Part shown: positions 1 to 64,000 of the stretch, piece by piece
Position numbering within the stretch: the first letter of the stretch is position 1
Layout of the letters: each line of letters begins with the position of its first letter
From: Escherichia coli
GTDB lineage: Bacteria > Pseudomonadota > Gammaproteobacteria > Enterobacterales > Enterobacteriaceae
Reading direction: 5' to 3' (one strand)
Length of the DNA: 64,000 nt
NCBI RefSeq assembly: GCF_024223415.1
Contig: NZ_CP100500.1
The notes under the pieces: generated by a model
Told to the model about the DNA's origin: nothing
The model's database searches: none
What the model saw: the letters and a program-made list of their open reading frames with translations, nothing else
Program-made: the position numbers and the translations under genes

Positions 1-496
1 AACATCAATCTATATACACTATCAGAATTTCTATCTGGAGAGAGTCTTCGAAACGGAAGGAGAAGCCCAGAAGTTTTTGATACACATAAAAGATTGCATA
101 GAAGGAAAAATAAGACCAGGGGATCAATAATGCGAAAACATTATTCACAACCATATATCCGTAACAGTGCGCCACGCAGCAATAACCGCTGGAGCCTGCG
201 CGAAACACACGCAACACCAGGCGGTCACGTTGTAAAACAAACTGGGGAACACACCTGGCTGATTGAGCAGGCTGGACTCGTGATCCACAGATGCAACCGC
301 AATCCGTTTACCGGAAACCGCATCTTTGCACTGAGCAGCGGCGACAACCAGTTCGGGCAGGGTTTCACGCTACACGAAGCCCTGCGAACTGCCGACCGCT
401 TAATCGCGGGGCGCAGCTTTCAGCACCCGGATTACTAAAGAAAAGTCGGCTTAATAAGCCCTGAGCCAGTCTTAATAAGACATGAGAGGCGATAAG

Positions 497-739
497 ATGA
501 AAAGAGCCTACAAAGAAATCGCTAACGACATACTTCAGAATTATCACCTAACCCTTGCGAGCAACGGTGTCGCCTATGATGAGCAATCGTTCCGCGCAAT
601 GCAGGGTGGGATTCTTGGGCTGTATATCGCCGCCACAGCCAGCGGCGACCTCGAAGCGCTGGCAGAATTAAAGGTTATCTATCCGAAAGAACTTGGCGAA
701 GACCTGATTAAACCCTATCTCATTGAGGAGCTAGCATGA
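497..739 (+). CDS. hypothetical prophage early-region protein (about 80 aa)
   Basis: ORF with GAGG Shine-Dalgarno 8 nt upstream of ATG at 497; no family recognised. Confidence 0.35.
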   Translation: MKRAYKEIANDILQNYHLTLASNGVAYDEQSFRAMQGGILGLYIAATASGDLEALAELKVIYPKELGEDLIKPYLIEELA

Positions 740-941
740 ATATTCTTATCTCGTGGTTAATTCTCATCCTCGCCATTATTTGCGCGGTGGGAATCATGCG
801 AATTATTAACGGCATTAAAACCATCGAATCATTATTTACTGGCGACAAGCGCCATAAATAAATAACCGGAAATTACCAGAAAGCAAGAAAACATCCGCAA
901 CGGCGGAGGGATTCCCTTACGCCTGAAATAAGGAGCAGCGA

Positions 942-1157
942 ATGAGTAAACCACTAACCAGCATTGAGCGAAAAATTGTTTTTATGAATGTGGCAGGCGT
1001 GCAGTTCGAAGTGGATAAGCAGGTCATCGTCTCCGAAACGAGATGCCCGGCAGCAGGTGAGCAATGCACCTACCTGACACTGGCAGACGGCACGCAAATA
1101 ACCGCCGTCACCGACACCATTCGCGAGCTTGTGATTATCAGAGGGGTTAAACGATGA
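942..1157 (+). CDS. hypothetical prophage early-region protein (71 aa)
   Basis: Strong AAGGAG Shine-Dalgarno before ATG; stop overlaps next ORF start (ATGA). Confidence 0.45.
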   Translation: MSKPLTSIERKIVFMNVAGVQFEVDKQVIVSETRCPAAGEQCTYLTLADGTQITAVTDTIRELVIIRGVKR

Positions 1158-1366
1158 CCAGCAAATACACCACCAACGCACGCAAGCCAGGCAAGGAGGC
1201 ACGTCATCACATTGCCGTTCTGCGCAATCTCATCATGTGCGAAATCGACGACTTTGTGGCGGGACTGGGCCAGCCGGGCGAGCCAGCAACACCGGGCGAA
1301 ATACACAAAGAACTACGCCGCCGCATAGAAAGCGCGGTGGATTACGTCATGAACCCGAACGACTGA
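1154..1366 (+). CDS. hypothetical prophage early-region protein (70 aa)
   Basis: Translationally coupled to upstream ORF; no family recognised. Confidence 0.45.
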   Translation: MTSKYTTNARKPGKEARHHIAVLRNLIMCEIDDFVAGLGQPGEPATPGEIHKELRRRIESAVDYVMNPND

Positions 1367-1406
1367 CCAGAACGCGAGCGCGCGCCGGATGACGCACGCA
1401 TAACGC

Positions 1407-1892
1407 TTAGCGGGAAGCGCCAACCGTAAGGCTGGCAATGATTTTTTCGGAGAGTGAGAGAGATTCGCGATGATTAAGACCAAGAGCAGCACAAGCTTTA
1501 TTGCGCGCCGGGTTGTCCATGCATTCAAGCACCGGAGAGTCCTGCTTCTCAATTTCCACCAGTCGCGCCAGCAACACCTCCGTGCTGAGACCGTCGCTTT
1601 CAGTAATCAGGACGTTATAGCGATGAGCCTGTTCTTTTGCAGCCTGAGCGCGTCGCCCAAATTTGCAGGCGATATTGCAGCCACTAAGCACAGCCACGAT
1701 ACCACCCAGCAACCAACTGAAATTGCTGCCTGCAAACACAGTAGCCCCAGACGTAAGGATGACAGCATTAATCACCGTATCCATACGGCGGTTAAACACC
1801 TCCGAAATATGTTCAATCCAGTAACTGTTCCAGAGACGAAACATGACCTCGTGTCGCCGTTCGGCATGATTTTCAGTTGGTTGTCTGTTCAT
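1407..1892 (-). CDS. small predicted two-transmembrane-helix membrane protein (161 aa), opposite strand to the early operon
   Basis: GGAGG Shine-Dalgarno upstream of ATG; central hydrophobic hairpin VINAVILTSGATVFAG...WLLGGIVAVLSGCNIA. Confidence 0.5.
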   Translation of the reverse strand: MNRQPTENHAERRHEVMFRLWNSYWIEHISEVFNRRMDTVINAVILTSGATVFAGSNFSWLLGGIVAVLSGCNIACKFGRRAQAAKEQAHRYNVLITESDGLSTEVLLARLVEIEKQDSPVLECMDNPARNKACAALGLNHRESLSLSEKIIASLTVGASR

Positions 1893-2135
1893 TGCGGTTT
1901 AACCCTCCTCATCATCTCGCCCCTGCCCTTTTTCAGGCGCGGGAGCCGGTTGCCGTGGCACATGAAATTTATCGCTATCAGACATTTATTTTTTCCCGTG
2001 TGTTGTTGAACAAAGTGCCCGCACAGTTTTGACGGAACGGCGGGCGCTTCAAGCGTAACACACCCTTCTTTTCCGGTTGAAGGCGAAAAAAACCGGACAG
2101 CTACCCGACACAAACCAGACCAGCGGAGAACTGCC

Positions 2136-2690
2136 ATGTACGCACTTAAACCTATGGGGATACCAGGCAAAGCCCCGGCGCATGTGAAAGCCTGGACACA
2201 GCAGGAAGATGATTTGCTGATCACCCTGTACCCGCAGCACACAGCACGAGATATCGCCGGACGTCTGGGGCGCAGCTACGAAGGAGTTTGCGGCCGCATT
2301 TCTCGTCTGCGTGAACAGGGCAGGATTGGCATCAAGCAGCAAAGACTAAGCGATGAGATGATCGCCACGCTCATCAGGAACCGCCACACCAGGTCCCTCA
2401 AGGAACTGGCACACATGGCGAAAGTTTCGACACGCACGGTAACCAACCGATTGAGGGCGCTGGGCTACAGCCTGATCAAATGCGGGGATCTGCATAAAAA
2501 CACCGTCTACAGCGACCGCATCGTTGAGATTATCAGACAGTTACACGACGAGGAGGGCCTGACGTTCAGGGAAATCGCACAGCGCCTTAGCCACGAACTA
2601 CAGCCGAACCCTACCCCGACACTGGCTCAACGTCTCTACTGGCGGCGCACAGCATCCGACGCCGTATTCCGTGAACTGTTACCAGATTGA
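2136..2690 (+). CDS. hypothetical prophage early protein (184 aa), helix-rich and basic
   Basis: ORF with GGAG Shine-Dalgarno; no family recognised. Confidence 0.5.
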   Translation: MYALKPMGIPGKAPAHVKAWTQQEDDLLITLYPQHTARDIAGRLGRSYEGVCGRISRLREQGRIGIKQQRLSDEMIATLIRNRHTRSLKELAHMAKVSTRTVTNRLRALGYSLIKCGDLHKNTVYSDRIVEIIRQLHDEEGLTFREIAQRLSHELQPNPTPTLAQRLYWRRTASDAVFRELLPD

Positions 2691-3013
2691 GCAATCACCA
2701 TGTACACACAAAAAAACCGCTTGCAACAACAAACCGGAACAGGGTACGCTTCCCATGCACCTCATAAAACGGGTGTCGGGATTCTCAACCTGCTGACAAA
2801 CGAAGCGCACAACCGCGCCAGCGGTTTTTTTGTGCGTACTGTATTGCCACGTCTTTTTCGCATCAGAATTATGGTGGGGCGTACGGGGCCGACTTCGGTC
2901 GGGCCGGTTTCTTCGTTTGCCGGTGTTGAGAACCCCGTACGTCTCGCCACCCCGAGATTCTCAACTCTGGTTGGTGAGTATCCAAAAACTCACAAACGAA
3001 GAGGCCAAACACC

Positions 3014-3232
3014 ATGGCAAACCGCAAACAGCGCCGCGCTATCGCTGCGCAGCGTCACATCCAGACCGAAATCAACCGCAGACTCTTCCGCGCCCACAAC
3101 ATCGCGCGAATCATGCACGCCAACATGCTGCATGAACGCAGTAACGCGTTATCAAACCTCTATTCCGCTTCCGTTTTCAGCTATCTGGCGGACGACCTGC
3201 GCGAGCTGCAAGACCTCATTAACCAGCACTGA
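3014..3232 (+). CDS. hypothetical small basic protein (72 aa)
   Basis: ORF with Shine-Dalgarno GAAGAGG upstream. Confidence 0.35.
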   Translation: MANRKQRRAIAAQRHIQTEINRRLFRAHNIARIMHANMLHERSNALSNLYSASVFSYLADDLRELQDLINQH

Positions 3233-3304
3233 TAAACAACCCGAAGCCATCCTGCGCCCGTTCGCGGGAGGCTTCCGCACATCTGTAGTCGGGAGGATTG
3301 CGCC

Positions 3305-3673
3305 ATGATTCTGGCTGACGATTTTCTGGAGTACCTGAACAACACCGAGCGCGACCTGTACGCGCGCGTTCTCACCCGTTACGAGAAATACAAACTTTCG
3401 CTGCCAGAACATCAACTCCGCGAAGGCGATATCGACATTGAAGGGCGCTACATCGTCAGGCACCTCATAGCGGGCTACGGCATCTGGCGTGTCACCGGAC
3501 GTGAGCATTCATTGCTGACCATCTGCCAGAGTCCGTCCGGCGTGATAACGGAGATCGTCGCTGATAGTCTGCGACTCACCCATCACAGCGCCACCCCGGA
3601 AGAAACGCTGGCAGAAACCCAGCGTCTGTGTCGCGTCATTGCCAACGCCGCCCTCCGCGCAGACAGGAGGTAA
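3305..3673 (+). CDS. hypothetical prophage early protein (122 aa) immediately upstream of replication gene
   Basis: GGGAGG Shine-Dalgarno; ends 3 nt before gene A start. Confidence 0.5.
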   Translation: MILADDFLEYLNNTERDLYARVLTRYEKYKLSLPEHQLREGDIDIEGRYIVRHLIAGYGIWRVTGREHSLLTICQSPSGVITEIVADSLRLTHHSATPEETLAETQRLCRVIANAALRADRR

Positions 3674-3676
3674 GCG

Positions 3677-6166
3677 ATGGAGTTCGTCAGAGACTGGCAA
3701 AAACCGCGCCCCGCTATCGGGCGCGAAGGCTTACCCGTACCTGAAACCGCACTGGATACCATCCTGAAGTGTTACCGCGCGGACGAAGAGCGCGCCCTGA
3801 ACGCTGAAGAGCAGGGTCATCCGCTTGCGGGCACAACCATCGGTAACGCGATCGACAAGTGGGAAGGCGCACAGGAGCGCCAGGAAGAGGCCATCACGCT
3901 CACACAGGAAGCGAAGAGACGCCCACCCACCCTCATTGAGGAAACCCTCAAAGAGCTGGACACCCTGCCAAAGTGGTTGAGGCTGCCACTGATTAAGCAC
4001 CTGAACTTCTTAAGGCGCAAACAGGAGGACGAACAGCAGAAAGGCAAACGCGGCAAGGACACCCGCAAATACGAGCGCTTCGTACAGAACGGGATCCCCG
4101 CACGTCTTTGCCGTATTCGTGAGATTAACGATCGCTTTGCACCGTTGAGTTTTCAGGCCGCTGCCATGCGCGAGAGTCTGGAAGAGTTAATCACACTGCC
4201 GAACCTGAGCCGTGAACGCATCCAGAAAATAGCCGTACTGCTTGCCAGCGCCGTTAAAATGCATCTTGCCGACGCAATGGACAAGGCCCGCGAAATAACA
4301 GGGAACGACAAAGACGACAACCTGAACAACTGGCTGATTGCCTACCAGTATATTGGTCGCCGTGTCCTGAAGCTGGGGATCACCCCACCATACTGGAGCG
4401 CCCTTGAACTCCGTCCCGACCGCAGAAGCCCCCCGGACCTGACACTGGTACCGGGCGCTGTTTTGCGCCTGAACGACGCCGAATGGTGGAATAAAAAACT
4501 TCGCCAGATGCACGACGTCTGGCGTGAGGAACTTTTACGTGCAGCGGGCCTTGTATCCCGCCAGACCTCCATTTATGTGAGCCGGGAAGCACTGGCAGAC
4601 TTCCGCGAGAAACAGGCCCGTACCCGCGATTTTCTCAAAGCGCACGACGTGGAGAACGAAGACGGCGAACGCATCAGCCTGGAAGATATCTACTACACCA
4701 GTACATCCAACCCGCATAACCGCCGCAACGAGATGATGGCGTGCGTCAAGGGAATGGAGCTTATCGCACAGGAACGTGGCGACGTGGCCTTCTTCGTCAC
4801 GGTCACAGCCCCGTCTCGTTTTCACAGCGTCACCGACGCCGGTACCCTTAACCCGAAATACAAAGGCACAACAGTAAAAGACGCCAGCGACTATCTGGTT
4901 TATAACTTCTTCGCCTCCGCCCGCAAACTCATCAAAAAAGAGAAGCGGGGCTGGTACGGCATTCGCACCGTTGAGCCTCACCACGACGGCACGCCCCACT
5001 GGCACATGCTGGTATTCACAAGCCCCGAGAACGAAGCGCGCATCACGGAAATCATGTGCAATGCCGCCATCCGTGAAGACCGTGCAGAGCTGGGCGACGA
5101 CATTACCCCGCGCTTCAAGTGCGAGAAGATAGACCCCGAAAAAGGTACGCCAACCAGCTACATCGCCACCTACATCGGCAAAGGCATTGACGCCGCCGCA
5201 TTCGGCGACACGGATCCCAAAACAGGCAAACCGCCCGTTGACCACGAAAGCGGAAAACCTATGGCGGACACCGTGGAAAACGCCGTCGCCTGGGCACGCC
5301 TGCATCGCATTCGCCAGTTCCAGTTCTTTGGCCTTCCCTCACGTCAGGTGTGGCGCGAGTTCCGCCGCCTTGCCGGACAAATGGCACGCAACCCGAAGGG
5401 GCCGCAGGCACTGACCAACCCCAAAGCCGACGCTCTGCTGGCCGCCGCCGACGTGGGGTGTTTTGCCAGCTACATTATGCATCAGGGCGGCGTGCTCATT
5501 CCCCGCAGTGAATATCTGGCCCGCACGGCCTACGTCACCGCAGAAGAGCCGAACAACTACGGCGAGTTCCCCGACCGTATTTACGGTGTACGGATGCCGG
5601 AACTGGGCGATGAGTTCACGTTATGTACCCACCCGGAAGAGTGGAAACTCGTCAGAAAAGAACCGGAATCAGACGACCGCACGGGCGAGGGTTTTGACCT
5701 TCAGGGCGACCCCGTCGCCCCTTGGACTCGTGGCAATAACTGTCACCCTGACGAAAAAACAACCAACAACAGCACACAAACCGGACAGTCAGAGTGGGCA
5801 AAACTGCCCCCCTTACCCCCATCGTCGGACGGTTTTGTGAGCTGGTTTAAGTCGCTTAAGAGGCCGGACAGGAAAAAACTACAAAGATTGCTCAAAAAAC
5901 GCACCGAAGAGAGTCGCCAGAACGCCAGCGGCGGCACCGACACACCCACCGACACCATTAACCTGGGCGTTGTGCTGCCGGAACTGCCGGAAATCGTGCA
6001 AGTCCGCCGCGATCTGGAAGCGCTGGGCGCGGACTTCCCCGAAGCAATGGCCCATTCCGTCTTTATGGGTGCCCGCGTTCGTCTGGGTAACGGTCGCACC
6101 GTTCACCGCGACGAGCAGACCGGGCGCATCACCGTCACCAGTCTGCAACCGGAGGCGAAACCATGA
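3677..6166 (+). CDS. rolling-circle replication initiator, P2 gpA-like (829 aa)
   Basis: Large ORF with AGGAGG Shine-Dalgarno; contains the HWHMLVF histidine-hydrophobic motif typical of P2 A-type endonucleases. Confidence 0.85.
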   Translation: MEFVRDWQKPRPAIGREGLPVPETALDTILKCYRADEERALNAEEQGHPLAGTTIGNAIDKWEGAQERQEEAITLTQEAKRRPPTLIEETLKELDTLPKWLRLPLIKHLNFLRRKQEDEQQKGKRGKDTRKYERFVQNGIPARLCRIREINDRFAPLSFQAAAMRESLEELITLPNLSRERIQKIAVLLASAVKMHLADAMDKAREITGNDKDDNLNNWLIAYQYIGRRVLKLGITPPYWSALELRPDRRSPPDLTLVPGAVLRLNDAEWWNKKLRQMHDVWREELLRAAGLVSRQTSIYVSREALADFREKQARTRDFLKAHDVENEDGERISLEDIYYTSTSNPHNRRNEMMACVKGMELIAQERGDVAFFVTVTAPSRFHSVTDAGTLNPKYKGTTVKDASDYLVYNFFASARKLIKKEKRGWYGIRTVEPHHDGTPHWHMLVFTSPENEARITEIMCNAAIREDRAELGDDITPRFKCEKIDPEKGTPTSYIATYIGKGIDAAAFGDTDPKTGKPPVDHESGKPMADTVENAVAWARLHRIRQFQFFGLPSRQVWREFRRLAGQMARNPKGPQALTNPKADALLAAADVGCFASYIMHQGGVLIPRSEYLARTAYVTAEEPNNYGEFPDRIYGVRMPELGDEFTLCTHPEEWKLVRKEPESDDRTGEGFDLQGDPVAPWTRGNNCHPDEKTTNNSTQTGQSEWAKLPPLPPSSDGFVSWFKSLKRPDRKKLQRLLKKRTEESRQNASGGTDTPTDTINLGVVLPELPEIVQVRRDLEALGADFPEAMAHSVFMGARVRLGNGRTVHRDEQTGRITVTSLQPEAKP

Positions 6167-6573
6167 ACCGTTATCATTGTGTACTGCCGCGCCACTACTT
6201 CGGTCAGATTATGCGCTCGCGTATTCCGGCGGTCACGCTGCGAAACCTGAGCACGGTACCGCAGCCGGGCGATGAGCTGGAAATCGCCGTAGCAGGCCCT
6301 GACCGTTCAGCCAGCTGCGTGACCGCCGACGTGCTGAACGCCGTGCCCGTAGGTGGTGACTGGCTGGTTGCCATCCGCTTCCGCCAAGACCCGTTCGCAC
6401 CTGAACCGCTCACCCCCGCAGGCCGCATCATGCAGAACTGGCGGGATGAAGGCGCGAAGGCGAACTGCGAAAAACTGATTAACAGGATTGCCACGACAAA
6501 CCGACATGCCGCGCTGGCGCGCCGGATATACCCCGCAAAACCGACACAACCAACAGGAGTAAAACGCCCATGA
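6163..6573 (+). CDS. hypothetical protein coupled to gene A (136 aa)
   Basis: Start ATG overlaps the gene A stop (ATGA); last gene before the cargo island. Confidence 0.5.
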   Translation: MNRYHCVLPRHYFGQIMRSRIPAVTLRNLSTVPQPGDELEIAVAGPDRSASCVTADVLNAVPVGGDWLVAIRFRQDPFAPEPLTPAGRIMQNWRDEGAKANCEKLINRIATTNRHAALARRIYPAKPTQPTGVKRP

Positions 6574-6709
6574 AAAGAATCGCCGGAACCCACAGAGACA
6601 CAAAAAGACACCAAAAGCAGCAAAGACACATTGAATAAACGAAAACTGGTGATATGATTTGTTCAAAGATGTTATGATTTATTCATAAGTAACCTTTCAG
6701 GCTTAAGTT

Positions 6710-7084
6710 ATGAATAAACAGGATTTTGGACTTGATACCCTTTTGAGTATGCATGGTTACCAGCATCACATGGATAACGGGTACTGGTGGAAAATTAAGG
6801 CTTACCGGGTAAGTCCAAGTCCGTTCAGACCTCACGGGATACGCTACAATCTGACGTTACATGACCGCTACAATTCGCGTGTGTTTGGTATGGACAACGC
6901 ACATGGAATAAAACCGCCAAAGAAGGGAAGATTTACAGGAAAGTTAACTGTTTATGATCATGTGCACCGTACCCCGGTGGATAAAGGTTATCCCTATGAG
7001 TTTGTATCCGCAGAACAATTGTTATCTGATTTCTTTGATAACGTTGATCGGCTCATTAACGAAGTTACAAAGGGGAAAGCATGA
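6710..7084 (+). CDS. uncharacterised His-rich small protein (124 aa), first gene of cargo operon
   Basis: ORF follows an AT-rich promoter-like region with direct repeats (6640-6705); stop overlaps downstream start; no recognisable family. Confidence 0.6.
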   Translation: MNKQDFGLDTLLSMHGYQHHMDNGYWWKIKAYRVSPSPFRPHGIRYNLTLHDRYNSRVFGMDNAHGIKPPKKGRFTGKLTVYDHVHRTPVDKGYPYEFVSAEQLLSDFFDNVDRLINEVTKGKA

Positions 7085-7467
7085 AAGCCCGCATCGGGAT
7101 CATCCCGGAAAAAGTCCTGCGTCAGCGCCTGATTGAAATTGCCAAGGGGGAGCGGAAACCACACCCCGACGAGCCAAGGGTATGGTTTTCATCCATCAAT
7201 GCGGCGGGTCAGGCGCTGAGCAATGAAAATATCTCCCTTCTTCGTCTTATGGATGAGGAGAAACCGCAGACCATGACCGAACTTGCGGAGTTATCCGGCA
7301 GAAAACTGAGTAACCTGTCTGTAACCCTGAAAATGCTGAGCAGCTACGGTTTTGTCAGTCTGGAAAAGAAAGGAAATACCGTACACCCGAAGGCACTTTT
7401 TACCGATTTTGAAATCATCGTTGATCCGTCCGTCGGTTCAGTACATCGCGCCACCGCCCGCCCCTGA
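7081..7467 (+). CDS. uncharacterised protein with predicted winged helix-turn-helix (128 aa), second gene of cargo operon
   Basis: ATGA overlap with upstream ORF; segment TMTELAELSGRKLSNLSVTLKMLSSYGFVSLEK resembles MarR/ArsR-type wHTH; followed by hairpin terminator. Confidence 0.6.
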   Translation: MKARIGIIPEKVLRQRLIEIAKGERKPHPDEPRVWFSSINAAGQALSNENISLLRLMDEEKPQTMTELAELSGRKLSNLSVTLKMLSSYGFVSLEKKGNTVHPKALFTDFEIIVDPSVGSVHRATARP

Positions 7468-7480
7468 AGTGTGCAATAAA

Positions 7481-7505
7481 CAGCCCCGGTCGGGGCTGTT
7501 TTTTA
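7481..7505. terminator. bidirectional intrinsic terminator between convergent cargo operons
   Basis: GC hairpin CAGCCCCGGTCGGGGCTG flanked by T-run on the + strand and A/T-run on the - strand. Confidence 0.6.
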
Positions 7506-7877
7506 TTCCAGAATCAGCTGTTCAGGTGTGCAGCCGTACAGTCTGGCAAGGCGCTCAATATTTGCCCTGCGCGGGCGTTCTGTTCTTTCGAATTCGGACA
7601 CGGTAGCCTGCCTGATACCCAGCGCATCCGCCACCTGCTTTTGCGTCATTCCGCGATAGATTCGCCACGCCGCCTGCATGGTGCAGCCACGTTCCGAGAG
7701 GATGTTGACCACCTCGTTGGGATACAGCGTATCAGGCGATGCACTCGGTTCGTTCTGGACGTCCTCGTAGAGTTCGTCAAGGTCGCTGTCTCCTGCCAGT
7801 TTTTCAAACAACGCCACTGGCAGAATGACGGATACCCTGTTACCCGCACCGTCAGTAATAAACTGAATCTGACTCAT
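7503..7877 (-). CDS. XRE-family HTH protein, HigA-like antitoxin candidate (124 aa)
   Basis: AGGAGG Shine-Dalgarno 6 nt upstream; C-terminal HTH MTQKQVADALGIRQATVSEFE; downstream of a RelE/ParE-like ORF. Confidence 0.65.
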   Translation of the reverse strand: MSQIQFITDGAGNRVSVILPVALFEKLAGDSDLDELYEDVQNEPSASPDTLYPNEVVNILSERGCTMQAAWRIYRGMTQKQVADALGIRQATVSEFERTERPRRANIERLARLYGCTPEQLILE

Positions 7878-7950
7878 TTGCCCCTCCTGCTAAACATCGG
7901 TTTATTTTTTAATTTGCTGCCGGTGATAAAAAACGGCGGGTCGCCCCGCC

Positions 7951-8223
7951 TTAGTATGTTGTCGAGGTTCTCCGCTGAATACGGAGGATCCTGATAACCA
8001 CTATCTGCCCTCCCTCAATCGTGAACCTGACACGGTAATGATTTACCCTGAGTCTGTACTCCCCGCCCGAGTCAGTGAGCTTTTTAATATCCAGATTCTG
8101 GAACTTCGGATAGCCATAAAGCGCGTTAACTTTCTCGCGTAAGGATTTCTGATCCCTCGCTGGCAAAACCCGTAAATCTTTGATTGCCCGAGGGGTCCAC
8201 ATGATTTCAGTCGTCATAAACAC
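7951..8223 (-). CDS. RelE/ParE-superfamily toxin-like protein (about 83-90 aa; start at 8223, 8217 or 8202)
   Basis: C-terminal EYRLRVNHYRVRFTIEGGQIVVIRILRIQRR matches the RelE/ParE pattern; toxin-first (HigB/HigA-like) order. Confidence 0.6.
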   Translation of the reverse strand: MFMTTEIMWTPRAIKDLRVLPARDQKSLREKVNALYGYPKFQNLDIKKLTDSGGEYRLRVNHYRVRFTIEGGQIVVIRILRIQRRTSTTY

Positions 8224-8268
8224 ACCGGAAGCAAATTATTAAAGAGCCGTGCCCGCTGGCACACCTTA

Positions 8269-8297
8269 AATATAGGTTTTAACCCCTATATTGTCAA
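8269..8297 (-). promoter_or_regulatory. sigma70 promoter (TTGACA-N17-TATATT) with overlapping inverted repeat, upstream of the toxin/HTH pair
   Basis: Near-consensus -35/-10 on the minus strand; ATATAGG/CCTATAT inverted repeats overlap the promoter, consistent with an autoregulatory operator. Confidence 0.5.
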
Positions 8298-8806
8298 ACA
8301 AAATCCCTATATCATGAAGTAAAAAAGCACCTCCCGCGACCTCCCTTTCCGGTGCACGAAAGTGCACAAATTTGCACAATTTTTTTGAACGACTTTTTGC
8401 CCTTCCGGCCCGTGTGGCGTCTGGATCCGTCGGGGATCCGTGCGTGCACGAAAAAAGGCCTTTTTCTGCGCGCAGGTGACGGGGGAACAGCCCGCGTTTC
8501 AGGGGGTAAATAGCATTCCCTGAACGATGTTGCAGTGACACAACAGAATGGCTGTATTTCTCACGCTGAGCGTGAAAAAGACGTAAGGGCTTTTGATTTG
8601 ATGGGGTGAAAGATAAGGCCGTCAAAATCGCACTGAGGCAGCGAGAATATGTCGTCAGAGTTGCGGGGTTGCGTAAGCATCCGCCCGGCGATGATGGCTA
8701 CAGGGCTGGAGATGTTGTGAAATTATCTGAAGGAATAACCAGCTTGCAGGAGAACCCGGGCAAAGTCAGAATAGCGGCAGGCATCAACTCAAAAGAGGAT
8801 AATGTC

Positions 8807-9310
8807 ATGAGCCACTTTAATGATTTATGCCAGATCAATCGTGAAGCTGAAGAAAAACGCGCTGAGGCAGCTCAAATTTTGCGGGATGAAGCGGCAAGGC
8901 TGATTGATTTCTATGAAGAATGGCTGGGGCTTCCATCCATGTACTGGGAAGACGATGATGGCGACCTGCACCGCTACGTGGAGACAGGCTTGCCATGTAA
9001 GACAGCGGCGGATTTTAGTCCTCTTTCAGTCCACAATATCGCATCTGCACCAGACAATATTTTCCGCATGGCCGTACGAACCTGGGTTAAGTCATCTGAC
9101 AGCAGCTACCCGGTAAGCGTGGTTATTGCACTTGAATTATATTCAGTAGATGCGGAACGGGTGTCTCTGAGAGTCCGGGTGGAAGACGATATTTCTGTTC
9201 GCGTATTTATCAATAAACCCAGCGAAGAAGCCTGGGGCGATGTTGTTATGCACATGAAAAAGCACATCGCTAATCACCTGAAAAAGCGAGCGCCATCAGC
9301 ACTTCGTTAA
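8807..9310 (+). CDS. hypothetical cargo protein (167 aa from the ATG with Shine-Dalgarno; track ORF begins at 8606)
   Basis: AGAGGA Shine-Dalgarno 7 nt before ATG at 8807; followed by hairpin terminator GGGGCATAAA/TTTATGCCCC. Confidence 0.5.
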   Translation: MSHFNDLCQINREAEEKRAEAAQILRDEAARLIDFYEEWLGLPSMYWEDDDGDLHRYVETGLPCKTAADFSPLSVHNIASAPDNIFRMAVRTWVKSSDSSYPVSVVIALELYSVDAERVSLRVRVEDDISVRVFINKPSEEAWGDVVMHMKKHIANHLKKRAPSALR

Positions 9311-9376
9311 GCAGAGCTGGAGAGTCGGGGCATAAATTTTTTATGCCCCGGCGAAGCAGCAGACAAGCGAAGCGCG

Positions 9377-10432
9377 TCAGGATATGGGCCGGGTGTCTAA
9401 CAGTGCGTAAGGGTTAAAACGGATCACCTCTTCGCCCAGCCAGTCGTTGACGTGTTTCATTGCTTCCATGACGGGCATCAGTTCGTTAATGGCAAACACA
9501 CGGGCTGCCTTCTCCACATCCCCGAATGACCCCTTCTCACCCGGCATGGCCCCCATCAGCTGAGGTGGCACGCGGTGCACAGCCAGCACGTCATCACGCG
9601 ATGCGGCCTTGACGTTCATGAACTCATCCTTTGCGGTGATTTGCTGAAACGGCAAAATCTGTACGCCATCCTTACCACCTCCCGCCGCGTGGATGAGCAG
9701 ATTTTTAAACGCCCCGCCACCACGCGCGCTTTGCAGCGTTTCCCGCAGTTTTTCCATGCTTTCACGGTCAACCTGCGCCGCACCGATGTAGACAATACAG
9801 CCCGCGTGTGAGCCGTTATCGTAGTAGAGCTTGCGGAAGATATCGGCGGAATGTGACAGGCTGGCAGACAGCAGGCCGCCCAGGTAATCCGGCATCCCGT
9901 AAATCTCCTGGTTGATATCAGGATTCATCAGGTGGCATATCGTCCCCTCACGAAAGCGGTACTCTTCCTGTCCTTCCTGTATATACCACCATGATTTCAT
10001 ATCGCTGCCACGTCGCATGTATTTCGCCAGCGCCCGGCGCAGGGCCAGCGGTTCGCCAAGCATGTTGCGCCGCAGCTCAAGACAGGCATTACCGAACACA
10101 AACCAGTCCATCGCCACCCCGGCGAACTCCTGGCGGGACAGCAGAGGATGTGGAATATAGCAGCCCAGCAGCACATTACGTTTGAAGCTGAGCGCCGACT
10201 GGTGCCAGGACGTCTGGCGGGCAGCCCGTGCCAGTCCGTACCAGTCAACGGGCGTTTCAAACCACCGCCCGTTGTCGGCGCAGTACATGCTGTCCAGCAG
10301 GTCGGCCCCTGACAGCCGGTAAGGTCCTTCAAACGTGAAGGCACTCAGTGTCGGGTCGCTTCGCAGGGAATCCGCAAGGCTGCCCTGCGCTGCGCGGGCG
10401 TTCGTACGTCGTTGTTTATTTTTTCTGCTCAT
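9377..10432 (-). CDS. portal protein (P2 gpQ-like, 351 aa)
   Basis: Size and position immediately downstream of the terminase ATPase gene on the same strand, as in the P2 PQ operon. Confidence 0.75.
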   Translation of the reverse strand: MSRKNKQRRTNARAAQGSLADSLRSDPTLSAFTFEGPYRLSGADLLDSMYCADNGRWFETPVDWYGLARAARQTSWHQSALSFKRNVLLGCYIPHPLLSRQEFAGVAMDWFVFGNACLELRRNMLGEPLALRRALAKYMRRGSDMKSWWYIQEGQEEYRFREGTICHLMNPDINQEIYGMPDYLGGLLSASLSHSADIFRKLYYDNGSHAGCIVYIGAAQVDRESMEKLRETLQSARGGGAFKNLLIHAAGGGKDGVQILPFQQITAKDEFMNVKAASRDDVLAVHRVPPQLMGAMPGEKGSFGDVEKAARVFAINELMPVMEAMKHVNDWLGEEVIRFNPYALLDTRPIS

Positions 10433-12183
10433 CAGAACTCCGTAACACTGAAGGGGGCGGCATCATGTTCACCGCCGACAGGTTCGTTGATAACGGCCAG
10501 CATGGTGGCCCATGCAAGATCGCCATGGCTTACGCCTCTTGCGCGATCTGTTTCGTAGGTGATAAATCCGGCCTGCGTTTTTGTTTTGCGTACCGCGTTA
10601 AAGGCGCTCACCAGTTCGCGCTCGCTGCGGTCGTACTCCCACCGCCCGGCGCGCATGAGCTGCAGCATCTTCAGAACCAGCGTGCGCTTTGATGACAGGG
10701 TGAAGGTGTAGGGAATGGCTGCCGGAAAAAAGCGCTTCACAATCTGATACACCGCATCCCCGTGACCGCCGGTTACGTCAATACCGATATGCTCAACGTT
10801 ATAGCGAAAGGTGAACTCTTCAATGACCTTCGCCTGCGCCTCAAACTCCAGCCCCTGCACCCGCCGCGTCTCCACGGTGCGAAAACGCCCGCCCGGTACG
10901 GCTGGCGGCACCACCACGACAACCGCCCCGCTGTCACCGTTCCCGCTACTGCCGTTGGCGTCGTACCCAATCCACACAGGGCGGTTCCCCATCGGACGCG
11001 GTGCAAACGGCTTCCAGTCCGGCCACTCGTCGTATCCGTCAACACCGCAGCCAATCAGGATATTCAGGTTAAATGCCGATTCCCCTTCGCGAGCAAATTC
11101 ACACATGTAGAGATTGCGGAACTCGTCTTCAGTGTTATTGCGCCGGATTTTGTCAATGTTGGTTAACGTCCATCCCTGACTGACCACATCTTCCAGCGTC
11201 ACAATTTGCCGCCAGATATAGTCAGGACAGATAAGGCCGTTATGAAGCGCATTCCAGCTCACATCAAAATGCTGACGTTTATGAGTACGAAGCCCTTCAT
11301 TCCAGTGATCGCCGTTCCAGTATGCATACGCCTCATGTGTTTCACTTGATGGCGTGGAAAAATAGGTACACCGCAAACCATCCAGCGTTGCCATAGCAGC
11401 AGCCACCTTGCGCAGCTCTGCGAAACGCCCCGTCCAGAAAAACTCATCAAAATACAGATTCCCTGTGTACGCTTGCGCGGTGGCCGCAGAAGTGCCGAGA
11501 AAATGCAGCTCTGCACCGTTGGAGAGGATGACTTTATCGCCCCCTTTCAGTTCCACATCAACTTCAGATGCAGCCTTCTGAATAATGCTTTTAAACTGGA
11601 GCGCCTGACGACGAGACGCAGACAAAAAAATCTGGTTACGCTGGTAAGGTTGTGCCACATCGTCACGCAGCGCCATCAGCAGCGCTTCCTGCGCAAAATA
11701 CCAGGTCGCCCCAATCTGGCGGGATTTCAGGATCATCCTGTCAGTAATTCCGGCACGCTCACAGGCACCGATAGCATCAAGCCATTTGCGCTGGTGTCCG
11801 GCCAGCCTGTCGGTAATTTTTTCCCGCAGCGCCGCGATCTGTTCCGGCGTGAAATGATTTTTGCGTTTTTTCGCCCGGCCTTTCTTTCCTGTTGCCGTCT
11901 CATCCGGCAGACCGTCATGCAGCTTTTTAAGCTGACGGGTCAGCAAATCAATTTCCTTAAAGTCCCCGCCTGTTTTATTCTGTTTTTCCGTGAGCTGAAT
12001 GAGTCGCGCATCCATGGACTGCGTGACACGCTGAACCGGGGGCGTCTCATCCCACTGGTCGCGTTTTTTCCACGAATGGATCGTGTTCTGGTTGATACCC
12101 ATAAGGCGGCAAATTTCCGCAACAGGGTAACCCTGCCAGTACAGCTGGCGTGCCCGCTGGCGAACAAATGTATCCTGAATCAT
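10432..12183 (-). CDS. terminase large (ATPase) subunit (P2 gpP-like, 583 aa)
   Basis: Walker-A-like LKSRQIGATWYFAQEAL and size; divergent from the scaffold/capsid operon. Confidence 0.85.
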   Translation of the reverse strand: MIQDTFVRQRARQLYWQGYPVAEICRLMGINQNTIHSWKKRDQWDETPPVQRVTQSMDARLIQLTEKQNKTGGDFKEIDLLTRQLKKLHDGLPDETATGKKGRAKKRKNHFTPEQIAALREKITDRLAGHQRKWLDAIGACERAGITDRMILKSRQIGATWYFAQEALLMALRDDVAQPYQRNQIFLSASRRQALQFKSIIQKAASEVDVELKGGDKVILSNGAELHFLGTSAATAQAYTGNLYFDEFFWTGRFAELRKVAAAMATLDGLRCTYFSTPSSETHEAYAYWNGDHWNEGLRTHKRQHFDVSWNALHNGLICPDYIWRQIVTLEDVVSQGWTLTNIDKIRRNNTEDEFRNLYMCEFAREGESAFNLNILIGCGVDGYDEWPDWKPFAPRPMGNRPVWIGYDANGSSGNGDSGAVVVVVPPAVPGGRFRTVETRRVQGLEFEAQAKVIEEFTFRYNVEHIGIDVTGGHGDAVYQIVKRFFPAAIPYTFTLSSKRTLVLKMLQLMRAGRWEYDRSERELVSAFNAVRKTKTQAGFITYETDRARGVSHGDLAWATMLAVINEPVGGEHDAAPFSVTEF

Positions 12184-12248
12184 TTCTCCCCCTCATGTGA
12201 TTCAGGCAGTTTACTCACCCCTTACAGGCCTCCTGCCATGCCCGGTGT

Positions 12249-12266
12249 TGTCGGCATTCGCTTACA
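12249..12266. promoter_or_regulatory. TGT-N12-ACA dyad (Ogr/Delta-type late activator site) between divergent P and O genes
   Basis: TGTcggcattcgcttACA lies between the terminase and scaffold genes, about 55 bp from plausible start sites on both strands. Confidence 0.4.
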
Positions 12267-12337
12267 ACAAACGCACTTTGTCTGTCCCTGCCCCGTTTTG
12301 CCATCATGAGACAAACGATCATCACGAGGGCCCGACA

Positions 12338-13174
12338 ATGCCTGAACAGAAAAAAACATCCCGTAAAACATTCCGCGTGGCCGTTTCCGGTCCCACCGCA
12401 GACGGTCGCGAAATCAGCGCCGCAGATTTGCGCGCGGCGGCCAGTAACTTCAACCCTGAGATTTACGGCGCACGCGTGAACGTGGAGCACTGGCTTTCAC
12501 CGGTTCCGTCCAGTGAATTTTCCGCCATGGGTGATGTGACGGCACTGAGCACAGAAGAAATCACCGAAGGTCCGCTGGCCGGTCGTACTGCGCTGTATGC
12601 GGAAATCGAACCCACCGACCGCATGAAAAATCTGGTCTCCCGGGGTAAGAAAATTTACTCCAGTATTGAGCTGGCACGAAATTTCACCCCTACGGGCACC
12701 CCGTATCTTATTGGCCTTGCCATGACAGACACCCCGGCAAGCATCGGCACGGAGCGTCTTCAGTTCGCCCTGCAGCAGCGCCGTTCGGTCATGACCTTCA
12801 ATAATCAGCAGACGGAAGCACCGATGTTCTCTGACGCCATTGAGGCTGAAGTGATCGAACTGACGGAGCGCCGCAGCGAGGAAGGTGCGCAGTGGTTTAA
12901 CCGCGTGATGAACATGATTGGGCGAGGACGCAGGGCTGACGACACCCGGTTCTCCCGCATTCATGACGCCGTTGAGGGGATAGCCTCATCGCATGCCGAC
13001 CTTCTCGACCGCTTCAGTGCACTGGAATCGCGCCATCAGGCAGACAGACAGAAAGTCGCCACCCTGTCCACTGAGCTGGCAGAGCTGAAAAACAGACTGC
13101 GCGGACTGGACGCTGATCAGCAAAGTCGTTTTACGGCAACCGGCGGGCAGTCCAGACAACTGGCTGACTACTGA
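12338..13174 (+). CDS. capsid scaffolding protein (P2 gpO-like)
   Basis: Position and size; start chosen at the ATG with upstream GAGGG. Confidence 0.7.
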   Translation: MPEQKKTSRKTFRVAVSGPTADGREISAADLRAAASNFNPEIYGARVNVEHWLSPVPSSEFSAMGDVTALSTEEITEGPLAGRTALYAEIEPTDRMKNLVSRGKKIYSSIELARNFTPTGTPYLIGLAMTDTPASIGTERLQFALQQRRSVMTFNNQQTEAPMFSDAIEAEVIELTERRSEEGAQWFNRVMNMIGRGRRADDTRFSRIHDAVEGIASSHADLLDRFSALESRHQADRQKVATLSTELAELKNRLRGLDADQQSRFTATGGQSRQLADY

Positions 13175-13202
13175 CAGAAATAACCACAAGAGGTGATAAC
13201 CG

Positions 13203-14342
13203 ATGAATCTGATCATGAGCGATGCCGCGCGGGCCGAGCTTTTTGCTTACCAGGCACAACAGGCGGAGATGAATAACATCACGATATCTGCGCTCTCCTC
13301 CCGCTTTTCGGTACAACCGGCAGTGCAGCAGAGATTTGAAAACGCATCAAAGGAAAGCCATGATTTTCTTCAGAAAGTCAACAGCATTGGTGTGACAGAG
13401 CAGAAAGGTGAAAAGGTACTCCTGGACACCACCGGGCCGGTTGCGCGCACGAACAGCAGTTATGACGGCACAAATCGTCGTAACCCGCTGAATGTGGTGG
13501 ACATGAAAGCGCGACGCTATGAGTGCGAGCAGGTGAACTACGACACCTTCATCTCCTACCCTCAGCTTGACATGTGGGCCGGACACCCTGACTTCCAGCT
13601 GCGTGTGAGTCGCCAGATTGCCAGACAGGTGGCACTTGATCGCATCATGACAGGTTTTAACGGTACGCACCATGCGGAAGTCTCGGATATAAAAAAACAC
13701 CCGCGACTTGAGGACGTCAATAAGGGGTGGCTGCAGGATATCAGGGACCAGGCCCCGCAACGCGTCATGAAAGACGTGATGCTGACTGCGCGCAATATGG
13801 ACAATTCGGTGGCATACACCGGCAGATACGCCAATCCCGATGCACTGATCCAGGATGCACGCTCATCCCTGCTTGACGAATGGCACAAGGACGCAGACGA
13901 CCTCGTTGTCATCATGGGGCGAAACCTCTTTAACTCCCTGCGCCTGCCGGTCCTGAACAGTATCAGCATGCAGAATCCGAATGCCGAACTGCTTGCCGGA
14001 CAGCTCATTGTGTCAACGCGGACCATTGGCGGCCTTGATGTGTACCTTGCGCCATTTTTCCCGGCTCAGTCAATACTCATCACCTCATTCAGCAACCTGT
14101 CGGTTTACTGGCAGAAGGGGTCCATGCGTCGTCTCATGAAGGATGAGCCCGAATACAACCGTATCGCCATCTATCAGTCCGTTAACGACTGCTATGTGGT
14201 TGAGGACCATGGTAAGTGCGCACTGATTGAGAATATCAGCTTTGCCGAATATGACCATGACGCGCCGGACTGGTACCGGGACGCCACAAAAGCACTGTCA
14301 GCGCAGGCTGAAGACAGGGATGCAGGGGAAGAGGAGGATTAA
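13203..14342 (+). CDS. major capsid protein (P2 gpN-like, 379 aa)
   Basis: Position after scaffold gene; AAGAGGTGA Shine-Dalgarno. Confidence 0.75.
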   Translation: MNLIMSDAARAELFAYQAQQAEMNNITISALSSRFSVQPAVQQRFENASKESHDFLQKVNSIGVTEQKGEKVLLDTTGPVARTNSSYDGTNRRNPLNVVDMKARRYECEQVNYDTFISYPQLDMWAGHPDFQLRVSRQIARQVALDRIMTGFNGTHHAEVSDIKKHPRLEDVNKGWLQDIRDQAPQRVMKDVMLTARNMDNSVAYTGRYANPDALIQDARSSLLDEWHKDADDLVVIMGRNLFNSLRLPVLNSISMQNPNAELLAGQLIVSTRTIGGLDVYLAPFFPAQSILITSFSNLSVYWQKGSMRRLMKDEPEYNRIAIYQSVNDCYVVEDHGKCALIENISFAEYDHDAPDWYRDATKALSAQAEDRDAGEEED

Positions 14343-14344
14343 CC

Positions 14345-15127
14345 ATGCTGACACCGGCACAGGCTCATTTCCAGCGCGTGATGGCTTTACGGGCAGGAAC
14401 GGCAGCAGAAAACGAGGATATCGTGGCCCGCACGGCTCATGAGCAGGTCCTTCACCGTCTGCGCCTGGCACAGCAACGCATAAAGGGCGTCCAGGCAAAA
14501 GCGGCAAAGGCCGCGCTCAAGCGTGAAATGCTGCCGGGTTTTGCAGGCTGGATAGACGGCACGCTGGAAGCCGACGGCGGACAGCAGGATGAGGTGATAG
14601 CCACACTCATGGTGTGGGCCGTGGACTGTGGCGACCTGGCGCTTGCACTGCGCATCGGGGATTATGTGGTTCGCCACAACCTCACGATGCCTGACAACTT
14701 CGGGCGTACGGCAGCCACGGTACTGACCGAGGAAATCTGCAACCCTGTTCTGACACAGGCCGGAACGGATGCACACGCCGATTTGTCCGGCTACATCGAA
14801 CCGCTGGACACCCTCTGGCAAATTGTCGCGAACCGGGACATGCCCGATGAGGTCCGCGCCAAGCTGTGCAAGGCATGCGCCTTTGCCCGTCGTGGCCTGA
14901 CCGATGCCGACAGCATGGCGGTGAGTCTGAAGCTGTTCCGTGAGGCAATGCACCTTAACCCGAATGCGGGGGTAAAACGTGAGATTGCCACGCTTTCACG
15001 GGCCCTGAAAAAGGCCGGACAGGATGAAGCCGCTGCCGCACAGGAGCCTGCGGCACAGAAAGATACAACCAGAGAACAGACCACGACGCCGAAGGCGAAA
15101 GCGAAAGCGAAGGCGAAACGTGGTTAA
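14345..15127 (+). CDS. terminase small/endonuclease subunit (P2 gpM-like, 260 aa)
   Basis: Position; GAGGAGG Shine-Dalgarno; Ala/Lys-rich C-terminus. Confidence 0.65.
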   Translation: MLTPAQAHFQRVMALRAGTAAENEDIVARTAHEQVLHRLRLAQQRIKGVQAKAAKAALKREMLPGFAGWIDGTLEADGGQQDEVIATLMVWAVDCGDLALALRIGDYVVRHNLTMPDNFGRTAATVLTEEICNPVLTQAGTDAHADLSGYIEPLDTLWQIVANRDMPDEVRAKLCKACAFARRGLTDADSMAVSLKLFREAMHLNPNAGVKREIATLSRALKKAGQDEAAAAQEPAAQKDTTREQTTTPKAKAKAKAKRG

Positions 15128-15229
15128 CGGCTGACCCCGTCAGAAGGCGGCGTGCCGGGCGTTCCGGTTACGGTTTTCCGTTCCCCTTACACCCGGCACC
15201 CACCGCTTTTTTTTCTGAAGGAGCGATTT

Positions 15230-15724
15230 ATGAGCATGGTCGCAAGACCGGAAGCCGCCCCTGCGCGGGACGACATCACCGACACCGACGACGGCGACGC
15301 CACCATCACCGCCGGGGCATTCTGGCCGGAGATTGTGCTGCGGGAGCTGCGCCTTGCAGTACGCCTGCCGGGCCGCATCACCTCCACACGTCTGGCGCAC
15401 GTTGCCACGGGAGCCGTGGCTCACGTCACGCGGGAGCTGGAAGAGTGGCAGCAGGCGCAAATCGCCGCAGGATTCAGCACGCTGACAGACGTACCTGCCG
15501 CCACCATCAACGGTGAGAGCGTCAACGCCTGGCATTACCGGCACGCCGTCTACAGCGCCACCCGTGCCCTGATTCTGGAGCGCTGGCGGGATGTGGACAC
15601 CACCGACAAGGGGGACCGCAGGGCTGACGCACTGGATGAGCAGGTGGAGGACCTGTGGCGCGACGTGCGCTGGGCGATTTCCGATATTCTCGGCTTTCCC
15701 CGTCTTTTTGTGGAGCTTGTGTGA
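15230..15724 (+). CDS. head completion/stabilisation protein (P2 gpL-like)
   Basis: Position; GAAGGAG Shine-Dalgarno before ATG at 15230. Confidence 0.6.
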   Translation: MSMVARPEAAPARDDITDTDDGDATITAGAFWPEIVLRELRLAVRLPGRITSTRLAHVATGAVAHVTRELEEWQQAQIAAGFSTLTDVPAATINGESVNAWHYRHAVYSATRALILERWRDVDTTDKGDRRADALDEQVEDLWRDVRWAISDILGFPRLFVELV

Positions 15725-15921
15725 TGAAAGTGAGGGCACTTCAGGGGGACACCGTGGATTTACTCTGTTTCCGGCACTACGGCACCACGCAGGGGGTGAC
15801 CGCACAGGTACTTGATGCCAATCCCGGGCTCTGCCGCCAGGTAATTCTGGAAGCGGGACAGGAGGTGGAGATGCCGGAGCCGGAAAGGAAACAGCAACGC
15901 GAAAAGGTAAAGCTATGGTGA
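15724..15921 (+). CDS. tail protein X (P2 gpX-like, 65 aa)
   Basis: MKVRALQGDTVDLLCFRHYG...ANPGL closely resembles the P2 gpX N-terminus; start overlaps the gpL stop. Confidence 0.7.
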   Translation: MKVRALQGDTVDLLCFRHYGTTQGVTAQVLDANPGLCRQVILEAGQEVEMPEPERKQQREKVKLW

Positions 15922-16205
15922 CGGGATTTTTTCAGCGCGTCAGTGACTGGATCACCTTCTGGGCGTCAGTGACGGCAACAACCATTGGTGTTATGACCAT
16001 CAGCGAAAAAATTGCGCTGGCCGGGCTGCTTCTGGGGTCACTTTCCGCCATCCATGCCTGGCGCCACCGCAGGCGTACGGAGCAGGCAATGAAGCGCCGC
16101 AATGACCTTATCGCCCGCATCCTGGCACGTTCAGAAAACCGCGAGCTTCACGACGGTGAGAGACGGGCACTGGACAGCGTGAGACAGGACGGAGAAGAGC
16201 GGTGA
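15915..16205 (+). CDS. holin candidate (96 aa)
   Basis: Hydrophobic segment WITFWASVTATTIGVMTISEKIALAGLLLGSL; immediately upstream of endolysin. Confidence 0.5.
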   Translation: MVTGFFQRVSDWITFWASVTATTIGVMTISEKIALAGLLLGSLSAIHAWRHRRRTEQAMKRRNDLIARILARSENRELHDGERRALDSVRQDGEER

Positions 16206-16747
16206 AGCTGCCGGTAAAACGTTATGCGGTGGCGGCCATTGTGGCGCTGGGCGTCTCCATGGCACCCGGTGAACTGAGAACCTCACGGGAAGCACAGATA
16301 AAAATCGCCACCCGGGAAGAGTGCCGGGCGACACCGTACCGTGATATTGCAGGAGTAATGACCGTGGGATGTGGTTCAACAGGGGGCGTGGAGAACCGGG
16401 TTTACGGAGAAAAGGAGGTGGCCCGCCGCTGGGTGAATGACCTGCGGCACGCGGAAAACTGTATCAACCAGAACTTCAGCGGTGCCGCCATGCCCCAGTC
16501 CGCCTTTGAGGCGATGACCGACGCGGCGTTCAACGTCGGCTGTACCGGCCTGATGTGGTACCGGGACAGGAGCGGCAACCGGCAGCGCACCACCATCTGG
16601 AAGCACGCACAGGCGCACCGCTGGGTGGCGATGTGCGGGAGACTGACCGATTTTGTCAACAGTGGCGGACGCCGCTCACAGGGGCTGGTTAACCGCCGGG
16701 AGGAGTTCAGACAGTGGTGTCTTCGCGACACGGGAGGCAGCACATGA
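16202..16747 (+). CDS. endolysin, lysozyme-like (P2 gpK-like, 181 aa, GTG start)
   Basis: Catalytic-region pattern EECRATPYRDIAGVMTVGCG typical of phage lysozymes; N-terminal hydrophobic anchor. Confidence 0.7.
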   Translation: MKLPVKRYAVAAIVALGVSMAPGELRTSREAQIKIATREECRATPYRDIAGVMTVGCGSTGGVENRVYGEKEVARRWVNDLRHAENCINQNFSGAAMPQSAFEAMTDAAFNVGCTGLMWYRDRSGNRQRTTIWKHAQAHRWVAMCGRLTDFVNSGGRRSQGLVNRREEFRQWCLRDTGGST

Positions 16748-17151
16748 GACCGGTTTACGCCGTGATTGTTGCCCTCATGGTGACCGCCCTGACGGCAGTG
16801 GCCATGTGGCAGTCATACCGGCTGGGGCGTGCCGGTGAGGCACGTGACGCCGCAGAGCAGCAGCTGGGCGAATACAGCCGTGCGCTGCGTGAATCCTCCG
16901 CCGTTATCAGCGATGCCTCCGCCGTACTGCATGAGGTGATGACGCAGCGACAGCAAAGGGCACAGGAAGGAGAAGTCAGACGTGAACAGCTTCGCGAAAT
17001 TACTGCGACGGATGAGTGCGCCCGCGCTCTTCCTGACCACCGTTTTACTGACCGGCTGCGCGAACACACGGAACGCGCCACTGCCCGCGCCCTCCTTCCG
17101 GTTCATTCCGGCGGGACTGACGACGGGAACACGGCCCCCGCCCTTCCCTGA
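16744..17151 (+). CDS. i-spanin (Rz/LysB-like)
   Basis: N-terminal TM helix (VYAVIVALMVTALTAVAMW) followed by helical charged region; start overlaps endolysin stop. Confidence 0.6.
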   Translation: MRPVYAVIVALMVTALTAVAMWQSYRLGRAGEARDAAEQQLGEYSRALRESSAVISDASAVLHEVMTQRQQRAQEGEVRREQLREITATDECARALPDHRFTDRLREHTERATARALLPVHSGGTDDGNTAPALP

Positions 17152-17296
17152 ACACCCCACCTGGGGAAATATCGGGATATGGAGCGACAGCCTCCTGGAT
17201 GCACTGGAAACCTGCAACGCAGACAAACAGGCCATTGAGGCGCTGGAGCGCCGGAGACTCAACCGACAGAACGGAGGGGGACATGCTGAAAAGTAA
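16982..17296 (+). CDS. o-spanin lipoprotein (Rz1/LysC-like, 104 aa)
   Basis: Signal peptide with lipobox LLTGC, Pro-rich; overlaps the i-spanin gene in another frame. Confidence 0.65.
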   Translation: MNSFAKLLRRMSAPALFLTTVLLTGCANTRNAPLPAPSFRFIPAGLTTGTRPPPFPEHPTWGNIGIWSDSLLDALETCNADKQAIEALERRRLNRQNGGGHAEK

Positions 17297-17747
17297 ATCC
17301 CTGAGCACACACATGAGTACAGCGTGCCGGTGGTGCAGGGCCAACCCGGAAAAGTTCACCGTGTTCATTGAACGTGGCGGGATAGAGACCACCGGCGAGA
17401 CGCCGACGTTCGTGTACAACTACCGGCTCGTGATGTTCGTCATGGACTACACGGGCGACCTGGACGACCTGACGCTGCCGCTGATTGTCTGGCTGGCAGA
17501 GAACCAGCCGCAGTTGCTGCTTAATCCTGAGCGCAACGGCGATATTCAGTTCACGGCGGCCATTAACGACGACGACAGTGCGGACGTGCTTTTTGAGGTG
17601 CCGCTGCGCGAGCGCGTGCGCGTCACCCGCAGGGATGACGGCACCCTCACAACGGAACATCTGCCGGAGCCGAAATCGCGCATCCCGCAGGACGGCGACT
17701 GGTCGCACATTCTGGAGGATGTGACGTGGGAGGTGACCGGTGACTGA
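17283..17747 (+). CDS. tail completion protein (P2 gpR-like)
   Basis: Position and size (about 154 aa). Confidence 0.55.
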   Translation: MLKSKSLSTHMSTACRWCRANPEKFTVFIERGGIETTGETPTFVYNYRLVMFVMDYTGDLDDLTLPLIVWLAENQPQLLLNPERNGDIQFTAAINDDDSADVLFEVPLRERVRVTRRDDGTLTTEHLPEPKSRIPQDGDWSHILEDVTWEVTGD

Positions 17748-18381
17748 CAGGGCTTTCACTGAACTGGACCGCACAATGCGGACCATCAGCAGCGGACTTT
17801 CCCCGCAGGCACTGAGCCGCATTGCCGGACAGCTTGCCAGAGAGCTTCGCCGCAGCCAGCAACAGCGTATGCGCGCACAGAAAGCGCCGGACGGTACACA
17901 GTGGGAGCCGCGCAGACGGCGCATCAGCCGCCTGCAGCAGCGTATCCGCTTCATCCGGAACAACGAAACCCGCACGCTGAAAAACTGGCATCACGACGTG
18001 AGCAGACACGGACGCACCATCACCGGCTGGGATGAGGATAAGGGAGGCCTGCGCACCTTCTACCGGGAGGATATCACCCGTTATCTTGAAATCAGCACCC
18101 GGCGCATCAGCCGCAACGCCACAAAGACCGTACCGATGTTTGCGAAGCTGCGCACGGCACGCTACCTGAAAGCCAGAGGCGATGCGGGCGGTCTGACCGT
18201 CGGTTATGACGGCGTGGCGGCACGCATTGCCCGCGTTCACCAGTTCGGGGAGCGCGACCGGGTGGCCGCAGGGGTGTATACGGATTATCCGGCCCGTGAA
18301 CTTCTTGGAATAACACCGGCAGATGAACGGCTGATTGCCGACAGGCTACTGAACCGCATTGCGGGAGAAATATCATCATGA
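17740..18381 (+). CDS. tail completion protein (P2 gpS-like)
   Basis: Position; overlapping start/stop with neighbours. Confidence 0.55.
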   Translation: MTDRAFTELDRTMRTISSGLSPQALSRIAGQLARELRRSQQQRMRAQKAPDGTQWEPRRRRISRLQQRIRFIRNNETRTLKNWHHDVSRHGRTITGWDEDKGGLRTFYREDITRYLEISTRRISRNATKTVPMFAKLRTARYLKARGDAGGLTVGYDGVAARIARVHQFGERDRVAAGVYTDYPARELLGITPADERLIADRLLNRIAGEISS

Positions 18382-18959
18382 ACGCGGAGCTTATGCGCCT
18401 TATCAGCAACATTATCAGAACCGGCGTGATTTTCGACGTGAACCCGCAGACCTGGGAGGTCCGGGTGCGCAGTGGCGGACTGGAGACAGGGTGGCTTCGC
18501 TGGAGCACCGCGCGGGCGGGCGCGTTCAGTGTCTGGGTGCCGCCAGCCACCGGTGAACAGGTGGCGTTCGTCTGTATCGGTGGTAATCCCGAAACCGCGA
18601 TAATCATCGGCAGCCTCTGGAGCGATGATATCCCGGCACCGGGCAGCACACTGAAGGAAATCATCATGACAGCACCGGACGGTGCGGTATTCCGCTACGA
18701 TGCAGACGCCGGTGCACTGGAGGTTAAGGGGATTAAAACAGCCAGCATTCAGGCCGACACGCGCATCACCCTGGACACGCCGGAGGTGGTGTGTACCCGC
18801 AAACTTATCACCGCCACCCTGGAGGTGCAGAACGGCGGCGAGATGCGCGGCAGCATATCCCACAGCGGCGGCAGCCTGACATCCAACGGTATCACCGTTC
18901 ATACGCACACCCACGGTGGCGTCAGGACGGGCCCGGGCACCACGGGAGGCCCGCAATGA
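18378..18959 (+). CDS. baseplate spike/assembly protein (P2 gpV-like, 193 aa)
   Basis: Position; Gly-rich C-terminus; ATGA overlaps. Confidence 0.65.
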   Translation: MNAELMRLISNIIRTGVIFDVNPQTWEVRVRSGGLETGWLRWSTARAGAFSVWVPPATGEQVAFVCIGGNPETAIIIGSLWSDDIPAPGSTLKEIIMTAPDGAVFRYDADAGALEVKGIKTASIQADTRITLDTPEVVCTRKLITATLEVQNGGEMRGSISHSGGSLTSNGITVHTHTHGGVRTGPGTTGGPQ

Positions 18960-19306
18960 CCGCTGTTTACAGGGGGATGAACCCGCAGGGAACCGGCACG
19001 CTGAGCGACAGCGAACACCTGAAAAACAGCGTGCGGGATATCCTGACCACACCGCCAGGCAGCCGGGTGATGCGCCGCGAATACGGCAGCCTGTTACCGG
19101 ACCTCATCGACGAGCCCATGAACGACACCACGCGTTTACAGTGCATGAGCGCCACGGTGACTGCGCTGGCGCGCCATGAACCCCGTATAGCACTGCAGAA
19201 CGTCGATGTGAACTGGCGGGCTGGCGGACGCGCCGTGGTGACGTTATCCGGCATCATCACCGAAACCATGCAGAACATCACATTCAGTATCACCATAAGG
19301 GAGTAA
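18956..19306 (+). CDS. baseplate protein (P2 gpW-like, 116 aa)
   Basis: Position and size. Confidence 0.65.
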   Translation: MTAVYRGMNPQGTGTLSDSEHLKNSVRDILTTPPGSRVMRREYGSLLPDLIDEPMNDTTRLQCMSATVTALARHEPRIALQNVDVNWRAGGRAVVTLSGIITETMQNITFSITIRE

Positions 19307-19309
19307 ATC

Positions 19310-20206
19310 ATGCCTTCCGTTGACCTGTCACAGTTACCGGAACCGGCCATCATCGCGCAGCCGGATTTTGAGTCCATCCTGGCAGACATTAAAACCATGA
19401 TGGTGAGCTCCTTCCCGGAAGAATACCGCGCCGCCGTCACCCGTGCCCTTACTCTGGAATCCGAGCCATTGAACATCATTTCCCAGGCCATGGCCTTTCG
19501 TGAAATGCTGCTTCGCCAGCGCATCAATGAAGCCGCCCGCGCCTGCATGCTCAGCCACAGCCGGGGCAGTGACCTGGACAATCTGGCCGCCAACAACAAC
19601 ACCCGCCGCCTGGTCATTCATCCGGCCACTGATACCACGGAAGCAGTGATGGAAAGCGACACATCGCTGCGTCTGCGTGCCCAGTCAGCCTGGGACGGCC
19701 TGAGTGTGGCCGGACCGTCCGGCGCGTATGAGTATTTTGCCCGGAGCGCAAGCGGTCTTGTCCGTGATGCGCGCGCCATCAGCCCTTCACCGGCCACAGT
19801 CACCGTCTCCATCCTGTCAGCAGACGGTGACGGCACCGCCGGTGAGGCGCTACTGAACACGGTGCGCACCGCCCTGAATGCCGAGAACGTGCGCCCGGTT
19901 GCCGACCGCCTGACTGTGCAGAGTGCTACCATCGTGAACTGGGTAATGGAAGCGAAGCTGTATTTTTATCCAGGGCCGGAGTCTGAACCCATGCTTGCGG
20001 CCGCTGACGCCGCTTTCCGTGCATGGCTGGCAGACCAGGGCCGTATCGGTCAGGACGTGGCCCTGTCAGCCATCACTGCAGCGCTGCATGTTCACGGTGT
20101 CCAGCGCGTTGAGGTCATAAAACCCACGCAGAACATCACCATCAGTGACACTCAGGCAGCCAGATGTACCACATTCAGCATCAGCGAAGGAGGACGCAAT
20201 GAGTGA
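19310..20206 (+). CDS. baseplate protein (P2 gpJ-like, 298 aa)
   Basis: Position and size. Confidence 0.7.
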   Translation: MPSVDLSQLPEPAIIAQPDFESILADIKTMMVSSFPEEYRAAVTRALTLESEPLNIISQAMAFREMLLRQRINEAARACMLSHSRGSDLDNLAANNNTRRLVIHPATDTTEAVMESDTSLRLRAQSAWDGLSVAGPSGAYEYFARSASGLVRDARAISPSPATVTVSILSADGDGTAGEALLNTVRTALNAENVRPVADRLTVQSATIVNWVMEAKLYFYPGPESEPMLAAADAAFRAWLADQGRIGQDVALSAITAALHVHGVQRVEVIKPTQNITISDTQAARCTTFSISEGGRNE

Positions 20207-20762
20207 CAGGAAAAAAACAGACAGCGCACAGCACAGTACATCACTGCTTCCACCGTCCGCAGGGCCATTCATGCGCGCCACAGAGGCGACAGGAGTACGC
20301 ATCAGTACCATACCGGTGGACGCCGACACCCTGTGGTCGCCGGACCGCTGCCCTGCTCACCTCCTGCCCTACCTTGCATGGGCATGTTCCGTTGACAGCT
20401 GGGACCGCAACTGGCCGGAAGAGACCAGGCGACAGGTGATTCGGGACGCATGGATGATACATCGCCACAAAGGGACCATCAGTGCACTCCGCCGCATCGT
20501 TGAACCACTGGGCTACCTCATCCGTGTATCAGAATGGTGGGAGTTTGACGGCTCGCCCGGGACCTTCACCATTGAGATTGGCACACTTGAAACCGGAGTA
20601 AGTGAAGAGCTGCATGAAGAAATGGAGCGTCTGATTGCCGATGCGCGCCCCGTCAGCCGCCACCTCGTGGGGCTTAGTATCATCCAGGAAATACACGGTG
20701 CCATTTACGCCGCTGCCGCAGGTTACGACGGCGACATCATCACCATTTACCCGGAAGACTGA
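20199..20762 (+). CDS. baseplate/tail-fibre-associated protein (P2 gpI-like)
   Basis: Position; start overlaps the gpJ stop. Confidence 0.65.
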   Translation: MSDRKKTDSAQHSTSLLPPSAGPFMRATEATGVRISTIPVDADTLWSPDRCPAHLLPYLAWACSVDSWDRNWPEETRRQVIRDAWMIHRHKGTISALRRIVEPLGYLIRVSEWWEFDGSPGTFTIEIGTLETGVSEELHEEMERLIADARPVSRHLVGLSIIQEIHGAIYAAAAGYDGDIITIYPED

Positions 20763-20765
20763 ACC

Positions 20766-22778
20766 ATGAGCACGAGAAAATTCAGAACCCTTATCACCGA
20801 CATCGGGCTGGCAAAGCTGGCCGCAACAACGGCGCCTGGCGGTAGACCTGTACGCCTTACGCACATGGCTGTAGGGGACGGCAATGGAGAGCTTCGTCAG
20901 CCGCAGAAAAACCAGACATCGCTTTACAATGAGGTTTGGCGCCAGTCTGTCAACCGCGTCTTCACCGACCCGGAGAACCCGAACCGCCTCATCGCCGAAC
21001 TGGTCATTCCTCCTGAAACCGGCGGATTCTGGGTGCGTGAAATTGGTGTGTTTGATGATACAGGTACAATGATTGCAGTAGGAAATACCGCTGAAAGTTA
21101 CAAGCCCACCAGAGAGGAAGGTTCAGGGCGGGCGCAGATATTCCGTGCAGTAATCACCGTCACCTCCGACGCCGTGGTGGAACTGGTCATGGACACAACA
21201 ACAATTCTGCCGACCACGGACTACATTGATGAGAAAATGGCGGAACACGCACGTTCCCGTAACCACCCTGACGCGACACTGACAGAAAAAGGATTCACCC
21301 AACTGAGCAGTGCCACAAACAGCAATTCCGAAACACTGGCGGCCACACCAAGAGCCGTCAAGGCTGCATATGACCTTGCAGCCGGTAAAGCACCCGCCAG
21401 CCACACCCACCCGTGGAATCAGATAACAGGTGTGCCATCAGCCTCGCTGACGGCAAAAGGCACCGTACAGCTGAGCAGTGCCACAAACAGTGAGTCAGAG
21501 ACTGAGGCCGCCACCCCCAAAGCGGTTAAAGCCTTACACGATATGCTGACGAGCAAGTATACAGGACAGGATGCAACCACCGGACGCAAAGGCATCGTGC
21601 AGCTGAGCAGCGCCACAAACAGCAATTCCGAAACGCTGGCGGCCACACCAAGAGCCGTCAAGGCTGCATATGACCTTGCAGCCGGTAAAGCACCCGCCAG
21701 CCACACCCACCCGTGGAATCAGATAACAGGTGTGCCATCAGCCTCGCTGACGGCAAAAGGCACCGTACAGCTGAGCAGTGCCACAAACAGTGAGTCAGAG
21801 ACTGAGGCCGCCACCCCCAAAGCGGTTAAAGCCTTACACGATATGCTGACGAGCAAGTATACAGGACAGGATGCAACCACCGGACGCAAAGGCATCGTGC
21901 AGCTGAGCAGCGCCACAAACAGCAATTCCGAAACGCTGGCGGCCACACCAAGAGCCGTCAAGGCTGCATATGACCTTGCAGCCGGTAAAGCACCCGCCAG
22001 CCACACCCATCCGTGGAATCAGATAACAGGTGTTCCATCAGCCTCGCTGACGGCAAAAGGTACCGTACAGCTTAGCAGTGCCACAAACAGCAATTCCGAA
22101 ACGCTGGCGGCCACACCAAGAGCTGTTAAAGCTGCGTATGACCTTGCCAACAGCAAAGCCGCGGCAGCCCACACTCATCGCTGGGCTCAGATCACAGACG
22201 CCCCTGTTTTTTCGTCTGTTGCCCGCGTCATCATGGGTAAACAAAGCATAAAAGATATTCTTGATTACCTTGGTTTAGGAGAAGGCTCGACGCTGCCAGT
22301 TGGCGTACCCGTTCCGTGGCCTTCGTCAAGACCACCTGAAGGGTGGTTACAGTGCAATGGTGCCGCATTCACGCGTACAAAATACCCAAAACTGGCAGTG
22401 GCCTACCCTGACCTAAGGCTACCAGATTTGCGCGGGGAATTTATTCGTGGATGGGATGACCTGCGAATGATTGACAGGGGACGCTTATTGTTATCCACAC
22501 AGGAAGCAACATATATTTGTACCGCCATACAGGCGTACCACGGCGTAGCGGGAGGTGCAGATATTCAGGCAGGGATTTCATTTGCATCACATGATAACGA
22601 CATCATAAACATAACCCCTGATCAACCCAGAACCGGTAACGGCATCCTGTACGGCAGAAAACCAGTTGACAGATGGGCAATAGCCAGAGCCGGTAAGCTG
22701 GTGAGTAATGAAAAAGACAGATGGATAGCGATCAGACCGCGCAATATCGCTTTTAATTATATTGTGAGGGCAGTTTAA
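20766..22778 (+). CDS. tail fibre protein (P2 gpH-like, 670 aa) with internally repeated shaft
   Basis: Repeated QLSSATNSxSETxAATPxAVKA motifs and a distinct C-terminal domain. Confidence 0.8.
   Translation: MSTRKFRTLITDIGLAKLAATTAPGGRPVRLTHMAVGDGNGELRQPQKNQTSLYNEVWRQSVNRVFTDPENPNRLIAELVIPPETGGFWVREIGVFDDTGTMIAVGNTAESYKPTREEGSGRAQIFRAVITVTSDAVVELVMDTTTILPTTDYIDEKMAEHARSRNHPDATLTEKGFTQLSSATNSNSETLAATPRAVKAAYDLAAGKAPASHTHPWNQITGVPSASLTAKGTVQLSSATNSESETEAATPKAVKALHDMLTSKYTGQDATTGRKGIVQLSSATNSNSETLAATPRAVKAAYDLAAGKAPASHTHPWNQITGVPSASLTAKGTVQLSSATNSESETEAATPKAVKALHDMLTSKYTGQDATTGRKGIVQLSSATNSNSETLAATPRAVKAAYDLAAGKAPASHTHPWNQITGVPSASLTAKGTVQLSSATNSNSETLAATPRAVKAAYDLANSKAAAAHTHRWAQITDAPVFSSVARVIMGKQSIKDILDYLGLGEGSTLPVGVPVPWPSSRPPEGWLQCNGAAFTRTKYPKLAVAYPDLRLPDLRGEFIRGWDDLRMIDRGRLLLSTQEATYICTAIQAYHGVAGGADIQAGISFASHDNDIINITPDQPRTGNGILYGRKPVDRWAIARAGKLVSNEKDRWIAIRPRNIAFNYIVRAV
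21296..22140 (+). repeat. near-perfect 300-bp tandem repeats (about 2.8 copies) inside tail-fibre gene H
   Basis: 21421-21600 is identical to 21721-21900 and 21601-21720 is identical to 21901-22020 as printed; in-frame (100 aa per unit). Confidence 0.85.
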
Positions 22779-23389
22779 TGAGTAACACTGCAGTTCTGGA
22801 TGAAAACGGTATCGCCACTTTCGCAGGCGATATCACTGTATATCACTATGATGAGGAAACCCGGGAATACACCTCATCCTCTGTGGAGTATCTGGCCCTG
22901 GGGGTGGGTACCCCGGCACATTCATGCGCCGATGCCCCGCCAGAGGCAATGCCGGGTTACGTGATTTGCCGGACGTCCACGCTGGACGGGTGGGAGTATG
23001 TCCCCGATCATCGTGGAGAGACGGTATACAGCACAGAGAACGGTAATCCGGTCCAGATTACCCAACCAGGTGACTACCCGGAAGGGACAACGACAAAACA
23101 GCCTGCCACACCATGGGATACCTGGAACGGTGAGGCGTGGGTAACCGATACAGAACGGCAGCAAGCCGAAGAGCTGGAGGTTACCAGACAGCAACGCCAG
23201 GAACGGGTGGATCAGGCGATGAAGTCCATCGACCTCATCAACCTTAAGTTGCGGGCAGGTCGCAGTCTGACACCAGAAGAAACGGCAAAACTGAATGCCG
23301 TGCTGGATTATATCGACGAGCTGAACGCACTGGATATCAGCACGGGGCCTGAAATAACCTGGCCGGAAACACCACCAGGAATGGAATGA
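22778..23389 (+). CDS. tail fibre assembly chaperone (P2 gpG-like, 203 aa)
   Basis: Position immediately after H with overlapping stop/start. Confidence 0.6.
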   Translation: MSNTAVLDENGIATFAGDITVYHYDEETREYTSSSVEYLALGVGTPAHSCADAPPEAMPGYVICRTSTLDGWEYVPDHRGETVYSTENGNPVQITQPGDYPEGTTTKQPATPWDTWNGEAWVTDTERQQAEELEVTRQQRQERVDQAMKSIDLINLKLRAGRSLTPEETAKLNAVLDYIDELNALDISTGPEITWPETPPGME

Positions 23390-23459
23390 GCGGGGAAAAG
23401 GAACGGGCATTCATAAATAATTCATCATGCAGGTGCCGCAAGAATGCGGCACATTACCT

Positions 23460-23948
23460 TCACATCAGATCATTTACGCCGCTTACTGTGGTATTCCAGA
23501 CCGAACTTAACTTCCCTTTCATTCCCGAAAGCATATCAGACACCGGCGACGAGGCCATACTCTCCCGCAAATCCTCATCACAGCGTTCCAGACTGACAGT
23601 GAACTCAATTTTTTTGGCCTTACCGTGGCGGTCAAGTTCGCTTCGCGTTGTGCGGACAGCCGTTATCACATACATGCCGTATATCTGCCCCACACCGTCA
23701 ATCAGCGGCCATGGGCGACCAGTGTAAGCCTGCGTCGTTAAAAGGCTGAGGGAAACCTCACCGCCGGTAATTTCGGGATAAAGCACACCGGACAACGTGA
23801 TCTGGTCGTCACCCGCCCCGATATACTGCCAGCTGGCCGAACGATTGATGCGTTCATTTTTAACGTGGCGCCAGGTTTTATTATGTTGCAGTTGTTGATG
23901 AGGCAGCGTACGCAACTCAAAAACAAACATGCCGTAAATCATCATCAT
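23460..23948 (-). CDS. tail protein U (P2 gpU-like, 162 aa)
   Basis: MMMIYGMFVFELRT...WRH...NRS...TLSGVL...TGG closely resembles the P2 gpU N-terminus. Confidence 0.75.
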   Translation of the reverse strand: MMMIYGMFVFELRTLPHQQLQHNKTWRHVKNERINRSASWQYIGAGDDQITLSGVLYPEITGGEVSLSLLTTQAYTGRPWPLIDGVGQIYGMYVITAVRTTRSELDRHGKAKKIEFTVSLERCDEDLRESMASSPVSDMLSGMKGKLSSVWNTTVSGVNDLM

Positions 23949-23959
23949 GCGAGGTACTC

Positions 23960-26900
23960 CTAATCTCTGTCACGGAAACTACCGACTGTCTGGCGGATAC
24001 GGCGTTCCATTTCCGCACGGACGGCATCACCCACCATTTTTGCCAGTTCGCGCGGGTTTTGCGTGTGAACATCATGCAGGTGAATATGCAGTTCGCCAGT
24101 TAATCCCCATGGTGCCGGATCACTCTGACGCGGTCGGGGCGATGCGGGGGATATGGGCTGGCGTACAGCCTCAACCACCGGACGGGATGTTGCCGTTACG
24201 ACGGGTGTCATTACCGGCGCAATATTGCCGGACACGACCGGTTTAATTACCGGGGAGAGCGTCGGTATAACATCGCCAGCCATAACCGGTTTGATCGCTG
24301 GCGAAATAACCGGAGCAACAGACTCAGCCATGACGGAACTGACAGGCTGAGGCGCTCTCACTATGCCAGCATCGATAACCAGCATGAGCTCGCGTACTGC
24401 CTCAAGGACAGGACGGGATATTGCCGCCATCACTGGTGTCATTAGCGGGGAGAACGTCGGCATGACATCGTGAGTCATAACCGGTTTGATCACCGGCGAA
24501 ACCACCGGCGTAATATTACCGGACAGTACCGGACGGACGACCGGAGGAATAACCGGCACATTATTCACGGACACCACCGGCTTCACGACCGGCGACACGT
24601 TCGCCGTGGTGGATATCAGCGGCGAAACACTGACAGGCGGTGGCGCTGGCAGCGGTGGCAACGAAGGCACACTGACCGACGGCACCTGCGGCAGTCTGAC
24701 AGGTGGCTCACTGACACTACCCGGTAACAGGGAAGCTGCGCGGTTAAAGCGTTCCTCCTTCCACTCACCACGAACGGCCAGCGCTTCCGGCAGGTTTTTA
24801 AAGATAATATCGCCGGGACCAGTGCGTTTTTTCGCCTGTTTCGCCTCATCCAGCAGACCACCGGTGTTATCGACGATTTTGTTCAGGCGGCGCATAGTGC
24901 CGGTATTCTCCCCCGTCAGGGGTGGTTGCCCCCCTTTGGGTTTTTCGCCGTCTTTTTTATCCTCGTCCTTTTTCGGCGGATTAATGACGTTAACATCCGC
25001 CAGAAGCATGGCAGCTTTCTCGTTCAGCAACTCCTTCTGTTTTAGTTCTTCCGCCTTTTTCCGGGCGCGCTCAACCGCCGACGGAATCAGCCCGAGTTTT
25101 TCCAGCACCCGGGTTAATGAGTCAATCAGCAGCGTAACCGGACCGGTCACCAGATTGCTGATAAACTCCCCGACCTTCTGCCCGAACGTACGCCCGGCTT
25201 CCGTGCACTTGTCCAGCTCATCCTTTGTTGTGCTTACCGGCGCGAACAAATCCACGAACCACTGCCACACACGCCCGATTGTCTGCCCGACATACTCAAA
25301 CAGCGGTCCCAGTGGTGCCACAGCCTCGCGCAGTGGCGTAAGCCCCTGCCACAGGCCGGACAAGAACCCGCCCACGACAGCCTTCAGCTGGTCCCAGTGC
25401 CGCCAGATAAGCACTGCCGCACCGACCAGTGTCGCCACCACAAGGCCCACCGGACTTAACAGAAAACCCAGCGCCCCGCCAAGTGCGCCCACCGCACCAC
25501 TCACCATCCCCCACAGTGCGGGCAGACCTGACAGTCTGAGCGCCAGTATTCCGATACCGCGCCCCAGTGAAATCAGTGCGCCGCCAGGTGAAGTGAACGC
25601 AGCCAGCAGACCACCACGCAGCGTACCGAGTAGTCCGCGCACGCCACGAAGCCGGACCGCAAGCCGTCCCGCACCGGTATCAAGACCGGCAAACAGCACA
25701 CGCCAGCCGCCAATACCACTCATCGACCCACCGAGTACGCCGCGCAGCTGCGTCAGTAACGGCAGCGCACGACCGAGGCCGGATGTGCCGGTCAGCAGGG
25801 CAAAACCAAGACGCAGTTTTGCCAGCGGCCCCAGCAACACGCCGGTAGCCAGTGACAGCGCCCCCGTGGCCGCAACCGCAGCCAGCAGTGCACCACCGGC
25901 AATCAGCAGTTGTTTTGTCAGTTCAGGGTGCGCCTGAGCCAGCGCGGTGACTTTCGCAATAACCCGGGTGAACGACTGCGTGACAGAACGCAGCGGCCCG
26001 TCAACGAGGTCAGCGACACGGATACGCAGCCCTTCCCATGCGCTGTTCAGTGATTTCAGGTCGCCGTCCAGGTTGTCCGCCATGATTCTGGCGTTTTCTT
26101 CCAGTTCGCCGTTGGCTGCCTGAATCTCACGCGTCAGGCGCGGCAGGTTTTTTTCGCCTGCCTGTTCAACCAGGCTCATCAGGGAGACATACGCCTCCTG
26201 ACCGGCAATATCTGAAAAGAACGAGACTTTTGCCGCGTTACCGTATTTACGGGTGGCCTGATACAGCTCATACAGGATATCTTCCATCGGGCGCATGTTC
26301 CCGTAAGCATCCTGCGTTTCCACGCCCAGCTGTTTCAGCGCCTTTGCTGCCGCTTTAGGCGGGTTCACAAGGCGGGACAGACTGGAGCGCAGCGCCGTAC
26401 CAGCATCACTGCCACGTATCCCCATCGACCCAAGCAACCCGGTCATGGCTGCGGTCTGTTCAAGAGACAGACCGAGTGAGGCGGCGACCGGTCCCGTATA
26501 TTTCATCGTCTCACCAAGCCCGCGCAGGTCGGTATTGGTGCGGGTGAACGTTGCGGCCAGCGTGTCACCCACGCGGTTCATCTGGTCGGCAGACAACCCG
26601 AACTGTGTAAGGATATTTGAGCTGATATCGGCCGTCTGACCGAGGTCCATGCCGCTGGCCGTTGCCAGATTCAGCACGCCGGGAAGAGCCGCCTGTATCG
26701 CCTGCGGCGTGAACCCCGCCATGGCAAGGAACGCCTGACCGCTGGCAGCATCACCTGCGGTAAACTGCGTTTCGGAGCCGAGTTTAAGCGCCTGTTCGCG
26801 CAGCGCCTTAAACTGCGGACTGTTTTTGTCAATACGGGTCAGCGCCTGGACGCGCGACATCTCCTTACCAAAACTGACCGCCGGTTGCAGGAAACGCCCG

Positions 26901-27517
26901 GCCGCATAGCCACCTGCCGCTGCCGTGCCGACTGCCGTAAATCCACCCGCTTTCAGTTTTCCCGCCATCTCCTGAGCGCGGAAATATTGCTGGCGTGCCT
27001 GCGTGACGCGTGCCAGAGTCTGCCGTTCACGTTCCAGCTGTTCGTTGTATTGCTGTGTTCGCCGTATGGCCTGTTGAATGGTGTTGTCACTGCCGGAAAG
27101 CGCAATACCGTGACGCCGCAGCTCACCACCCAGTTCGCGCATTCGCTGAACTTCACGCGCACGGACCTCATTGAGACGCTCAAGTTTGAGGCTCAAATCG
27201 TTCATCAGCTTTTTCTGTTTGTCAGACAGCACGGTTCCGGCGCGCTGAATTTGCTGAAGTGCGCTTAACTGGCGTTGTGCCCGGGCAATGCCGTTTCCGG
27301 CCTTGTTTGCAGCCTCGCGGGCGCGATCAAATGAACGGGCGTGGCGTTCCAGGTTTTTGATCGCACCCTGCGTTCTCTGTATGGAGTCGCCAAGCTGGCC
27401 CATCATGCGACGGGCGTTTTCGGTGGGACGGGTCAGCCTGTCAACAGCGCTGAAGGCGACCCGTATATCAAGCGTTTTCATGCTCTGCGTTCCCGCTGCG
27501 AAGGGCCGCCCGCTCAC
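23960..27517 (-). CDS. tail tape measure protein (P2 gpT-like, 1185 aa) with C-terminal Pro/Val-rich repeat extension
   Basis: Long helical/Gly-rich ORF between E and U; C-terminal about 200 aa made of PVxxP-type repeats. Confidence 0.85.
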   Translation of the reverse strand: MSGRPFAAGTQSMKTLDIRVAFSAVDRLTRPTENARRMMGQLGDSIQRTQGAIKNLERHARSFDRAREAANKAGNGIARAQRQLSALQQIQRAGTVLSDKQKKLMNDLSLKLERLNEVRAREVQRMRELGGELRRHGIALSGSDNTIQQAIRRTQQYNEQLERERQTLARVTQARQQYFRAQEMAGKLKAGGFTAVGTAAAGGYAAGRFLQPAVSFGKEMSRVQALTRIDKNSPQFKALREQALKLGSETQFTAGDAASGQAFLAMAGFTPQAIQAALPGVLNLATASGMDLGQTADISSNILTQFGLSADQMNRVGDTLAATFTRTNTDLRGLGETMKYTGPVAASLGLSLEQTAAMTGLLGSMGIRGSDAGTALRSSLSRLVNPPKAAAKALKQLGVETQDAYGNMRPMEDILYELYQATRKYGNAAKVSFFSDIAGQEAYVSLMSLVEQAGEKNLPRLTREIQAANGELEENARIMADNLDGDLKSLNSAWEGLRIRVADLVDGPLRSVTQSFTRVIAKVTALAQAHPELTKQLLIAGGALLAAVAATGALSLATGVLLGPLAKLRLGFALLTGTSGLGRALPLLTQLRGVLGGSMSGIGGWRVLFAGLDTGAGRLAVRLRGVRGLLGTLRGGLLAAFTSPGGALISLGRGIGILALRLSGLPALWGMVSGAVGALGGALGFLLSPVGLVVATLVGAAVLIWRHWDQLKAVVGGFLSGLWQGLTPLREAVAPLGPLFEYVGQTIGRVWQWFVDLFAPVSTTKDELDKCTEAGRTFGQKVGEFISNLVTGPVTLLIDSLTRVLEKLGLIPSAVERARKKAEELKQKELLNEKAAMLLADVNVINPPKKDEDKKDGEKPKGGQPPLTGENTGTMRRLNKIVDNTGGLLDEAKQAKKRTGPGDIIFKNLPEALAVRGEWKEERFNRAASLLPGSVSEPPVRLPQVPSVSVPSLPPLPAPPPVSVSPLISTTANVSPVVKPVVSVNNVPVIPPVVRPVLSGNITPVVSPVIKPVMTHDVMPTFSPLMTPVMAAISRPVLEAVRELMLVIDAGIVRAPQPVSSVMAESVAPVISPAIKPVMAGDVIPTLSPVIKPVVSGNIAPVMTPVVTATSRPVVEAVRQPISPASPRPRQSDPAPWGLTGELHIHLHDVHTQNPRELAKMVGDAVRAEMERRIRQTVGSFRDRD

Positions 27518-27631
27518 GCCAGGCGACCACCTCGCCGGGATCCATCAGGAAGATTTCAGCGGGAGACCAGTTGAAAATAACGGCGATATCCGCCACAAAG
27601 TCTTCAATATGCTCAAAGGGCACGACGGTTA

Positions 27632-27994
27632 TCAGCCTGCCGTCGCCGCCACGCTCTTCCCGCCAGAGTCCTGACCGGCCAAAAAATTAACCGCCACCCC
27701 GCACAGCTGAATAAAATCAGCGGACCCCATGCGCTTAAGCAGAACCTCGTCCAGTCGCGGCGAAGTGACGCGCGGGAGTAACTCAAACATCGCGTCCGTT
27801 TTCATGTTCAGCACGTCAAGCAGTGACAGCCCGCGCAGTGAACCGGCCTGCTGTACAGCAGGCGTGATTTCCACATACGTGATTTTTTTGTTACCGAGCA
27901 CAAGGGGCGTTTTCAGCGTCACGCCGCGCTCACTGGTCACGTCCGCCGCATCAGCACCGTCAGTAACAGGGGCAACAACCGGATTTTCTTTCAT
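27632..27994 (-). CDS. tail assembly chaperone (P2 gpE-like); E' presumably made by -1 frameshift
   Basis: Position between tail tube and tape measure genes; TTTTTTG heptamer near the 3' end. Confidence 0.65.
   Translation of the reverse strand: MKENPVVAPVTDGADAADVTSERGVTLKTPLVLGNKKITYVEITPAVQQAGSLRGLSLLDVLNMKTDAMFELLPRVTSPRLDEVLLKRMGSADFIQLCGVAVNFLAGQDSGGKSVAATAG
27680..27686 (-). other. slippery heptamer T_TTT_TTG for programmed -1 frameshift (E/E' chaperone)
   Basis: Reverse complement of CAAAAAA at 27680-27686 lies in-frame at ...NFLAGQ... near the end of gpE. Confidence 0.55.
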
Positions 27995-28044
27995 GCATAA
28001 AACCTCAAATCAGGGGGCGACGCCACGCGCCGCCGTGGAAAACA

Positions 28045-28563
28045 TTAACCACCAAGACCAATCGCCGAGCGCACGCGGTCCGGGAAGACGCTTTTGCCGT
28101 CCTTGCGTTCGATGTGGTTCAGTAAATCAATCTCCAGCACCGGACGGTCGTTAATGCTGAGTTTGTAGTAGGTACTTTTGACCGCATAGGTGTGAGACGT
28201 GACCTCACCCTGTTTGGCCTCCCCGGTATCAATTTCCGTCACGCGACCGCGAAGCTCAATCTCGTACAGGTCACTCTGTTCTTCATCGTTGTAGTACTCA
28301 CCGACAAAGCGCAGCAGCGTACCGTCAATCGTTCCGCCGTACTTGAGGAACAGTTCGCGGGTCGGCCCGCCCATGGTGAAACTCGCATCCAGCGCGCCGT
28401 CATCCAGGCCAAGGTCGATATTTACTGCACCGGCCATACCACCACCGCGATAGGCTTCCGTTTTACGGGTCAGTTTGGGGGCCGTGAAGCCGGTCACTCT
28501 GCCAATCTGGTTCACCCCGTCAGTAAACAGCGTGAACACCCTGAGATTTTTTGGTACGGCCAT
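28045..28563 (-). CDS. tail tube protein (P2 gpFII-like, 172 aa)
   Basis: Position and size downstream of sheath gene. Confidence 0.75.
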   Translation of the reverse strand: MAVPKNLRVFTLFTDGVNQIGRVTGFTAPKLTRKTEAYRGGGMAGAVNIDLGLDDGALDASFTMGGPTRELFLKYGGTIDGTLLRFVGEYYNDEEQSDLYEIELRGRVTEIDTGEAKQGEVTSHTYAVKSTYYKLSINDRPVLEIDLLNHIERKDGKSVFPDRVRSAIGLGG

Positions 28564-29846
28564 TAAGCACCTCCAAGCGTCGCAAATGCAGGACCAAAGA
28601 ATTCATCAGTAAACGTCTGGTAAAGTTCCATATCCTCAAGCGGCGGAACGGGCGTGTACTTGTAGCGGATACGCACGCGTCCCTGACGAAGTTCCGTGGT
28701 GCTGTTATCCACCACGTCATACCAGCACTCCGCACCAACGAGACGTCCTGACGTAACCAGCGCATCCAGTTTTGCGCGAATTGCGCTTAACACGTCTTTC
28801 ACATTAGCAGGGGTCAGCGGGGCATCAATCGTTTCAAACTGCGCTTCCGCAACAGAATCAGCCAGCACCTGAGCGGTTCGCGTGTACACCTCAAAGATAT
28901 ACGCCTTCGTTTCCGGCGTACGGTTGCCCCAGAAGCGGAAACCGTTACGGCGAATGATGGTGGTGATTTCCTTGTTGTTGAGATTGTTGGCATCGCTGTC
29001 TTCGGACTGAAGGGACCAGAACACCGGGCTGGAAATACCCAGCACATTTCTTACCGGCACGTTGGACAGCGATTTATGCCAGCCCTGTTCGTGGTCAATA
29101 CGTGCACGTAAACCGCAGGCGTACGCCGCAGCCGGGAAGACCTCATTAGCGCCGGATTTCGGGTTATGGGCGATGAAGTCAGGCCAGAGCAGCATAAGTT
29201 CGCGCTCGTTAAATCTGGCGCGGTAGCTGATTGCATCAGCGGGCTTCTTGCAGTTGTGACAGCCCGCGTAGACAAATGCGCGAAGTTTTTCTGCAATTAC
29301 ACACAGGGATTTTGTGACAGCTTCAGTATCCAGTCCGGGAGCTGCGATGATGCGCGGACGGTAACCGATGGCATCATCCTGTTCAGCTATCAGAAGTGCA
29401 TACATACCGGTATAATTACCGTCGCCATCCGTGCCACCAATGACATACTGGTCCTGCGTTTTGTGTGGGTATACAGGATGTGCATCTTCAGACTCATCAA
29501 TACCAAAAAATGCCCTGTCTTCAGGATCCAGATGACCGAATGATGTAACTCCTGTATCCGGGGCGCCCTGAGAACTGGCATCAGGAACGCGCACCACAAT
29601 CACCTTCGTGCTCACCTGGTCGGCGACAGCCTTAAGCGATTTGTAAAGCGTCCCCTTTGTGCCGGCCTTACCCAGCACATCACTGACGCGGGTCAGCAGT
29701 GTGGGTTTGTTCAGCGGGAACAGAGTTTCATCCGCGTCATCTGCCGTAGCCACAATACCAATAACACTGGAATCCACATCATTAATGGCGGTGGCAAGGC
29801 CGGTACTTTCCCTTACGCGCGCACCATGAAAGCGTGTTTCACTCAT
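28563..29846 (-). CDS. tail sheath protein (P2 gpFI-like; start at MSETRFHGARV)
   Basis: N-terminal region resembles the P2 FI N-terminus (HG..V.E...G......A.VG...TA.DAD...FPLNKP). Confidence 0.8.
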   Translation of the reverse strand: MSETRFHGARVRESTGLATAINDVDSSVIGIVATADDADETLFPLNKPTLLTRVSDVLGKAGTKGTLYKSLKAVADQVSTKVIVVRVPDASSQGAPDTGVTSFGHLDPEDRAFFGIDESEDAHPVYPHKTQDQYVIGGTDGDGNYTGMYALLIAEQDDAIGYRPRIIAAPGLDTEAVTKSLCVIAEKLRAFVYAGCHNCKKPADAISYRARFNERELMLLWPDFIAHNPKSGANEVFPAAAYACGLRARIDHEQGWHKSLSNVPVRNVLGISSPVFWSLQSEDSDANNLNNKEITTIIRRNGFRFWGNRTPETKAYIFEVYTRTAQVLADSVAEAQFETIDAPLTPANVKDVLSAIRAKLDALVTSGRLVGAECWYDVVDNSTTELRQGRVRIRYKYTPVPPLEDMELYQTFTDEFFGPAFATLGGA

Positions 29847-29922
29847 ATGTTTCACCCTTGTCTGGCTGGTTGATTTTGCGTAATCATTACCCACACACGC
29901 GGTAATCTCACCCCTTTGATGT

Positions 29923-29940
29923 TGTCTCCTGACAGCGACA
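29923..29940. promoter_or_regulatory. TGT-N12-ACA dyad (candidate Ogr site) between divergent FI and D genes
   Basis: TGTctcctgacagcgACA lies about 55 bp from plausible start sites for both FI (minus) and D (plus). Confidence 0.4.
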
Positions 29941-30007
29941 ACAAAACAGCCATTCAACGCCGCTACGGTGCATGAAACCATTACAGAACGCACCAGGAGA
30001 GAACACC

Positions 30008-31099
30008 ATGAAAGAGCTGTCAGTTACCGTTCCGTCACCGGATATCGACATCACCATCAACAACAACACACTGGCAAACCTCACAGAGCGACTCATGACG
30101 CTGTCACTGACCGACAACCGGGGCTTTGAGGCGGACCGCGTCACCCTGACCATTGACGACGCGGACGGGCAGCTTCAGCTGCCACAGCGCGGCGCACGCC
30201 TGAACGTGATGATTGGCTGGCGCGGGGAGGCGCTGGTTAACAAGGGTGTCTACATCGTTGATGAAGTGACGTGGGAAGGCCCGCCGGACAAACTGACCAT
30301 CACCGCCAGCAGCGCCGATTTTCGCGAAGAGTTCAACGTGAAGCGTGAAGTCTCCTGGCACGACGTGACGGTAAAACAGGTTGTGTCAGCCATCGCGCAC
30401 CGCTACGGCCTGAAAGCACAGATAAGCGATATCCTCATGGATATCGAAATTGACCACGCAGACCAGACCGAAGAGAGTGATATATCCTTCCTGACCCGCA
30501 TGGCTGAAATGCTGGGTGCGATTGCCACCGTAAAAAACGGCAGCCTGTTATTCATTCTGCCGGGTGGCGGAACCGGGCCGGACGGAAAAGCCCTGCCTTC
30601 GTTCGCCATTACCCGCAGCAGCGGCGACAGTCACCGCTTTCGCATTGCTGACCGTGATGCGTATACGGGGGTCCGGGCGCACTGGCTCGATCTGAAGTTC
30701 GGGCAAAAGAAAAAAGTGAACGTGAAGCGACGCAGGGAAGCCGGGAAACAGAAACAGGAGAAGAGCAGCAGCCGGGAAGGTGATTACATGGAAGGCGCGG
30801 AAGGTAACGTCTACGTTCTGCGCAGGACTTACCAGAATGAAGAAACCGCACGACGTGCAGCAGCTGCAAAGTGGCAGGAACTACAGCGGGGCGCGGCATC
30901 ATTCTCCATCACGCTGGCGCGCGGTCGTGCCGACCTGTACCCTGAAATGCACGGCAGGGTAACAGGTTTTAAAAGCGAGGTGGACAATCAGGACTGGATT
31001 ATTGCCAGGGTGGAGCACAGCATAGATGAAAGCGGCTTCACCACACAACTGGAGCTGGAAGCGAAAATCCCCGAATGGATAGCAGATTCAGGCGGATAA
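30008..31099 (+). CDS. tail/late control protein D (P2 gpD-like, 363 aa)
   Basis: AGGAGA Shine-Dalgarno; size and position just before ogr. Confidence 0.75.
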   Translation: MKELSVTVPSPDIDITINNNTLANLTERLMTLSLTDNRGFEADRVTLTIDDADGQLQLPQRGARLNVMIGWRGEALVNKGVYIVDEVTWEGPPDKLTITASSADFREEFNVKREVSWHDVTVKQVVSAIAHRYGLKAQISDILMDIEIDHADQTEESDISFLTRMAEMLGAIATVKNGSLLFILPGGGTGPDGKALPSFAITRSSGDSHRFRIADRDAYTGVRAHWLDLKFGQKKKVNVKRRREAGKQKQEKSSSREGDYMEGAEGNVYVLRRTYQNEETARRAAAAKWQELQRGAASFSITLARGRADLYPEMHGRVTGFKSEVDNQDWIIARVEHSIDESGFTTQLELEAKIPEWIADSGG

Positions 31100-31142
31100 A
31101 ATTAAAATGAGCCATCTCCACTCAGCCAGATAAGGAGAAGCC

Positions 31143-31394
31143 ATGTTCCGTTGTCCCCTGTGCGGTGCATCCGCACGTATCCGCACCAGTCGCAATGAAA
31201 ATGATTCAGGCACAGTTCGCCTGAAGTACTACCAGTGCAATAACCTCGAATGCGGGATCGGCTTTACCACACTGGAGGGTTTTAACAAATTCACATCAAA
31301 ACGCGCCCCGTCGCCGCAGGGTACAGAGCGGATACCGTGGGAAGATTTTCCGGGATCTCACAGGGGGAATGCTCAGATGAATCTTGATATTTAA
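31143..31394 (+). CDS. ogr: Ogr/Delta-family zinc-finger late transcription activator
   Basis: MFRCPLCGASARIRTSR...YYQCNNLECGIGF carries the CxxC...CxxC finger and N-terminal similarity to P2 Ogr. Confidence 0.85.
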   Translation: MFRCPLCGASARIRTSRNENDSGTVRLKYYQCNNLECGIGFTTLEGFNKFTSKRAPSPQGTERIPWEDFPGSHRGNAQMNLDI

Positions 31395-31399
31395 GAACA

Positions 31400-32405
31400 A
31401 TAATCAGGTTGAGAGGACATCATAAGGCAAGTAGATTAACGGCAGATACTTTCCCGCAACCACGGGCAAGTATTTAATTATCCATGATGAAATATGACCT
31501 AAATTGTTTTTTGCCCGCCGGAAAGCGGGCATTTTTTTATTCTTTTGTGGTTATGGGGTCATCAGGAACCACGTGCAGATTATATTTTTGTTTTTTTGGC
31601 GTTCCTCCGGCAGCAACGAGTTCATCAATAAGACACTGACACGCCTGAACATCCCGGGCATGTCTTAGTTTCACCTTTATTGATTTAACCTTATCCTCAC
31701 CGGAGGAGAAATGCAGTTCAATCTCAATATCGTTTCTTCGGAACAATCTCATACGCCCCCCTGAATATATCAGAAATGCTAGTATCGAAAAATGAGAAAA
31801 CAGTTAGACAGGAGAAACATATTAACACAAATCATTTATACCTATAGATGAAATTATAATTTCATTCATGAATATGATAGATAACTATATTGTGAACAAA
31901 ATGAAAAATGGCTAAATTAAAAATGGGCATGGAGGAATGCCTCGTAATCAGTAATACATGATCCATACTTCCTTGTTTTGCCCGCCGGAAAGCGGGCATT
32001 TTTTTGGCGGTTACCATCGCCTCACCTTCCTGGTTCACACAAAGCAACCCTGATTTTCCATGAAAACTTCAGGGTTGAGCCAAAAGCACAAAGACAGTAG
32101 ATTAACCAAGGGTACCCGCCACCTGCCAACAGGAACGGTATCCAGTACGTATTAATGACTGACAATTCACATTGCTGTTTTGCCCGCCAGAAGGTGGGCA
32201 TTTTTTTGGCAGTTATCATGGACGCACCTTCATGACACATATTAAGCAGACCTGATTTTTCCATGAAAAATTCATGGTTGAGACAAAAGCACAAAAACAG
32301 TAGATTAACCACGGGTGCCTGCCACCTGACAACAGGAAGGGGTGTCCATTATCCATGATATACAAACGAAAAGTCTTGTCTTTTGCCCGCCGTTGCGCGG
32401 GCTTT
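31400..32405 (+). repeat. array of four related modules, each a promoter-like TTGAGA/TTGTGA-N17-TAGATT/TAAATT plus an intrinsic terminator (GCCCGCC...GCGGGC + T-run)
   Basis: Terminator hairpins at about 31512, 31978, 32181 and 32384; units 32000-32200 and 32200-32405 are about 200-bp paralogues sharing sequence with the unit just after ogr. Confidence 0.6.
31537..31752 (-). CDS. hypothetical small protein (71 aa) inside the repeat/att region
   Basis: ORF with weak G-rich Shine-Dalgarno; may be a remnant. Confidence 0.25.
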   Translation of the reverse strand: MRLFRRNDIEIELHFSSGEDKVKSIKVKLRHARDVQACQCLIDELVAAGGTPKKQKYNLHVVPDDPITTKE

Positions 32406-32440
32406 TTTTTTGCCACCCTCACCAGTGAGGGTACCATCAT

Positions 32441-32659
32441 TCAGAGGCGCGTAAGCCACCCGGCGTTAACATCCTGCCCGTCAACCCTGACCGCAGAGTC
32501 TGAACGGCAGGCACCGGAAGCAGTACCAAAAACACCTCTGACAAGTTCCGCCACCTTCCCGATATCATCAGGCGCCACATTCCTCACCTCGACAGTGATC
32601 CGTGGCGTACCATCATCGTTAACAAGCGTGGCTTTAAGGCTGGTACGACGGGCAAATAA
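32441..32659 (-). CDS. hypothetical small protein (72 aa)
   Basis: GGGAGGGGG Shine-Dalgarno before ATG; followed by a bidirectional terminator around 32722-32755. Confidence 0.35.
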   Translation of the reverse strand, partial: LFARRTSLKATLVNDDGTPRITVEVRNVAPDDIGKVAELVRGVFGTASGACRSDSAVRVDGQDVNAGWLTRL

Positions 32660-32819
32660 CATCAACACCCCCTCCCTTCGGTTCGTTGCACTGGCAGCAC
32701 GATACCACCAGGAAAAAGAAAAGCCCACAACGTCAGGATTGCGGGCTTTTTTTCTTCAAAAATGGACACTACGTGGACACTGATTAAATAATCCTTTCTT
32801 AATCAGACTGTTAAAATGC

Positions 32820-32850
32820 TTGACCTTCCCCTTGCTGGAAGGTTTAACCT
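32820..32850 (+). promoter_or_regulatory. copA promoter with CueR (MerR-type) operator dyad
   Basis: CTTGACCTTCCCCTTGCTGGAAGGTTTAACC: -35 TTGACC, inverted repeat CCTTCC...GGAAGG in a long spacer, as known for PcopA. Confidence 0.7.
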
Positions 32851-32889
32851 TTATCACAGCCAGTCAAAACTGTCTTAAAGGAGTGTTTT

Positions 32890-35394
32890 ATGTCACAAAC
32901 TATCGACCTGACCCTGGACGGCCTGTCCTGCGGTCACTGCGTTAAACGCGTGAAAGAAAGTCTCGAACAGCGCCCGGATGTGGAACAAGCGGATGTGTCT
33001 ATCACTGAAGCGCACGTTACCGGGACTGCCAGTGCAGAACAGCTGATCGAAACCATCAAACAAGCGGGTTATGACGCATCTGTAAGCCACCCAAAGGCTA
33101 AACCGCTGGCGGAGTCATCAATCCCGTCGGAAGCACTGACAGCGGTTTCTGAGGCGCTTCCGGCAGCGACCGCCGATGACGATGACAGCCAGCAGTTGCT
33201 GCTGAGCGGCATGAGCTGCGCCAGCTGTGTCACCCGCGTACAAAATGCGTTGCAAAGCGTACCGGGCGTCACTCAGGCACGGGTAAACCTGGCGGAGCGT
33301 ACTGCGCTGGTGATGGGCAGTGCCTCCCCACAAGATTTAGTGCAGGCGGTGGAAAAAGCGGGCTACGGTGCGGAAGCGATTGAAGATGACGCGAAACGCC
33401 GCGAGCGCCAGCAAGAAACCGCCGTCGCTACGATGAAGCGCTTCCGCTGGCAGGCAATTGTTGCATTGGCTGTGGGTATCCCGGTAATGGTCTGGGGGAT
33501 GATCGGCGATAACATGATGGTCACCGCTGACAACCGCAGCCTGTGGTTGGTTATCGGCCTGATAACCCTGGCAGTGATGGTTTTCGCCGGCGGCCATTTT
33601 TACCGCAGTGCATGGAAAAGCCTGCTGAACGGTGCAGCGACGATGGATACGCTGGTGGCGCTGGGTACTGGCGTGGCGTGGCTCTATTCGATGAGCGTCA
33701 ACCTGTGGCCGCAATGGTTCCCGATGGAAGCGCGACATCTTTATTACGAAGCCAGCGCGATGATTATCGGTCTGATTAATCTCGGCCATATGCTGGAAGC
33801 GCGCGCACGTCAGCGTTCTTCAAAGGCGCTGGAGAAATTACTCGATTTAACTCCGCCGACGGCGCGCCTGGTTACTGACGAAGGTGAAAAAAGCGTGCCG
33901 CTGGCGGAAGTTCAGCCAGGCATGCTACTGCGCCTGACGACGGGCGACCGCGTGCCAGTAGATGGCGAGATTACCCAGGGCGAAGCATGGCTGGATGAAG
34001 CGATGCTGACGGGCGAACCTATTCCGCAGCAAAAAGGCGAAGGCGATAGCGTCCATGCCGGTACAGTGGTACAGGACGGTAGCGTGCTGTTTCGCGCCAG
34101 TGCGGTTGGTAGCCATACCACGCTATCAAGGATCATTCGTATGGTGCGCCAGGCCCAGAGCAGTAAGCCAGAAATCGGTCAGCTGGCGGATAAAATCTCA
34201 GCCGTATTTGTGCCGGTAGTAGTGGTTATTGCGCTTGTCAGTGCGGCAATCTGGTATTTCTTTGGTCCGGCACCGCAGATTGTCTATACCCTGGTGATTG
34301 CCACCACGGTGCTGATTATTGCCTGCCCGTGTGCGCTGGGGCTGGCGACGCCGATGTCGATTATTTCCGGCGTCGGGCGGGCGGCTGAGTTTGGCGTGCT
34401 GGTGCGGGACGCCGACGCGCTGCAACGCGCCAGTACACTCGATACCGTCGTGTTCGATAAAACCGGGACGCTGACCGAAGGGAAGCCGCAGGTTGTCGCA
34501 GTGAAAACATTTGCTGATTTTGACGAAGCGCAGGCGCTGCGTCTGGCGGCGGCACTGGAACAAGGTTCCAGCCATCCGCTGGCACGGGCGATCCTCGATA
34601 AAGCAAGCGATATGCAGCTGCCGCAGGTCAACGGTTTCCGCACATTGCGCGGGCTGGGCGTGAGCGGTGAAGCTGAAGGTCATGCGTTATTGCTGGGCAA
34701 TCAGGCGCTGTTAAATGACCAGCAAGTTGATACTAAAGCGATTGAAGCAGATATTTCAGCTCAGGCATCGCAAGGGGCAACGCCTGTGCTGCTGGCGGTT
34801 GACGGGAAAGCGGTAGCCCTGCTGGCTGTACGCGATCCGTTGCGTAGTGATAGCGTGGCGGCGCTGCAACGTCTGCATAAAGCGGGATATCGTCTGGTGA
34901 TGTTGACCGGGGATAACCCAACCACCGCCAATGCGATCGCCAAAGAAGCAGGGATTGATGAGGTGATCGCCGGGGTGCTGCCGGACGGTAAAGCCGAAGC
35001 GATTAAACGCCTGCAAAGTGAAGGACGTCAGGTGGCAATGGTGGGCGACGGCATTAACGACGCGCCAGCGCTGGCTCAGGCGGATGTCGGCATTGCGATG
35101 GGTGGCGGCAGTGATGTTGCTATTGAAACCGCGGCGATTACCCTGATGCGCCATAGCCTGATGGGTGTTGCGGATGCGCTCGCTATTTCCCGCGCAACGC
35201 TGCGCAACATGAAGCAGAACCTGCTCGGCGCGTTTATCTACAACAGTATCGGTATTCCGGTTGCCGCCGGTATTTTGTGGCCGTTTACTGGAACACTGCT
35301 TAACCCGGTGGTTGCCGGAGCGGCAATGGCGCTCTCGTCGATTACCGTAGTGAGTAACGCCAACCGGTTGCTGCGGTTTAAACCGAAGGAATAA
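32890..35394 (+). CDS. copA: Cu(I)-translocating P-type ATPase
   Basis: 834-aa ORF with two N-terminal CxxC metal-binding motifs (GLSCGHC, GMSCASC), CPC and DKTGT motifs. Confidence 0.95.
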
Positions 35395-35440
35395 GTACGT
35401 CATTGCGGATGCGCTGCTTTAGGGCGGCGCATTTGGCATC

Positions 35441-35524
<84 letters not shown>

Positions 35525-35772
35525 TGAACTGCACCCCAAATGTTGGACATAATCTGACATCTGAAGGTGCAGTTTATGAAACATTCATTTGAAGTAAAAC
35601 TGCCGCTGTAAATCATTACCTGGCCGGTCATGCAGGCATCATTTCTACGGCAAAACTCTTTCAACTTTCTCACACCAGCCTCTCACACTGGATTAATCTT
35701 TTTCTTCTTCACGGTCCTCAGGCACTGGATTGCAGACACAAGCGTAGCTATTCTCCTGAAGATAAACTTTGC

Positions 35773-36096
35773 GTGGTTCTTTATGCTCTCGGGCATTCTG
35801 AGTCTCTACCCCGGGTAGCTGCCCGGTTTAACATTCCCAGCCACAACATGGTTAAAAACTGGATAAAAGGCTACCGCAAATCTGGTAATGAGGCCTTTAT
35901 CAGGCGCAGGAAGGAGAAAAGCATGACCCGTTCTGATGATACCCATGAAAACGAGGCAAACATGACGCCGGAAGAGATGAAGAATGAGCTGCGTTATCTT
36001 CGCGCAGAAAATGCATATCTGAAAGCCATGCAGGAGCATCTCCTGGAAAAAAAGCGCCAGGAGCTGGAGAAAAAACGAAAGTCATCCAGAGCCTGA
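35773..36096 (+). pseudogene. IS3-family orfA (HTH/leucine-zipper part); N-terminus out of frame
   Basis: MKHSFEVKLPL (35586) stops before ...HYLAGHAGI... continues in another frame, consistent with a frameshift. Confidence 0.45.
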
Positions 36097-36200
36097 AGTG
36101 CGGACACTGCCAGTCTGACCTGTTAAAGGCTGCAGGGCTGGCCAGAAGCACGCTGTACTACCAGCTGTCACTGCAGAAGGCTAAGGACAAGTATGCTGAT

Positions 36201-36955
<755 letters not shown>

Positions 36956-37125
36956 GTAAGCGTCGCATCAGGCAATGGTACTCGGATGCCGGATGCGGCG
37001 TGAACGCCTTATCCGGCCTACGGTTCAGGCACAGGTTTGTAGGCCTGATAAGACGCGTAAGCGTCGCATCAGGCAATGGTGCTCGGATGCCGGATGCGGC
37101 GTGAACGCCTTATCCGGCCTACGAG
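36956..37125. repeat. REP (BIME) cluster, right side of IS insertion
   Basis: Repeated GCCGGATGCGGCGTGAACGCCTTATCCGGCCTAC units. Confidence 0.6.
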
Positions 37126-37144
37126 ATGAAGCGATGTTTTGGCC

Positions 37145-37486
37145 TTACGCGACCTTTTTTGCACGCTCTTCACGGCGTGCCAAATATTCAGCCACTGTTT
37201 CAATCCGTCCCAATTCTTCCTGGGTACGCATGTTGTTTTCAACTTCCCAAAGATCAACTGCCGCCTGGAGGTTTAGCCAAAAATCGACTGTGGTATCAAA
37301 AACTTTCGCCAGACGGAATGCCATTTCAGTGGTGAGTTTACGATTATTATTGATCAGTGTACTGACGCTATTACGATGAACATGCAGCAACTCTGCTAAC
37401 TCATTGATTTTCAAAGAGAGCGGTTCCAGATATTCATAGAGAAGAATATCTCCGGGTGTCGTCGGTTTTCTTGTTGCCTGTTTCAT
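37145..37486 (-). CDS. ybaQ: HTH-type transcriptional regulator (HigA-like)
   Basis: Matches recalled K-12 YbaQ (MKQATRKPTTPGDILLYEYLEPL...); conserved synteny next to copA. Confidence 0.8.
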   Translation of the reverse strand: MKQATRKPTTPGDILLYEYLEPLSLKINELAELLHVHRNSVSTLINNNRKLTTEMAFRLAKVFDTTVDFWLNLQAAVDLWEVENNMRTQEELGRIETVAEYLARREERAKKVA

Positions 37487-37623
37487 AGTTTTTAACTGTT
37501 GCTTCCCTGTGAATAGCGATACAAGAACATACTGAATCATACAAACACATTAAACAAGTCCCCAACTCCATTTGCGCCATCCCTCCCCGCGCGCTAGCAT
37601 GATATTTCACAAAGGGAGGTCGT

Positions 37624-38418
37624 ATGGATCTGTTGTACCGGGTAAAAACGCTTTGGGCCGCGCTGCGCGGTAATCATTACTCCTGGCCTGCCATCGATAT
37701 CACCCTCCCCGGCAATCGCCATTTTCATCTGATTGGCAGTATTCATATGGGTAGCCACGATATGGCTCCCCTGCCCGCCCGTTTGCTCAAAAAGCTCAAA
37801 AACGCCGATGCGCTGATCGTCGAGGCGGATGTTTCCACCAACGATACGCCTTTTGCTAATTTGCCTGCCTGCGAGGCGCTGGAAGAGCGCATTAGCGAGG
37901 AGCAACTCCAAAAACTGCAGCACATTAGCCAGGAGATGGGCATTTCTCCCTCACTCTTTTCTACCCAACCGCTGTGGCAAATCGCGATGGTTCTTCAGGC
38001 GACGCAGGCACAAAAACTGGGGCTGCGGGCAGAATACGGTATCGATTACCAGCTATTGCAGGCGGCGAAGCAACAACATAAACCCGTGATTGAACTGGAA
38101 GGGGCGGAAAACCAGATTGCCATGTTGCTCCAGCTCCCTGACAAAGGACTGGCGCTGCTGGACGATACGCTGACCCACTGGCATACCAACGCACGGTTGC
38201 TGCAACAAATGATGAGCTGGTGGCTGAATGCGCCGCCGCAAAATAATGAAATAACGCTGCCCAATACGTTCAGTCAGTCGCTGTACGATGTGCTGATGCA
38301 TCAGCGAAATCTCGCCTGGCGGGATAAATTACGCGCCATGCCGCCGGGGCGATATGTGGTCGCGGTCGGTGCACTACACCTGTATGGAGAAGGGAATTTG
38401 CCGCAAATGTTGCGCTAA
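37624..38418 (+). CDS. ybaP: TraB-family protein
   Basis: 264-aa ORF in conserved K-12 position. Confidence 0.85.
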   Translation: MDLLYRVKTLWAALRGNHYSWPAIDITLPGNRHFHLIGSIHMGSHDMAPLPARLLKKLKNADALIVEADVSTNDTPFANLPACEALEERISEEQLQKLQHISQEMGISPSLFSTQPLWQIAMVLQATQAQKLGLRAEYGIDYQLLQAAKQQHKPVIELEGAENQIAMLLQLPDKGLALLDDTLTHWHTNARLLQQMMSWWLNAPPQNNEITLPNTFSQSLYDVLMHQRNLAWRDKLRAMPPGRYVVAVGALHLYGEGNLPQMLR

Positions 38419-38500
38419 AAAAATGGCCAATATCGCTATTGGCCCGTCAAAGAGGAATTTCATTTTTTTATTATTATGCCGTCACTTTAAGCGACGGTGT
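38417..38500 (-). ncRNA. chiX: ChiX (MicM/SroB) small RNA
   Basis: Minus-strand sequence ACACCGTCGCTTAAAGTGACGGCATAATAATAAAAAAATGAAATTCCTCTTTGACGGGCCAATAGCGATATTGGCCATTTTTTT in the ybaP-ybaK intergenic region matches recalled ChiX with terminator. Confidence 0.65.
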
Positions 38501-38606
38501 AACTCGATTGTCGCTCAATCTCACCATCCTGCCAATACTCTTAGGCAAGATGACTCTTTTTTTTGGACCGCCATCAGGCGTATGCTTGCTTCGTTTTTTT
38601 GTTTAA

Positions 38607-39101
<495 letters not shown>

Positions 39102-39137
39102 GCATTGTGCCGGATGCGAACATCCGGCACTTTCGGA

Positions 39138-40790
39138 TTACTGCCAGCTCACCTCACCTTTCGGTTCATAAACACTCACATCCAGCGGCGAGCTTTTCTG
39201 GATATACGCTTTCAGCACTTCGGCATCAATAAAGCCGGTATTCACATAGCCCGGTTTGTTATCAAGGCGCGGATATCCATCACCGCCGGTGGCATTGAAG
39301 TTTAATGTCGCCATACGGTAAGTTTTCGCTGGATCGACCGGTTCGCCTTTGATTTTAAGGTCGTTCAGTTTGCCGTCTTTCGCCACAAAGCTAACGTTGG
39401 CAAATTGCGGGTAGGCACCTGAATCTGGCTTCATTTGTGCGACGGCTGTCAGGTAATCAATCACCTCTTTACCGGTCATGTCGGCATACACCACCACATT
39501 GCCGAATGGCTGCACTTTCAGCACGTTTTTATAGCTGATATCGCCAGCTTCGATAGAATCACGAATTCCTCCTCCGCTCATCACCGCAAAGTCGGCACCA
39601 GTGCGATCCATTTGTGCTGCCAGAATCAACCGCCCCATATTGGTCTGTACAAAACGCACTTTGTCACGATCGCCTTCCAGACGACCATTGGTTTCGCCTA
39701 TTTTCACTTCCAGCTGCGCTTTGCCTTTGTTCTGGAACGGTGATAACAGCGAGATCATTTGCTGGTTTTCAGCGATTTCCGGGGTGTACAGCACGCGCTC
39801 GCTTTTCCCGTCTTCCCAGGTCACTTTCTTCTTCAGGTTCACCGGAATCAGCTGGTAGTTAACCATTTTCATTTCGCCGTTGCGAAACTCAAAGTCGGCC
39901 CGTCCCACGTATTTGCCCCACTCATGCGCCTGTACAATCCAGATGCCGTTTTGTTGATCCGGTTTGCATGGCGTACCTGGAACGTAATCTACCTGCTTTT
40001 TATTTTCCGCTGCCATACAGACTGGATCTTGCGAGTGACCGCCGACAATCATCGCCAGCGATCCGGCAGGCAACGCGCGTGCCATCTCCACATCGCCCGG
40101 TGCGTTAGAACCGTGATCGCCGTTATCGTAATGCCCCATATGTGTCGCCGCGATAATAATGTCTGGCTTTTCTGTCTGTTGCAGCTCCTGAATCACCAGC
40201 TTCGCTTCATCGGCGGGCTTACGGAACTCAATATCGGTGAAGTTTTCTGGGTTGCCTAACTTCGCTGTGTCATCCGTCGTCAGACCAATAACGGCAATTT
40301 TCAGATCCTGACGCTTAAACAGCGCCCATGGTTTAAACAGGCGCTCGCCGGTACTTTTCTGGTAGATATTGGCAGAAAGTAACGGGAACTTTGCCCACTT
40401 TTCCTGCTGGCGTAATACGGTGAGCGGGTTATCAAATTCATGATTACCGATCGCCATCGCGTCATAGCCCACCAGATTCATACCGCGAAAATCAGGTTCG
40501 GCATCCTGTAAGTCAGACTCGGGCACGCCAGTGTTAATGTCGCCACCGGAAAGTAGCAGCACGCTACCGCCTTCAGCCGCAACCTCTTTGCGGATACCAT
40601 CCACCAGCGTTTTTTGCGCCGCCAGACCATATTCGCCATATTCATTGCGCCAAAAATGCCCATGATGATCATTGGTATGCAGAACTGTAATTTTGTAGGT
40701 TTTATCCTGCTCATACGCCAGAGCAGCTTCACTCGCCAGTGTAAATGTGGTTAACAGTGCTAACGCCACGCCCCGCTGCAATAATTTCAT
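39138..40790 (-). CDS. ushA: UDP-sugar hydrolase / 5'-nucleotidase
   Basis: 550-aa ORF with signal peptide and metallophosphatase motifs (GNHEFD). Confidence 0.95.
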   Translation of the reverse strand: MKLLQRGVALALLTTFTLASEAALAYEQDKTYKITVLHTNDHHGHFWRNEYGEYGLAAQKTLVDGIRKEVAAEGGSVLLLSGGDINTGVPESDLQDAEPDFRGMNLVGYDAMAIGNHEFDNPLTVLRQQEKWAKFPLLSANIYQKSTGERLFKPWALFKRQDLKIAVIGLTTDDTAKLGNPENFTDIEFRKPADEAKLVIQELQQTEKPDIIIAATHMGHYDNGDHGSNAPGDVEMARALPAGSLAMIVGGHSQDPVCMAAENKKQVDYVPGTPCKPDQQNGIWIVQAHEWGKYVGRADFEFRNGEMKMVNYQLIPVNLKKKVTWEDGKSERVLYTPEIAENQQMISLLSPFQNKGKAQLEVKIGETNGRLEGDRDKVRFVQTNMGRLILAAQMDRTGADFAVMSGGGIRDSIEAGDISYKNVLKVQPFGNVVVYADMTGKEVIDYLTAVAQMKPDSGAYPQFANVSFVAKDGKLNDLKIKGEPVDPAKTYRMATLNFNATGGDGYPRLDNKPGYVNTGFIDAEVLKAYIQKSSPLDVSVYEPKGEVSWQ

Positions 40791-41007
40791 ACTTCTCTCC
40801 CTGACCTGATTTCAACGTGTTGAAAAATAGTATGACGCGACATCATAGACAAGTCTGCGTCCGGTGAAGATAAATCTGCATCCAGATTAGAAATTCTGTA
40901 TTCAGCGTTGAGACTTCCTTCAGGCGGCGCATACAGGTATGTTAGTCGGGTAATAATCACAAATAAGATCATTCTTTACATCGCAACCCTGAAAAAGTGA
41001 CTTTCCT

Positions 41008-42228
41008 ATGGCAATGAGTGAACAAACCCAGCCTGTGGCGGGCGCGGCTGCGTCAACGACCAAGGCCCGAACATCGTTTGGTATTTTAGGTGCTATCAGC
41101 CTCTCACATCTGCTGAACGACATGATCCAATCGCTGATTCTGGCGATTTATCCTCTGCTTCAGTCAGAATTTTCTCTGACATTTATGCAGATTGGCATGA
41201 TAACCCTCACCTTCCAGCTCGCCTCTTCGCTACTGCAACCAGTGGTCGGCTACTGGACCGATAAATATCCGATGCCGTGGTCGTTGCCAATTGGCATGTG
41301 CTTTACCTTAAGTGGTCTGGTGCTGCTTGCGCTGGCTGGCAGTTTTGGCGCAGTTCTGCTGGCGGCGGCGCTGGTCGGTACCGGTTCATCGGTCTTTCAT
41401 CCGGAATCTTCTCGCGTGGCCCGTATGGCTTCTGGCGGGCGGCATGGCCTGGCGCAATCAATCTTTCAGGTCGGCGGCAACTTTGGCAGTTCCCTGGGAC
41501 CCTTGCTGGCGGCGGTGATTATCGCGCCTTATGGCAAAGGCAACGTTGCCTGGTTTGTGCTTGCGGCACTGCTGGCGATCGTGGTGTTGGCGCAAATCAG
41601 CCGTTGGTACTCGGCACAGCACCGAATGAATAAAGGAAAACCCAAAGCGACGATTATCAATCCACTGCCGCGCAACAAAGTGGTTCTGGCGGTCAGCATT
41701 CTGTTAATCCTCATTTTCTCGAAATATTTCTATATGGCGAGCATCAGCAGCTATTACACCTTTTATCTGATGCAAAAATTCGGATTATCTATCCAGAATG
41801 CCCAGCTTCATCTGTTTGCCTTCCTGTTTGCCGTTGCGGCAGGTACGGTGATCGGCGGGCCTGTAGGGGATAAAATTGGGCGGAAATATGTGATTTGGGG
41901 CTCTATCCTCGGCGTTGCGCCGTTTACGCTGATTTTACCCTACGCCAGCCTGCACTGGACGGGGGTTTTAACGGTGATTATTGGATTTATCCTCGCTTCG
42001 GCATTCTCTGCCATTCTGGTTTACGCTCAGGAGCTGCTTCCGGGACGTATCGGTATGGTTTCTGGACTCTTTTTCGGTTTTGCTTTCGGCATGGGAGGTC
42101 TGGGAGCGGCAGTTCTGGGGCTTATCGCCGATCACACCAGCATCGAGTTAGTCTATAAAATCTGTGCTTTCCTGCCACTATTGGGGATGTTGACCATATT
42201 CCTGCCTGATAACCGGCATAAAGACTGA
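41008..42228 (+). CDS. fsr: fosmidomycin resistance MFS transporter
   Basis: 406-aa polytopic membrane ORF in K-12 synteny. Confidence 0.9.
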   Translation: MAMSEQTQPVAGAAASTTKARTSFGILGAISLSHLLNDMIQSLILAIYPLLQSEFSLTFMQIGMITLTFQLASSLLQPVVGYWTDKYPMPWSLPIGMCFTLSGLVLLALAGSFGAVLLAAALVGTGSSVFHPESSRVARMASGGRHGLAQSIFQVGGNFGSSLGPLLAAVIIAPYGKGNVAWFVLAALLAIVVLAQISRWYSAQHRMNKGKPKATIINPLPRNKVVLAVSILLILIFSKYFYMASISSYYTFYLMQKFGLSIQNAQLHLFAFLFAVAAGTVIGGPVGDKIGRKYVIWGSILGVAPFTLILPYASLHWTGVLTVIIGFILASAFSAILVYAQELLPGRIGMVSGLFFGFAFGMGGLGAAVLGLIADHTSIELVYKICAFLPLLGMLTIFLPDNRHKD

Positions 42229-42465
42229 TTTCATTGCAGCCAAAGGCAAACTTTGGCTGCATCGTTTTACAGTCGCCATAAGCCTTTCCTCTGTTAAACC
42301 GCCTTCTGTTTTCCGATCCGTGCTTTTTTTGCAGCTAATTCCATTTTTCTGCAAAATTCAATAATTATTCATGAACATCATCAATGAAATTGTCATAAAC
42401 TATTACCTGTAATTTTGGTTTTCCCGGCCAAAAATGGACAATAACCACCAGGAAAAGGAGACGGA

Positions 42466-44142
42466 ATGCATCACGCCACCCCGCTTATCACCACCATTGT
42501 TGGCGGCCTTGTGCTCGCCTTTATCCTCGGCATGCTGGCCAATAAACTACGTATTTCTCCTCTGGTGGGATATCTGTTAGCGGGTGTGCTGGCAGGACCA
42601 TTCACTCCGGGCTTTGTTGCCGATACCAAGCTTGCGCCGGAACTGGCTGAACTGGGCGTTATTTTGCTGATGTTTGGCGTGGGTCTGCACTTTTCGCTGA
42701 AGGATTTGATGGCGGTAAAGGCCATCGCCATTCCCGGTGCGATCGCCCAGATAGCCGTGGCGACGCTGCTGGGTATGGCGCTCTCTGCCGTGCTGGGCTG
42801 GTCGTTAATGACCGGTATCGTGTTCGGTTTATGTCTTTCCACCGCCAGTACCGTGGTGTTACTGCGCGCACTTGAAGAACGGCAATTAATTGACAGTCAG
42901 CGTGGGCAAATCGCCATCGGTTGGTTGATTGTGGAAGACCTGGTAATGGTTCTGACGCTGGTGTTGTTGCCCGCAGTGGCAGGAATGATGGAACAGGGCG
43001 ATGTGGGCTTTGCCACTCTTGCAGTCGATATGGGGATCACCATCGGCAAAGTGATCGCGTTTATCGCCATTATGATGCTGGTAGGTCGCCGTCTGGTGCC
43101 GTGGATTATGGCACGCAGCGCGGCAACCGGTTCTCGCGAGCTGTTTACCCTGTCGGTGCTGGCGCTGGCGTTAGGGATTGCCTTTGGTGCGGTGGAGCTG
43201 TTTGATGTCTCCTTTGCACTCGGTGCGTTCTTTGCCGGGATGGTACTGAACGAGTCTGAACTGAGTCACCGTGCCGCCCACGATACGCTGCCATTGCGCG
43301 ACGCGTTTGCGGTGCTGTTTTTTGTCTCCGTCGGGATGTTGTTTGATCCGTTAATTCTGATTCAGCAACCGCTGGCAGTGCTGGCGACGCTGGCGATTAT
43401 TCTGTTTGGTAAGTCGTTAGCCGCATTTTTCCTGGTGCGACTGTTTGGTCACTCCCAACGTACGGCATTAACTATCGCCGCCAGCCTGGCGCAAATTGGT
43501 GAGTTCGCGTTTATCCTGGCGGGACTGGGCATGGCGCTGGATCTGTTGCCGCAAGCCGGGCAGAACCTGGTACTGGCAGGTGCGATTTTGTCGATTATGC
43601 TCAACCCGGTCCTGTTTGCGCTGCTGGAGAAATATCTGGCGAAGACCGAAACGCTGGAAGAGCAGACGCTGGAAGAGGCAATCGAAGAAGAGAAGCAGAT
43701 CCCAGTGGATATTTGCAACCATGCGCTACTGGTTGGTTACGGTCGTGTAGGCAGCCTGCTGGGGGAGAAATTGCTCGCCTCTGATATTCCGCTGGTGGTG
43801 ATTGAGACGTCACGAACCCGTGTTGATGAGCTGCGAGAGCGCGGTGTCCGCGCAGTATTGGGCAATGCAGCGAACGAAGAAATTATGCAACTGGCGCATC
43901 TGGAATGTGCAAAATGGCTGATCCTGACGATCCCCAACGGTTATGAAGCGGGTGAGATTGTGGCATCTGCCCGCGCGAAAAATCCGGATATTGAGATTAT
44001 TGCCCGCGCCCATTATGACGATGAAGTGGCGTATATCACCGAACGTGGTGCGAATCAGGTAGTGATGGGCGAGCGTGAAATTGCCCGTACTATGCTGGAA
44101 CTGCTGGAAACGCCACCGGCGGGTGAGGTGGTGACGGGGTAA
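42466..44142 (+). CDS. ybaL: CPA2-family cation:proton antiporter with TrkA-N domain
   Basis: 558-aa ORF; membrane domain plus C-terminal NAD-binding domain (LLVGYGRVG). Confidence 0.9.
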   Translation: MHHATPLITTIVGGLVLAFILGMLANKLRISPLVGYLLAGVLAGPFTPGFVADTKLAPELAELGVILLMFGVGLHFSLKDLMAVKAIAIPGAIAQIAVATLLGMALSAVLGWSLMTGIVFGLCLSTASTVVLLRALEERQLIDSQRGQIAIGWLIVEDLVMVLTLVLLPAVAGMMEQGDVGFATLAVDMGITIGKVIAFIAIMMLVGRRLVPWIMARSAATGSRELFTLSVLALALGIAFGAVELFDVSFALGAFFAGMVLNESELSHRAAHDTLPLRDAFAVLFFVSVGMLFDPLILIQQPLAVLATLAIILFGKSLAAFFLVRLFGHSQRTALTIAASLAQIGEFAFILAGLGMALDLLPQAGQNLVLAGAILSIMLNPVLFALLEKYLAKTETLEEQTLEEAIEEEKQIPVDICNHALLVGYGRVGSLLGEKLLASDIPLVVIETSRTRVDELRERGVRAVLGNAANEEIMQLAHLECAKWLILTIPNGYEAGEIVASARAKNPDIEIIARAHYDDEVAYITERGANQVVMGEREIARTMLELLETPPAGEVVTG

Positions 44143-44180
44143 ACGGTGGTTGCCGGATGTAAAATATGAAAAATATGTAG

Positions 44181-44265
44181 GCATGATAAGACGCGCCAGC
44201 GTCGCATCAGGCATCGAGATGCCAAATGCCAGATGCGGCGTGAACGCCTTATCTGGCCTACGAAC
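44181..44265. repeat. REP (BIME) element
   Basis: GCCAGATGCGGCGTGAACGCCTTATCTGGCCTAC REP consensus. Confidence 0.6.
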
Positions 44266-44275
44266 CGACGATAAC

Positions 44276-45580
44276 TTAACGATCCCAGTAAGACTCTTCC
44301 AGGCTGTCTTCACGCTCCGGCAAGCCGCGCGTTAAACGAGGTGAATGCTGGTTCAGTACCTGATAGCTCACACGGTTAGCATATTTACACACCTGCGCTA
44401 ACGATGAATAAGTTAACCAGGTGAATTTATGTTTGCTGGAGTTTGGTACGTTGCTACGGTGGTAGCTGTTGGCGGTAATGTCATGCAGCAACGCTGCCAG
44501 TGCGCCATCCCCTGCTCCGTTGGTGTTCATGATTTTTTCCGGCCCGCCCATGTACGGCGCAATGTGCGAATAGACGCGCAGCGGATTCTGGCAATCCTTG
44601 TGGCGCATGGCGCGGCTAAACTCATACTGGTTGAATTCGGCTATAGCGCCCGGCAGCAACGGATGCTGGGTTTTACGTTTCGCTTCGTCTTCGGTAAAGC
44701 CCGCCATATACAAGCCGATTGGCCCGGCGGTGCACAGCACCAGATCAACCCAGTCCAGTGCCTTGTCAGATGCTAACAACGGATCGCTTTCTCCGGTCAA
44801 CGCTTCGGCTTCATCTTCGTTCATCGCAAGGATAGAGACGTGGTCTTTGAGGAATTGCTGCCACCACTGCGGATTCTCGGCAATGACAAACTTAGTTCCC
44901 AGCGTCAGCACCACCGGTACGTTATATTTCTTCGCGTACTCAATGGCTTTCATGGTTGCTTCCGGCATGGGTTCACCCGGCTTGCAACGCACCAGATAAG
45001 AGGTGAGAACCAGAGCCGAGGCTCCGGCAATCACATCTTCCGGAATACTTTCAGCCCGCAGCTGGTTCATGTGGCCAGGGCTGATAGCAAAGGTACGTTC
45101 CCCGGACTCGCCAATCAGCGTAAAGCAACGACCAATCGGGCCATCCACGCCTTGTAGATAGTTAAGATCGGTACGGCTGGAGGTGTTACACAGGTAACGA
45201 TAGGCATAGCTGCCAATTTCAATATTGCTGCACATGACGCCCAGCAGCACCGAACGGTCGTCCGCGAGCACCGAGTAGTTATGCATGGTGTTACCAATGG
45301 TGCCACCCGCAAACTGATGGGTAATCAGGTTTTTCTGTTTTAGTTCCTGATAAAGCGCTTCGGCTACATCATCCTCAATCACCAGTGAATGCCCGGCGCT
45401 TAATCCATAACGCTCAATGAATTCATCATCCACTTTCGCTTCAATATCGACCAGCGTTTGATCGATACCCACTACCCAGGCGGCGCTGGTTTCGTTTTCT
45501 GGCTGGAATTGCTGAAGCAGCGGATCGCGTGCATTTACGGGGAAGTAATGTTTGGATTTACGTTTACCGGGAAATTTCAT
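44276..45580 (-). CDS. gsk: inosine-guanosine kinase
   Basis: 434-aa ORF in K-12 synteny. Confidence 0.9.
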   Translation of the reverse strand: MKFPGKRKSKHYFPVNARDPLLQQFQPENETSAAWVVGIDQTLVDIEAKVDDEFIERYGLSAGHSLVIEDDVAEALYQELKQKNLITHQFAGGTIGNTMHNYSVLADDRSVLLGVMCSNIEIGSYAYRYLCNTSSRTDLNYLQGVDGPIGRCFTLIGESGERTFAISPGHMNQLRAESIPEDVIAGASALVLTSYLVRCKPGEPMPEATMKAIEYAKKYNVPVVLTLGTKFVIAENPQWWQQFLKDHVSILAMNEDEAEALTGESDPLLASDKALDWVDLVLCTAGPIGLYMAGFTEDEAKRKTQHPLLPGAIAEFNQYEFSRAMRHKDCQNPLRVYSHIAPYMGGPEKIMNTNGAGDGALAALLHDITANSYHRSNVPNSSKHKFTWLTYSSLAQVCKYANRVSYQVLNQHSPRLTRGLPEREDSLEESYWDR

Positions 45581-45731
45581 GGTTGTTTTTACGGGTGGTT
45601 AACTGAGCGGCGAATGTTAACACAATCTGACGGGAGCGCGCGAGACGCAGCCAGTTTCAATATCAGCAGGCGGGATCGCATTTTCATGGCAGTGGTTCCT
45701 TACAATGACGTAATTTGAAAGGAGTTTTTGT

Positions 45732-46691
45732 ATGAAGCCGGAAAACAAATTACCTGTTCTGGACCTTATTTCTGCTGAAATGAAGACCGTTGTGAATACT
45801 CTTCAGCCGGATTTACCGCCCTGGCCCGCAACGGGAACGATTGCTGAGCAACGACAGTATTACACGCTTGAGCGCCGATTCTGGAATGCGGGCGCTCCAG
45901 AAATGGCAACCAGAGCTTACATGGTTCCAACAAAATATGGGCAGGTGGAAACACGTCTCTTTTGTCCGCAGCCAGATAGCCCAGCGACGCTATTTTATTT
46001 GCATGGAGGCGGTTTTATTCTCGGCAATCTCGATACCCACGATCGCATCATGCGCCTGCTGGCAAGCTACAGCCAATGTACGGTGATTGGTATTGATTAC
46101 ACCCTTTCACCTGAAGCGCGTTTTCCGCAAGCGATAGAGGAAATTGTGGCTGCTTGTTGTTATTTCCACCAGCAGGCGGAGGATTATCAAATCAATATGT
46201 CCCGCATTGGCTTTGCCGGTGATTCCGCAGGTGCCATGCTGGCGCTCGCCAGTGCGTTGTGGTTGCGTGATAAACAGATCGATTGCGGTAAAATTGCGGG
46301 TGTTTTGCTGTGGTATGGTCTTTACGGATTACGGGATTCCGTGACTCGTCGTCTGTTGGGCGGTGTCTGGGATGGCTTAACGCAACAGGATTTGCAGATG
46401 TATGAAGAGGCGTATTTAAGCAACGACGCGGACCGCGAGTCGCCGTATTACTGTCTGTTTAATAATGATCTCACTCGCGAAGTTCCGCCCTGTTTTATTG
46501 CCGGGGCGGAGTTCGATCCGCTGCTGGATGACAGCCGTCTGCTTTACCAGACGTTAGCGGCGCATCAGCAGCCCTGTGAGTTCAAACTCTACCCAGGCAC
46601 GCTGCACGCCTTTTTGCATTATTCACGGATGATGAAAACCGCGGACGATGCTCTTCACGACGGCGCTCAGTTCTTTACCGCTCAGCTTTAG
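45732..46691 (+). CDS. aes: acetyl esterase
   Basis: 319-aa ORF with HGGG and GDSAG esterase motifs. Confidence 0.9.
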
Positions 46692-47650
46692 CGATACGCG
46701 GCAACAAGATTAGCCATCATTTCGATATGTTCCGGCGTGGCATTAAGCGCCGGAATATATTCATATTTTTTCCCGCCGGCACCGAGGAAGACCTCACGGT
46801 TTTGCTCGGCAATCTCTTCCAGCGTCTCCAGACAATCCGCAGCAAAGCCCGGGCACATCACCTGAATATGACCTACGCCTTTTTCTCCGAGCATTTTCAG
46901 CGTTTCGTCGGTATAAGGCATCAGCCAGGGTTCCCGACCAAAGCGCGACTGAAAGGTCATCATCACTTTTTCCGGTGCCATCCCCAGTGCGGAAGCCAGT
47001 TCGCGAGTCGTTGTGCGGCAACGTTGCGGGTAATCATCGCCTTCATCTGCATAACGCTGGGGAATGCCATGATAAGAGAGCAGCAGCAGATCCGGTTCGC
47101 CATGTTTGGCAAAAGAAGCGCGTACGCTGTTCGCCAGTGCATTAATGTAATCGTGGTTATCGGCGTAATCACGTATAAACGATATCCCCGGAATGCTACG
47201 TTTGCGCGCCAGAATGCGTGCAAGTTCATCCCATACCGCACCGACCGTAGAACAGGAGAATTGCGGATAAAGCGGCAGCACCACAATATGATCTACATGC
47301 TCTGCCAGGAGTTCATCTACGGCGCTTTCCAGTGATGGCGAGCCGTAGCTCATTCCCAGCGCTACGGGCGTCTCCGGTAAACGTTGTGCCAGCGCCTGCT
47401 GTTGCTGGCGGCTGTAAACCATCAGCGGCGAGCCACCTTCCATCCAGACAGAGGCATACAGCTTCGCCACACGCGGCGAGCGCAGCGGCAAAATCACGCC
47501 ACGCAGCAACGGCCACCATAACAACCGTGAGGTATCAACCACGCGTCTGTCGCTTAAAAATTGTTTCAGATAGCGTTTTACCGCTTCAGGTGTGGGGGCA
47601 TCGGGCGTACCCAGGTTTGCCAGCAGGATACCGGTTTTAGTCTGACGCAT
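46688..47650 (-). CDS. hemH: ferrochelatase
   Basis: 320-aa ORF in K-12 synteny. Confidence 0.9.
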
Positions 47651-47781
47651 TACCGCCTCTTATCGATTCAACTTGTTGATAATTGTAGCGGAAAAGTGAG
47701 GAAGAAGAACTAATTGCTGTGAGAGGTATTGCCTGAGGTGGATGAGCAGACCTGCCCGAAAGCAGATCTGCTGCGGCTTGA

Positions 47782-48498
<717 letters not shown>

Positions 48499-48606
48499 TC
48501 AAGAAAGGCACCAGGGGCTAAAACGGTTAATGGCGAGATAATTTGCGGAAAGTGCAGATAATGAAAAGAAAAATGCCGGATGACACGAAGGTCATCCGGC
48601 ATTACA

Positions 48607-50481
48607 TCAGGAAAGCAGCAGCTGGTTCATACGACGAATAAACAGGTTCGGATCTTCCAGCGTGCCGCGTTCTGCCAGCAGCGCCTGATCCAGCAGCAGT
48701 TCTACCCACTCGCTGAACTTCGCTTCATCTTCAGTATCTGCCGCACGTTTCACCAGTACGTGATCCGGGTTCAGTTCGAAGATGTATTTCACTTCCGGCA
48801 CTTTCTGGCCCGCTGCGGCAAACAGTTTCGCCATCTGAGTGCTCATTTCGTCCGCATCAGTAGAGACAATCGCTGGCGTATCGGTCAGACGGTGAGTCAG
48901 ACGGACATCTTTCACGCGCTCGCCGAGCAGGGCTTTCACACGGTCGATGAACGGAGTCAGTGCTTTCTCCGCTTCTTTCGCGCTCTCATCAACTTCGTCA
49001 GCCAGTTTTTCCAGCGACTCGTCAACTTTAGACACCGACTGGAACGGTTTACCGTCGAACTCAGTCAGATAGTTCATCATCCACTCATCGATGCGGTCGG
49101 AAAGCAGCAGAACTTCGATGCCTTTCTTACGCAGCAGTTCCAGGTGCGGGCTGCTCTTCGCTGCCGCATAGCTGTCTGCAGTGATGTAGTAGATTTTCTC
49201 CTGCCCTTCTTTCATGCGGGAAACGTAGTCTTCCAGAGACACGGTCTGCGCAGAAGAATCGGTATGAGTAGAAGCAAAACGCAGCAGTTTGGCGATCGCT
49301 TCCTGGTTAGCGAAATCTTCCGCCGGACCTTCTTTCAGTACCAGGCCAAACTGTTGCCAGAAGGTCTGGTATTTTTCCGCGTCGTCTTTCGCCAGTTTTT
49401 CCAGCATTTGCAGCACACGCTTGGTCAGCGCATTGCGCAGGTTACGCGTTACCGTGCTGTCCTGGAGGATTTCACGGGAAACGTTCAGCGGCAGATCGCT
49501 GGAGTCAATCAGACCACGCACGAAGCGCAGATAGTTCGGCATGAACTGTTCTGCGTCGTCCATGATGAACACACGCTGAACATACAGTTTCAGACCGTGT
49601 TTATGATCACGGTTCCACATATCCCACGGAGCCTGGGACGGGATGTACAGCAGGCTGGTGTACTCCTGCTTACCTTCAACACGGTTGTGGCTCCAGGTCA
49701 GCGGATCGTTAAAGTCGTGGGCGATGTGTTTGTAGAACTCTTTGTACTCTTCATCGGTGATTTCCGACTTGTTACGAGTCCACAGCGCCTGCGCTTTGTT
49801 GATTTTTTCCCAGGAGATAACGGTTTCGCCGTCTTTCTCTTCGCGTTTTTCGATCTCTACCGGCAGCGCGATATGGTCGGAGTATTTGCTGATGATGGAA
49901 CGCACGCGCCAGTCATCGAGGAACTCGTCTTCGCCTTCACGCAGATGCAGGGTGATTTCAGTACCACGATCTTCTTTGGTGATGTCGGCAACGGTGTATT
50001 CACCTTCGCCAGCCGATTCCCAGAAGACGCCATTTTCTGGTTTTTCGCCTGCCGCGCGAGTACGCACGGTCACTTTGTCGGCCACGATAAACGCAGAGTA
50101 GAAACCAACACCAAACTGACCGATCAGCTGGCTGTCTTTCGCCTGGTCAGAACCCAGGGATTCGAGGAATGATTTGGTACCGGATTTAGCGATAGTCCCC
50201 AGATGGTCAATCACTTCGTCGCGGGTCATCCCCACGCCGTTATCGGAGATGGTCAGCGTGCGCTTGTCTTTATCGAAAGAGACACGAACGCGCAGTTCGC
50301 CATCACCTTCGTACAGGTCCGGGTTAGAGAGCGCACGGAAACGCAGCTTGTCCGCCGCATCGGAGGCGTTAGAGATAAGCTCACGCAGGAAGATTTCTTT
50401 ATTGGAATAGAGAGAATGGATCATCAGGTGCAGAAGCTGTTTCACTTCTGACTGAAAACCACGAGTTTCTTGTCCTTTCAT
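48607..50481 (-). CDS. htpG: Hsp90-family chaperone
   Basis: 624-aa ORF starting [42 protein letters not shown]. Confidence 0.95.
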
Positions 50482-50590
50482 GTAGGTCTACCTCAATAAT
50501 GCCATTTTAAGGTTAAAAACAGGATGAGGGAGAGATGGGGACAAGGGAGAATAATTTCAAGCGAGAGCAGGTGATCCTGCTCTCGTTTGC

Positions 50591-51195
50591 TTAAAAACGA
50601 ATCTTATGACGCCCGGCAAGGGAGTGTGACAGCGTGGTGCCATCGACCATTTCCAGTTCGCCGCCAACCGGTACGCCATGAGCGATTCGGCTGGCTTCCA
50701 CGTCATATTGCGCGCAAAGCTCGGCAATGTAGTTAGCGGTAGCTTCACCTTCAACCGTGGGATTGGTGGCGAGGATCACTTCAGTGATTTTTTCCTCTGC
50801 CAGACGCTGTTCCAGACGATCAAGCCCGATATCATCCGGACCGATGCCGTCCAGCGGTGACAGATGTCCCATCAACACAAAATAACGACCTGAAAACTGC
50901 CCCGTCTGCTCAATGGCGTAAATGTCCGCCGGACTCTCCACCACGCAGATTTGACCGTTTTCCTGACGACGCGGATTCGAACAGATGTTACAGACTTCCT
51001 GTTCGGTGAAGGTGCGGCAATCGGCGCAGTGGCCGATTTCCGACATCGCCCGGGTGAGCGCCTGCGCCAGACGCATCCCGCCGCTACGATCGCGCTGAAG
51101 CAGCGTGAACGCCATACGCTGCGCCGACTTCGGGCCAACGCCCGGCAGACAGCGCAGTGCTTCCATAAGCTGTGTTAACAGCGGGCTGGTTTGCA

Positions 51196-51196
<1 letters not shown>
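50591..51196 (-). CDS. recR: recombination protein RecR
   Basis: 201-aa ORF with C4 zinc finger and Toprim domain. Confidence 0.9.
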
Positions 51197-51540
<344 letters not shown>

Positions 51541-51577
51541 TCACGTTAAGGATGACGAACGTAAGCTGTGCTTACGA

Positions 51578-53515
51578 TCAAATGGGGCGGATACTTTCTT
51601 CATCCAGCTCCGCATCGAAAAACCGACGCAGGGTCTGAATATTATTATCCGCAATAATGGACTCGCGCGCCTGCGCAAGTTTTTCTTCGTATATCGCCTG
51701 ACGCCACTCCAGCGGCGTACGCACCGCGGGATTATCATCTTCAACGATAGTCAGTTCAACCGTTGAACCTTTTAACATGCTCAACGCTTCAGCCAGTTTT
51801 TGCTGTGCACCGCGGTTGTTCAAATGCCGCTGAGAGGAGCGCAAATGCAGACATACTGCGTTGTCGCTCTCCTCTTTCCAGGCATTTAACGCCACCTGTT
51901 CGACCAGTTTTGGTAGCGAAAGTTGGCTCACCTGTGCCGCCCACGGGTCGCGCTCAATGGCTTCTGCCGCTAGCTTCGCCGCCAGTTCCGGCGTTTTTTC
52001 ATGTTCCAGCGCTTTTTTCAGCGCCTTCGGCGTGGCGACCACTTCTTTTTGCTGTATCACCGGAGTGGTCGCCTTCCAGCGATACGCTTCTTTTTTGGCT
52101 GGCGCTTTTTCCAGCGCCGATGGCACCGGACGCGCCTGAACGCGATCGGTGACCGAAGCCAGTCTTTCCAGCGCAGCGTTATTCACCGGCCGCGCGCGGG
52201 TAGCGGCTGCCGGTTCACTCTTTTTTGCTTTGGTTGCTCCCTGCACGCGCTGCAACTGCTGGCGCGCCGCCAGCACCTGGCTGGTGGTTTCCGGGAGCGG
52301 TACAGTCGGTGCCTGCTGCGGCGCTGATTGCGGTTGCGGTTGCGGCGGCACCTGGGTTGGCGTCATTACTGCCGTTGGCGCGACGGGTGCAAAGGACTGG
52401 CGTGGCACTTCTGGCTCAGGCAGCGGCATACGCGGATGGAACGCCAGCGCGCGCAGCAGCGTCATCTCAACGCCCATGCGGCGGTCCGGCGCATACGGTA
52501 ATTCTTTGCGACCAATCAACAGCGTCTGATAGTAAAGCTGAATATCCGTCGGCGGTATGGTGCGCGCCAGTTCACGCATCCGCAGCTCGATGGCGGCCAT
52601 GTCGTTGCCAAGTGCAGCAGGCGAAAGTTGTACCATCGCAATACGATGCAACAGGCCGAGCATTTCCACCAGCAACGCTTCCCACTCGATACCACGGGCA
52701 GCGGCTTCATTAATCAGCGCCATTACGCGCTCGCCGTTGGCCTCGACCATCGCTTCAACCAGCGACAGCGCCTGATCGTCGTCAAGCGTACCCAGCATCG
52801 CACTGACCGCCTGGGTTGAAACCTGGCCGTCACCGCTGGCAATCGCCTGGTCGGTCAGACTTAAGGCATCTCGCAGGCTGCCTTCAGCGGCGCGCGCCAG
52901 CAATTGCAGCGCCCGCGGCTCGTGAGCGATATGTTCTTCATTGAGGATGTGCTCAAGTTGATGGCGAATTTGCTCGACATCCAGCGCCTTGAGATGAAAT
53001 TGCAAACAGCGCGACAAAATCGTCACCGGCAATTTCTGTGGATCGGTCGTCGCCAGCAGAAACTTAACGTGCTCCGGCGGCTCTTCAAGAGTTTTTAACA
53101 GTGCGTTAAAGCTGTGGCGCGACAGCATATGCACTTCGTCGATGAGATAAACTTTGAAACGACCACGCGCCGGAGCGTACTGGACGTTATCCAGCAGGTC
53201 GCGAGTGTCTTCAACTTTGGTGCGCGAGGCGGCGTCGATTTCAATCAGATCGACAAAGCGCCCCTGCTCGATTTCACGACAGTTATCGCACACGCCGCAC
53301 GGCGTCGCGGTAATGCCGGTTTCGCAGTTTAGCCCCTTCGCCAGCAGTCGGGCGATAGAGGTTTTTCCGACGCCACGGGTACCGGAAAAAAGATAAGCAT
53401 GATGAATACGCCCTAACGACAAGCCGTTCGCCAGTGCGGTCAGCACATGTTCCTGGCCGACGACGTCAGCAAAGGTTTGTGGGCGCCATTTTCGGGCTAA
53501 GACCTGATAACTCAT
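51578..53515 (-). CDS. dnaX: DNA polymerase III subunits tau/gamma
   Basis: AAA+ ATPase N-terminus (GTRGVGKTS); contains the A_AAA_AAG frameshift site. Confidence 0.95.
   Translation of the reverse strand: MSYQVLARKWRPQTFADVVGQEHVLTALANGLSLGRIHHAYLFSGTRGVGKTSIARLLAKGLNCETGITATPCGVCDNCREIEQGRFVDLIEIDAASRTKVEDTRDLLDNVQYAPARGRFKVYLIDEVHMLSRHSFNALLKTLEEPPEHVKFLLATTDPQKLPVTILSRCLQFHLKALDVEQIRHQLEHILNEEHIAHEPRALQLLARAAEGSLRDALSLTDQAIASGDGQVSTQAVSAMLGTLDDDQALSLVEAMVEANGERVMALINEAAARGIEWEALLVEMLGLLHRIAMVQLSPAALGNDMAAIELRMRELARTIPPTDIQLYYQTLLIGRKELPYAPDRRMGVEMTLLRALAFHPRMPLPEPEVPRQSFAPVAPTAVMTPTQVPPQPQPQSAPQQAPTVPLPETTSQVLAARQQLQRVQGATKAKKSEPAAATRARPVNNAALERLASVTDRVQARPVPSALEKAPAKKEAYRWKATTPVIQQKEVVATPKALKKALEHEKTPELAAKLAAEAIERDPWAAQVSQLSLPKLVEQVALNAWKEESDNAVCLHLRSSQRHLNNRGAQQKLAEALSMLKGSTVELTIVEDDNPAVRTPLEWRQAIYEEKLAQARESIIADNNIQTLRRFFDAELDEESIRPI
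52220..52226 (-). other. dnaX: dnaX programmed -1 ribosomal frameshift heptamer (A_AAA_AAG) producing gamma
   Basis: Plus-strand CTTTTTT at 52220-52226 corresponds to mRNA A AAA AAG at ...ATKAKKSEP... Confidence 0.7.
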
Positions 53516-53643
53516 TGGCAGGCTCTGAAACGCTGGAAGGTGGATTCACGAAGGGGTAATGCTAACACAGCCCCGTCAGAACGGCGAGGCTGAATGCACA
53601 TCTTGTGCTGTCCGTAGCGTGGGCAGCACAAGACTGGCGATAA

Positions 53644-54195
53644 TTAATGGCCCGGGAACGGGACAAGGCTGTAGCTGGTAATGCCCTGTTTTTCGAGACG
53701 CTGTTCGCCGCCGAGATCGAACAGGTTGATAATGAACGCAGCGTCAGCCACTTCACCACCCAGACGACGGATCAGTTTAACGGTCGCTTCGATAGTGCCG
53801 CCGGTTGCCAGCAGATCGTCCACCACCAGAACTTTGTCGCCCGGTTTGATGGCATCAACGTGGATCTCCAGCTGATCGGTGCCGTATTCCAGATCGTAAG
53901 TTTCACTGATAGTTTCACGCGGCAGTTTGCCCGGTTTACGGACCGGTACAAAGCCAACGCCCAGACCCAGAGCTACCGGAGCGCCAAACAAGAAGCCACG
54001 CGCTTCGGTGCCGACAACTTTGGTAATGCCCGCATTTTTGTAACGCTCAACCAGCAAGTCGATGCTGAGAGCGTAAGCTTTCGGGTCTTCCAGTAAGCTG
54101 GTGACATCGCGGAAAAGAATGCCGGGTTTTGGGTAGTCCTGAATGCTTTTGATGCTATTTTTGAGATACTCAAGCTGCTGTGCAGTCGCGGTCAT
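53644..54195 (-). CDS. apt: adenine phosphoribosyltransferase
   Basis: 183-aa ORF starting [30 protein letters not shown]. Confidence 0.9.
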
Positions 54196-54347
54196 AAGTG
54201 TATGCCTGCTTGTTACGGTGGTACTCACGGCGCGTTTTAAACGTATCAAAAGTAACAGTTGTTTAACCTTTGACCGCCTGCGCCTGTGCTCGAAAACGCC
54301 AGAATGTACTGGCTGTACGCAATAATTGCAACTGCGATTGTTGTGCT

Positions 54348-54725
54348 TCAGTGCTTTTCTTGCTTTTCATCAATCACCGGAATTCGCCACATATAGAAAA
54401 GCAAACAGGCGAGAATTACCAGCAACATGATGCGCACCCATGGCATCTGGACGAACCACAGAGAAATGGCAAACGTGAGCAAAATAAGCAAAATCGCCCG
54501 CGGTTTGACGCCGCGCGGCATCGCATGATGTTTCTGCCAGAAACGTAGATAGCTGCCAAACCATGAGCGGTACAGCAACCAGGCGTGAAAGCGCGGGGAA
54601 GAACGGGCAAAGCACCAGGCCGCTAGCAGGATAAACGGCGTCGTCGGTAATACCGGTAATACCACGCCCAGCGTACCCAGCACTACCGCCAGCCAGCCAA
54701 TGATGATTAAAATGATTCGTTGCAT
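54348..54725 (-). CDS. ybaN: DUF454 inner membrane protein
   Basis: 125-aa hydrophobic ORF in K-12 synteny. Confidence 0.8.
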
Positions 54726-54794
54726 ATTGAGTGTTGTCAGCTTACAGAGTGGCTACTTTAGCATAACAATTATCATTTTCATTGAGGTCTTATC

Positions 54795-55322
54795 GTGAAA
54801 ACCGCCCTGCTGCTGGAAAAACTGGAAGGACAGCTCGCCACGCTGCGCCAGCGTTGTGCCCCGGTGTCACAGTTCGCCACGCTAAGTGCTCGTTTCGACA
54901 GGCATCTTTTTCAGACTCGTGCGACAACACTACAGGCTTGTCTCGACGAGGCGGGCGATAATCTGGCTGCGCTTCGTCATGCAGTTGAGCAGCAACAGCT
55001 GCCGCAAGTGGCCTGGCTGGCGGAACATCTGGCGGCACAACTGGAGGCTATAGCGCGTGAAGCCACAGCCTGGTCGCTACGCGAGTGGGATAGCGCACCA
55101 CCCAAAATTGCCCGCTGGCAGCGTAAACGTATTCAGCATCAGGATTTTGAGCGGCGGCTACGTGAGATGGTTGCCGAACGCAGAGCCCGCCTGGCGCAGG
55201 TAACCGATCTCGTGGAACAGCAAACGCTGCATCGTGAAGTGGAAGCCTATGAAGCGCGCCTGGCACGCTGCCGCCATGCGCTGGAAAAAATCGAAAACAG
55301 GTTAGCGCGTTTAACCCGCTAG
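54795..55322 (+). CDS. priC: primosomal replication protein N''
   Basis: 175-aa ORF in K-12 synteny. Confidence 0.85.
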
Positions 55323-55335
55323 CAATGGAGAGAGT

Positions 55336-55497
55336 ATGTCACTGGAAAATGCCCCCGACGATGTCAAACTGGCCGTCGATTTAATTGTGCTGCTGGAAGA
55401 AAATCAGATCCCAGCCCGCACCGTGCTGCGCGCGCTGGATATTGTAAAGCGTGATTATGAAAAGAAATTAACGCGCGATGATGAGGCGGAAAAGTGA
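55336..55497 (+). CDS. ybaM: DUF2496 small protein (53 aa)
   Basis: Short [40 protein letters not shown]... directly after priC. Confidence 0.7.
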
Positions 55498-55549
55498 GAA
55501 ATAAATGGGGTGGCTAAATGTCCCCTAAGGTTGCGGGCAAACGCAAAAC

Positions 55550-55655
55550 TGCCTGATGCGCTACGCTTATCAGGCCTACACCGATCCTGCAATATATTGA
55601 ATTTTTGCGGTTTCGTAGGCCGGATAAGGCGGTCACGCCGCATCCGGCATGAACA
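55550..55655. repeat. REP (BIME) element
   Basis: GCCTGATGCG...GTAGGCCGGATAAGGCGGTCACGCCGCATCCGGCA. Confidence 0.55.
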
Positions 55656-55708
55656 ACGCGCACTTTGTTAGCAATCTCGGGGCAACAAAATGTCGCCCCC
55701 TTTCGTTA

Positions 55709-58700
55709 TTACCCTACCGCTGGCGTCGGGTCGTCGCCTTTGTAGTCGCGTTTTACTTCCGTCACCTCATCGCCCTTCTCGTTGTGCAGATGCACTTCAA
55801 GCTGGTTAAAGGCAATGTTGATGTCGTTTTCACGGCACAGCTGATCGATAGTACGGTTCAGCTCATCGACAGTACGGCTACGGTCACGCAGTTCACGCAC
55901 ATACAGACGCAGCTCATGATCCAACGTGCTGGCACCAAATGCCGTAAAGAAGACTTCCGGCATTGGTTCGTGCATCACCCTTGGGTGCTCAGTCGCCGCC
56001 TTCAGTAACACTTTACGCACTTTTTCCAGATCGGAGCCATAGGCCACGCCGAGACGGATCACCAGACGCGTAGTAGTGTCAGTCAACGACCAGTTGATCA
56101 GACGCTCGGTAACAAACGCTTTGTTCGGGATGATCACTTCTTTGCGATCGAAATCGGTAATCGTTGTCGCACGAATACGGATCTTACTTACCGTCCCCGA
56201 GAAGCTACCAATGGTTACCGTATCGCCAATACGCACCGGACGTTCGAATAGAATGATCAAACCGGAGACGAAGTTACCGAAAATTTCTTGTAAACCAAAA
56301 CCAAGACCTACGGATAATGCTGCTGCCAGCCACTGGAGTTTATCCCAAGAGACGCCCAGCGATCCGAACACCGTCATCGCACCAACAGCAATAATGATGT
56401 AGTTAAGGATGGTAGTAATGGCATACGACGCGCCCTGGCGCATATTCAGTCGCGAGAGCACCAGCACTTCTAGTAAACCAGGCAGGTTGCGAATCAACGC
56501 CCAGGCCACCATTGAGGCGATAATCGCAAACAACAGACTGCCCATGGTGACGTTTTTCACCACCGCAGCGCCAGCTTCAGTGCCGTTGTAATGCCAGAGC
56601 GTGATGCTGTCGAGATAGCTGAACACGGTGATCAAATCGGACCAAATTGCCCAGAACATGACACCGAACAGCGCAAACATCAGCAACATGGTAATACGCA
56701 GCGTCTGCTGGTTAACCTGTTCCAGTGCAATGGTGGGTTCTTCCGGCGGTTCGGCACCTTCTGCGCCCTCTTTCACCAGATTCTGCCGACGCGCCAGCGC
56801 ACGACGCCAGGCGATACGCCGCGCCGCTACGCTTAAGCCGCGCAATACCGTCTGGTAGAGCAAGTTCCAGATGATCACCAGATAAACGGTTTCAATCCAA
56901 CGCCCGGAGAGGCGCAGCGTGGTGTAGAAATAACCCGTGGCAGTCAGCACCATCAATGCAATCGGGATAATCGACAGCACGGTAATGGTGACCAGTCGCA
57001 TGGTGTGCGACTCTTTATCACGCCAGCTTTCGCGGCACATTGGCCATACCAGGAAGGCAATCAGCAGCAGGTTGAAGAAAATCATCGCCTGCCCCAGCAC
57101 ATCATCCATCAGATGCAGCGGGGAAAGTTCTGCCACCACAGACCAGAAATGGATAGGCAGCAACGCGAGACTGATGCGGACAATTTGCCGACGCCAGTGG
57201 CTGGTCTGCTGCTCCGGCATGCCGAAGTGACGCACGGCAACGCCATTTTTCTCCAGTACCTTCCAGCACAGGCCAAACACCAGCCAGAAAATCGCCAGTT
57301 TTTTACTGAACGACCATAGCAGTTCGCTGATGTTGAGCTGCATGGTCAACAGAATCAGGCCAACCGCGAGAATAATCAGGCACACCGGCAGTGCACGGAT
57401 CAGGTCGATAAGGATCGCTTTTGGTGTGTTGAGCTGGCTGTCGTTACGCAGGGAACCCACAGCGGAAGCCAGTTTTTGTTGATACGCTTTCAGCCACCCC
57501 AGACGCCAGTGGATCAGCCCGGCAATCAACAGCAGCGGCAAACCAGCGAGGAAAGCGATAAAAACGGCGGGCCAGGCTTTTTCCCAGTTCACCGTAATTT
57601 TCATCGACTTAAATTCATCTTTCAGGCTTTGCGGGAACGCTTTGATCCAGTCCCAGTCCATTGGACGGTTACTGTTCACCCAAAAGATTTGCTGAGTCAG
57701 GATGGATTTCAGGTTTTTCGACACACTCATTAACTGCTGCTGGTTGATTTGCAGGTTAATGGCCATCATCAGCTGGTTACCCAACTGTTTGTTGAGTTGA
57801 TCCAGCAATTCGCGACGCATATCAACCACTTGCAATAACGCATCGTGAACTTCGCTGTTGACTTCGTTGGTGTGACCTTCTTCCAGTTTGTTGACGAACG
57901 CATCGCTCTGGAAGAGTGCATCACGCTGCTGGTTAACTTCAAACTGTTCGAGACGCAAATCCGCGATGCGGTTGGTCATGTTTTCCAGTTCATCCGCCGA
58001 GGGCAGCGTTTGTTGTTGCTGGTAAAGGATACGAGACAACAGCAGGCTGCCCTTCAGGACGGCAATCTGCTCTTTAATATTGCGTTCCGATTGCAGCGCC
58101 CGCTCCAGCCAGTTTTTGACTTTAATGTTTTGCTGCATCAACTGATTACCGTTTTCAGTCGCGGTAATCAGACGCTGACTTAACTGCTGGTTAATTTCCA
58201 GTTCCTGCTTCACCAGCGGATTAGCCTGAATACGCGCGGCTTCATCCGGGGAGACGGCTTCCTGCGCCGTTTTTTCGGTTAAAGTCAGGCGCTTGCTGTT
58301 TACCGCTTCTTGCAACAGTTGCAACTGGTGCTCCAGACGGGCGCTGTTCGCCGTCACGTAATCACGTTGCTTTTGCAAGGTATCCTGCAAGACGGTATTC
58401 CCTTCCAGGCTTTTACGCTGCTGGTCAATCTCCGCATTCAGCAACGCCTGCTGAGCCTGCATTAACACTTTCTGGCTGGGACGTAAGGCAGTCTCGCCGA
58501 CATCAGTCCCATCCAGACGACTGCGAATTTGTTGCAGCTGCTGCGAAGCGTTATACATCGCATTTTGCACGCGTTCGGGCTGCGTCTGTAACGAAACCAG
58601 CTGGCTGTTATAAGACGCCAGATCGTTTTGTGCGTTTTGCAAATCGTCCAGCGCCTGGGCAACGCGAGTTTCCAGCTGGCGCAACGAAAGCGTGCTCAGA

Positions 58701-59071
58701 ATTTTGCGCGTTTCTTCGTCGTTATCGACATCGCTAAGTGCTGTTAACGCCGCGGTCGCCTGGCGCATTTTTTCCGGCGCTTCAGCGACTTTTTGCCGTA
58801 GCTGAACGGTCTCTTCTTTTACGCGATCGATTTTATCGAGGGTGGCTAATGTATCTGTCAGATCCTGCTGCACCAGTTTGTCCTGAGCAGAAAGATCTTT
58901 TTGTTTATTTAATGAGTCAAGTTGCGCCTGCAGGTCCGCTTTTGTCGGCAGATCACCATTCGATGACGCCCGCGCAAACGCCGTGTTCTGGCATAACAAG
59001 ACAAAAACAAAAGCAATAAATGCTGAAAAAACAAAATGCCGTGATCGTTTGTAATACTGGAACATAGTCAT
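55709..59071 (-). CDS. mscK: mechanosensitive channel MscK (KefA)
   Basis: 1120-aa ORF with signal peptide, long coiled-coil periplasmic region and C-terminal MscS-like domain. Confidence 0.9.
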   Translation of the reverse strand: MTMFQYYKRSRHFVFSAFIAFVFVLLCQNTAFARASSNGDLPTKADLQAQLDSLNKQKDLSAQDKLVQQDLTDTLATLDKIDRVKEETVQLRQKVAEAPEKMRQATAALTALSDVDNDEETRKILSTLSLRQLETRVAQALDDLQNAQNDLASYNSQLVSLQTQPERVQNAMYNASQQLQQIRSRLDGTDVGETALRPSQKVLMQAQQALLNAEIDQQRKSLEGNTVLQDTLQKQRDYVTANSARLEHQLQLLQEAVNSKRLTLTEKTAQEAVSPDEAARIQANPLVKQELEINQQLSQRLITATENGNQLMQQNIKVKNWLERALQSERNIKEQIAVLKGSLLLSRILYQQQQTLPSADELENMTNRIADLRLEQFEVNQQRDALFQSDAFVNKLEEGHTNEVNSEVHDALLQVVDMRRELLDQLNKQLGNQLMMAINLQINQQQLMSVSKNLKSILTQQIFWVNSNRPMDWDWIKAFPQSLKDEFKSMKITVNWEKAWPAVFIAFLAGLPLLLIAGLIHWRLGWLKAYQQKLASAVGSLRNDSQLNTPKAILIDLIRALPVCLIILAVGLILLTMQLNISELLWSFSKKLAIFWLVFGLCWKVLEKNGVAVRHFGMPEQQTSHWRRQIVRISLALLPIHFWSVVAELSPLHLMDDVLGQAMIFFNLLLIAFLVWPMCRESWRDKESHTMRLVTITVLSIIPIALMVLTATGYFYTTLRLSGRWIETVYLVIIWNLLYQTVLRGLSVAARRIAWRRALARRQNLVKEGAEGAEPPEEPTIALEQVNQQTLRITMLLMFALFGVMFWAIWSDLITVFSYLDSITLWHYNGTEAGAAVVKNVTMGSLLFAIIASMVAWALIRNLPGLLEVLVLSRLNMRQGASYAITTILNYIIIAVGAMTVFGSLGVSWDKLQWLAAALSVGLGFGLQEIFGNFVSGLIILFERPVRIGDTVTIGSFSGTVSKIRIRATTITDFDRKEVIIPNKAFVTERLINWSLTDTTTRLVIRLGVAYGSDLEKVRKVLLKAATEHPRVMHEPMPEVFFTAFGASTLDHELRLYVRELRDRSRTVDELNRTIDQLCRENDINIAFNQLEVHLHNEKGDEVTEVKRDYKGDDPTPAVG

Positions 59072-59198
59072 GATGAATGAAGGTTTCTGAACCTGAAGAA
59101 CGACCTGAAAAAGTCAAACCGCAAGAATATCACGACGCAGTGAACCAGAATAGCAACGACGAAAATGTCCAGGAAAAATCCTGGAGTCAGATTCAGGG

Positions 59199-59846
59199 TT
59201 ATTCGTTAGTGGCAGGATTACGAAGCGTGGGGCACAGGAGATACATCTCCAGTAAGATGGCAACGTAATCGCGGGCTTCTTTTTTAAGATCAAAAGATTG
59301 CGGGGCAAAGAGCCAGTTTTCCATCAGGCCGGAAATATAGCCGCGCATAATAATTGCTGCGCGACGCGTCATTAAATCCGCAGGCAACATTTTCGCTTCA
59401 ATACAATGTTTTAACGTTTGTTCTATACGGTCATAACTTTCCAGACAGAGATTACGTTGTGCCTGTTGCACAACAGCCATTTCTCCGACAAATTCGCATT
59501 TGTGGAATATAATCTCCATCAATAATCGACGCCGTTCTTCTGTCACCGTGGATTCAAGAACATGAATTAATATCTCTCTTAATACTGAGAGTGGATCGCC
59601 AGGGAATTTTGCCTGATACTCAAGCTCTAGTTCACCAATATTGGATTCTGACAGTTCCCAGATCTCACTGAACAAATCCGACTTATCTTTAAAATGCCAG
59701 TAGATTGCACCGCGCGTAACGCCAGCTGCTTTTGCAATCTCGCCCAGCGAGGTGGATGATACCCCCTGCTGTGAGAAAAGACGTAGAGCCACATCGAGGA
59801 TGTGTTGGCGCGTTTCTTGCGCTTCTTGTTTGGTTTTTCGTGCCAT
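59199..59846 (-). CDS. acrR: TetR-family repressor of acrAB
   Basis: 215-aa ORF with N-terminal TetR HTH; divergent from acrA. Confidence 0.9.
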
Positions 59847-59987
59847 ATGTTCGTGAATTTACAGGCGTTAGATTTACATACATTTGTGAATGTATGTACC
59901 ATAGCACGACGATAATATAAACGCAGCAATGGGTTTATTAACTTTTGACCATTGACCAATTTGAAATCGGACACTCGAGGTTTACAT

Positions 59988-61181
59988 ATGAACAAAAACA
60001 GAGGGTTTACGCCTCTGGCGGTCGTTCTGATGCTCTCAGGCAGCTTAGCCCTAACAGGATGTGACGACAAACAGGCCCAACAAGGTGGCCAGCAGATGCC
60101 CGCCGTTGGCGTAGTAACAGTCAAAACTGAACCTCTGCAGATCACAACCGAGCTTCCGGGTCGCACCAGTGCCTACCGGATCGCAGAAGTTCGTCCTCAA
60201 GTTAGCGGGATTATCCTGAAGCGTAATTTCAAAGAAGGTAGCGACATCGAAGCAGGTGTCTCTCTCTATCAGATTGATCCTGCGACCTATCAGGCGACAT
60301 ACGACAGTGCGAAAGGTGATCTGGCGAAAGCCCAGGCTGCAGCCAATATCGCGCAATTGACGGTGAATCGTTATCAGAAACTGCTCGGTACTCAGTACAT
60401 CAGTAAGCAAGAGTACGATCAGGCTCTGGCTGATGCGCAACAGGCGAATGCTGCGGTAACTGCGGCGAAAGCTGCTGTTGAAACTGCGCGGATCAATCTG
60501 GCTTACACCAAAGTCACCTCTCCGATTAGCGGTCGCATTGGTAAGTCGAACGTGACGGAAGGCGCATTGGTACAGAACGGTCAGGCGACTGCGCTGGCAA
60601 CCGTGCAGCAACTTGATCCGATCTACGTTGATGTGACCCAGTCCAGCAACGACTTCCTGCGCCTGAAACAGGAACTGGCGAATGGCACGCTGAAACAAGA
60701 GAACGGCAAAGCCAAAGTGTCGCTGATCACCAGTGACGGCATTAAGTTCCCGCAGGACGGTACGCTGGAATTCTCTGACGTTACCGTTGATCAGACCACT
60801 GGGTCTATCACACTACGCGCTATCTTCCCGAACCCGGATCACACTCTGCTGCCGGGTATGTTCGTGCGCGCACGTCTGGAAGAAGGGCTTAATCCAAACG
60901 CTATTTTAGTCCCGCAACAGGGCGTAACCCGTACGCCGCGTGGCGATGCCACCGTACTGGTAGTTGGCGCGGATGACAAAGTGGAAACCCGTCCGATCGT
61001 TGCAAGCCAGGCTATTGGCGATAAGTGGCTGGTGACAGAAGGTCTGAAAGCAGGCGATCGCGTAGTAATAAGTGGGCTGCAGAAAGTGCGTCCTGGTGTC
61101 CAGGTAAAAGCACAAGAAGTTACCGCTGATAATAACCAGCAAGCCGCAAGCGGTGCTCAGCCTGAACAGTCCAAGTCTTAA
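59988..61181 (+). CDS. acrA: multidrug efflux periplasmic adaptor subunit
   Basis: Starts MNKNRGFTPLAVVLMLSGSLALTGC (lipobox); 397 aa. Confidence 0.9.
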   Translation: MNKNRGFTPLAVVLMLSGSLALTGCDDKQAQQGGQQMPAVGVVTVKTEPLQITTELPGRTSAYRIAEVRPQVSGIILKRNFKEGSDIEAGVSLYQIDPATYQATYDSAKGDLAKAQAAANIAQLTVNRYQKLLGTQYISKQEYDQALADAQQANAAVTAAKAAVETARINLAYTKVTSPISGRIGKSNVTEGALVQNGQATALATVQQLDPIYVDVTQSSNDFLRLKQELANGTLKQENGKAKVSLITSDGIKFPQDGTLEFSDVTVDQTTGSITLRAIFPNPDHTLLPGMFVRARLEEGLNPNAILVPQQGVTRTPRGDATVLVVGADDKVETRPIVASQAIGDKWLVTEGLKAGDRVVISGLQKVRPGVQVKAQEVTADNNQQAASGAQPEQSKS

Positions 61182-61200
61182 CTTAAACAGGAGCCGTTAA

Positions 61201-64000
<2,800 letters not shown>

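Follow-up and report, generated by a model that had tools for sequence, protein, structure and literature searches.

Toxin-antitoxin (TA) operons in which the toxin gene comes first have been described in several forms. The defining higBA system, HigB-HigA of Rts1/Proteus vulgaris, places the toxin ahead of an HTH antitoxin and has an autoregulated promoter with overlapping inverted-repeat operators. In HigB2-HigA2 of Vibrio cholerae (VcHigBA2), the toxin-first order is combined with a RelE-like toxin active site and with a modular antitoxin, in which an N-terminal segment neutralizes the toxin and a C-terminal HTH domain provides dimerization and DNA binding (PMC5416850). The relE-yiaG modules have the gene of a RelE-type toxin upstream of one for a protein with an N-terminal toxin-binding part and a C-terminal XRE HTH (Gerdes 2025). 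In canonical relBE the partner is RelB (ribbon-helix-helix or archaeal), encoded upstream, and in parDE it is an upstream ParD (RHH). In the kis-kid (parD) operon of plasmid R1, work by Ruiz-Echevarria in 1995 is said to have found that stem-loop-limited mRNA decay sets the antitoxin:toxin ratio.

We analyzed a locus within a stretch of 64,000 nucleotides of Escherichia coli DNA, referred to here as the window. On the minus strand, a toxin ORF of the RelE/ParE superfamily lies upstream of an XRE-HTH ORF with 73 nt (7878-7950) between them, exactly where the first-pass annotation had located this arrangement. The HigB/HigA-like gene order that it had pointed out, toxin first and HTH second, is shared by 42 of 43 paired loci. 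The genes are small, linked and co-oriented, and the antitoxin has a DNA-binding domain with a predicted operator on the operon promoter, as is general for type II TA systems. RefSeq labels the two proteins "type II toxin-antitoxin system RelE/ParE family toxin" and "helix-turn-helix domain-containing protein"; the pair is a RelE-type TA module already recognized by automatic annotation. We consider it likely that the locus is a functional type II TA operon of the toxin-first (higBA-like) kind, which a P88/P2-like prophage carries as cargo in its gpA-gpQ hotspot. The features are collected in Table 1.

Table 1. Position, strand and basis of the features predicted at the TA locus; positions are those of the window.
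Feature	Position	Strand	Basis and details
Bidirectional intrinsic terminator	7478..7501	both (.)	Terminator scan; 10-bp stem with T-runs on either side
Antitoxin gene, 124 aa, C-terminal XRE HTH	7503..7877	-	Pfam, AF2
Antitoxin Shine-Dalgarno AGGAGG (strong)	7883..7888	-	Read from sequence; 5 nt ahead of ATG 7877
Intercistronic GC hairpin GGCGGG-GCGA-CCCGCC + GTTTTTT	7928..7950	-	Terminator scan; -14 kcal/mol
Toxin gene, 88 aa, RelE-type, RelE/ParE (BECR-fold) superfamily	7951..8217	-	Pfam, profile, fold
Predicted 5' leader	8235..8263	-	Hairpin TGTGCCagcgGGCACG (8248-8263) at about +1, then motif GCTCTTTAATAAT (8235-8247)
Inverted-repeat operator ATATAGGGG-N6-CCTATAT	8269..8291	-	Fills promoter spacer, overlaps -10
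-35 hexamer TTGACA	8292..8297	-	Promoter scan; relatives have TTGACA, or a variant differing at one base, in this position
Third, distal operator copy ATATAGGG	8305..8312	-	In direct orientation; lies upstream, 21 nt from the proximal copy

In the prophage, gpA (3677-6166) and the portal gene (9377-10432) flank the pair, and homology to the P88-like phage backbone restarts at 8353, in agreement with the prophage-hotspot location proposed earlier. This cos-proximal hotspot of P2-like prophages was described by Rousset et al. (2022), whose hotspot table includes WP_029400438 and WP_029400439, the same proteins as the pair here. The prophage's own immunity-type HTH gene lies outside the window, upstream of its start and beside the integrase. 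The P2 cos 19-mer was absent even when three mismatches were allowed, and megablast of the locus against a phage collection gave zero matches. The terminator beyond the antitoxin gene closes both the TA operon and a convergent DUF6516/wHTH pair, and equivalent terminators follow the antitoxin gene in two relatives (L004 and L015). This adjoining pair (6710-7467) is a TumE/TumA-like candidate. Its 6710-7084 ORF is a "DUF6516 family protein" in RefSeq and had no match at E ≤ 0.1 in Pfam and NCBIfam scans, and the partner matches an HVO_A0114 wHTH (2.5e-16).

Relatives of the toxin were reached via an antitoxin search plus a profile search; a word-indexed protein search using the toxin alone as query returned only three near-identical E. 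coli entries. The antitoxin homologues, 43 in number with 50-79% identity, are spread across Enterobacterales. Of 55 distinct loci, drawn from about 12 enterobacterial genera, 43 keep the two genes together, with the toxin gene upstream and intact in 40 loci, upstream and truncated in 2, and downstream in 1. The contexts include P2-like hotspots (among them those in prophages of Klebsiella and Serratia), an N15-like element and ordinary chromosomal sites; examples are the Morganella chromosome, where the pair adjoins cpxP, the Ewingella chromosome, and a Xenorhabdus TelK element. Ten of the 55 loci have kept the antitoxin and lost the toxin, remnants of which persist in L010 and L047, a pattern that would be expected of a harmful toxin. 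Pairwise identities of toxin and antitoxin correlate with r = 0.88, a value that is confounded by shared descent.

The hotspot location suggests that the selected role might be anti-phage abortive infection, which is compatible with a functional TA operon and which we regard as possible but less likely than not. In such a scenario, a competing phage would stop host transcription or degrade the antitoxin, and the freed toxin would halt translation. Several cargo systems of the gpA-gpQ hotspot have been shown to defend, and both proteins appear in the hotspot table; however, only about one third of the cloned hotspot systems defended and the arrangement was too rare for curation (Rousset et al. 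2022). The second TA-like pair next door and the presence of the module at the same hotspot in P2-like prophages of Klebsiella and Serratia also point to defense, whereas PADLOC models matched the toxin with none of their families, the family also occupies non-phage chromosomal sites, and the toxin is dispensed with in the ten loci mentioned above.

Three candidate starts are present for the toxin (GTG 8223, ATG 8217 and ATG 8202), and the earliest gives an ORF of 7951-8223(-). ATG 8217, which is the RefSeq/PGAP start, is backed by an alignment of 22 homologues, whose starts all fall 5-6 residues ahead of the invariant Trp7, and none of these 22 has a Met aligned with ATG 8202. The first-pass annotation had listed three possible starts and no obvious Shine-Dalgarno sequence for the toxin, and the sequence bears this out: ATG 8217 is preceded, at 5 nt, by just a degenerate GGTG in place of the GAGG of relatives.

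Profile searches, which had been proposed for assigning the toxin to a subfamily, returned a RelE-type protein that is not ParE and not in the HigB sequence families. Against Pfam, the toxin matched PF05016 above the cut-off (E = 3.8e-9), and the HigB models PF05015, PF09907 and PF05973 gave no match at E ≤ 0.1. The single sequence scored 22.6 bits against the NCBIfam model TIGR02385 RelE_StbE, below the curated cut-off of 27.9. When the family profile was compared with the PDB, it matched only RelE chains (3bpq_B, 1.5e-10; 1wmi_A, 5.6e-7; E. coli RelE, 2.3e-6), and ParE, HigB and YoeB chains were absent at E ≤ 1. The AF2 model (pLDDT 85.5) has the β-α-α-β4 topology of the RelE/BECR fold. A Foldseek search with this model gave RelE3, aRelE and Thermus thermophilus RelE as best matches (TM 0.70-0.78), all of the top five being RelE proteins, with HigB structures found only at rank 38-50. 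E. coli K-12 RelE, M. jannaschii RelE3 (3bpq) and P. horikoshii aRelE (1wmi) are thus the closest described toxins by profile and fold, and they are of similar size (85-95 aa).

Across the 22 homologues, R55, R57, Y61, R62, R82, R83 and Y88 are invariant. Among these, R55, R57, R62, R82 and Y88 align with K52, R56, R61, R81 and Y87 of E. coli RelE, and a C-terminal [KR]R..[RT]TY is retained across the 40 best representatives. The residue assignments in E. coli RelE other than Tyr87 reportedly go back to Neubauer in 2009 and Griffin in 2013. Tyr87 is catalytically important (PMC5416850). The profile matches, the model and these residues place the toxin, as a prediction, with the RelE-type ribosome-dependent mRNases rather than with the ParE gyrase poisons. 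That it is a ParE-type DNA-gyrase poison and not an mRNase is very unlikely. PF05016, the "ParE toxin" family, was the sole Pfam model above cut-off, and the ParE structures 6x0a and 6xrw are among the Foldseek matches at E of about 1e-4; however, PF05016 mixes ParE and RelE proteins, with E. coli RelE itself as a member (Gerdes 2025), and both the PDB profile search and the five leading structural matches identified RelE proteins. ParE toxins are without the RelE catalytic Arg/Lys and the C-terminal Tyr (Gerdes 2025), the equivalents of which are invariant here. The locus differs from parDE also in having an HTH protein encoded downstream, and this XRE-HTH partner equally sets it apart from canonical relBE. 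Compared with VcHigBA2, HigB2 belongs to another Pfam family, PF_RelE (Gerdes 2025), and HigB2 and HigA2 chains were absent from our PDB sequence searches at E ≤ 1-10. The relE-yiaG toxins are likewise PF_RelE proteins with extended disordered N-termini, whereas the toxin described here is a minimal member of PF05016. From Rts1 higBA it differs in falling outside the HigB Pfam families.

The antitoxin matched HTH_3 in Pfam over residues 72-121 (5.4e-11), and residues 5-28 gave a faint RelB-like match to PF18506 below the cut-off. The AF2 model (pLDDT 79) predicts a β-hairpin and helix (residues 5-30), a flexible linker, and a C-terminal XRE HTH (54-121). This layout resembles the modular antitoxin of VcHigBA2 and the relE-yiaG antitoxin, although the N-terminal segment is predicted to be β-hairpin plus helix, not helix plus strand as in HigA2. 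The neutralizing role of the antitoxin is predicted from this architecture because sequence and fold searches of solved structures with the N-terminal segment gave no credible relative. The HTH domain itself gave generic matches (HipB, phage repressors), as did PADLOC (only general HTH models, for example RmrA, CapH and control proteins). A HigA model was absent from the NCBIfam matches, which included PRK10072, presumably the YiaG model, at E = 0.05, with 14 bits where the cut-off is 110.

The near-consensus promoter TTGACA-N17-TATATT reported by the first-pass annotation is present at 8297..8269(-) and matches the consensus at 11 of 12 positions. A pattern of TTGACA-N17-TATAWT occurs once in the 64 kb, 100 shuffles yielded none, and relatives match at 11-12 of 12 positions. 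The ATATAGG/CCTATAT inverted repeats that had been seen over the promoter cover the spacer and the -10; the arms are AATATAGG (8269-8276) and CCTATATT (8285-8292), and the -10 hexamer TATATT (8269-8274) falls within one of them. A distal copy sits just beyond the coordinates annotated earlier, one or two upstream direct copies are found in L002, L007, L012, L013, L015 and L021, and about 20 of 22 relatives have an equivalent inverted repeat. Half-site and antitoxin recognition helix change together: ATATAGGG goes with KQ[AS]TVSEFE, ATATAAG with KQ[AS]AVSQFE, ATTAGAT with TQSAISQLE, and TATAAC with SQAAVAKME. This co-variation, which is confounded by shared descent, gives good support to the predicted autoregulation of the operon by the HTH protein. 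The autorepression layout suggested earlier recurs among the relatives with the same promoter/operator architecture, and, as in Rts1 higBA, the predicted operators overlap the promoter. Additionally, we searched the minus strand of 7878-8217 for an internal antitoxin promoter of the PhigA kind and found none at 9/12 or better, which is a further difference from Rts1 higBA; relatives gave none that was convincing.

That there is no functional pair, the HTH protein being a stand-alone regulator or repressor (the first-pass annotation had allowed for a phage repressor-type protein unrelated to the upstream ORF) and the small ORF an inert remnant, is highly improbable: the HTH gene has no detectable toxin in 10 of 55 distinct loci, the genes do not overlap and have a terminator-like hairpin between them, and the HTH-domain matches are generic, but the pair is linked in 43 of 55 loci in unrelated contexts, the toxin ORF is uninterrupted and every catalytic-site equivalent is invariant, the predicted operator of the HTH protein is on the promoter before the toxin gene and not before its own, and in the one swapped-order locus (Xenorhabdus element, n = 1) the same operator/promoter accompanies the pair.

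Within the predicted 5' leader, the motif GYTCTTTAAnAAT is conserved in 19 of 22 aligned relatives. The leader hairpin was weak in every single sequence (p of about 0.03-0.7 in per-sequence shuffles), and pair counting on the MAFFT alignment, in which the register is unreliable, was no better than slid controls. Because of these poor counts and shuffles, we treat the hairpin as a weak feature only and the adjacent sequence motif as the robust part of the leader. An Rfam scan of 7300-8700 at E ≤ 10 found nothing for the leader or intercistronic hairpin and gave only chance-level terminator matches.

The intercistronic hairpin GGCGGGGCGACCCGCC begins at base 1 after the toxin stop, is followed by GTTTTTT (7950..7928), and in the window looks like an intrinsic terminator as judged from its sequence. 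RNAalifold on the MAFFT alignment of the post-toxin region brought just 4 pairs into register; since the stem varies little in sequence, it detected hardly any covariation, and a per-locus census was used in its place. In this census, 21 of 25 distinct loci had a hairpin of at least 6 bp located 0-7 nt past the toxin stop. The loops are mostly GNRA, and a T-rich tail follows only in the window and the Xenorhabdus group. Sequestration of the antitoxin Shine-Dalgarno by the 3' arm was rejected as the relatives' antitoxin Shine-Dalgarno sequences are not G-rich, and an integron attC or REP element was rejected on size (16-20 nt). Relatives with long spacers carry Arg-rich ORFs of 16-19 codons. 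The 73-nt spacer with its hairpin distinguishes the locus from VcHigBA2. As in kis-kid, a stem-loop at the first-cistron boundary of a TA operon could make the mRNA abundances of the cistrons differ; however, the first, protected cistron is the antitoxin there and the toxin here. A terminator-like hairpin, without a consensus internal promoter, is an awkward fit for a system that has to make more antitoxin than toxin.

For the functional TA operon favored here, the following working is proposed. Free toxin would arrest translation as a ribosome-dependent mRNA endonuclease, judging from homology, and the N-terminal β-hairpin/helix segment of the antitoxin would neutralize it. The antitoxin dimer, through its C-terminal XRE HTH, would bind the ATATAGG repeats over the spacer and -10 and, alone or as a toxin-antitoxin complex, would repress the single strong sigma-70 promoter. 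Antitoxin is probably brought into excess over toxin at steps after transcription initiation, with a degenerate GGUG serving the toxin versus AGGAGG for the antitoxin. The GC hairpin would tune the share of transcript that extends into, or remains joined to, the antitoxin cistron, as a terminator-like attenuator here and as a plain stable hairpin in most relatives. The role of the module would be prophage or hotspot stabilization (addiction) and/or abortive-infection defense when antitoxin synthesis halts. In a more speculative reading, which we think unlikely, this RelE/XRE family would have a so far undescribed post-transcriptional layout. The GNRA-capped hairpin lies near enough to the toxin stop for a terminating ribosome to melt it and may be a translation-sensitive attenuator or a processing barrier, in which case transcription of the antitoxin cistron or mRNA continuity would need toxin translation; the leader motif may stand in for the toxin Shine-Dalgarno. 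The swapped order in Xenorhabdus, the Arg-rich ORFs and the U-tract gained in the E. coli and Xenorhabdus versions would fit two semi-independent units and not a simple bicistron, and such a layout might be tuned to free the toxin on phage-induced shut-off.

Taken together, an RRTSTTY toxin C-terminus, a 124-aa antitoxin with a predicted N-terminal β-hairpin and C-terminal HTH, the ATATAGGG operator and the intercistronic GNRA hairpin define a small coherent enterobacterial subfamily. With this locus, the listed cargo of the P2-like prophage defense hotspot grows by one RelE-type TA module. Should the module protect against phages, it would represent a compact RelE-based abortive-infection system adjoining a TumE/TumA-like pair, and if the hairpin sets the toxin:antitoxin ratio, it would offer a simple model of how toxin-first operons escape self-poisoning; otherwise, it would be an ordinary addiction module of the sort that automatic annotation has already recognized.

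The window includes part of an Escherichia coli prophage that is P2-like (P88-like, Xuanwuvirus-type), and we placed the toxin-antitoxin pair within its variable gpA-gpQ hotspot. This placement, previously suggested by the first-pass annotation, is supported by the gpA and portal genes on either side of the pair and by P88-like phage DNA similarity, which begins again at window 8353. Cargo of this hotspot is rich in anti-phage systems (Rousset et al. 2022, PMC9122126). Nine complete E. coli genomes out of 5,426 carry the exact 1-kb locus, each on the chromosome, and no record of the phage collection searched contains it. RefSeq labels the toxin (WP_029400438) as a 'type II toxin-antitoxin system RelE/ParE (or RelE) family toxin' and the antitoxin (WP_029400439) as a 'helix-turn-helix domain-containing protein'. 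Rousset et al. also list both accessions in their table of hotspot arrangements, where this rare one falls outside the curated/tested set (PMC9122126).

Features of the toxin-antitoxin locus and its surroundings (window coordinates)
Feature	Coordinates	Strand	Remark
Replication endonuclease gene gpA	3677-6166	+	annotation
124-aa protein, RefSeq 'DUF6516 family'	6710-7084	+	
128-aa HVO_A0114-type winged-HTH protein	7081-7467	+	Pfam 2.5e-16
Bidirectional terminator common to the DUF6516/winged-HTH and RelE/HTH pairs	7478-7501		
Antitoxin ORF	7503-7877	-	XRE-HTH protein
Intercistronic hairpin GGCGGG-GCGA-CCCGCC, then GTTTTTT	7950..7928	-	starts at first base past toxin stop
Toxin ORF	7951-8217	-	ATG chosen by PGAP
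Leader motif GCTCTTTAATAAT	8235-8247	-	after leader hairpin
Small leader hairpin	8248-8263	-	at about the predicted +1
Portal gene	9377-10432	-	annotation
Large terminase gene	10432-12183	-	annotation

Three direct GTGCA(C) repeats with 10-11 nt spacing (8352-8381) lie exactly at the onset of P88-like homology. The same repeats are found around the promoter of the pair at the P2-like loci of Klebsiella and Serratia (L002, L007), and a role as packaging (cos-proximal) signals is possible. A search with the P2 cos 19-mer gave no match, and the cos site of the prophage was not located. A GC-rich stretch with two ACCTCCC copies (8329-8345) lies between these repeats and the operator (8320-8351). 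On the gpA side, a 136-aa ORF (6163-6573, plus strand; RefSeq: hypothetical) has a start overlapping the gpA stop and no match in Pfam, NCBIfam or PADLOC, and may be backbone or additional hotspot cargo.

The RelE/ParE-like ORF followed by an XRE-HTH ORF on the minus strand was recovered as originally described, with the 73-nt spacer between them. All three proposed toxin starts (GTG 8223, ATG 8217 and ATG 8202) are present. Since all 22 non-identical homologues start 5-6 residues ahead of Trp W7, which is invariant, and lack a Met where ATG 8202 would fall, the start is assigned to ATG 8217, or at most GTG 8223. A good Shine-Dalgarno sequence is indeed lacking, with GGTG in the window versus GAGG in relatives.

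The single toxin sequence passes only Pfam PF05016 'ParE_toxin' (3.8e-9) and falls below the cut-off for NCBIfam RelE_StbE. Because PF05016 mixes gyrase-poisoning ParE with ribosome-dependent RelE mRNases, E. coli RelE included (Gerdes 2025, PMC11980606), the Pfam name is no guide to activity. A 22-member family profile searched against all PDB sequences matched RelE proteins only, namely Methanocaldococcus jannaschii RelE3 (1.5e-10), Pyrococcus horikoshii aRelE (5.6e-7), E. coli RelE (2.3e-6), and the Mycobacterium tuberculosis and Thermus thermophilus RelE proteins, with no ParE, HigB or YoeB at E<=1. The AlphaFold model (pLDDT 85.5) shows a beta-alpha-alpha-beta4 RelE fold, and its best Foldseek matches are the RelE structures also found by the profile (TM 0.70-0.78), followed by ParE, YafQ, YoeB and HigB. 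Toxin residues R55, R57, R62, R82 and Y88 align on E. coli RelE K52, R56, R61, R81 and Y87 and, together with W7, D43, Y61 and R83, are invariant in the 22 homologues; the C-terminal [KR]R..[RT]TY is retained in the best 40 representatives of a library-wide search. Roles of the RelE catalytic-site residues other than Tyr87 are described in the general RelE literature. Tyr87 is catalytically important (PMC5416850), and ParE toxins are without the RelE catalytic-site residues (Gerdes 2025, PMC11980606). On the basis of profile matches, predicted fold and conserved residues, we place the toxin with RelE-type mRNases rather than with ParE. Its clade is small and distinct: at thresholds of E<=1e-30 and E<=1e-10 the library-wide search gave 2 and 423 representatives, respectively, within a superfamily of more than 9,000. 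Homologues from Superficieibacter and Enterobacter sp. (L064:2721-3014, L065:2724-3014) carry 10 additional C-terminal residues beyond a conserved RRTSTTY, and this tail overlaps the antitoxin start by ~17 nt, leaving no spacer and no hairpin.

The antitoxin has an AGGAGG Shine-Dalgarno five nt ahead of its ATG. Residues 72-121 form a standard XRE HTH (HTH_3 5.4e-11); the solved domains closest to it are of a generic kind (HipB, ImmR, 434 Cro and Neisseria NGO0477/NHTF). The model (pLDDT 79) contains an N-terminal beta-hairpin (5-18), a helix (21-30) and a low-confidence linker (31-50) before the helical DNA-binding domain. The N-terminal part has no relative among solved structures and a faint, below-cut-off match to Pfam 'RelB-like'.

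A word-indexed search with the toxin identified near-identical copies only, as the toxin diverges faster than the antitoxin, for which 43 cluster-level homologues (50-79% identity) were found across Enterobacterales. We collected ~60 loci via the antitoxin and searched their six-frame ORFs with the family profiles. Among 55 distinct loci with a full-length antitoxin, 40 have an intact toxin homologue upstream on the same strand, two a truncated toxin upstream and one a toxin downstream; 10 have no detectable toxin (L010:3900-4330, L047:2890-3000, L024, L027, L048, L050, L051, L054, L061, L066), and in two the contig ends short of the toxin position. Genomic contexts are very diverse: the pair occupies the same gpA-portal hotspot in Klebsiella and Serratia P2-like prophages, and is also found in a Morganella chromosome, with an autotransporter gene on one side and cpxP on the other, in an Ewingella chromosome and in a TelK (N15-like) element of Xenorhabdus bovienii. 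Toxin remnants are visible among the loci that lack a toxin: in Erwinia toletana the first 11 codons ('MTQLSWTGKAA') are left before a deletion into the antitoxin, and in Photorhabdus asymbiotica the last 11. A real toxin would be expected to decay in this way, being lost while its antitoxin is kept. Identities of the two proteins, compared pairwise, correlate (r=0.88), partly owing to shared descent. In the X. bovienii element (L008:2100-3120 = L022), gene order is swapped: the toxin lies 228 nt downstream of the antitoxin, from which a hairpin (AAAAAACCCGCTTCGTGCGGGTTTTT) and an AT-rich stretch separate it, and a separate gp49/HTH_37 pair adjoins the locus.

The near-consensus promoter (TTGACA-17-TATATT, 8297..8269) matches 11 of 12 consensus positions, and TTGACA-N17-TATAWT has a single occurrence in the 64 kb of the window; 100 shuffles produced none. 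The reported inverted repeat, AATATAGG/CCTATATT (8269-8276 / 8285-8292), fills the spacer and takes in the -10, and a third operator copy, ATATAGGG (8305-8312), lies as a direct repeat 21 nt upstream, just beyond the region first annotated. The layout is conserved in relatives, where TTGACA is preceded by a single direct ATATAGGG copy or a pair of them and followed by an inverted repeat over spacer and -10; the swapped Xenorhabdus locus has a ATATAGGG array and a 12/12 consensus promoter ahead of the antitoxin. Loci with a different half-site also have a different recognition helix: ATATAGGG occurs with KQ[AS]TVSEFE, ATATAAG with KQ[AS]AVSQFE (Xenorhabdus, Photorhabdus, Rahnella, Ewingella), ATTAGAT with TQSAISQLE (Pantoea) and TATAAC with SQAAVAKME. 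The co-variation makes a good comparative case for binding of the operator repeats by the HTH protein, which would thereby repress the promoter, in line with the autorepression layout first proposed. Downstream, the leader hairpin is statistically weak and no Rfam family matches the leader. Of 22 relatives, 19 carry the motif GYTCTTTAAnAAT, which persists at loci with an altered operator. This A/U-rich element could be a translational enhancer in place of the weak toxin Shine-Dalgarno.

The intercistronic hairpin of the window scores as an intrinsic terminator (-14 kcal/mol). At 21 of 25 distinct loci the toxin stop is followed, after 0-7 nt, by a GC hairpin with a stem of 6 bp or more, nearly invariant in sequence, GGCGGG(G)/(C)CCCGCC, and mostly GNRA loops (GAAA, GTAA, GCGA, GAGA); three loci (L005, L029, L062) have wholly different yet complementary stems. 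Only in the window and in the Xenorhabdus group is there a T-rich tail; what is conserved is thus a stable RNA hairpin, which has turned terminator-like in some lineages. No internal antitoxin promoter of consensus type was seen. Antitoxin excess might be reconciled with this arrangement by weak toxin versus strong antitoxin translation and by partial read-through, possibly aided by ribosomes terminating on the hairpin. Long spacers (~170-186 nt; L004:3832-4000, L011:90-257, L012:2831-3000, L013:2824-3000, L015:2817-3000, L018:2815-3000) all contain a 16-19-codon ORF with an AAGGAG-type Shine-Dalgarno ~55-65 nt past the toxin stop, encoding poorly conserved peptides with Arg-rich C-termini (e.g. 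MSKTVSSRSLNRRRIR), which may be a leader peptide or third component. This ORF is absent from the window, where a seven-codon ORF, ATGTTTAGCAGGAGGGGCAAATGA (MFSRRGK; 7874-7897, minus strand), without a Shine-Dalgarno of its own, overlaps the antitoxin start codon with its stop (ATGA); this ORF might be fortuitous, or what is left of one of the small spacer ORFs.

The pair shares with higBA-type modules the toxin-first order, HTH antitoxin and operator on the promoter. VcHigBA2 is closest in protein architecture: Vibrio cholerae HigA2 (PMC5416850) combines an N-terminal toxin-binding segment with a C-terminal HTH, a plan putatively shared by our antitoxin, with no detectable sequence relationship between the two. 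The toxin belongs with RelE by sequence and fold, fails HigB family models and lacks the ParE hallmark, and its partner is not RelB. The pair is thus best filed as an uncharacterised new subfamily of RelE-type toxin/XRE-antitoxin modules. Convergent with it, the DUF6516 and winged-HTH genes overlap by 4 nt as a second toxin-antitoxin-like pair; the 124-aa protein had no match in Pfam or NCBIfam scans. Durairaj et al. 2023 validated the TumE-TumA systems, in which the toxin, TumE, is DUF6516.

The module has no match among the PADLOC defence models. It may stabilise the prophage, act against other phages, or do both; anti-phage defence is plausible because of the hotspot location but not probable, as only about one-third of the systems that Rousset et al. 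cloned from the hotspot showed activity (PMC9122126). The module is already annotated in RefSeq and catalogued by Rousset et al., and it very likely works by a conventional mechanism; its mildly unusual aspects are limited to the conserved elements outside the coding regions and the neighbouring TumE/TumA-like pair. The analysis bears out the first-pass annotation and supports its interpretation, refined on three points: a toxin of RelE type rather than ParE type, three operator copies and a conserved intercistronic hairpin/terminator.

Follow-up and report, generated by a model that had tools for sequence, protein, structure and literature searches.

Among P2-like phages, cos is located between gpA and gpQ (PMC9122126) and comprises a conserved region of 55 bp with G+C-rich 5' ends of 19-20 nt (PMC3931495; PMC5247547). 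For P2, 186 and P4, cohesive 5' ends of 19 nt and a conserved 55-bp core are attributed to Ziermann and Calendar (1990), as cited in three later papers (PMC3931495; PMC5247547; PMC9122126). In P2-like phages, the gpA-gpQ interval has also been described as a hotspot for accessory and anti-phage genes (Rousset et al. 2022, PMC9122126), and the toxin-antitoxin cargo arrangement of the prophage considered here is listed in a supplementary table of that paper (PMC9122126). A cos site with an accessory gene beside it is an ordinary layout, but the cos of the P88-type lineage was not found annotated: no record or paper was found marking the cohesive-end site of P88-type prophages, and no description of cos was found in the papers mentioning P88 or Xuanwuvirus. 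Here, a stretch of Escherichia coli DNA of 64,000 nucleotides (the window) was analyzed around an interval in which cos, a noncoding RNA, or both had been suspected. With good confidence, 8352-8500 is the cos packaging site of a P88-like P2-family prophage, and the 167-aa ORF next to it is a separately inserted accessory gene in a cassette of its own.

The prophage and its predicted cos module

Based on the ORFs and the RefSeq annotation, the prophage genes of the window follow the order replication endonuclease, cargo genes, RelE/HTH pair, hypothetical protein, portal, terminase, GPO scaffold, P2-family capsid and gpM. The prophage is P88-like, of the E. coli Peduoviridae, and is laid out as P2, with the replication gene A (gpA, 3677-6166), variable cargo, cos, and convergent portal (Q) and large-terminase (P) genes; the portal gene lies on the minus strand at 9377-10432, with its stop codon at 9377. 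Its closest phages are P88, phiSM, P884B11 and 500465-2, at about 89% identity. The predicted cos occupies the position expected of a P2-family site, flanked by the gpA-side cargo and by the convergent portal gene, as in P2, 186 and P4. The final variable element ahead of it, itself outside cos, is marked by the promoter and repeats of the RelE/HTH toxin-antitoxin cargo (8269..8312, minus strand). The toxin promoter claimed there in the original prediction was borne out as a match to the consensus: TTGACA-17-TATATT, at 8297..8269 on the minus strand, agrees with it at 11 of 12 positions, and three CCTATAT repeats (8270-8276, inverted; 8285-8291; 8306-8312) lie close by. Upstream of 8353 the relatives share no conserved sequence, and conservation within E. 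coli starts exactly at that position.

The module begins with three TGCAC boxes on the plus strand (8353, 8363 and 8373; 10-bp spacing; element 8352..8388), which correspond to the three TGCAT boxes of P2, 186 and P4. The repeat strings GTGCACGAAAGTGCAC (8352-8367) and GTGCACAAATTTGCAC (8362-8377) belong to this part, and box 3 is directly followed by a T-run, AATTTTTTTGA (8378-8388, plus strand). Boxes 2 and 3 together with this T-run also appear terminator-like in a scan of the plus strand. The spacer between boxes 3 and 4 (8389..8443), conserved in the P88-type group but not in more distant lineages, carries a GGATCC-N5-GGATCC repeat, GGATCCGTCGGGGATCC (8423-8439), and is followed by the left part of the cos core (8444..8474, plus strand). 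The latter comprises box 4, GTGCACGAAAAAA, with its TGCAC at 8445, the palindrome GAAAAAAGGCCTTTTTC (8450-8466) and TGCGCGCA (8467-8474), which abuts the predicted top-strand nick; a further repeat string, GTGCGTGCACGAAAAAAGG, lies at 8440-8458. The predicted 19-nt cohesive end, GGTGACGGGGGAACAGCCC, then occupies 8475-8493 on the plus strand, placed to within 1-2 nt, and is present in a single copy within the 64-kb window. All five strings quoted in the original prediction were recovered at the places it gave, the G-rich one, put at about 8480, being 8475-8493.

Counted from 8475, the TGCAC boxes lie at -122, -112, -102 and -30, and the TGCAT boxes of P2, 186 and P4 at -123(4), -111, -101 and -29 from the annotated cos. 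Four boxes in the P2-type register were obtained in 0 of 2000 dinucleotide shuffles, and three boxes in 20 of 2000. Membership in the P2-family cos group was judged by a G+C-rich sequence of 19-20 nt related to GGCGAGGCGGGGAAAGCAC; GGTGACGGGGGAACAGCCC is such a sequence: without gaps it shares 13 of its 19 nucleotides with the cos 19-mer of P2, and both have a G+C content of 74%. An intermediate form, GGTGACGGGGGGAAAGCCC, found in another E. coli prophage (L011), is identical to the P2 19-mer at 15 of 19 positions. The proposal that the region may contain cos is thus supported: its G-rich stretch is a homologue of the P2/186 cohesive-end 19-mer in the same box register, and the suggested alignment with P2 and 186 cos places the four boxes at near-equal offsets. 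By itself, the likeness of the 19-mer to P2 is weak, and the best local alignment between P2 and the window is a chance match elsewhere. Free local alignment with P4 sets -7..+22 of P4 in register with -7..+21 of the window, at 24 of 28 identical positions. Moreover, TGCGCGCA followed by G matches the P2 bottom-strand nick context as read from alignments (GCGCGCA then GTG), and GCGCGC adjoins the nick, here a predicted one, as in P2, 186 and P4. Among the known systems, P2-P4 homology spans exactly -29..+25 (52 of 55 identical), 186-P4 homology spans -129..+25 (120 of 147), and P4-like satellites about 71% identical to P4 retain the boxes and the 19-mer. A distal set of three TGCA boxes, some 100-125 bp ahead of the cut, is found in P2, 186, P4, P4-like satellites and here.

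The differences from these systems concern both the boxes and the core. The boxes read TGCAC instead of TGCAT, the T-run after box 3 is particular to the present site, and the A/T palindrome GAAAAAAGGCCTTTTTC stands in place of the GC-rich hairpin found between box 4 and the 19-mer in P2, 186 and P4. When the site was compared with the core of about 55 bp, box 4 at -30, the palindrome, the 19-mer and the GCGCGC element were all there, but the order of GCGCGC and palindrome is unlike that of P2, and identity is low outside the 19-mer. TGCGCGC lies upstream of the 19-mer here but follows it in P2, so the two cores do not line up in simple collinear fashion, and the nicks may lie a few bases off. 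The terminase subunits have diverged as well, with 37% identity to the P2 protein for gpM (14345-15127) and 46% for gpP, which is compatible with a diverged recognition sequence.

The stretch 8353-8730 is present in 1140 of 5426 complete E. coli genomes. A broader view was obtained from 100 unique IMG/VR loci that had been chosen for carrying the 19-nt core pattern exactly, so that conservation of the core is by construction and the boxes and their offsets are the sole independent observations. Box 4 is found at -31/-30 in 94 of these loci and the distal boxes at -123/-113/-103 in 65-71, including loci with unrelated flanks; in 35 of the 100 the flanks are just 41-51% (about 45%) identical to the window, and the boxes keep matching offsets across the set. 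In a set of 120, all 118 loci with detectable gpA and/or portal have the core on the gpA side, upstream of the portal gene. This architecture and its conservation are observed directly. Altogether, the box register, its conservation despite diverged flanks and the start of conservation at 8353 point to 8352-8500 as the cos module of a P88-type Peduoviridae prophage.

Physical ends have been mapped in P2, 186 and P4, whereas those given here are predicted. None of the deposited records in the phage collection, those of the P88-type lineage included, begins at the predicted 19-mer. Record starts were rejected as evidence of ends, since P884B11 (LR595891) begins at window-equivalent 8398, inside the spacer, and the others begin at arbitrary points. 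IMG/VR contig ends near the motif were likewise rejected as termini: their distances from it are scattered (19, 24, 41, 78, 109 bp and so on) without coincidence, as assembly breaks would produce. A search for P4 psu, sid, delta, alpha and int was negative in all 120 IMG/VR loci, and no P4-like satellite with the P88-type cos was found, another point of difference from P2, 186 and P4; the P4-like elements of E. coli, divergent ones included, carry the P2-type cos. In the literature searched, GGTGACGGGGG was not found in a phage context.

Noncoding DNA of the left end and competing explanations

Between cos and the portal terminator lies a conserved noncoding left-end region of 237 bp (8494..8730) with a G-rich top strand, about 90% column conservation across 63 unique P88-type loci and no coding signal. 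Its GC skew of +0.28 compares with +0.40 in the equivalent P2/186 segments and +0.22 to +0.32 in other lineages, and G-skewed noncoding DNA from cos to the portal terminator is a feature shared with P2, 186 and P4. In extent it differs from P2, with 237 bp plus the cassette here and about 140 bp there. This region may form a further part of the packaging signal. It includes a dyad, TGTTGCAGTGACACAACA (8528-8545), found at the same offset in 57 loci.

The claim that no convincing ORF precedes the ATG at 8807 was confirmed, as 8298-8806 contains no conserved ORF and its sole candidate, the GTG at 8606 (annotated as a 42-aa ORF in P88), was rejected as a gene. It fails tests of codon periodicity (variable columns distributed 19/21/19 by codon position in 63 unique relatives), start codon (GTG, TTG, GTA, GTT or ATG among the 63) and integrity (truncated in 8 of 63). 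The original prediction took these roughly 500 bp as a structured leader or the possible source of a noncoding RNA; on such a reading, a leader or an independent RNA would control the 167-aa ORF. Local palindromes (GGATCC-N5-GGATCC, CACGCTGAGCGTG and CAGGGGG..CCCTG) and the conservation of 8494-8730 without coding signal would fit such a role, but the sequence folds unremarkably, with z-scores of just -1.48 (plus strand), -1.66 (minus strand) and -1.76 (8494-8735), 5-11 shuffles folding equally well or better. Of the repeats and dense structure potential noted originally, the repeats with their box pattern stand (0 of 2000 shuffles) and the density of structure does not. Scanning with Rfam 15 at a permissive E-value returned no family at gathering score; the best match, gyrA-RNA, is sub-threshold (22 bits against 45) and falls on the portal hairpin. 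The conserved stretch 8353-8730 occurs without the ORF in P88 and its relatives, amounting to about 98% of related prophages, and hence cannot be the leader of that ORF, whose insert begins at 8731 and brings its own 76-nt upstream segment into other contexts. Control of the ORF by a leader or noncoding RNA in 8298-8806 is accordingly considered highly improbable.

Two other explanations concern individual elements. The TGCAC boxes could be transcriptional in nature, a terminator or an operator array shielding the left end from the variable cargo, rather than packaging signals. Boxes 2 and 3 can be drawn as a hairpin followed by AATTTTTTT, scoring as terminator-like on the plus strand, and in many relatives cargo genes are transcribed toward the boxes. 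Yet the boxes of P2, 186 and P4 lie at equal offsets with no T-run after box 3, the fourth box is 70 bp further on and outside any such terminator, and the P4-like satellites retain the boxes. Their positions are fixed relative to the 19-mer and not to a cargo of varying orientation and content, which makes a purely transcriptional function very unlikely; the boxes might, however, serve at once as terminator and as cos element. The dyad TGTTGCAGTGACACAACA, for its part, might be an Ogr-type late activator site directing a late promoter rightward from about 8591, which would yield a short late RNA in P88-type phages and late expression of the ORF here. It fits the pattern TGT-N12-ACA, and the annotated P2 activator site is centered 55 bp upstream of the O-operon start; the prophage has the pattern again between P and O (12249-12266) and close to where the sheath gene begins (29923-29940), and 57 near-group loci keep TGT and ACA at a fixed offset. 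In the window, however, its frequency is no higher than chance (12 matches against 14.1 expected), it is absent from 37 loci of more distant lineages, its two inner positions vary independently and not jointly, and no acceptable -10 element was seen by eye at the required distance, so that an Ogr site here is unlikely. Such a site would be compatible with the proposed location of cos. The cos module at 8352-8500 remains the preferred reading of the boxes and the 19-mer.

The 167-aa gene and its cassette

Alignment with P88 delimits an accessory-gene cassette of about 585 bp (8731..9314, plus strand) with sharp junctions. The cassette is absent from P88 and most relatives, in which 8353-8730 adjoins the portal gene without the ORF, and is present in about 26 of the 1141 E. 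coli genomes with the P88-type cos region; nine of these have the same toxin-antitoxin cargo and the rest other cargo. E. coli CS5L (NZ_CP158311), a carrier of this prophage, matches the window at 100% identity over 8224-9376. Its G+C content is 48%, compared with 55-58% for the neighboring genes. The cassette probably has a weak sigma-70 promoter of its own, the candidate being TTGCAG-17-CAGAAT (8744-8749 and 8767-8772, plus strand; 7 of 12 consensus positions). In a second locus (L140), the two hexamers are unchanged, the 17-nt spacer differs at five positions and the upstream DNA is unrelated; the promoter scan did not call this candidate.

The ORF (8807-9310, plus strand) was originally credited with a good Shine-Dalgarno sequence, and AGAGGA at 8794-8799 (plus strand) agrees with this. 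The start is sound as well, with homologues down to 24-31% identity beginning at the same MSHF residues, and the gene is real, with a dN/dS of 0.14. Described earlier as an orphan with no recognizable family, the protein turned out not to be an orphan: it matches the PHROG 5091 profile over its full length (E 3e-52; residues 1-166 against profile positions 2-163 of 164), and its family comprises 117 clusters at 50% identity. The family itself is uncharacterized, so membership gives no function. It has a helix-sheet-helix fold and recurs between cos and the portal gene.

Searches for a function were uniformly negative. The weak DinI/Tum-like resemblance of the C-terminus, regarded as unreliable when it was put forward, was not reproduced; no Pfam family matched the protein at E <= 10, nor any of 54 family members, NCBIfam gave no match, and a PDB sequence search gave none below E 0.3. 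AFDB50 returned essentially just uncharacterized proteins of Gammaproteobacteria, BFVD nothing, and tblastn of the protein against deposited phages nothing; WP_001354611 or phrog_5091 was mentioned in no paper found. The protein is soluble and mildly acidic, has a helix-sheet-helix fold (AlphaFold2 model, pLDDT 84, pTM 0.78) and lacks conserved catalytic-type residues, which suggests that it acts by binding or as an adaptor and not as an enzyme.

In IMG/VR, family members are followed by the convergent portal gene in 41 of 41 loci, with the cos core motif just upstream in 33. Three divergent PHROG 5091 variants occupy the cos-portal gap; further members are found after ogr near toxin-antitoxin cargo, one distant member adjoining HicAB. 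Because the family recurs at accessory positions of P2-family prophages, the 167-aa gene is most likely a dispensable accessory (moron) gene. Morons, a term of Hendrix and colleagues, are reportedly independent promoter-gene-terminator units inserted between conserved genes of temperate phages. The cassette resembles them in its sharp insertion relative to close relatives, its lower G+C content than its neighbors, its own upstream segment with promoter-like hexamers, the hairpin behind the gene, and its occurrence in a minority of otherwise near-identical prophages. It departs from them in having a candidate promoter of weak consensus match (7 of 12) and a hairpin that comes from the recipient phage and not from the insert.

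This hairpin, CGGGGCATAAA-TTT-TTTATGCCCCG (9326-9350), is conserved and lies in 9315..9376, between the cassette and the portal stop codon. The hairpin in what had been called the terminator of the ORF is real, a perfect stem of 11 bp, but the case for such a terminator is weaker than first put: it lacks a T-run, for which reason the terminator scan did not flag it, and it stands at the same place in P88, P884B11 and 500465-2, all without the ORF. It presumably marks the end of the convergent portal/terminase operon, at the position of P2 tQ, annotated 5 bp past gene Q.

The location inside the gpA-gpQ interval is shared with the cos-proximal hotspot (Rousset et al. 2022), though the classical cargo of the hotspot, old and tin in P2 and the toxin-antitoxin pair here, is on the gpA side of cos, whereas the cassette is on the portal side, before the terminator. 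The 167-aa protein matches no PADLOC model (0 families at E <= 0.1). The cos-portal gap was not handled separately in the hotspot study (PMC9122126). It is conceivable, if rather doubtful, that this gap is a distinct insertion point of the P2-family hotspot and that PHROG 5091, which recurs there, is a new kind of factor in anti-phage defence or counter-defence that works without enzymatic activity, for instance by binding a protein of the host or of a rival phage.

Proposed packaging and significance

By analogy with P2, packaging of the P88-type genome would proceed as follows. The predicted cuts by terminase (gpP with gpM) fall around 8475-8493, are staggered by 19 nt and would produce the cohesive ends of virion DNA; the ends are assumed to be 5' overhangs, as in P2. 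Three TGCAC boxes, one helical turn apart, would lie about 120-100 bp upstream of the cut and a fourth about 30 bp upstream, followed by the short palindrome, TGCGCGCA and the G+C-rich 19-mer. The boxes are most likely recognition sites of terminase, and a box register common to P2, 186, P4, divergent satellites and the P88-type lineage points to a shared recognition geometry. For this type of cos, it is an inference that cutting takes place, where exactly the nicks fall and which protein recognizes the boxes.

Neither the P88-type cos nor the cassette overturns current understanding. The 167-aa protein is a reasonable, though unproven, candidate for screens of prophage defence and counter-defence, and the present delimitation corrects annotations in which ORFs run across cos or the 167-aa gene is lengthened to 197, 234 or 236 aa. 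The P88-type cos region is carried by about one in five complete E. coli genomes. With the four boxes and the 19-mer as a sequence-level definition, P88-type prophages can be oriented and their ends predicted, and the same definition may serve cos-based transduction or phagemid tools for this lineage.

Prophage setting and cargo genes

The window carries a P2-family prophage, whose gene order was read from the listed ORFs and from how RefSeq annotates an identical E. coli chromosome. The replication endonuclease gene (gpA, 3677-6166) is separated by three to four further cargo genes from a toxin-antitoxin pair, and after the predicted cos region and the 167-aa ORF (8807-9310) come the convergent genes for the portal protein (9377-10432) and the large terminase (10432-12183), with the GPO scaffold, a P2-family capsid protein and gpM past the latter. 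The closest deposited phages are P88, phiSM, P884B11 and 500465-2 (Peduoviridae: Xuanwuvirus, Gemsvirus), at ~89% identity. At 6163-7467, the cargo encodes a hypothetical protein of 136 aa and, in two overlapping genes, a DUF6516 protein (6710-7084) and an ArsR/CasR-like HTH regulator (7081-7467); the overlapping genes look like a second two-gene module, and PADLOC returned no defence model for the 136-aa protein or the DUF6516 protein. The toxin-antitoxin pair (7503-8312) has a toxin-first order, with the RelE/ParE-like toxin (7951-8223) and its HTH partner (7503-7877) both on the minus strand, and the toxin promoter named in the original prediction corresponds to a strong consensus match on that strand (8297..8269). 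Near it, CCTATAT occurs three times (8270-8276, inverted; 8285-8291; 8306-8312), and these repeats look like candidate operator sites. An identical toxin-antitoxin cargo arrangement appears in a supplementary table (PMC9122126).

The predicted cos site and its conservation

All strings quoted in the original prediction are present in place, the G-rich stretch being GGTGACGGGGGAACAGCCC at 8475-8493, and its proposal that cos lies here with this stretch as core is supported, as a predicted site, by architecture and comparative conservation. When the window was compared with P2, 186 and P4 at their annotated ends, the box register nearly agreed: all three have TGCAT boxes at -123/-124, -111, -101 and -29, counted from the base where the 19-nt cohesive end begins, and the window has boxes at -122, -112, -102 and -30 relative to 8475 (8353, 8363, 8373 and 8445) that read TGCAC instead of the TGCAT of P2. 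This four-box register arose in 0/2000 dinucleotide-preserving shuffles of 8224-9376, and three boxes in 20/2000. The 19-mer is identical to the P2 cohesive end at 13 of 19 positions, with a G+C content of 74% in both, and GGTGACGGGGGGAAAGCCC, carried by an E. coli prophage further removed from the window (L011), is 15/19 identical to P2 and bridges the P2 and window forms. Free local alignment of the 700-bp junction regions paired P4 -7..+22 with window -7..+21 (24/28 identical), a match whose score alone is not significant.

The window also departs from P2 in its details. Just past box 3 is a T-run that, together with boxes 2 and 3, resembles a terminator; an A/T palindrome lies upstream of the 19-mer, whereas P2 has a GC hairpin there; and TGCGCGC is upstream of the 19-mer but downstream in P2. 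The upstream context, GCGCGCA then GGTG, resembles that of the P2 bottom-strand nick, GCGCGCA then GTG. The top-strand nick is placed at 8474/8475 under both alternative core alignments, and the exact cut positions in the window are inferred. None of the deposited records of the P88-type lineage starts at the predicted end, contig ends near the cos motif are scattered, and the 19-mer was not found in a phage context in any of the papers searched.

The homology between P2 and P4 covers exactly -29..+25 (52/55 positions identical), in agreement with the published 55-bp conserved cos region (PMC3931495, PMC5247547), and that between 186 and P4 spans -129..+25, including the three distal boxes. 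Moreover, E. coli P4-like satellites that are only ~71% identical to P4 over psu-cos retain the 19-mer together with both the proximal and the distal boxes. On the basis of these homologies and of their retention in the diverged satellites, the boxes were assigned to the packaging signal, of which they would form part.

A scan of IMG/VR for TGCGCGCAGGTGACGGGGG gave 120 loci, all devoid of P4 genes, and the cos motif lay upstream of the portal gene, towards gpA, in all 118 in which gpA and/or the portal gene was detected. The scan selected loci by their core and so guarantees that the core is conserved; the boxes and their offsets are the independent observations: among 100 unique sequences, the distal boxes occur at -123/-113/-103 in 65-71 and the proximal box at -31/-30 in 94, with flanks only 41-51% identical to the window in 35. 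The cos stretch is present in 1140 of 5426 complete E. coli genomes, whose alignments start at query position 14, that is, at the first box (8353), upstream of which the cargo is variable among relatives. Compared with P2, both terminase subunits are diverged (gpM 37%, gpP 46% identical), which is compatible with an altered recognition sequence.

One IMG/VR locus, L042 (IMGVR_UViG_2609459919_000002), has two complete tandem cos modules 292 bp apart (873-891 and 1165-1183); in the first, the distal boxes are degenerate and the 19-mer is a variant form. The arrangement looks like a recombination scar at cos, and recombination at cos has been speculated to be a route of hotspot exchange (PMC9122126). 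The cos region is also found on phage-genome-sized "plasmid" records (NZ_CP148288.1, 34.5 kb; NZ_CP049283.1, 26.8 kb; NC_015969.1, 32.6 kb; NZ_CP030205.1, 33.5 kb), each probably the circular genome of a P2-like phage that was assembled as an episome. In two plasmids of Arsenophonus nasoniae, the match is confined to the three-box segment (33 nt, 94% identity).

Noncoding DNA inside the left end

The adjoining segment 8494-8730 is noncoding, ~90% conserved among P88-type loci, and may be a further part of the packaging signal. Its top strand has a GC skew of +0.28 (G over C), compared with +0.40 in the equivalent segments of P2 (20-160) and 186 (20-164) and +0.22 to +0.32 in other lineages. 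A strong G-over-C skew of the top strand in the noncoding DNA just inside the left end (+0.22 to +0.40) is seen in every lineage examined, without sequence similarity between lineages.

The region had also been read as a densely structured leader or an ncRNA. These readings are unsupported, since the ORF belongs to a separate cassette and the RNA folding z-scores (-1.48, -1.66, -1.76) are unexceptional. The absence of a convincing ORF between the toxin promoter and the ATG at 8807 was borne out: the only candidate in 8298-8806, starting at GTG 8606 and annotated as a 42-aa protein in P88, was rejected because, across 63 unique relatives, codon periodicity is absent (variable columns 19/21/19), the start codon varies (GTG, TTG, GTA, GTT, ATG) and the frame is truncated in eight. 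Small ORFs across the cos region are annotated in P88 and others. A dyad at 8528-8545, beginning 35 bp past the predicted cos end, could alternatively be an activator site of a late promoter, as it fits TGT-N12-ACA, the kind of dyad bound by Ogr-type late activators, is found in 57 related loci at an unchanged offset and resembles the activator site of P2 late promoters, annotated in that phage with its centre 55 bp before the start of the O operon. This has a low probability, however, because the pattern is not above chance in the window (12 observed vs 14.1 expected), no good -10 element follows the dyad, and distant lineages lack it. Other dyads of this pattern lie at 12249-12266 (P/O intergenic region) and 29923-29940 (near the sheath gene start).

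The accessory cassette and its protein family

Alignment with P88 indicates that ~585 bp in the window (8731-9314) replace 10 bp, with the left-end DNA on one side and the conserved portal hairpin (9326-9350) on the other. This insert occurs in ~26 of the 1141 E. coli genomes that have this cos region, nine with the toxin-antitoxin cargo of the window and the others with different cargo, so the ORF is not linked to the toxin module. The ORF has a G+C content of 48%, vs 55-58% for neighbouring genes, and a dN/dS of 0.14, indicating purifying selection. The 76 nt upstream of the ATG accompany the gene into an unrelated context in another locus (L140), where TTGCAG and CAGAAT, 17 nt apart, are invariant while five spacer positions have changed; this makes a weak promoter (TTGCAG-17-CAGAAT) plausible but unproven. 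ATG 8807 is the true start, as originally proposed: AGAGGA, a good Shine-Dalgarno sequence, lies 7 nt upstream, homologues at 24-31% identity start at identical residues, and the PHROG profile aligns from residue 1. Public annotations conflict, giving 167 (8807-9310), 197 (8717-9310) or 234-236 aa (the longest from 8606), and the longer models read through conserved noncoding left-end DNA. The terminator proposed after the ORF exists as a perfect hairpin, but it has no T-run and is present in relatives lacking the ORF.

The 167-aa protein, called an orphan in the original prediction, belongs to PHROG 5091 and to a family that forms 117 clusters at 50% identity, with nearly all members 155-180 aa long and every retrievable name uninformative. 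A weak DinI/Tum-like resemblance was not reproduced, because sequence searches of Pfam, NCBIfam, PADLOC and PDB were all negative. In the AlphaFold2 model (pLDDT 84, pTM 0.78), an N-terminal helix of 39 residues is followed by an antiparallel sheet and then by a C-terminal helix; AFDB50 gave essentially only uncharacterised proteins and BFVD no match. The conserved residues (L40, L42, W47, Y57, V58) are hydrophobic and structural, which counts against an enzyme, and the protein is soluble and mildly acidic (pI 5.4). In one 1449-aa protein (P0019), family-profile positions 41-102, the central part, are matched in eight separate stretches, which would fit a protein that repeats a form of the first beta-hairpin motif.

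A convergent portal gene follows the family member in 41/41 IMG/VR loci, with the cos core motif just upstream in 33 of them, and the gap between cos and the portal gene is filled by three divergent variants. A family variant 24% identical (locus L033, 2461-3024; ON470599, ON470623, PV340564, PV468777) lies in the interval from the portal hairpin to the portal stop codon, whereas that of the window is upstream of the hairpin; the gap has thus been occupied on at least two occasions, each time at another junction. One distant member is found at a different accessory position, after ogr and beside a HicAB pair. Altogether, the ORF is a separate accessory cassette of a recurrent but uncharacterised family. 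No cos annotation was found for the lineage, and a cos site with an accessory cassette is the layout to be expected in a P2-family prophage.

What the first reader, a model, noticed from the sequence alone, without database searches (positions are those of the whole stretch)
21296..22140. Recent in-frame 300-bp tandem duplication in tail fibre gene H
Two full and one partial 300-bp units are almost identical at the DNA level, encoding repeated QLSSATNSxSETLAATPRAVKA and QLSSATNSESETEAATPKAVKA modules in the fibre shaft. Such perfect repeats are recombinogenic and imply recent expansion, likely varying fibre length and possibly host range between isolates.
Basis: seen in the sequence. Interest (0 to 1): 0.45.

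Follow-up and report, generated by a model that had tools for sequence, protein, structure and literature searches.

The report
Tail-fibre shaft module duplication in prophage
The tail-fibre gene of a P2-like prophage in E. coli carries a real, very young in-frame 300-bp tandem duplication that adds two repeat modules to the fibre shaft; this is one ordinary instance of a widespread module-number polymorphism in this gene family.

Summary
Gene H (20766-22778, +, 670 aa) of a P2-like E. coli prophage holds a 300-bp tandem array (TRF 21303-22090, 2.6 copies, 98%). The shaft reads A-B-A-B-A-a', built from 56-aa 'A' and 44-aa 'B' Phage_fiber_2 modules.

B1 and B2 are identical (0/132 nt). The middle A module is an exact chimera: the 5' part of A3 joined to the 3' part of A1. 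That is the footprint of a single unequal exchange between A1 and A3 of an A-B-A-a' ancestor, with no substitutions since.

Alleles of the ancestral type (570 aa) exist. So do at least 17 other module orders (570-856 aa) in E. coli prophages. These share near-identical baseplate-binding N-termini and receptor-binding C-termini.

A second 670-aa allele, from a metagenome, is a chimera of its own flanking modules. The same duplication therefore probably arose at least twice.

An effect on host range is untested, and the receptor-binding tip is unchanged.

In-frame tail-fibre duplications and motif-mediated shuffling are already known (T4 gp37, EfV12-phi1, Sandmeier 1994). This is a new member of a known kind and of modest interest.

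The parts
20766..22778 (+). Tail fibre gene H (670 aa), intact ORF containing the repeat array
   Evidence: ORF list. Pfam PF12571 + 6x PF03406 + PF07484. 100% identical to P0029 = WP_254539326.1 'tail fiber protein [E. coli]'.
20766..21290 (+). N-terminal domain (aa 1-175), baseplate attachment part
   Evidence: PF12571 Phage_tail_fib aa 4-151, E 4.7e-50. Median 99.4% identical across 120 relatives. The attachment role is inferred by analogy with the Mu gp49 N-terminus docking on the wedge (PMC11915804).
21291..21458 (+). Module A1 (56 aa; Phage_fiber_2 repeat plus HTH His-x-His motif)
   Evidence: Module parsing. Differs from A2 only at nt 3, 4, 7, 8, 9, 12, 21 and 45.
21459..21590 (+). Module B1 (44 aa; Phage_fiber_2 repeat, SESETEAATPKAVKALHDML type)
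   Evidence: Identical to B2 (0/132).
21591..21758 (+). Module A2, the recombinant junction copy: A3 nt 1-119 joined to A1 nt 46-168
   Evidence: Matches A3 at all 8 diagnostic 5' sites and A1 at both diagnostic 3' sites (120, 144). No private differences.
21759..21890 (+). Module B2, exact copy of B1
   Evidence: 0/132 differences.
21891..22058 (+). Module A3
   Evidence: Differs from A2 at nt 120 and 144 only.
22059..22226 (+). Terminal module a' (A4; diverged A-type, AHTHRW)
   Evidence: 47-52 of 168 nt differ from A1-A3. Present as the last module in 119 of 120 relatives.
21336..22009 (+). The exact duplicated tract: 21336-21709 is identical to 21636-22009 (374 bp at lag 300)
22227..22775 (+). 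C-terminal collar / receptor-binding region (aa 488-670), not affected by the duplication
   Evidence: PF07484 Collar aa 513-560. Matches the T4 gp37 tip 2XGF collar (E 2e-12) and its C-terminal NIAFNYIVR strand. Median 99.5% identical across relatives.
22778..23389 (+). Tail fibre assembly protein (gpG/Tfa-like)
   Evidence: PF02413 Caudo_TAP, E 9e-27.
20199..20762 (+). Baseplate protein I (187 aa if started at the ATG used in RefSeq relatives; the mechanical ORF starts at 20145)
   Evidence: PF09684 Tail_P2_I, E 1.8e-47. A 564-nt gene is annotated in relatives.
19310..20206 (+). Baseplate protein J
   Evidence: PF04865 Baseplate_J.

Best explanation
The shaft of this trimeric P2-type tail fibre is an array of Phage_fiber_2 modules. 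An allele of the form A-B-A-a' (predicted 570 aa) underwent one unequal homologous exchange, or a replication slippage. The exchange was between its first and second A modules. These lie 300 bp apart and are 158/168 identical, with a 74-bp perfectly identical stretch at module positions 46-119.

The product is A-B-[A3/A1 chimera]-B-A-a'. This is an in-frame insertion of exactly 300 bp (100 aa), that is one A module plus one B module. No substitution has accumulated since, so the event is young.

Inferred consequence: each of the three chains gains 100 residues of shaft, including one more His-x-His motif. The fibre is therefore longer. By analogy with the R-pyocin shaft, where 70 aa span about 93 Å, the gain is of the order of 10 nm. 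The baseplate-binding N-terminus and the receptor-binding C-terminus are unchanged.

The same process, acting between any of the modules, generates the extensive module-number and module-order polymorphism seen in this gene family in E. coli. All modules share a conserved 23-33 nt 5' core.

What is shown: the repeat, its exact anatomy, the chimeric junction, and the polymorphism. What is inferred: the molecular route (RecA-dependent, phage recombinase or slippage), the physical lengthening, and any effect on adsorption.
For: - Array and reading frame.
- Module-level DNA comparison: B1 = B2 at 0/132. A1 vs A2 differ at 8 sites, all at or before nt 45. A2 vs A3 differ at 2 sites, both at or after nt 120. 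A1 vs A3 differences are the union of those 10 sites. This is exactly what one crossover in the 46-119 interval predicts.
- Unduplicated A-B-A-a' alleles of 570 aa exist in 7 of the 120 top 90%-identity clusters. The closest at DNA level differ from the predicted ancestor at 15/1713 nt. The closest at protein level differs at 5 aa (P0027).
- A second 670-aa allele (metagenome scaffold L005/P0036) has B1 = B2. Its A2 is an exact chimera of its own A1 and A3, with crossover interval 64-93. It carries lineage-specific variants at paralogous positions. Its predicted ancestor is nearest a different 570-aa allele (P0040, 3 aa) than the window's.
- A third allele (P0002, 845 aa) has an exact 152-aa repeat at lag 100.
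- There are 16 architectures in 120 clusters, plus two 626-aa forms in complete genomes. Up to 7 architectures share identical N-terminal 175 aa and C-terminal 183 aa.
- Fibre identity and context.
- HxH motifs coordinate Fe in trimeric fibre shafts; shaft length per residue: PMC6116203.
Against: - The exact predicted 570-aa ancestor is absent from a 15-billion-protein collection and from 5,426 complete E. coli genomes.
- This allele is on record from a single 5.56-Mb contig, and no read data could be examined.
- Identity between copies could in principle be maintained by gene conversion rather than reflect youth.
- With only 300 bp per copy, the dating has little power. If the duplication were as old as the split from the nearest 570-aa alleles (0.88% divergence), about 2.6 differences would be expected, giving P(0) of about 0.07.
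- No structural or adsorption data bear on the inferred lengthening.
Confidence: 0.85

Rival explanations
1. Assembly artefact: the true gene has one (or some other number of) A-B unit, and the assembler mis-resolved a 300-bp repeat.
For: The exact 374-bp repeat exceeds typical short-read length. The allele is recorded from one contig only. No reads are available here.
Against: - The source contig is a 5.56-Mb chromosome-scale assembly.
- The ORF stays in frame. The junction copy is a clean biological chimera that retains diagnostic SNPs from both parents, which a spurious duplication of one unit would not create in this pattern.
- An independent metagenome assembly has the same architecture on a different sequence background.
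- Repeats are usually collapsed rather than expanded in assemblies (general knowledge).
Confidence: 0.05
2. The A-B-A-B-A array is old, and its copies are kept identical by intragenic gene conversion (concerted evolution). The identity then does not indicate a recent expansion.
For: In both 670-aa alleles, lineage-specific variants appear at paralogous positions of two copies (module positions 9 and 138). Conversion could also produce this. Module shuffling shows that recombination among modules is frequent.
Against: - The 670-aa architecture is rare (2 of 120 clusters), whereas A-B-A-a' occurs in 7.
- Identity is a single uninterrupted 374-bp tract with one breakpoint interval, not a patchwork.
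- Each 670-aa allele's predicted ancestor is closest to a different extant 570-aa allele. Two independent duplications explain this more simply.
Confidence: 0.08
3. The duplicated block did not arise in this prophage. It was imported by homologous recombination with another H allele, for example from a co-resident related prophage.
For: A 744-aa H allele (P0093) is reported on a contig of the same length, 5,559,392 bp, as the one carrying this allele. The same genome may therefore hold two related prophages. Tail-fibre genes are known mosaics (Sandmeier 1994, cited in PMC8986868).
Against: - A2 is an exact chimera of this allele's own A1 and A3.
- P0093's B modules read LHDMV and its A modules differ (SDTNS..., PKAVK) from the window's, so it is not the donor.
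- No identical block was found in 5,426 complete genomes.
Confidence: 0.04

Closest known systems
Phage P2 gpH / Mu gpS-type tail fibres with Phage_fiber_2 (PF03406) repeats
   Same: Same domain order: Phage_tail_fib N-terminus, Phage_fiber_2 repeats and a C-terminal receptor-binding part, followed by a Caudo_TAP assembly gene. The repeat motif aligns to Mu S residues 110-149 (5YVQ/8JU3).
   Different: The C-terminus is a short T4-gp37-like collar/tip (2XGF, E 2e-12) rather than the Mu S tip. The sheath-tube-tape-measure-U block lies on the opposite strand, convergent with H-G. From my own knowledge, canonical P2 has all of these on one strand. No close match in the phage collection: best hits are 80-82% identity over 23-42% of the gene.
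T4 gp37 adhesin duplications (Tetart et al. 1996, J Mol Biol 258:726; cited in PMC3157838)
   Same: In-frame duplication of a small fibre segment by recombination between short conserved motifs. The A module also carries a His-x-His 'His box'-like motif.
   Different: In T4 the duplications lie in the receptor-binding tip and were shown to expand host range. Here the duplication lies in the shaft, and the tip is unchanged. In the second 670-aa allele the crossover interval (module nt 64-93) excludes the HTH codons (nt 112-120). The exchange is therefore not at the His box in that allele.
Enterococcus phage EfV12-phi1 tail-fibre tandem duplications (PMC6365445)
   Same: In-frame tandem duplications inside a long tail-fibre gene, upstream of the binding domain, with variable copy number.
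   Different: The unit there is 1.8 kb. It arose under experimental coevolution, copy-number heterogeneity was shown by long reads, and it occurred in a lytic phage. Here the unit is 300 bp in a prophage, and heterogeneity is untested.
Motif-mediated rearrangement of tail-fibre genes (Sandmeier 1994, Mol Microbiol 12:343; reference verified in PMC8986868)
   Same: Short conserved sequence motifs repeated within fibre genes serve as sites for rearrangement and module exchange.
   Different: That work concerned exchange between unrelated phages. Here the shuffling is within one closely related prophage family, and the exact breakpoint of one event can be read.

Membership tests
P2 gpH-type tail fibre | N-terminal Phage_tail_fib (PF12571) domain | tested here: met
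   aa 4-151, E 4.7e-50, 169.9 bits against a cut-off of 23.
P2 gpH-type tail fibre | Phage_fiber_2 (PF03406) repeats in the shaft | tested here: met
   6 stretches, E 4.1e-107, 350 bits against a cut-off of 22.
P2 gpH-type tail fibre | Synteny: baseplate J, I upstream and a tail-fibre assembly gene immediately downstream | tested here: met
   Baseplate_J, Tail_P2_I and Caudo_TAP flank the gene. Relatives are annotated the same way.
P2 gpH-type tail fibre | Homotrimeric fibre folded with help of the assembly protein and present on virions | not testable with these tools
   Needs expression or EM. Only monomer prediction was available, and it was not run.
Tandem duplication by unequal homologous exchange | Head-to-tail copies in register, with period a multiple of 3 and the ORF intact | tested here: met
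   Period 300, no indels, 670-aa ORF.
Tandem duplication by unequal homologous exchange | The junction copy is a chimera of the two parental repeats with a single breakpoint interval | tested here: met
   A2 = A3[1-119] + A1[46-168]. All 10 diagnostic sites are consistent.
Tandem duplication by unequal homologous exchange | Existence of the unduplicated allele | tested here: inconclusive
   The architecture A-B-A-a' (570 aa) exists in 7 clusters. The exact predicted ancestor is absent. The nearest allele is 15/1713 nt away.
Tandem duplication by unequal homologous exchange | Copy-number heterogeneity in the population or in reads | not testable with these tools
   No read data. The predicted 3-copy (770 aa) protein is not in the collection.
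T4 gp37-type host-range duplication (Tetart 1996) | Duplication lies in the receptor-binding tip | tested here: not met
   The duplication covers aa 176-375 of the shaft. The collar/tip (aa 488-670) is unchanged and about 99.5% conserved across alleles.
T4 gp37-type host-range duplication (Tetart 1996) | Altered host range | not testable with these tools
   Needs adsorption or plaque assays.
Invertible-segment fibre switching (Mu G / P1 C type) | Inverted repeats flanking alternative fibre C-termini, plus an invertase | tested here: not met
   Only weak 18-27 nt, 70-84% inverted matches in 19000-25000. A single H-G pair is followed directly by gpU on the other strand.

The most novel reading that the evidence does not exclude
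The Phage_fiber_2 array of this prophage family may act as a fast 'length accordion', in effect a contingency locus. The same A-B unit would be gained and lost recurrently at appreciable frequency. Lysates would then contain a mixture of fibre lengths, and selection would match fibre reach to the thickness of the host's O-antigen or capsule layer. Three results are compatible with this: apparent independent origins of the same duplication in two backgrounds, a third lag-100 duplication in P0002, and up to seven architectures on identical flanks. They do not show it.
Probability: 0.15. Interest if true: 0.55.

Novelty: new member of a known kind. Interest (0 to 1): 0.3.

Why it matters
It gives a clean, base-resolved example of how tail-fibre shafts grow: one unequal exchange between repeat modules, with the breakpoint interval readable. 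It also shows that in one E. coli prophage family the shaft changes architecture faster than its end domains change sequence.

That is useful for people engineering fibre or tailocin length, and for annotation and assembly quality control of repeat-bearing fibre genes. It does not reveal a new mechanism. If fibre length were shown to tune adsorption through O-antigen or capsule layers, the locus would become a convenient natural series (570 to 856 aa with the same tip) to test that.

Tried and rejected
- **Source contig look-up.** Exact-sequence look-up of the contigs encoding P0029 and the co-resident P0093 returned nothing on record. The source genome and its possible second prophage could not be read.
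- **Predicted ancestor and 3-copy form.** The predicted 570-aa ancestor and the predicted 3-copy 770-aa protein are not in the 15-billion collection. The predicted ancestor DNA has no full-length match in 5,426 complete genomes.
- **Phage collection.** Only two partial hits at 80-82% identity, so there is no characterised phage reference.
- **PDB sequence search.** It covers only the collar (2XGF, 9CUY) and one repeat motif of Mu S. No solved structure of an A-B unit was found, so physical length per module is only an analogy.
- **RBPseg fibre atlas paper.** It has nothing on repeats or duplication.
- **Invertible-segment idea.** Rejected, because no meaningful inverted repeats were found.
- **Reverse-strand ORFs.** The 95-aa ORFs at 21419-21706 and 21719-22006 are identical by-products of the repeat inside a well-supported gene. 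I did not treat them as genes.
- **Structure prediction.** Not run: only single-chain prediction was available, and it is uninformative for an interdigitated trimeric shaft.

Full report

Yes. Tandem Repeats Finder finds one strong array in the region: 21303-22090, period 300, 2.6 copies, 98% matches, no indels, score 1534. It is by far the strongest tandem repeat in the 64-kb window. An ungapped repeat search puts three in-register 300-nt copies at 21288, 21588 and 21888, at 100%, 97% and 79%.

A lag-300 self-comparison shows an exact 374-bp run, 21336-21709 = 21636-22009. The conserved 23-nt module core occurs six times in the window, all within this gene, against zero in 100 shuffles. The array lies in a single intact ORF, 20766-22778 (+), 670 aa.

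**2. What is the gene, and where is it?**

- The product has a Phage_tail_fib N-terminal domain (E 4.7e-50), six Phage_fiber_2 repeats (E 4.1e-107) and a Collar domain.
- Upstream are Baseplate_J and Tail_P2_I genes. Immediately downstream is a Caudo_TAP fibre assembly gene.
- Next come gpU, a 1185-aa tape measure, tube and sheath on the opposite strand, then gpD.
- Further left are gpA replication, portal and terminase genes.
- The chromosomal part of the window is 100% identical to E. coli ybaL-fsr.
- Comparison with E. coli GF60 shows a P2-like prophage inserted between glsA and copA. It is collinear and 98.6-98.9% identical to the window over about 34 kb. The window starts about 2.3 kb inside the prophage's left end, and the right end is near 32819.
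- The C-terminal 160 residues resemble the collar and closing strand of the T4 gp37 tip (2XGF, E 2e-12). The repeat motif aligns to Mu fibre protein S residues 110-149.

**3. Anatomy of the array**

Splitting the protein at the conserved G-x-x-Q-L-S start gives six modules.

| Module | Window coordinates | Length | Notes |
|---|---|---|---|
| A1 | 21291-21458 | 56 aa | contains SHTHPW |
| B1 | 21459-21590 | 44 aa | |
| A2 | 21591-21758 | 56 aa | chimeric junction copy |
| B2 | 21759-21890 | 44 aa | |
| A3 | 21891-22058 | 56 aa | |
| a' (A4) | 22059-22226 | 56 aa | diverged A-type; 47-52/168 nt from A1-A3 |

At DNA level:

- B1 = B2, with 0 of 132 nt different.
- A1 and A2 differ at 8 sites, all at or before nt 45 (positions 3, 4, 7, 8, 9, 12, 21, 45).
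- A2 and A3 differ at 2 sites, both at or after nt 120 (positions 120, 144).
- A1 and A3 differ at exactly the union of these ten sites.

A2 is therefore A3[1-119] joined to A1[46-168], with no private change. This is the footprint expected from one unequal exchange, or a slippage, between A1 and A3 of an A-B-A-a' gene. The breakpoint lies somewhere in the 74-bp stretch (nt 46-119) where the two are identical. The product gains exactly 300 bp, which is 100 aa, or one A plus one B module.

**4. Relatives**

The allele itself is on record as WP_254539326.1 / UTJ25409.1, on a 5.56-Mb E. coli contig. It is absent from 5,426 complete RefSeq E. coli genomes.

Among the 120 best 90%-identity clusters there are 16 shaft architectures, spanning 570-856 aa and 4 to 9 modules.

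| Length | Architecture | Clusters |
|---|---|---|
| 570 aa | A-B-A-a' | 7 |
| 670 aa | A-B-A-B-A-a' | 2 |
| 682 aa | two forms | 3 |
| 744 aa | A-B-C-A-B-a' (dominant) | 54 |
| 756 aa | two forms | 25 |
| 768 aa | A-A-C-A-A-a' | 1 |
| 778 aa | A-A-B-C-A-A-a' | 1 |
| 800 aa | two forms | 4 |
| 812 aa | three forms | 21 |
| 845 aa | A-A-B-A-B-A-B-A + different C-terminus | 1 |
| 856 aa | A-B-C-A-B-A-A-a' | 1 |

- One 744-aa cluster alone, P0078, is seen on 444 contigs.
- Two further 626-aa orders, A-A-B-A-a' and A-B-A-A-a', occur in complete genomes.
- The N-terminal 175 aa and C-terminal 183 aa have median identities of 99.4% and 99.5% across these proteins.
- Up to seven architectures share identical N- and C-terminal sequences.

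The shaft array therefore turns over faster than the end domains accumulate substitutions. Fibre length does vary between isolates.

**5. One event or several?**

A second 670-aa allele comes from a metagenome scaffold (L005/P0036). It has the same order and B1 = B2. Its A2 is an exact chimera of its own A1 and A3, with breakpoint interval 64-93. It differs from the window allele at paralogous positions in both copies (module positions 9 and 138).

The two predicted ancestors differ by 10 aa. Each is closer to a different extant 570-aa allele: the window's to P0027 (5 aa), and the metagenome's to P0040 (3 aa). Two independent duplications explain this most simply. One event followed by gene conversion is the alternative.

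A third allele, P0002, carries an exact 152-aa repeat at lag 100, with a different C-terminal domain. Other exact repeats occur at lag 56 (A-A duplications) and lag 230 (the A-B...A-B of the common 744-aa form).

**6. How young is it?**

There are no differences between the copies apart from those inherited from the parental modules. The nearest 570-aa alleles differ from the predicted ancestor at 15/1713 nt. At that divergence about 2.6 differences would be expected per 300 bp, giving P(0) of about 0.07. The duplication is thus probably younger than that split, but the statistical power is low. The exact ancestor and a 3-copy form are not in the protein collection.

**7. How it most likely works**

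Shown:
- The repeat and its anatomy.
- The single-breakpoint chimera.
- The polymorphism in the family.

Inferred:
- Exchange between misaligned A modules during replication or recombination. Whether this involved RecA, a phage recombinase or slippage cannot be told.
- Each chain of the trimer gains 100 shaft residues, including one more His-x-His motif. Such motifs from three chains coordinate Fe(II) in pyocin, T4 gp37 and P2 gpV fibres (PMC6116203).
- The fibre is longer by roughly 10 nm, if the density is like the pyocin shaft (70 aa for about 93 Å).
- The receptor-binding tip is unchanged. Any effect would come through reach or flexibility, not specificity.

**8. Comparison with what is known**

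- In-frame tandem duplications in tail-fibre genes are documented. These include 1.8-kb units in Enterococcus phage EfV12-phi1 arising under coevolution (PMC6365445) and small-domain duplications in T4 gp37 that expand host range (Tetart 1996, cited in PMC3157838).
- Rearrangement at conserved fibre motifs was described by Sandmeier (1994; reference seen in PMC8986868).
- This case differs in lying in the shaft rather than the tip. In the second allele, the breakpoint excludes the His-x-His codons.
- There is no invertible-segment system here.

It is a new member of a known kind.

**9. Rivals**

- An assembly artefact is unlikely but not excluded without reads. The source is a chromosome-scale contig. 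The junction is a biologically coherent chimera. An independent assembly shows the same architecture.
- Concerted evolution of an old array is less parsimonious, given the rarity of the architecture and the single breakpoint.
- Import from a co-resident prophage is not supported. That prophage's H allele (P0093) has different modules.

**10. Verdict**

The finding is biologically tidy but ordinary.

Noticed in passing
window 31974-32391: A second tandem repeat: period 203, about 2 copies, 78-84% identical. It lies in the non-coding right end of the prophage, between the ogr-like gene (31143-31394) and the core-genome junction near 32819, upstream of copA. Each copy starts with a terminator-like GCCCGCC(A/G)GAA(A/G)G(C/T)GGGCATTTTTTT hairpin. 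The same region is 99.9% identical in E. coli GF60. It could be a duplicated attachment or terminator region.
   Followed up: partly
window 23960-27517 (-): The tape measure gene is an intact 1185-aa ORF here. In the RefSeq relatives GF60, SCU-115 and ECCNB12-2 the orthologous gene is annotated as an incomplete pseudogene, and in L006 it is 1173 aa. Its C-terminal Pro/Val-rich part contains a diverged internal duplication (24153-24217 ~ 24384-24448 at 80%; 24237-24352 ~ 24432-24547 at 72%).
   Followed up: partly
window 23460-29993 (-) versus 17740-23389 (+): The sheath, tube, tape measure and gpU genes are on the opposite strand, convergent with the V-W-J-I-H-G block, and gpD is back on the + strand. 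From my own knowledge, canonical P2 has all of these in one direction, so this prophage family has an inverted tail module.
   Followed up: no
relatives L003/L004 (aa 276-405 of the 744-aa H) and P0078: The most common allele of this family carries a 130-aa 'C' module. This is a Phage_fiber_2 start followed by a roughly 100-aa non-repeat insertion (…KAVSDALSMAFVKPTT…GAWGFCQHEYTSWDPPRKF…). It looks like a globular knob in the shaft. It is absent from the window allele, and its function is unknown.
   Followed up: no
Homologous-protein table: P0028, P0078, P0079, P0087, P0094, P0096, P0102, P0116: Several of these tail-fibre proteins are named 'short-chain fatty acid transporter' in NCBI or UniRef. 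This is evidently a propagated annotation error.
   Followed up: no
P0029 and P0093: A 744-aa H allele (P0093) is listed on a contig of exactly the same length (5,559,392 bp) as the one carrying the window's 670-aa allele. The source genome therefore probably holds two related P2-like prophages. This could not be read.
   Followed up: partly
window 36201-36923 (+): An IS-type transposase ORF (rve integrase core, HTH_21) lies about 0.8 kb downstream of copA, outside the prophage.
   Followed up: no
window 21419-21706 (-) and 21719-22006 (-): Two identical 95-aa reverse-strand ORFs are created by the repeat. They are mechanical by-products inside a well-supported gene and were not treated as genes.
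   Followed up: no

Follow-up and report, generated by a model that had tools for sequence, protein, structure and literature searches.

Inverted FI–U tail block as the standard layout of P88-like prophages, with a candidate Ogr-type site between divergent FI and D

Introduction

Late promoters dependent on the activators Ogr or B carry an upstream partial dyad, TGT-N12-ACA, centred about 55 nt from the transcription start. These promoters have no recognisable –35 element and are weak without activator, and their transcription needs both the activator and the alpha subunit of RNA polymerase (the rpoA109 phenotype). In P2, the F operon reads pF-FI-FII-E-E'-T-U-D and is followed by ogr. FI through U are co-directional with H, G and D in both P2 and 186, and U and D abut or overlap. 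The activator sites of these phages have the form GTTGT-N12-CCA or CAA, and the mapped late promoter starts in their records lie 55.5–57.5 nt from the site centres. At P2 pP/pO and 186 p12/pV, one partial dyad sits between divergent late genes, with starts 55.5–56.5 nt either side of its centre. The records describe a single site for both directions: 'activator binding site; pO, pP promoters' in P2, and 'activation of pV and p12 promoters' in 186. This two-way design is annotated at P/O only. The promoters pF and pJ act in one direction, with D at the end of the F operon.

A different arrangement is found in P88-like phages (P88 and P884B11 of the genus Xuanwuvirus, Citrobacter phage phiSM and Gemsvirus 500465-2), where ...J-I-H-G lie on the plus strand, U-T-E'-E-FII-FI on the minus strand, and D-ogr again on the plus strand. 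Here we describe an Escherichia coli prophage with the same gene order and strands, contained in a 64,000-nt stretch of DNA (the window), and consider how its divergent FI and D genes may be controlled.

Results

Gene map of the tail region

Gene identities were taken from PHROGs and from the RefSeq annotation of an E. coli locus (GF60) that is 98.9% identical. The genes in question are as follows.

22778..23389, plus strand, G, tail fibre assembly gene (PHROG 105, E 8e-87; GF60 annotation)
23460..23948, minus strand, U, tail protein (PHROG 76, E 3e-71)
23960..27481, minus strand, T, tape measure protein, 1173 aa from the ATG at 27481 (PHROG 28, E 7e-190)
27468..27623, minus strand, E' frame (GpE family), frameshift extension of E (GF60 'GpE family phage tail protein' at the matching position)
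27632..27994, minus strand, E, tail assembly chaperone (PHROG 103, E 4e-31)
28045..28563, minus strand, FII, tail tube (PHROG 55, E 5e-54; GF60 'phage major tail tube protein')
28563..29846, minus strand, FI, tail sheath, 427 aa (PHROG 23, E 7e-119; GF60 annotation)
30008..31099, plus strand, D, late control D / baseplate hub protein, 363 aa (PHROG 52, E 2e-153)

The block U, T, E/E', FII and FI is thus encoded on the minus strand, flanked by G and D on the plus strand, and is inverted with respect to P2 and 186, as an earlier note on this DNA had described. G, the last gene of the plus-strand late run O...G, is convergent with U. FI starts at the ATG at 29846 rather than the GTG at 29993, its N-terminus aligning with FI of P2 and P88 from residue 1, and the GF60 annotation of D begins at the matching ATG. 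The open reading frame of T reaches further upstream, to a GTG at 27517. No NCBIfam family scored above its cut-off for Ogr, D, FI, U or E, and an Rfam search of 22700–32900 (E <= 0.1) gave no matches.

The structural gene set of Peduoviridae has Q and P divergent from O-N-M-L, with lysis genes, R-S, V-W-J-I-H-G, FI-FII-E-T-U-D and ogr after them. All of its genes could be identified, in the expected order, with the inverted FI..U block as the sole departure. The F-operon gene set of P2 and its internal FI-to-U order are retained, as are the E/E' pair and the position of ogr directly after D. The phage records nearest to the prophage are all classified in Peduoviridae. The window contains a P2-family prophage of the P88-like clade, located beside copA in the E. 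coli chromosome. Tail proteins are 58–81% identical between P88-like phages and the window, and U of P88 (80% identical) has the same relative strand. The window T is about 240 aa longer (P88 T is 935 aa and P2 T 815 aa), and the window FI carries a 33-aa insert relative to P88-like FI. At the DNA level, P88 matches a 10-kb tail-region query with 75.6% identity over 32% of its length. By ICTV convention, a genus is delimited at roughly 70% identity across the full length. On a comparison of the tail region alone, the prophage, a member of the P88 clade, probably does not belong to Xuanwuvirus.

Distribution of the inverted layout

FI is divergent from D in every one of the 88 loci whose D protein is at least about 69% identical to that of the window. 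The same layout is seen in 80/80 IMG/VR loci and in the phage records P88, phiSM, P884B11, 500465-2, phiT5282H, Kp4851-1 and Kp4860-2, and it spans five ICTV genera (Xuanwuvirus, Gemsvirus, Novemvirus, Reipivirus and Reginaelenavirus). In 27 complete, independently assembled E. coli genomes the whole 8.8 kb is colinear at 96–99% identity, and a query over the FI/D junction is found as one colinear piece in 1140 of 5426 complete E. coli genomes, or about a fifth. EDL933 and EC958 are among the E. coli genomes with P88-like prophages; in EDL933 the junction is present at 75% query coverage.

These counts bear directly on the idea that the orientation reflects a recent rearrangement of the source genome or an assembly error. 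The earlier note spoke of a rearrangement and proposed checks to exclude misassembly; the only support for the idea is the difference from P2 and 186. Given that relatives share the orientation, that isolated phages (P88 and phiSM) and IMG/VR contigs share it too, that the junctions lack repeats, and that the N-terminus and promoter region of D are specific to the clade, we regard the chance of either as practically negligible. Canonical order is kept in P2, 186, Gegavirus, Arsenicumvirus, Baylorvirus, Nampongvirus and Citexvirus, which indicates that the inverted state is the derived one. The inversion is an old, derived and clade-wide norm of P88-like phages that have already been sequenced. 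From the tiers of protein identity we infer a single origin. Since P88 can be induced and grows lytically, and phiSM shows spontaneous activity (PMC5285337, PMC6456863), the inversion can be considered fixed and functional. Our literature searches turned up no paper that explicitly describes the FI..U inversion for P88-like phages.

The G/U junction

One inversion junction is marked by a hairpin in the 70-bp gap between the convergent genes G and U.

23433..23452, either strand, 8-bp GC-rich hairpin GTGCCGCA-AGAA-TGCGGCAC

The hairpin folds on both strands (minus-strand z = –2.4) and is a candidate bidirectional terminator, judging from its sequence. It was not listed by a terminator scan because it has no canonical T-run. 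No inverted repeat linking the G/U and FI/D junctions was found, in line with the earlier note. In P88, P884B11, phiSM and 500465-2, the G/U junction holds a DNA invertase gene together with an invertible tail-fibre segment, and the neighbouring invertase might have caused the inversion. This explanation is weakened by clade members that have no invertase, namely phiT5282H and the window prophage, the latter lacking the invertible segment as well.

An Ogr-type dyad between FI and D

The 161-bp gap between FI and D contains a single dyad that resembles an Ogr-type site, and the gap between P and O contains another.

29920..29943, either strand, Ogr-type activator site TGTTGT-N12-ACAACA, centre 29931.5, identified from sequence and conservation
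12246..12269, either strand, activator site TGTTGT-N12-ACAACA, between divergent P (ATG 12183, minus strand) and O (ATG 12339, plus strand)

The earlier note had recognised the cores of both (TGT-N12-ACA at 29923–29940 and 12249–12266) and had seen one as mirroring the other, a likeness that extends to the full 6+6 bases. The bare core is uninformative by itself: it occurs 12 times against 14.4 expected, which is chance level, and we therefore relied on the extended dyad and on its conservation in relatives. Perfect TGTTGT-N12-ACAACA occurs exactly twice in the 64 kb, at these two positions. For GTTGT-N12-ACAAC the expectation is 0.08, and the probability of two or more occurrences is 0.0015.

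Across 64 distinct relatives, the ACAAC half is invariant and the other half reads T(G/C)T in 64/64. In most relatives this second half is TCT instead of TGT, so that the dyad is only partial there, as it also is in P2 and 186 with their CCA or CAA. The P88-like FI/D gap is homologous to that of the window, with the same ACAAC half-site and –10 elements, and differs in having TCT where the window has TGT. The 64 sequences are related to one another and fall into 12 groups at 93% identity, so counts of this kind overstate independence. On the FI sense strand the invariant half is GTTGT, distal to FI, and the half nearer to FI is degenerate, a polarity shared by P2 pF and 186 pJ (GTTGT-N12-CCA).

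Could the match at 29923–29940 be fortuitous, with no regulatory role? The frequency of the bare motif leaves room for this, as does the instance at 17434 in R, which P88 does not conserve. However, the 12-base form is confined to two gaps between divergent late genes, a coincidence of P about 0.0015 before location is considered, and the ACAAC half is conserved with both flanking –10 elements across five genera. We consider a chance match very improbable. The FI/D dyad is a credible candidate for an Ogr-type site, in a position to serve FI as well as D.

Predicted promoters for FI and D

On each side of the dyad lies a –10-like element.

29883..29888, minus strand, predicted FI –10 hexamer AATGAT, predicted start near 29876
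29973..29981, plus strand, predicted extended –10 of the D promoter, TGa-AACCAT, predicted start near 29988

A consensus scan of 29847–30007 on both strands found no sigma-70 –35/–10 pair; the gap thus shows the absence of a recognisable –35 that is typical of Ogr/B-dependent promoters. On the FI side, a hexamer of the form nAnnAT is present in 64/64 distinct relatives, its 3' T being 48.5 nt from the dyad centre (49.5 in one). On the D side, TGn-nAnnnT is found in 64/64 distinct sequences and does not vary among 12 representatives that share less than 93% identity. Judged by the –10-like hexamers, the FI start would lie 55.5 nt and the D start 56.5 nt from the centre of the dyad, close to the figure of about 55 bp in the earlier note, both values being distances to predicted starts. 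Each –10 ends 48.5–49.5 nt from the centre, which predicts starts about 56 nt from the dyad, matching the mapped late promoters of P2 and 186.

An alternative is that the site serves FI only, as PF does in P2, and that transcription of D starts at an extended –10 promoter which needs no activator and adjoins the site by chance. Extended –10 sigma-70 promoters can be active with neither a –35 element nor an activator, and the TGn on the D side is invariant. Moreover, the invariant half-site has PF polarity toward FI, so that FI alone can explain its conservation. Several observations speak against this alternative, which we consider unlikely, though it deserves to be taken seriously. The –7 T of the D hexamer lies 48.5–49.5 nt from the dyad centre in 64/64 even though the intervening sequence diverges, and this spacing equals that of the FI, P and O promoters of the prophage and of the mapped P2/186 promoters. 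In addition, D is a late structural protein required alongside FI–U, and D-ogr transcription without regulation could turn on the late genes in a lysogen.

The reading in which one site serves both genes has a close parallel within the prophage, at the P/O gap.

12299–12307, plus strand, O-side –10-like element TGc-CATCAT, ending 49.5 nt from the P/O site centre
12213–12208, minus strand, P-side –10-like element TAAACT, ending 49.5 nt from the P/O site centre

The P/O site corresponds directly to the single activator site annotated at P2 pP/pO and at 186 p12/pV. By analogy, the FI/D region is a predicted second instance of the known design in which one site serves two divergent promoters; as P2 and 186 already annotate one site each for pP/pO and p12/pV, the design is not new in principle. 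Unlike in P2 and 186, the F site of the window is flanked by a second, outward-facing predicted promoter, for D, and both window sites are perfect 6+6 palindromes.

The remainder of the late regulon

We detected no PV-type site between O and G. A TGT-N12-ACA at 17434–17451 inside R was evaluated as a PV equivalent and rejected, as P88, phiSM and 500465-2 do not conserve it. Scanning both strands of the prophage (8000–32000) for GTTGT-N12-nnA gave no plausible late site inside the O–G run. What looks like a 131-bp gap in front of R is probably occupied by a lysC-like frame, by analogy with P2.

Downstream of D is a gene for a putative activator, preceded by a –10-like hexamer.

31103..31108, plus strand, TAAAAT, –10-like hexamer in the 43-bp D-ogr gap
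31143..31394, plus strand, Ogr/Delta-family zinc-finger activator gene, 83 aa (PF04606; PHROG 603; GF60 'ogr/Delta-like zinc finger family protein')

The product matches Pfam PF04606 (Ogr_Delta) with E 7.8e-14 over model positions 1–45 of 47. Its cysteines are spaced C4-X2-C7-X24-C32-X4-C37, with a loop of X24 where the P2 Ogr finger (C-X2-C-X22-C-X4-C) has X22. As it scores 40 bits against the NCBIfam Ogr equivalog, whose cut-off is 116, we class it as a member of the family and not as an equivalog. TAnAAT is a conserved element of the D-ogr gap in most of 13 relatives, and the position of TAAAAT is analogous to P2 Pogr and 186 pB, making it a candidate promoter for ogr alone.

Discussion

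We think it fairly likely, on sequence grounds, that an inversion ancestral to the clade carried the PF activator site together with FI–U, and that one Ogr-type site now drives FI–U and D divergently. In the ancestor of the whole clade, the inverted segment would have comprised the PF activator site and FI-FII-E/E'-T-U, with one breakpoint upstream of the activator site of the F promoter and the other at the U/D boundary, where canonical phages overlap U and D. This would have uncoupled D from U and left it across the old PF activator site, in need of a promoter of its own. The conserved extended –10, at mirror-image distance from the activator site, may be that promoter. Most likely, the site at 29920–29943 would activate FI–U leftward and D rightward, possibly into ogr. 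The 83-aa Ogr-like protein would bind the site, and the D promoter would depend on the activator. Control of FI and D may thus work like that of P2 pP/pO, 186 p12/pV and the prophage's own P/O site. The earlier note had suggested that the late regulon is still wired to express both FI–U and D. Its candidate dyad is indeed suitably placed and conserved; what does not stand is the view of the inversion as a noteworthy rearrangement of the source genome.

A broader version of this scheme is that the inversion turned a one-way PF site into a second two-way control region, the extended –10 promoter of D having newly arisen at mirror-image distance from a pre-existing symmetric site, and that the whole late regulon, with its four transcription units, runs on two Ogr sites. 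We put this forward tentatively, with a slight lean toward doubt. No description of a symmetric activator site serving a new promoter after an inversion was found in the literature that could be searched.

These findings have consequences for annotation. About every fifth complete E. coli genome carries a P88-like prophage, and the inverted block is the standard layout of these; a tail 'inversion' in such a prophage is no reason to flag a rearrangement or a faulty assembly. In this clade D, which in the prophage described here has its own ribosome-binding site and a clade-specific N-terminus of about 22 residues, should be annotated with its own start and its own (predicted) promoter, not as translationally coupled to U. 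More generally, the clade would show how a late regulon can stay coordinated after its operon is split: a symmetric site that moves with the block can serve a new promoter. If the two-way reuse of the PF site is true, it would represent a natural, datable case of promoter birth via a palindromic activator site.

The inverted tail-gene block and its relatives

Open reading frames, PHROG matches and RefSeq annotation of GF60 (a 98.9%-identical E. coli locus) give concordant gene assignments for the P2-family prophage, and the coordinates of the earlier note proved accurate.

Genes and elements of the prophage
9377-10432, -, Q
10432-12183, -, P
12339 onward, +, O-N-M-L, lysis, R-S, V-W-J-I (S and V overlap)
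20766-22778, +, H
22778-23389, +, G
23433-23452, 8-bp GC hairpin at the convergent G/U junction
23460-23948, -, U
23960-27481, -, T
27468-27623, -, E'
27632-27994, -, E
28045-28563, -, FII
28563-29846, -, FI (ATG at 29846)
29888 to 29883, -, predicted FI -10 (AATGAT)
29973-74 and 29976-81, +, predicted D extended -10 (TG, AACCAT)
30008-31099, +, D (ATG at 30008)
31143-31394, +, ogr-like (83 aa; Pfam PF04606, E 7.8e-14)
From 32890, copA, the host gene after ogr-like

In the records of P2 and 186, H, G and FI through D all lie on one strand, and the FI–U block of the window is therefore inverted relative to both, as the earlier note had proposed. Its failure to find inverted repeats was also reproduced: a search of both junctions revealed none linking G/U and FI/D. 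What did not survive is the idea of a rearrangement peculiar to this genome, as the orientation is a lineage norm. Of 5426 complete E. coli genomes, 27 carry the entire 8.8 kb colinearly, with 96-99% identity. The FI/D junction, probed with an 851-bp segment that begins within FI, spans the gap and ends within D, gave a single colinear match in 1140 of them (e.g. EC958), and O157:H7 EDL933 was matched at 75% query coverage. Annotated order and strands are identical to those of the window in Xuanwuvirus P88, P884B11 and phiSM, in 500465-2 (Gemsvirus) and in Enterobacter phage phiT5282H (Novemvirus); two unannotated Klebsiella phage records (Reipivirus, Reginaelenavirus) have the inverted layout by tblastn. 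In each of the 80 IMG/VR loci that a search with the D protein recovered, FI is opposite D, as is U wherever it occurs; counting all loci with a D identity of about 69% or more, FI is opposite D in 88/88. Together, the 27 colinear genomes, the uniformity of these loci and the 1140 junction matches exclude both a recent inversion and misassembly.

Canonical order is kept in P2, 186, Gegavirus, Arsenicumvirus, Baylorvirus, Nampongvirus and Citexvirus, whose D proteins are only about 42-52% identical; hence the inverted state is derived, old and common to a clade. That the layout works is clear from P88, an inducible, lytic phage, and from the spontaneous activity of phiSM (PMC5285337, PMC6456863). 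Structurally it is an ordinary arrangement: annotated genomes already deposited for named genera have it, as do more than a thousand E. coli genomes. The limited literature searched yielded no remark on the inverted layout or on a bidirectional FI/D promoter.

Variable features of the tail genes and right end

At 1173 aa, the tape measure T of the window is longer than those of P88 (935 aa) and P2 (815 aa). A surplus of about 185 residues (roughly 913-1097) is unalignable with P88 T and could point to a longer tail or an inserted domain. The GF60 copy, 98% identical, is labelled a pseudogene in RefSeq, yet its frame is open. Compared with P88 FI, the sheath protein FI has an insertion of 33 aa (about residues 93-128), at a position coinciding with a short variable segment of P2 FI. 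In P88, phiSM, P884B11 and 500465-2, an alternative tail-fibre segment and a DNA invertase sit exactly at the G/U junction (7749-9897 of L001, a related locus); neither is present there in the window prophage (23390-23459) or phiT5282H. This end of the inversion is a hot-spot for cargo, comparable to Z/fun in P2.

The ogr–copA interval contains three copies of a ~140-nt unit (31400-31542, 32066-32211 and 32269-32414), each with a conserved sigma-70-like GGTTGAG-N17-GTAGATTAAC, a variable stem-loop and an intrinsic terminator (TTTTGCCCGCC...GGGCATTTTTTT); the terminator recurs a fourth time at 31976-32005. The units, for which Rfam gave no match at E <= 0.1, may be tandem small-RNA genes at the prophage's right end.

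A conserved dyad between FI and D

Plain TGT-N12-ACA is uninformative in the window (12 matches versus 14.4 expected). The dyads that the earlier note placed in the FI/D and P/O gaps are nonetheless real: each extends to a perfect TGTTGT-N12-ACAACA, the only two such in 64 kb; the runners-up differ at two or more positions, and none of them falls at a relevant place. Under a first-order Markov model, 0.08 sites of the form GTTGT-N12-ACAAC are expected and P(>=2) = 0.0015, a value that leaves out the placement of both sites in the two divergent late-gene gaps. The rarity of the extended motif, these statistics and conservation among relatives exclude a chance dyad. We rejected a plain match at 17434 inside gene R, which relatives do not conserve. 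Another (TGTTGCAGTGACACAACA, 8528-8545) precedes, by about 170 bp, a hypothetical accessory ORF (8717-9310, +) adjoining the portal gene Q.

Given the two ATG positions, the FI/D gap is 161 bp. Gaps from 89 loci comprised 64 distinct sequences, in 12 groups at 93% identity. Throughout, the D-side half-site ACAAC(A)AA is invariant and the FI-side half-site is T-x-T (TGT or TCT). Also invariant or nearly so are TG-n-nAnnnT on the D side, an extended -10 that includes the critical A at -11 and T at -7, and nAnnAT on the FI side. In 64/64 sequences the -7 T on either side is 48.5-49.5 nt away from the dyad centre, and the intervening sequence diverges. At the P/O site of the window, -10-like elements (TGc-CATCAT for O, TAAACT for P) lie at 49.5 nt on both sides. 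This spacing predicts starts 55.5-56.5 nt from the site centres; mapped starts in the P2 and 186 GenBank entries are 55.5-57.5 nt from theirs.

In L013 (IMG/VR 2778261447_000012), a related locus with D 98% identical to that of the window, the FI-proximal gap sequence is identical to the window's but gives way about 50 nt in to a different one, with TCT as left half and another N12. The switch suggests a recombination event within the control region, whose geometry is preserved despite it.

Predicted control of the split operon

Sharing of one site by divergent late promoters is an established design, since the P2 record gives one 'activator binding site; pO, pP promoters' with starts on both sides, the 186 record one B site for 'activation of pV and p12 promoters', and one dyad of Smp131 is assigned to both PP' and PO' (PMC3931495). 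The FI/D region has the same predicted geometry as these P2 and 186 sites, and most likely serves as a second late control region working in both directions. Here the Ogr-like protein would bind the predicted site at 29920-29943 and activate FI–U leftward and D rightward. Of the earlier suggestion that the late regulon still drives both units, the dyad and its mirroring of the P/O geometry stand, and binding, starts and activator dependence are predictions.

Polarity of the site bears on its origin. In P2 pF and pV and 186 pJ, the well-conserved half GTTGT is promoter-distal and the proximal half degenerate (CCA or CAA). Read on the FI sense strand, the invariant half of the clade's FI/D site is GTTGT and lies distal to FI, with ACA or AGA proximal. 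Because this polarity matches P2 and 186, the site looks like that of PF, the P2 F-operon promoter, carried along with FI, in which case one inversion breakpoint would lie upstream of it. We infer that the second was the U/D boundary. U and D abut or overlap in canonical phages; D of the window has its own ribosome-binding site, and the first ~22 residues of clade D are unalignable with canonical D and variable within the clade.

The main rival, in which the site acts on FI only and D is expressed from an activator-independent extended -10 promoter, fits this FI-type polarity and the TG motif of D; we consider it unlikely, however, as the mirror spacing of the D and FI -10 elements is strictly conserved and D must be co-expressed with the tail genes.

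Besides the predicted bidirectional control of FI and D, a separate promoter for ogr is probable. In the short D–ogr gap, a TAnAAT hexamer is conserved across the clade, at a position analogous to P2 Pogr and 186 pB, suggesting a promoter for ogr alone; this would remove any circularity in switching on ogr. Two adjacent TAAAAT hexamers (31097-31108) overlap the D stop codon in the window. The G/U hairpin could terminate both the G and U units. Because a scan of the prophage late region found no PV-like site between O and G, a negative result rather than proof, the late regulon may run from just two sites. Read in this regulatory way, FI/D adds a new, predicted case to a known design, and is a modestly interesting example of a split operon kept within its regulon.

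Follow-up and report, generated by a model that had tools for sequence, protein, structure and literature searches.

Background

Tape-measure proteins (TMPs) are the textbook case of a molecular ruler, and the evidence on them comes, to our knowledge, almost entirely from helical segments. The duplication and loss of repeats is said to be a known mode of TMP evolution, a view credited to work by Belcaid in 2011. The tail of phage P2 is about 135 nm long and is built with a TMP, gpT, of 815 aa. In other systems the TMP has been seen at the baseplate; in phage Mu only residues 674-690 of the TMP (gp42) are ordered, and these are bound to the hub and the spike at the baseplate centre (PMC11915804), and in diffocin the tube is filled and spanned by a trimeric coiled coil of the TMP, which reaches the spike and contacts it (PMC10996793). 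In P2-like phages of Burkholderia, TMPs of 842, 920 and 1075 aa correspond to tails of 140, 150 and 160 nm, and P2-like phages can thus have TMPs of more than 1000 aa (PMC3091744). That TMPs vary in length and may contain repeats within the gene is well established. In siphophages, the number of TMP repeats has been reported to scale with tail length (Pedersen 2000, as described in a paper that cites it). Escherichia phage P88 (Xuanwuvirus, Peduoviridae) has a TMP of 935 aa (YP_009113088) and a tail of 137-140 nm, a rough electron microscopy (EM) estimate that is too coarse to reveal the contribution of linker residues (PMC5285337).

Here we describe the TMP gene of a P2-like prophage in a 64,000-nucleotide stretch of Escherichia coli DNA (the window), in which a long Pro/Val-rich array had been noticed in a first-pass annotation. 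The anatomy of this array was characterized and compared with the equivalent region of phage relatives and of other E. coli prophages.

Results

A tape-measure gene in an apparently complete P2-like prophage

The gene (23960-27517, minus strand) has a maximal open reading frame (ORF) of 1185 aa that starts with the GTG at 27517. The start of the annotated P88 TMP and that of the PGAP call both correspond to the ATG at 27481 (MKTLDIRV), 12 codons downstream of the GTG. This ATG and the last part of the E' frame overlap; for this reason the real product probably has 1173 aa. Residues are numbered throughout on the 1185-aa ORF. The gene encodes a TMP, as indicated by the PhageMin_Tail domain PF10145 at aa 240-439 (26201-26800, minus strand), which scores above the gathering threshold (E=3.3e-58, 197.3 bits versus a cut-off of 33.2), by the match to phrog_28, 'tail length tape measure protein' (E=7e-190), and by its position in a tail cluster. 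When the sequences of the PDB were searched with the full TMP, one TMP chain was matched (9g8s_w), over aa 30-652 only.

Within a P2-like tail cluster, the gene has gpE/E' on one side and gpU on the other. The gpE-like tail chaperone gene (27632-27994, minus strand; phrog_103, with the P2 annotation for comparison) carries at 27680-27686 a P2-type slippery site, TTTTTTG, for E+E', and the gpU-like tail protein gene (23460-23948, minus strand; phrog_76, E=3e-71) is immediately downstream of the TMP gene. The tube and sheath genes are located further upstream, and the surrounding genes also include a divergently transcribed gpD and those for baseplate, fibre, portal, terminase, capsid and replication. 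All the neighbouring structural genes are intact, the prophage has a full P2-like set of structural genes, and the flanking chromosomal DNA (ybaL-fsr) matches E. coli at 100% identity; the gene is therefore part of a P2-like E. coli prophage that appears to be complete. The neighbourhood is the same in P88, where a divergent D is followed by FI, FII, E, E', T and U. In P2, gpT also comes after the E/E' frameshift chaperone pair, but gene D is downstream in the same operon and not divergent as it is here.

Anatomy of the Pro/Val-rich array

By exact residue-to-nucleotide mapping, the array extends from aa 930 to aa 1130 (24128-24730, minus strand). These 201 aa include 21% Val and 20% Pro, 13 Lys+Arg, 8 Asp+Glu, 5 Gly and a single aromatic residue; outside the array, Pro+Val account for 2-18% of each 50-aa window of the TMP. 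At the DNA level, ACCGG is present 15 times in 24130-24730, against a mean of 1.3 (sd 1.7) per 601 nt across the 64 kb and a maximum of 5 over 1000 shuffles of the same segment, and this richness is explained by its reverse complement, CCG-GT(N), which encodes Pro-Val pairs. The Pro/Val repeat signal is far beyond chance, and both the segment of some 200 residues and the ACCGG-rich repeated DNA proposed in the first-pass annotation are thus real. The repeats had been described there as PVxxPV; the Pro/Val repetition stands, but it is better represented by a 16-aa unit, PVxxPVxKPVxxxxxx (for instance PVVSPVIKPVMTHDVM and PTLSPVIKPVVSGNIA), in which prolines follow a 4/4/8 rhythm (12 spacings of 4 and 8 spacings of 8), nested in two diverged blocks that each have APxPVS at the start and SRPV(L/V)EAVR at the end.

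The array is hydrophobic, with a GRAVY value of +0.60 for aa 930-1130 (within a range of +0.6 to +0.8). Such hydrophobicity is unlike that of typical soluble disordered linkers and counts against a spacer.

A Pro-rich leader (aa 932-966) stands ahead of the blocks, which were delimited by repeat finding and autocorrelation. Block A (aa 959-1043; 24389-24643, minus strand) begins with APPPVSVS, has units of 12-16 aa at 976, 988, 1004 and 1020, and ends with SRPVLEAVRE. It is followed by an 11-aa spacer lacking proline, LMLVIDAGIVR (aa 1044-1054; 24356-24388, minus strand), and by block B (aa 1055-1120; 24158-24355, minus strand), which begins with APQPVSSV, has units at 1069, 1085 and 1101, and ends with SRPVVEAVRQ. 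The same architecture was recovered by seed-based repeat finding on the DNA, with spacings of 195, 231 and 291 nt; Tandem Repeats Finder, run on the gene, returned just a 12-nt fragment in 2.5 copies, and the array was missed because its repeats have diverged too far as DNA. Where blocks A and B correspond, their nucleotide identity is 79-83%, therefore the block duplication is not recent; despite this divergence both blocks keep the frame, the proline spacing and the SRPVxEAVR ending.

The identity autocorrelation of the array protein peaks at lags 16 and 65 and, with one aromatic residue in 201 aa, there is no 11-residue Trp/Phe periodicity; a glycine at every third residue, as in a collagen-like triple helix, is not found either, given 5 Gly in the array. 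AF2 was run on the last 390 aa as a single sequence and gave a mean pLDDT of 47.6, with a terminal helix predicted at aa 1155-1182 (pLDDT about 78) and values of 30-40 along the array, which are weak evidence that this region may be disordered.

The array is an enlarged internal linker

A single ORF runs through the array into a conserved C-terminal domain (aa 1131-1185, GELHIHLHDV...GSFRDRD; 23963-24127, minus strand) that is common to P88 and other relatives; it is a charged, 55-aa domain free of repeats. On the other side of the array, the conserved motif GPGDIIFKNLPEALAVRGEW (aa 900-919; 24761-24820, minus strand) forms the upstream edge of a variable linker and is kept in P88 and in the representatives P0125, P0129 and P0130. 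Given that a conserved domain follows it, the array is an expanded internal linker, and the term C-terminal extension used in the first-pass annotation is wrong. The comparison of 1185 aa with roughly 800 aa for P2 gpT that was made there agrees with the lengths of gpT (815 aa) and of the P88 TMP (935 aa).

The P88 TMP is a homologue that is collinear from end to end, and it shares the NLPxALAVRGxW motif and the C-terminal HxHLH...GSFxDxD domain. Between them it carries a short Pro/Val/Ala linker (...NITPVVPAPLPPALVPVVAASSRPVAEAIR...) that ends with SRPVAEAIR, homologous to the end of block B; this linker has 68 aa versus 223 aa here, and has neither the array of 16-aa units nor a second block. 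The excess of 250 aa over P88 comes from the array (about 150) and from a Gly/Leu/Arg-rich hydrophobic segment (83) at aa ~585-670 (25508-25765, minus strand), which according to the alignment is absent from the P88 TMP and present in other relatives such as P0129 and P0130, and which has a 7-aa indel polymorphism among E. coli alleles. P2 gpT is of the same family, as indicated by the PF10145 region and the overall alignment, but it is without the Pro/Val segment and has nothing at the position of the linker. A by-eye resemblance of HIxL to the C-terminus of P2 gpT was dropped, as BLASTP of the C-terminal 60 aa gave no alignment.

The linker was measured as the distance between NLPxALAVRGxW and HxHLH in the 131 retrieved homologues that have both motifs. 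A linker of 68 aa is found in 114 of them and one of 47-67 aa in 8; of the rest, 4 have 146 aa and 5 have 223 aa, the length seen in the window protein. The array is thus atypical for a tape measure, as had been proposed, with 122 of the 131 homologues at 47-68 aa and longer linkers in only 9. The latter are confined to the 90%-identity clusters P0001 and P0002 (162 and 164 members), in which the named members read are all from E. coli. In P0125, P0129 and P0130 (955-1004 aa) the flanking motifs are kept around linkers of 52-60 aa that are unrelated in sequence. Judged from these alignments, the site between the motifs is a hypervariable linker across the family, and the array appears to be its enlargement from ~50-70 to ~220 aa. 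As to whether homologous TMPs commonly share the domain, they do so in part: P88-type TMPs carry a short homologous version at the same position, not the long array.

Pfam returned no family for the array at E<=10 and nothing meaningful for the C-terminal domain or for the 130 aa upstream, and the last 300 aa had no match at E<=10 among PDB sequences. When the array alone was compared by tblastn with 50,697 phage records, the best E-values were 2-6, none of them significant, and no isolated phage with the array was found. When aa 930-1185 were used in an exhaustive phmmer search of 1.84 billion representatives, 21 matches were obtained, of which the genuine ones span only the last ~100 aa. Matches on the array itself were to unrelated Pro/Val repeat proteins of similar composition.

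Copy number of the blocks in E. coli

The C-terminal region was found at an identity of at least 95% in 27 of 5426 complete E. coli genomes. It has the length of the window in 8 carriers, is shorter by 231 nt in 17, longer by 195 nt in 1, and both 241 nt shorter and frameshifted in another 1, counts that are not independent since several of the short ones are one strain sequenced repeatedly. Alleles of 1115, 1185, 1192 and 1250 aa were each confirmed to have an intact ORF, and examples of strains with one, two and three blocks are SCU-115 (NZ_CP054368), CS5L (NZ_CP158311) and Br_112_kylling (NZ_CP182371), respectively, the window strain having two; in the 1115/1185/1250 series the 231-nt and 195-nt indels are in frame, both being multiples of 3. 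In a DNA alignment both indels have their junctions within sequence common to the repeats (CGGCAAYATCCCGTCC and ATCAAACCGGTTATG), which is the pattern expected from unequal recombination or slippage. The 195-nt gain of Br_112_kylling joins, as a recombinant, the first part of block B to the last part of block A, and in P0147 one unit of block A has been converted to block B sequence. Over 603 nt, two-block alleles from different strains are separated by just 0-4 synonymous and 0-1 non-synonymous substitutions.

The array arose by nested duplications, with 16-aa units contained in blocks of 65-85 aa, and its copy number is still changing via unequal recombination. It is translated as part of the TMP, has been kept in frame, and is old enough to have diverged with the proline pattern retained. 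Alleles with one block are no rarer than those with two, and one strain has a frameshift in the gene, therefore selection for the long form is not evident.

Annotation of the gene in databases

In the 6 complete-genome loci inspected, PGAP/RefSeq labels the gene in every case as a pseudogene, 'incomplete; missing C-terminus'. The ORF is intact in 5 of these loci, and strain 135 has a real frameshift. The database proteins that cover the array are all partial and encoded on short contigs. The full-length protein is seen in none of the retrieved protein records because of the RefSeq pseudogene labels and of draft assemblies that break at the gene.

Discussion

The reading that we favour, and to which we give about even weight for and against, is that the array is an in-frame, recombination-prone series of 16-aa units that enlarges the TMP linker and acts as an extended spacer in the ruler, the number of blocks changing the length of the tail. 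We infer that a non-helical spacer beside the ruler's baseplate anchor, which probably changes tail length per unit, is the most likely role. The C-terminus of the TMP would be clamped by the hub and the spike, as in contractile tails, and the last 55 aa are presumed to be the hub/spike-binding anchor. With the C-terminus held in this way, the array would lie as three parallel chains in the hub or in the distal tube lumen. Because a proline occurs at about every fourth residue, an alpha-helical coiled coil would be impossible, and an extended polyproline-II/coil spacer would be the most likely state. As part of the ruler the array would add length, and alleles with one, two and three blocks would therefore give stepwise longer tails.

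A flexible segment makes a poor ruler and could simply compact in the lumen. The published tail-length arithmetic of P2-like phages does not separate a ruler from slack.

It is possible, although we are inclined to doubt it, that the array is a low-complexity expansion tolerated as length-neutral slack, compacted in the lumen of the hub or the tube, with tail length and infectivity unchanged. The Pro/Val composition would then be that of an amplified ancestral linker rich in Pro, Val, Ala and Ser. This would agree with the hypervariability, in sequence and in length, of the linker position across the family, and with a polymorphic copy number in which the shortest form is at least as frequent as the others; by our own estimate, three fully packed chains of 200 aa would take up ~6-7 nm of a 4-nm lumen. 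Moreover, the tails of P88 and P2 differ little despite a difference of 120 residues between their TMPs (rough EM estimates), which counts against a role in the ruler. What argues against mere tolerance is that blocks A and B, ~20% diverged in nucleotides, have kept frame, proline spacing and end motifs, and that the two-block alleles are nearly invariant across strains, with few changes that are mostly synonymous.

We regard as improbable a more specific proposal, in which the array would be a polyproline-II/coil ruler module with each block of 65-77 aa adding a fixed number of tube rings, or else a periplasm-spanning element of a DNA conduit. At ~0.31 nm per residue a fully extended block would measure about 20-24 nm, equivalent to 5-6 rings, versus about 10-12 nm for its alpha-helical equivalent. 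If this were true, E. coli prophages would hold a natural allelic series of one, two and three blocks with which contractile tail length is adjusted, and would offer the first view of a Pro-rich segment that measures length other than as a coiled coil.

TMPs are expelled on contraction and have been proposed to form trans-envelope channels. Cumby et al. (2015) are reported to have found that injection by phage HK97 depends on the TMP, on PtsG and on FkpA, a periplasmic chaperone. Along these lines, the hydrophobic Pro-rich array could have a periplasmic role, whether as a rigid spacer, as a membrane-interacting element or as the client of a periplasmic chaperone or prolyl isomerase, and so aid the formation of a DNA conduit; the C-terminal end of the TMP would leave the tube first, and the array adjoins this leading end and is hydrophobic and of low charge. 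A role of this kind is, in our opinion, quite unlikely: no homology to TonB-like or other characterized periplasm-spanning domains was detected in PDB, Pfam or the 1.84 billion representatives, and close relatives infect E. coli with a linker of 68 aa, thus the long array is not essential for entry. That the gene is instead a decaying pseudogene in a defective prophage, or its repeats an assembly artefact, is very improbable, since this reading, suggested by the pseudogene labels, the frameshift in strain 135 and the partial database proteins, is largely refuted by ORFs that run without interruption in the window and in 5 of the 6 loci, and is further opposed by the recurrence of the same array in 27 complete genomes with in-frame indels, by the intact neighbouring structural genes, and by the breaking of short-read contigs at the repeats, which explains the partial proteins.

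As for the array itself, its expansion with strain-variable copy number is real but departs only modestly from what is already known. What is new is a non-helical Pro/Val repeat of 16 aa, its position beside the anchor and a natural series of one, two and three blocks; no report of the array was found in the literature on proline-rich tape-measure segments or on Xuanwuvirus. The allelic series (1115, 1185 and 1250 aa, in otherwise similar prophages) differs by whole Pro/Val blocks next to the presumed baseplate anchor, and it represents a ready test of whether a non-helical segment counts toward tail length, and of how much length each residue adds. If the array is inert slack, it would be one more low-complexity expansion in a structural protein of a phage.

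Intragenic tandem repeats are also present in the TMPs of siphophages (TP901-1, staphylococcal phages and mycobacteriophages). These repeats are helical, have an 11-aa period marked by Trp/Phe and are located in the body of the ruler; in contrast, the array described here has a 16-aa period defined by proline and one aromatic residue in 201 aa, and adjoins the C-terminal anchor. Outside phages, the PEVK region of titin, the VPGVG repeats of elastin-like proteins and the Pro-rich rod of TonB are Pro-rich spacers or springs between two functional ends. No sequence relation of the array to PEVK, elastin or TonB was detectable in PDB, Pfam or the 1.84 billion representatives, and the likeness is one of analogy only, which consists of short Pro/Val-rich repeats and an expected polyproline-II/coil state; charged residues are much scarcer in the array than in PEVK and the TonB rod and, unlike in elastin, glycine is almost absent.

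Annotation of the tape-measure gene in E. coli genomes

The RefSeq annotation by PGAP treats the gene encoding the tail tape-measure protein of this P2-like prophage (1185 aa; 23960-27517, minus strand) as a pseudogene, with the label "incomplete; missing C-terminus", at each of the six E. coli complete-genome loci inspected (L002, L003, L005, L006, L007 and L008), and the annotated portion covers only about the first 590-730 codons. The region affected is the C-terminal half of the protein, equivalent to positions 23960-25740 of the window. In five of the six loci inspected the open reading frame is unbroken from end to end (1115-1250 aa), and in these five no annotated feature whatever lies over the C-terminal half. 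A true frameshift is present only in strain 135 (L007), where PGAP additionally calls the final 127 codons (locus positions 3001-3384) as a separate tape-measure CDS.

The database proteins that cover the Pro/Val-rich array (aa 930-1130; 24128-24730) in the 90%-identity clusters P0001 and P0002 are, among those listed, all "partial" products and come from contigs 0.3-5.7 kb long. Evidently, E. coli assemblies built from short reads break inside or close to this gene. The breaks are probably caused by the repeat, or by the presence of several related prophages per genome (at up to three places in a genome).

An open reading frame of 483 aa runs antisense to the gene (24486-25937, plus strand), and is Thr/Gly-rich across its overlap with the array; in L002 and L003 the frame likewise remains uninterrupted, at 545 and 490 aa respectively. 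This ORF is probably a side effect of the 59% G+C of the coding sequence.

Variable segments outside the array

Upstream of the array, a patch of 17 residues (aa 849-865; 24923-24973) is wholly swapped between alleles that are otherwise about 98% identical, being KKDEDKKDGEKPKGGQP in the window and QNDKDKKPPVPAPAATA in strains CS5L, CM2, 23CRST011 and Br_112, and it accounts for most of the allele differences in the last kilobase of the gene. The patch is a second mosaic linker. Further upstream lies a hydrophobic Gly/Leu/Arg-rich segment of about 83 aa (aa ~585-670; 25508-25765), within which a 7-aa indel occurs (SCU-115 and the 1192-aa CM2 allele); the P88 protein is devoid of this segment, whereas other enterobacterial relatives have it.

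Neighbouring genes and comparison with P88 and P2

The tail fibre gene (20766-22778, plus strand) carries a 300-nt tandem repeat at 21303-22090 (2.6 copies, 98% identity), which in the protein gives a near-perfect unit of 100 aa (…SSATNSNSETLAATPRAVKAAYDLAAGKAPASHTHPWNQITGVP…). Just outside the gpD end of the prophage, an ORF of 834 aa (32890-35394, plus strand) matches phrog_12316 (E=6e-116), annotated in PHROG only as "ATPase". The gene may be cargo of the prophage or may belong to a neighbouring island.

A DNA invertase adjoins gpU in phage P88 (L001), whereas none is found at gpU in the window. The gpD-like gene (29972-31099, plus strand) and the sheath gene (28563-29993, minus strand) are divergent, the same arrangement as in P88; in P2, by contrast, D lies downstream of T and U and forms one operon with them.
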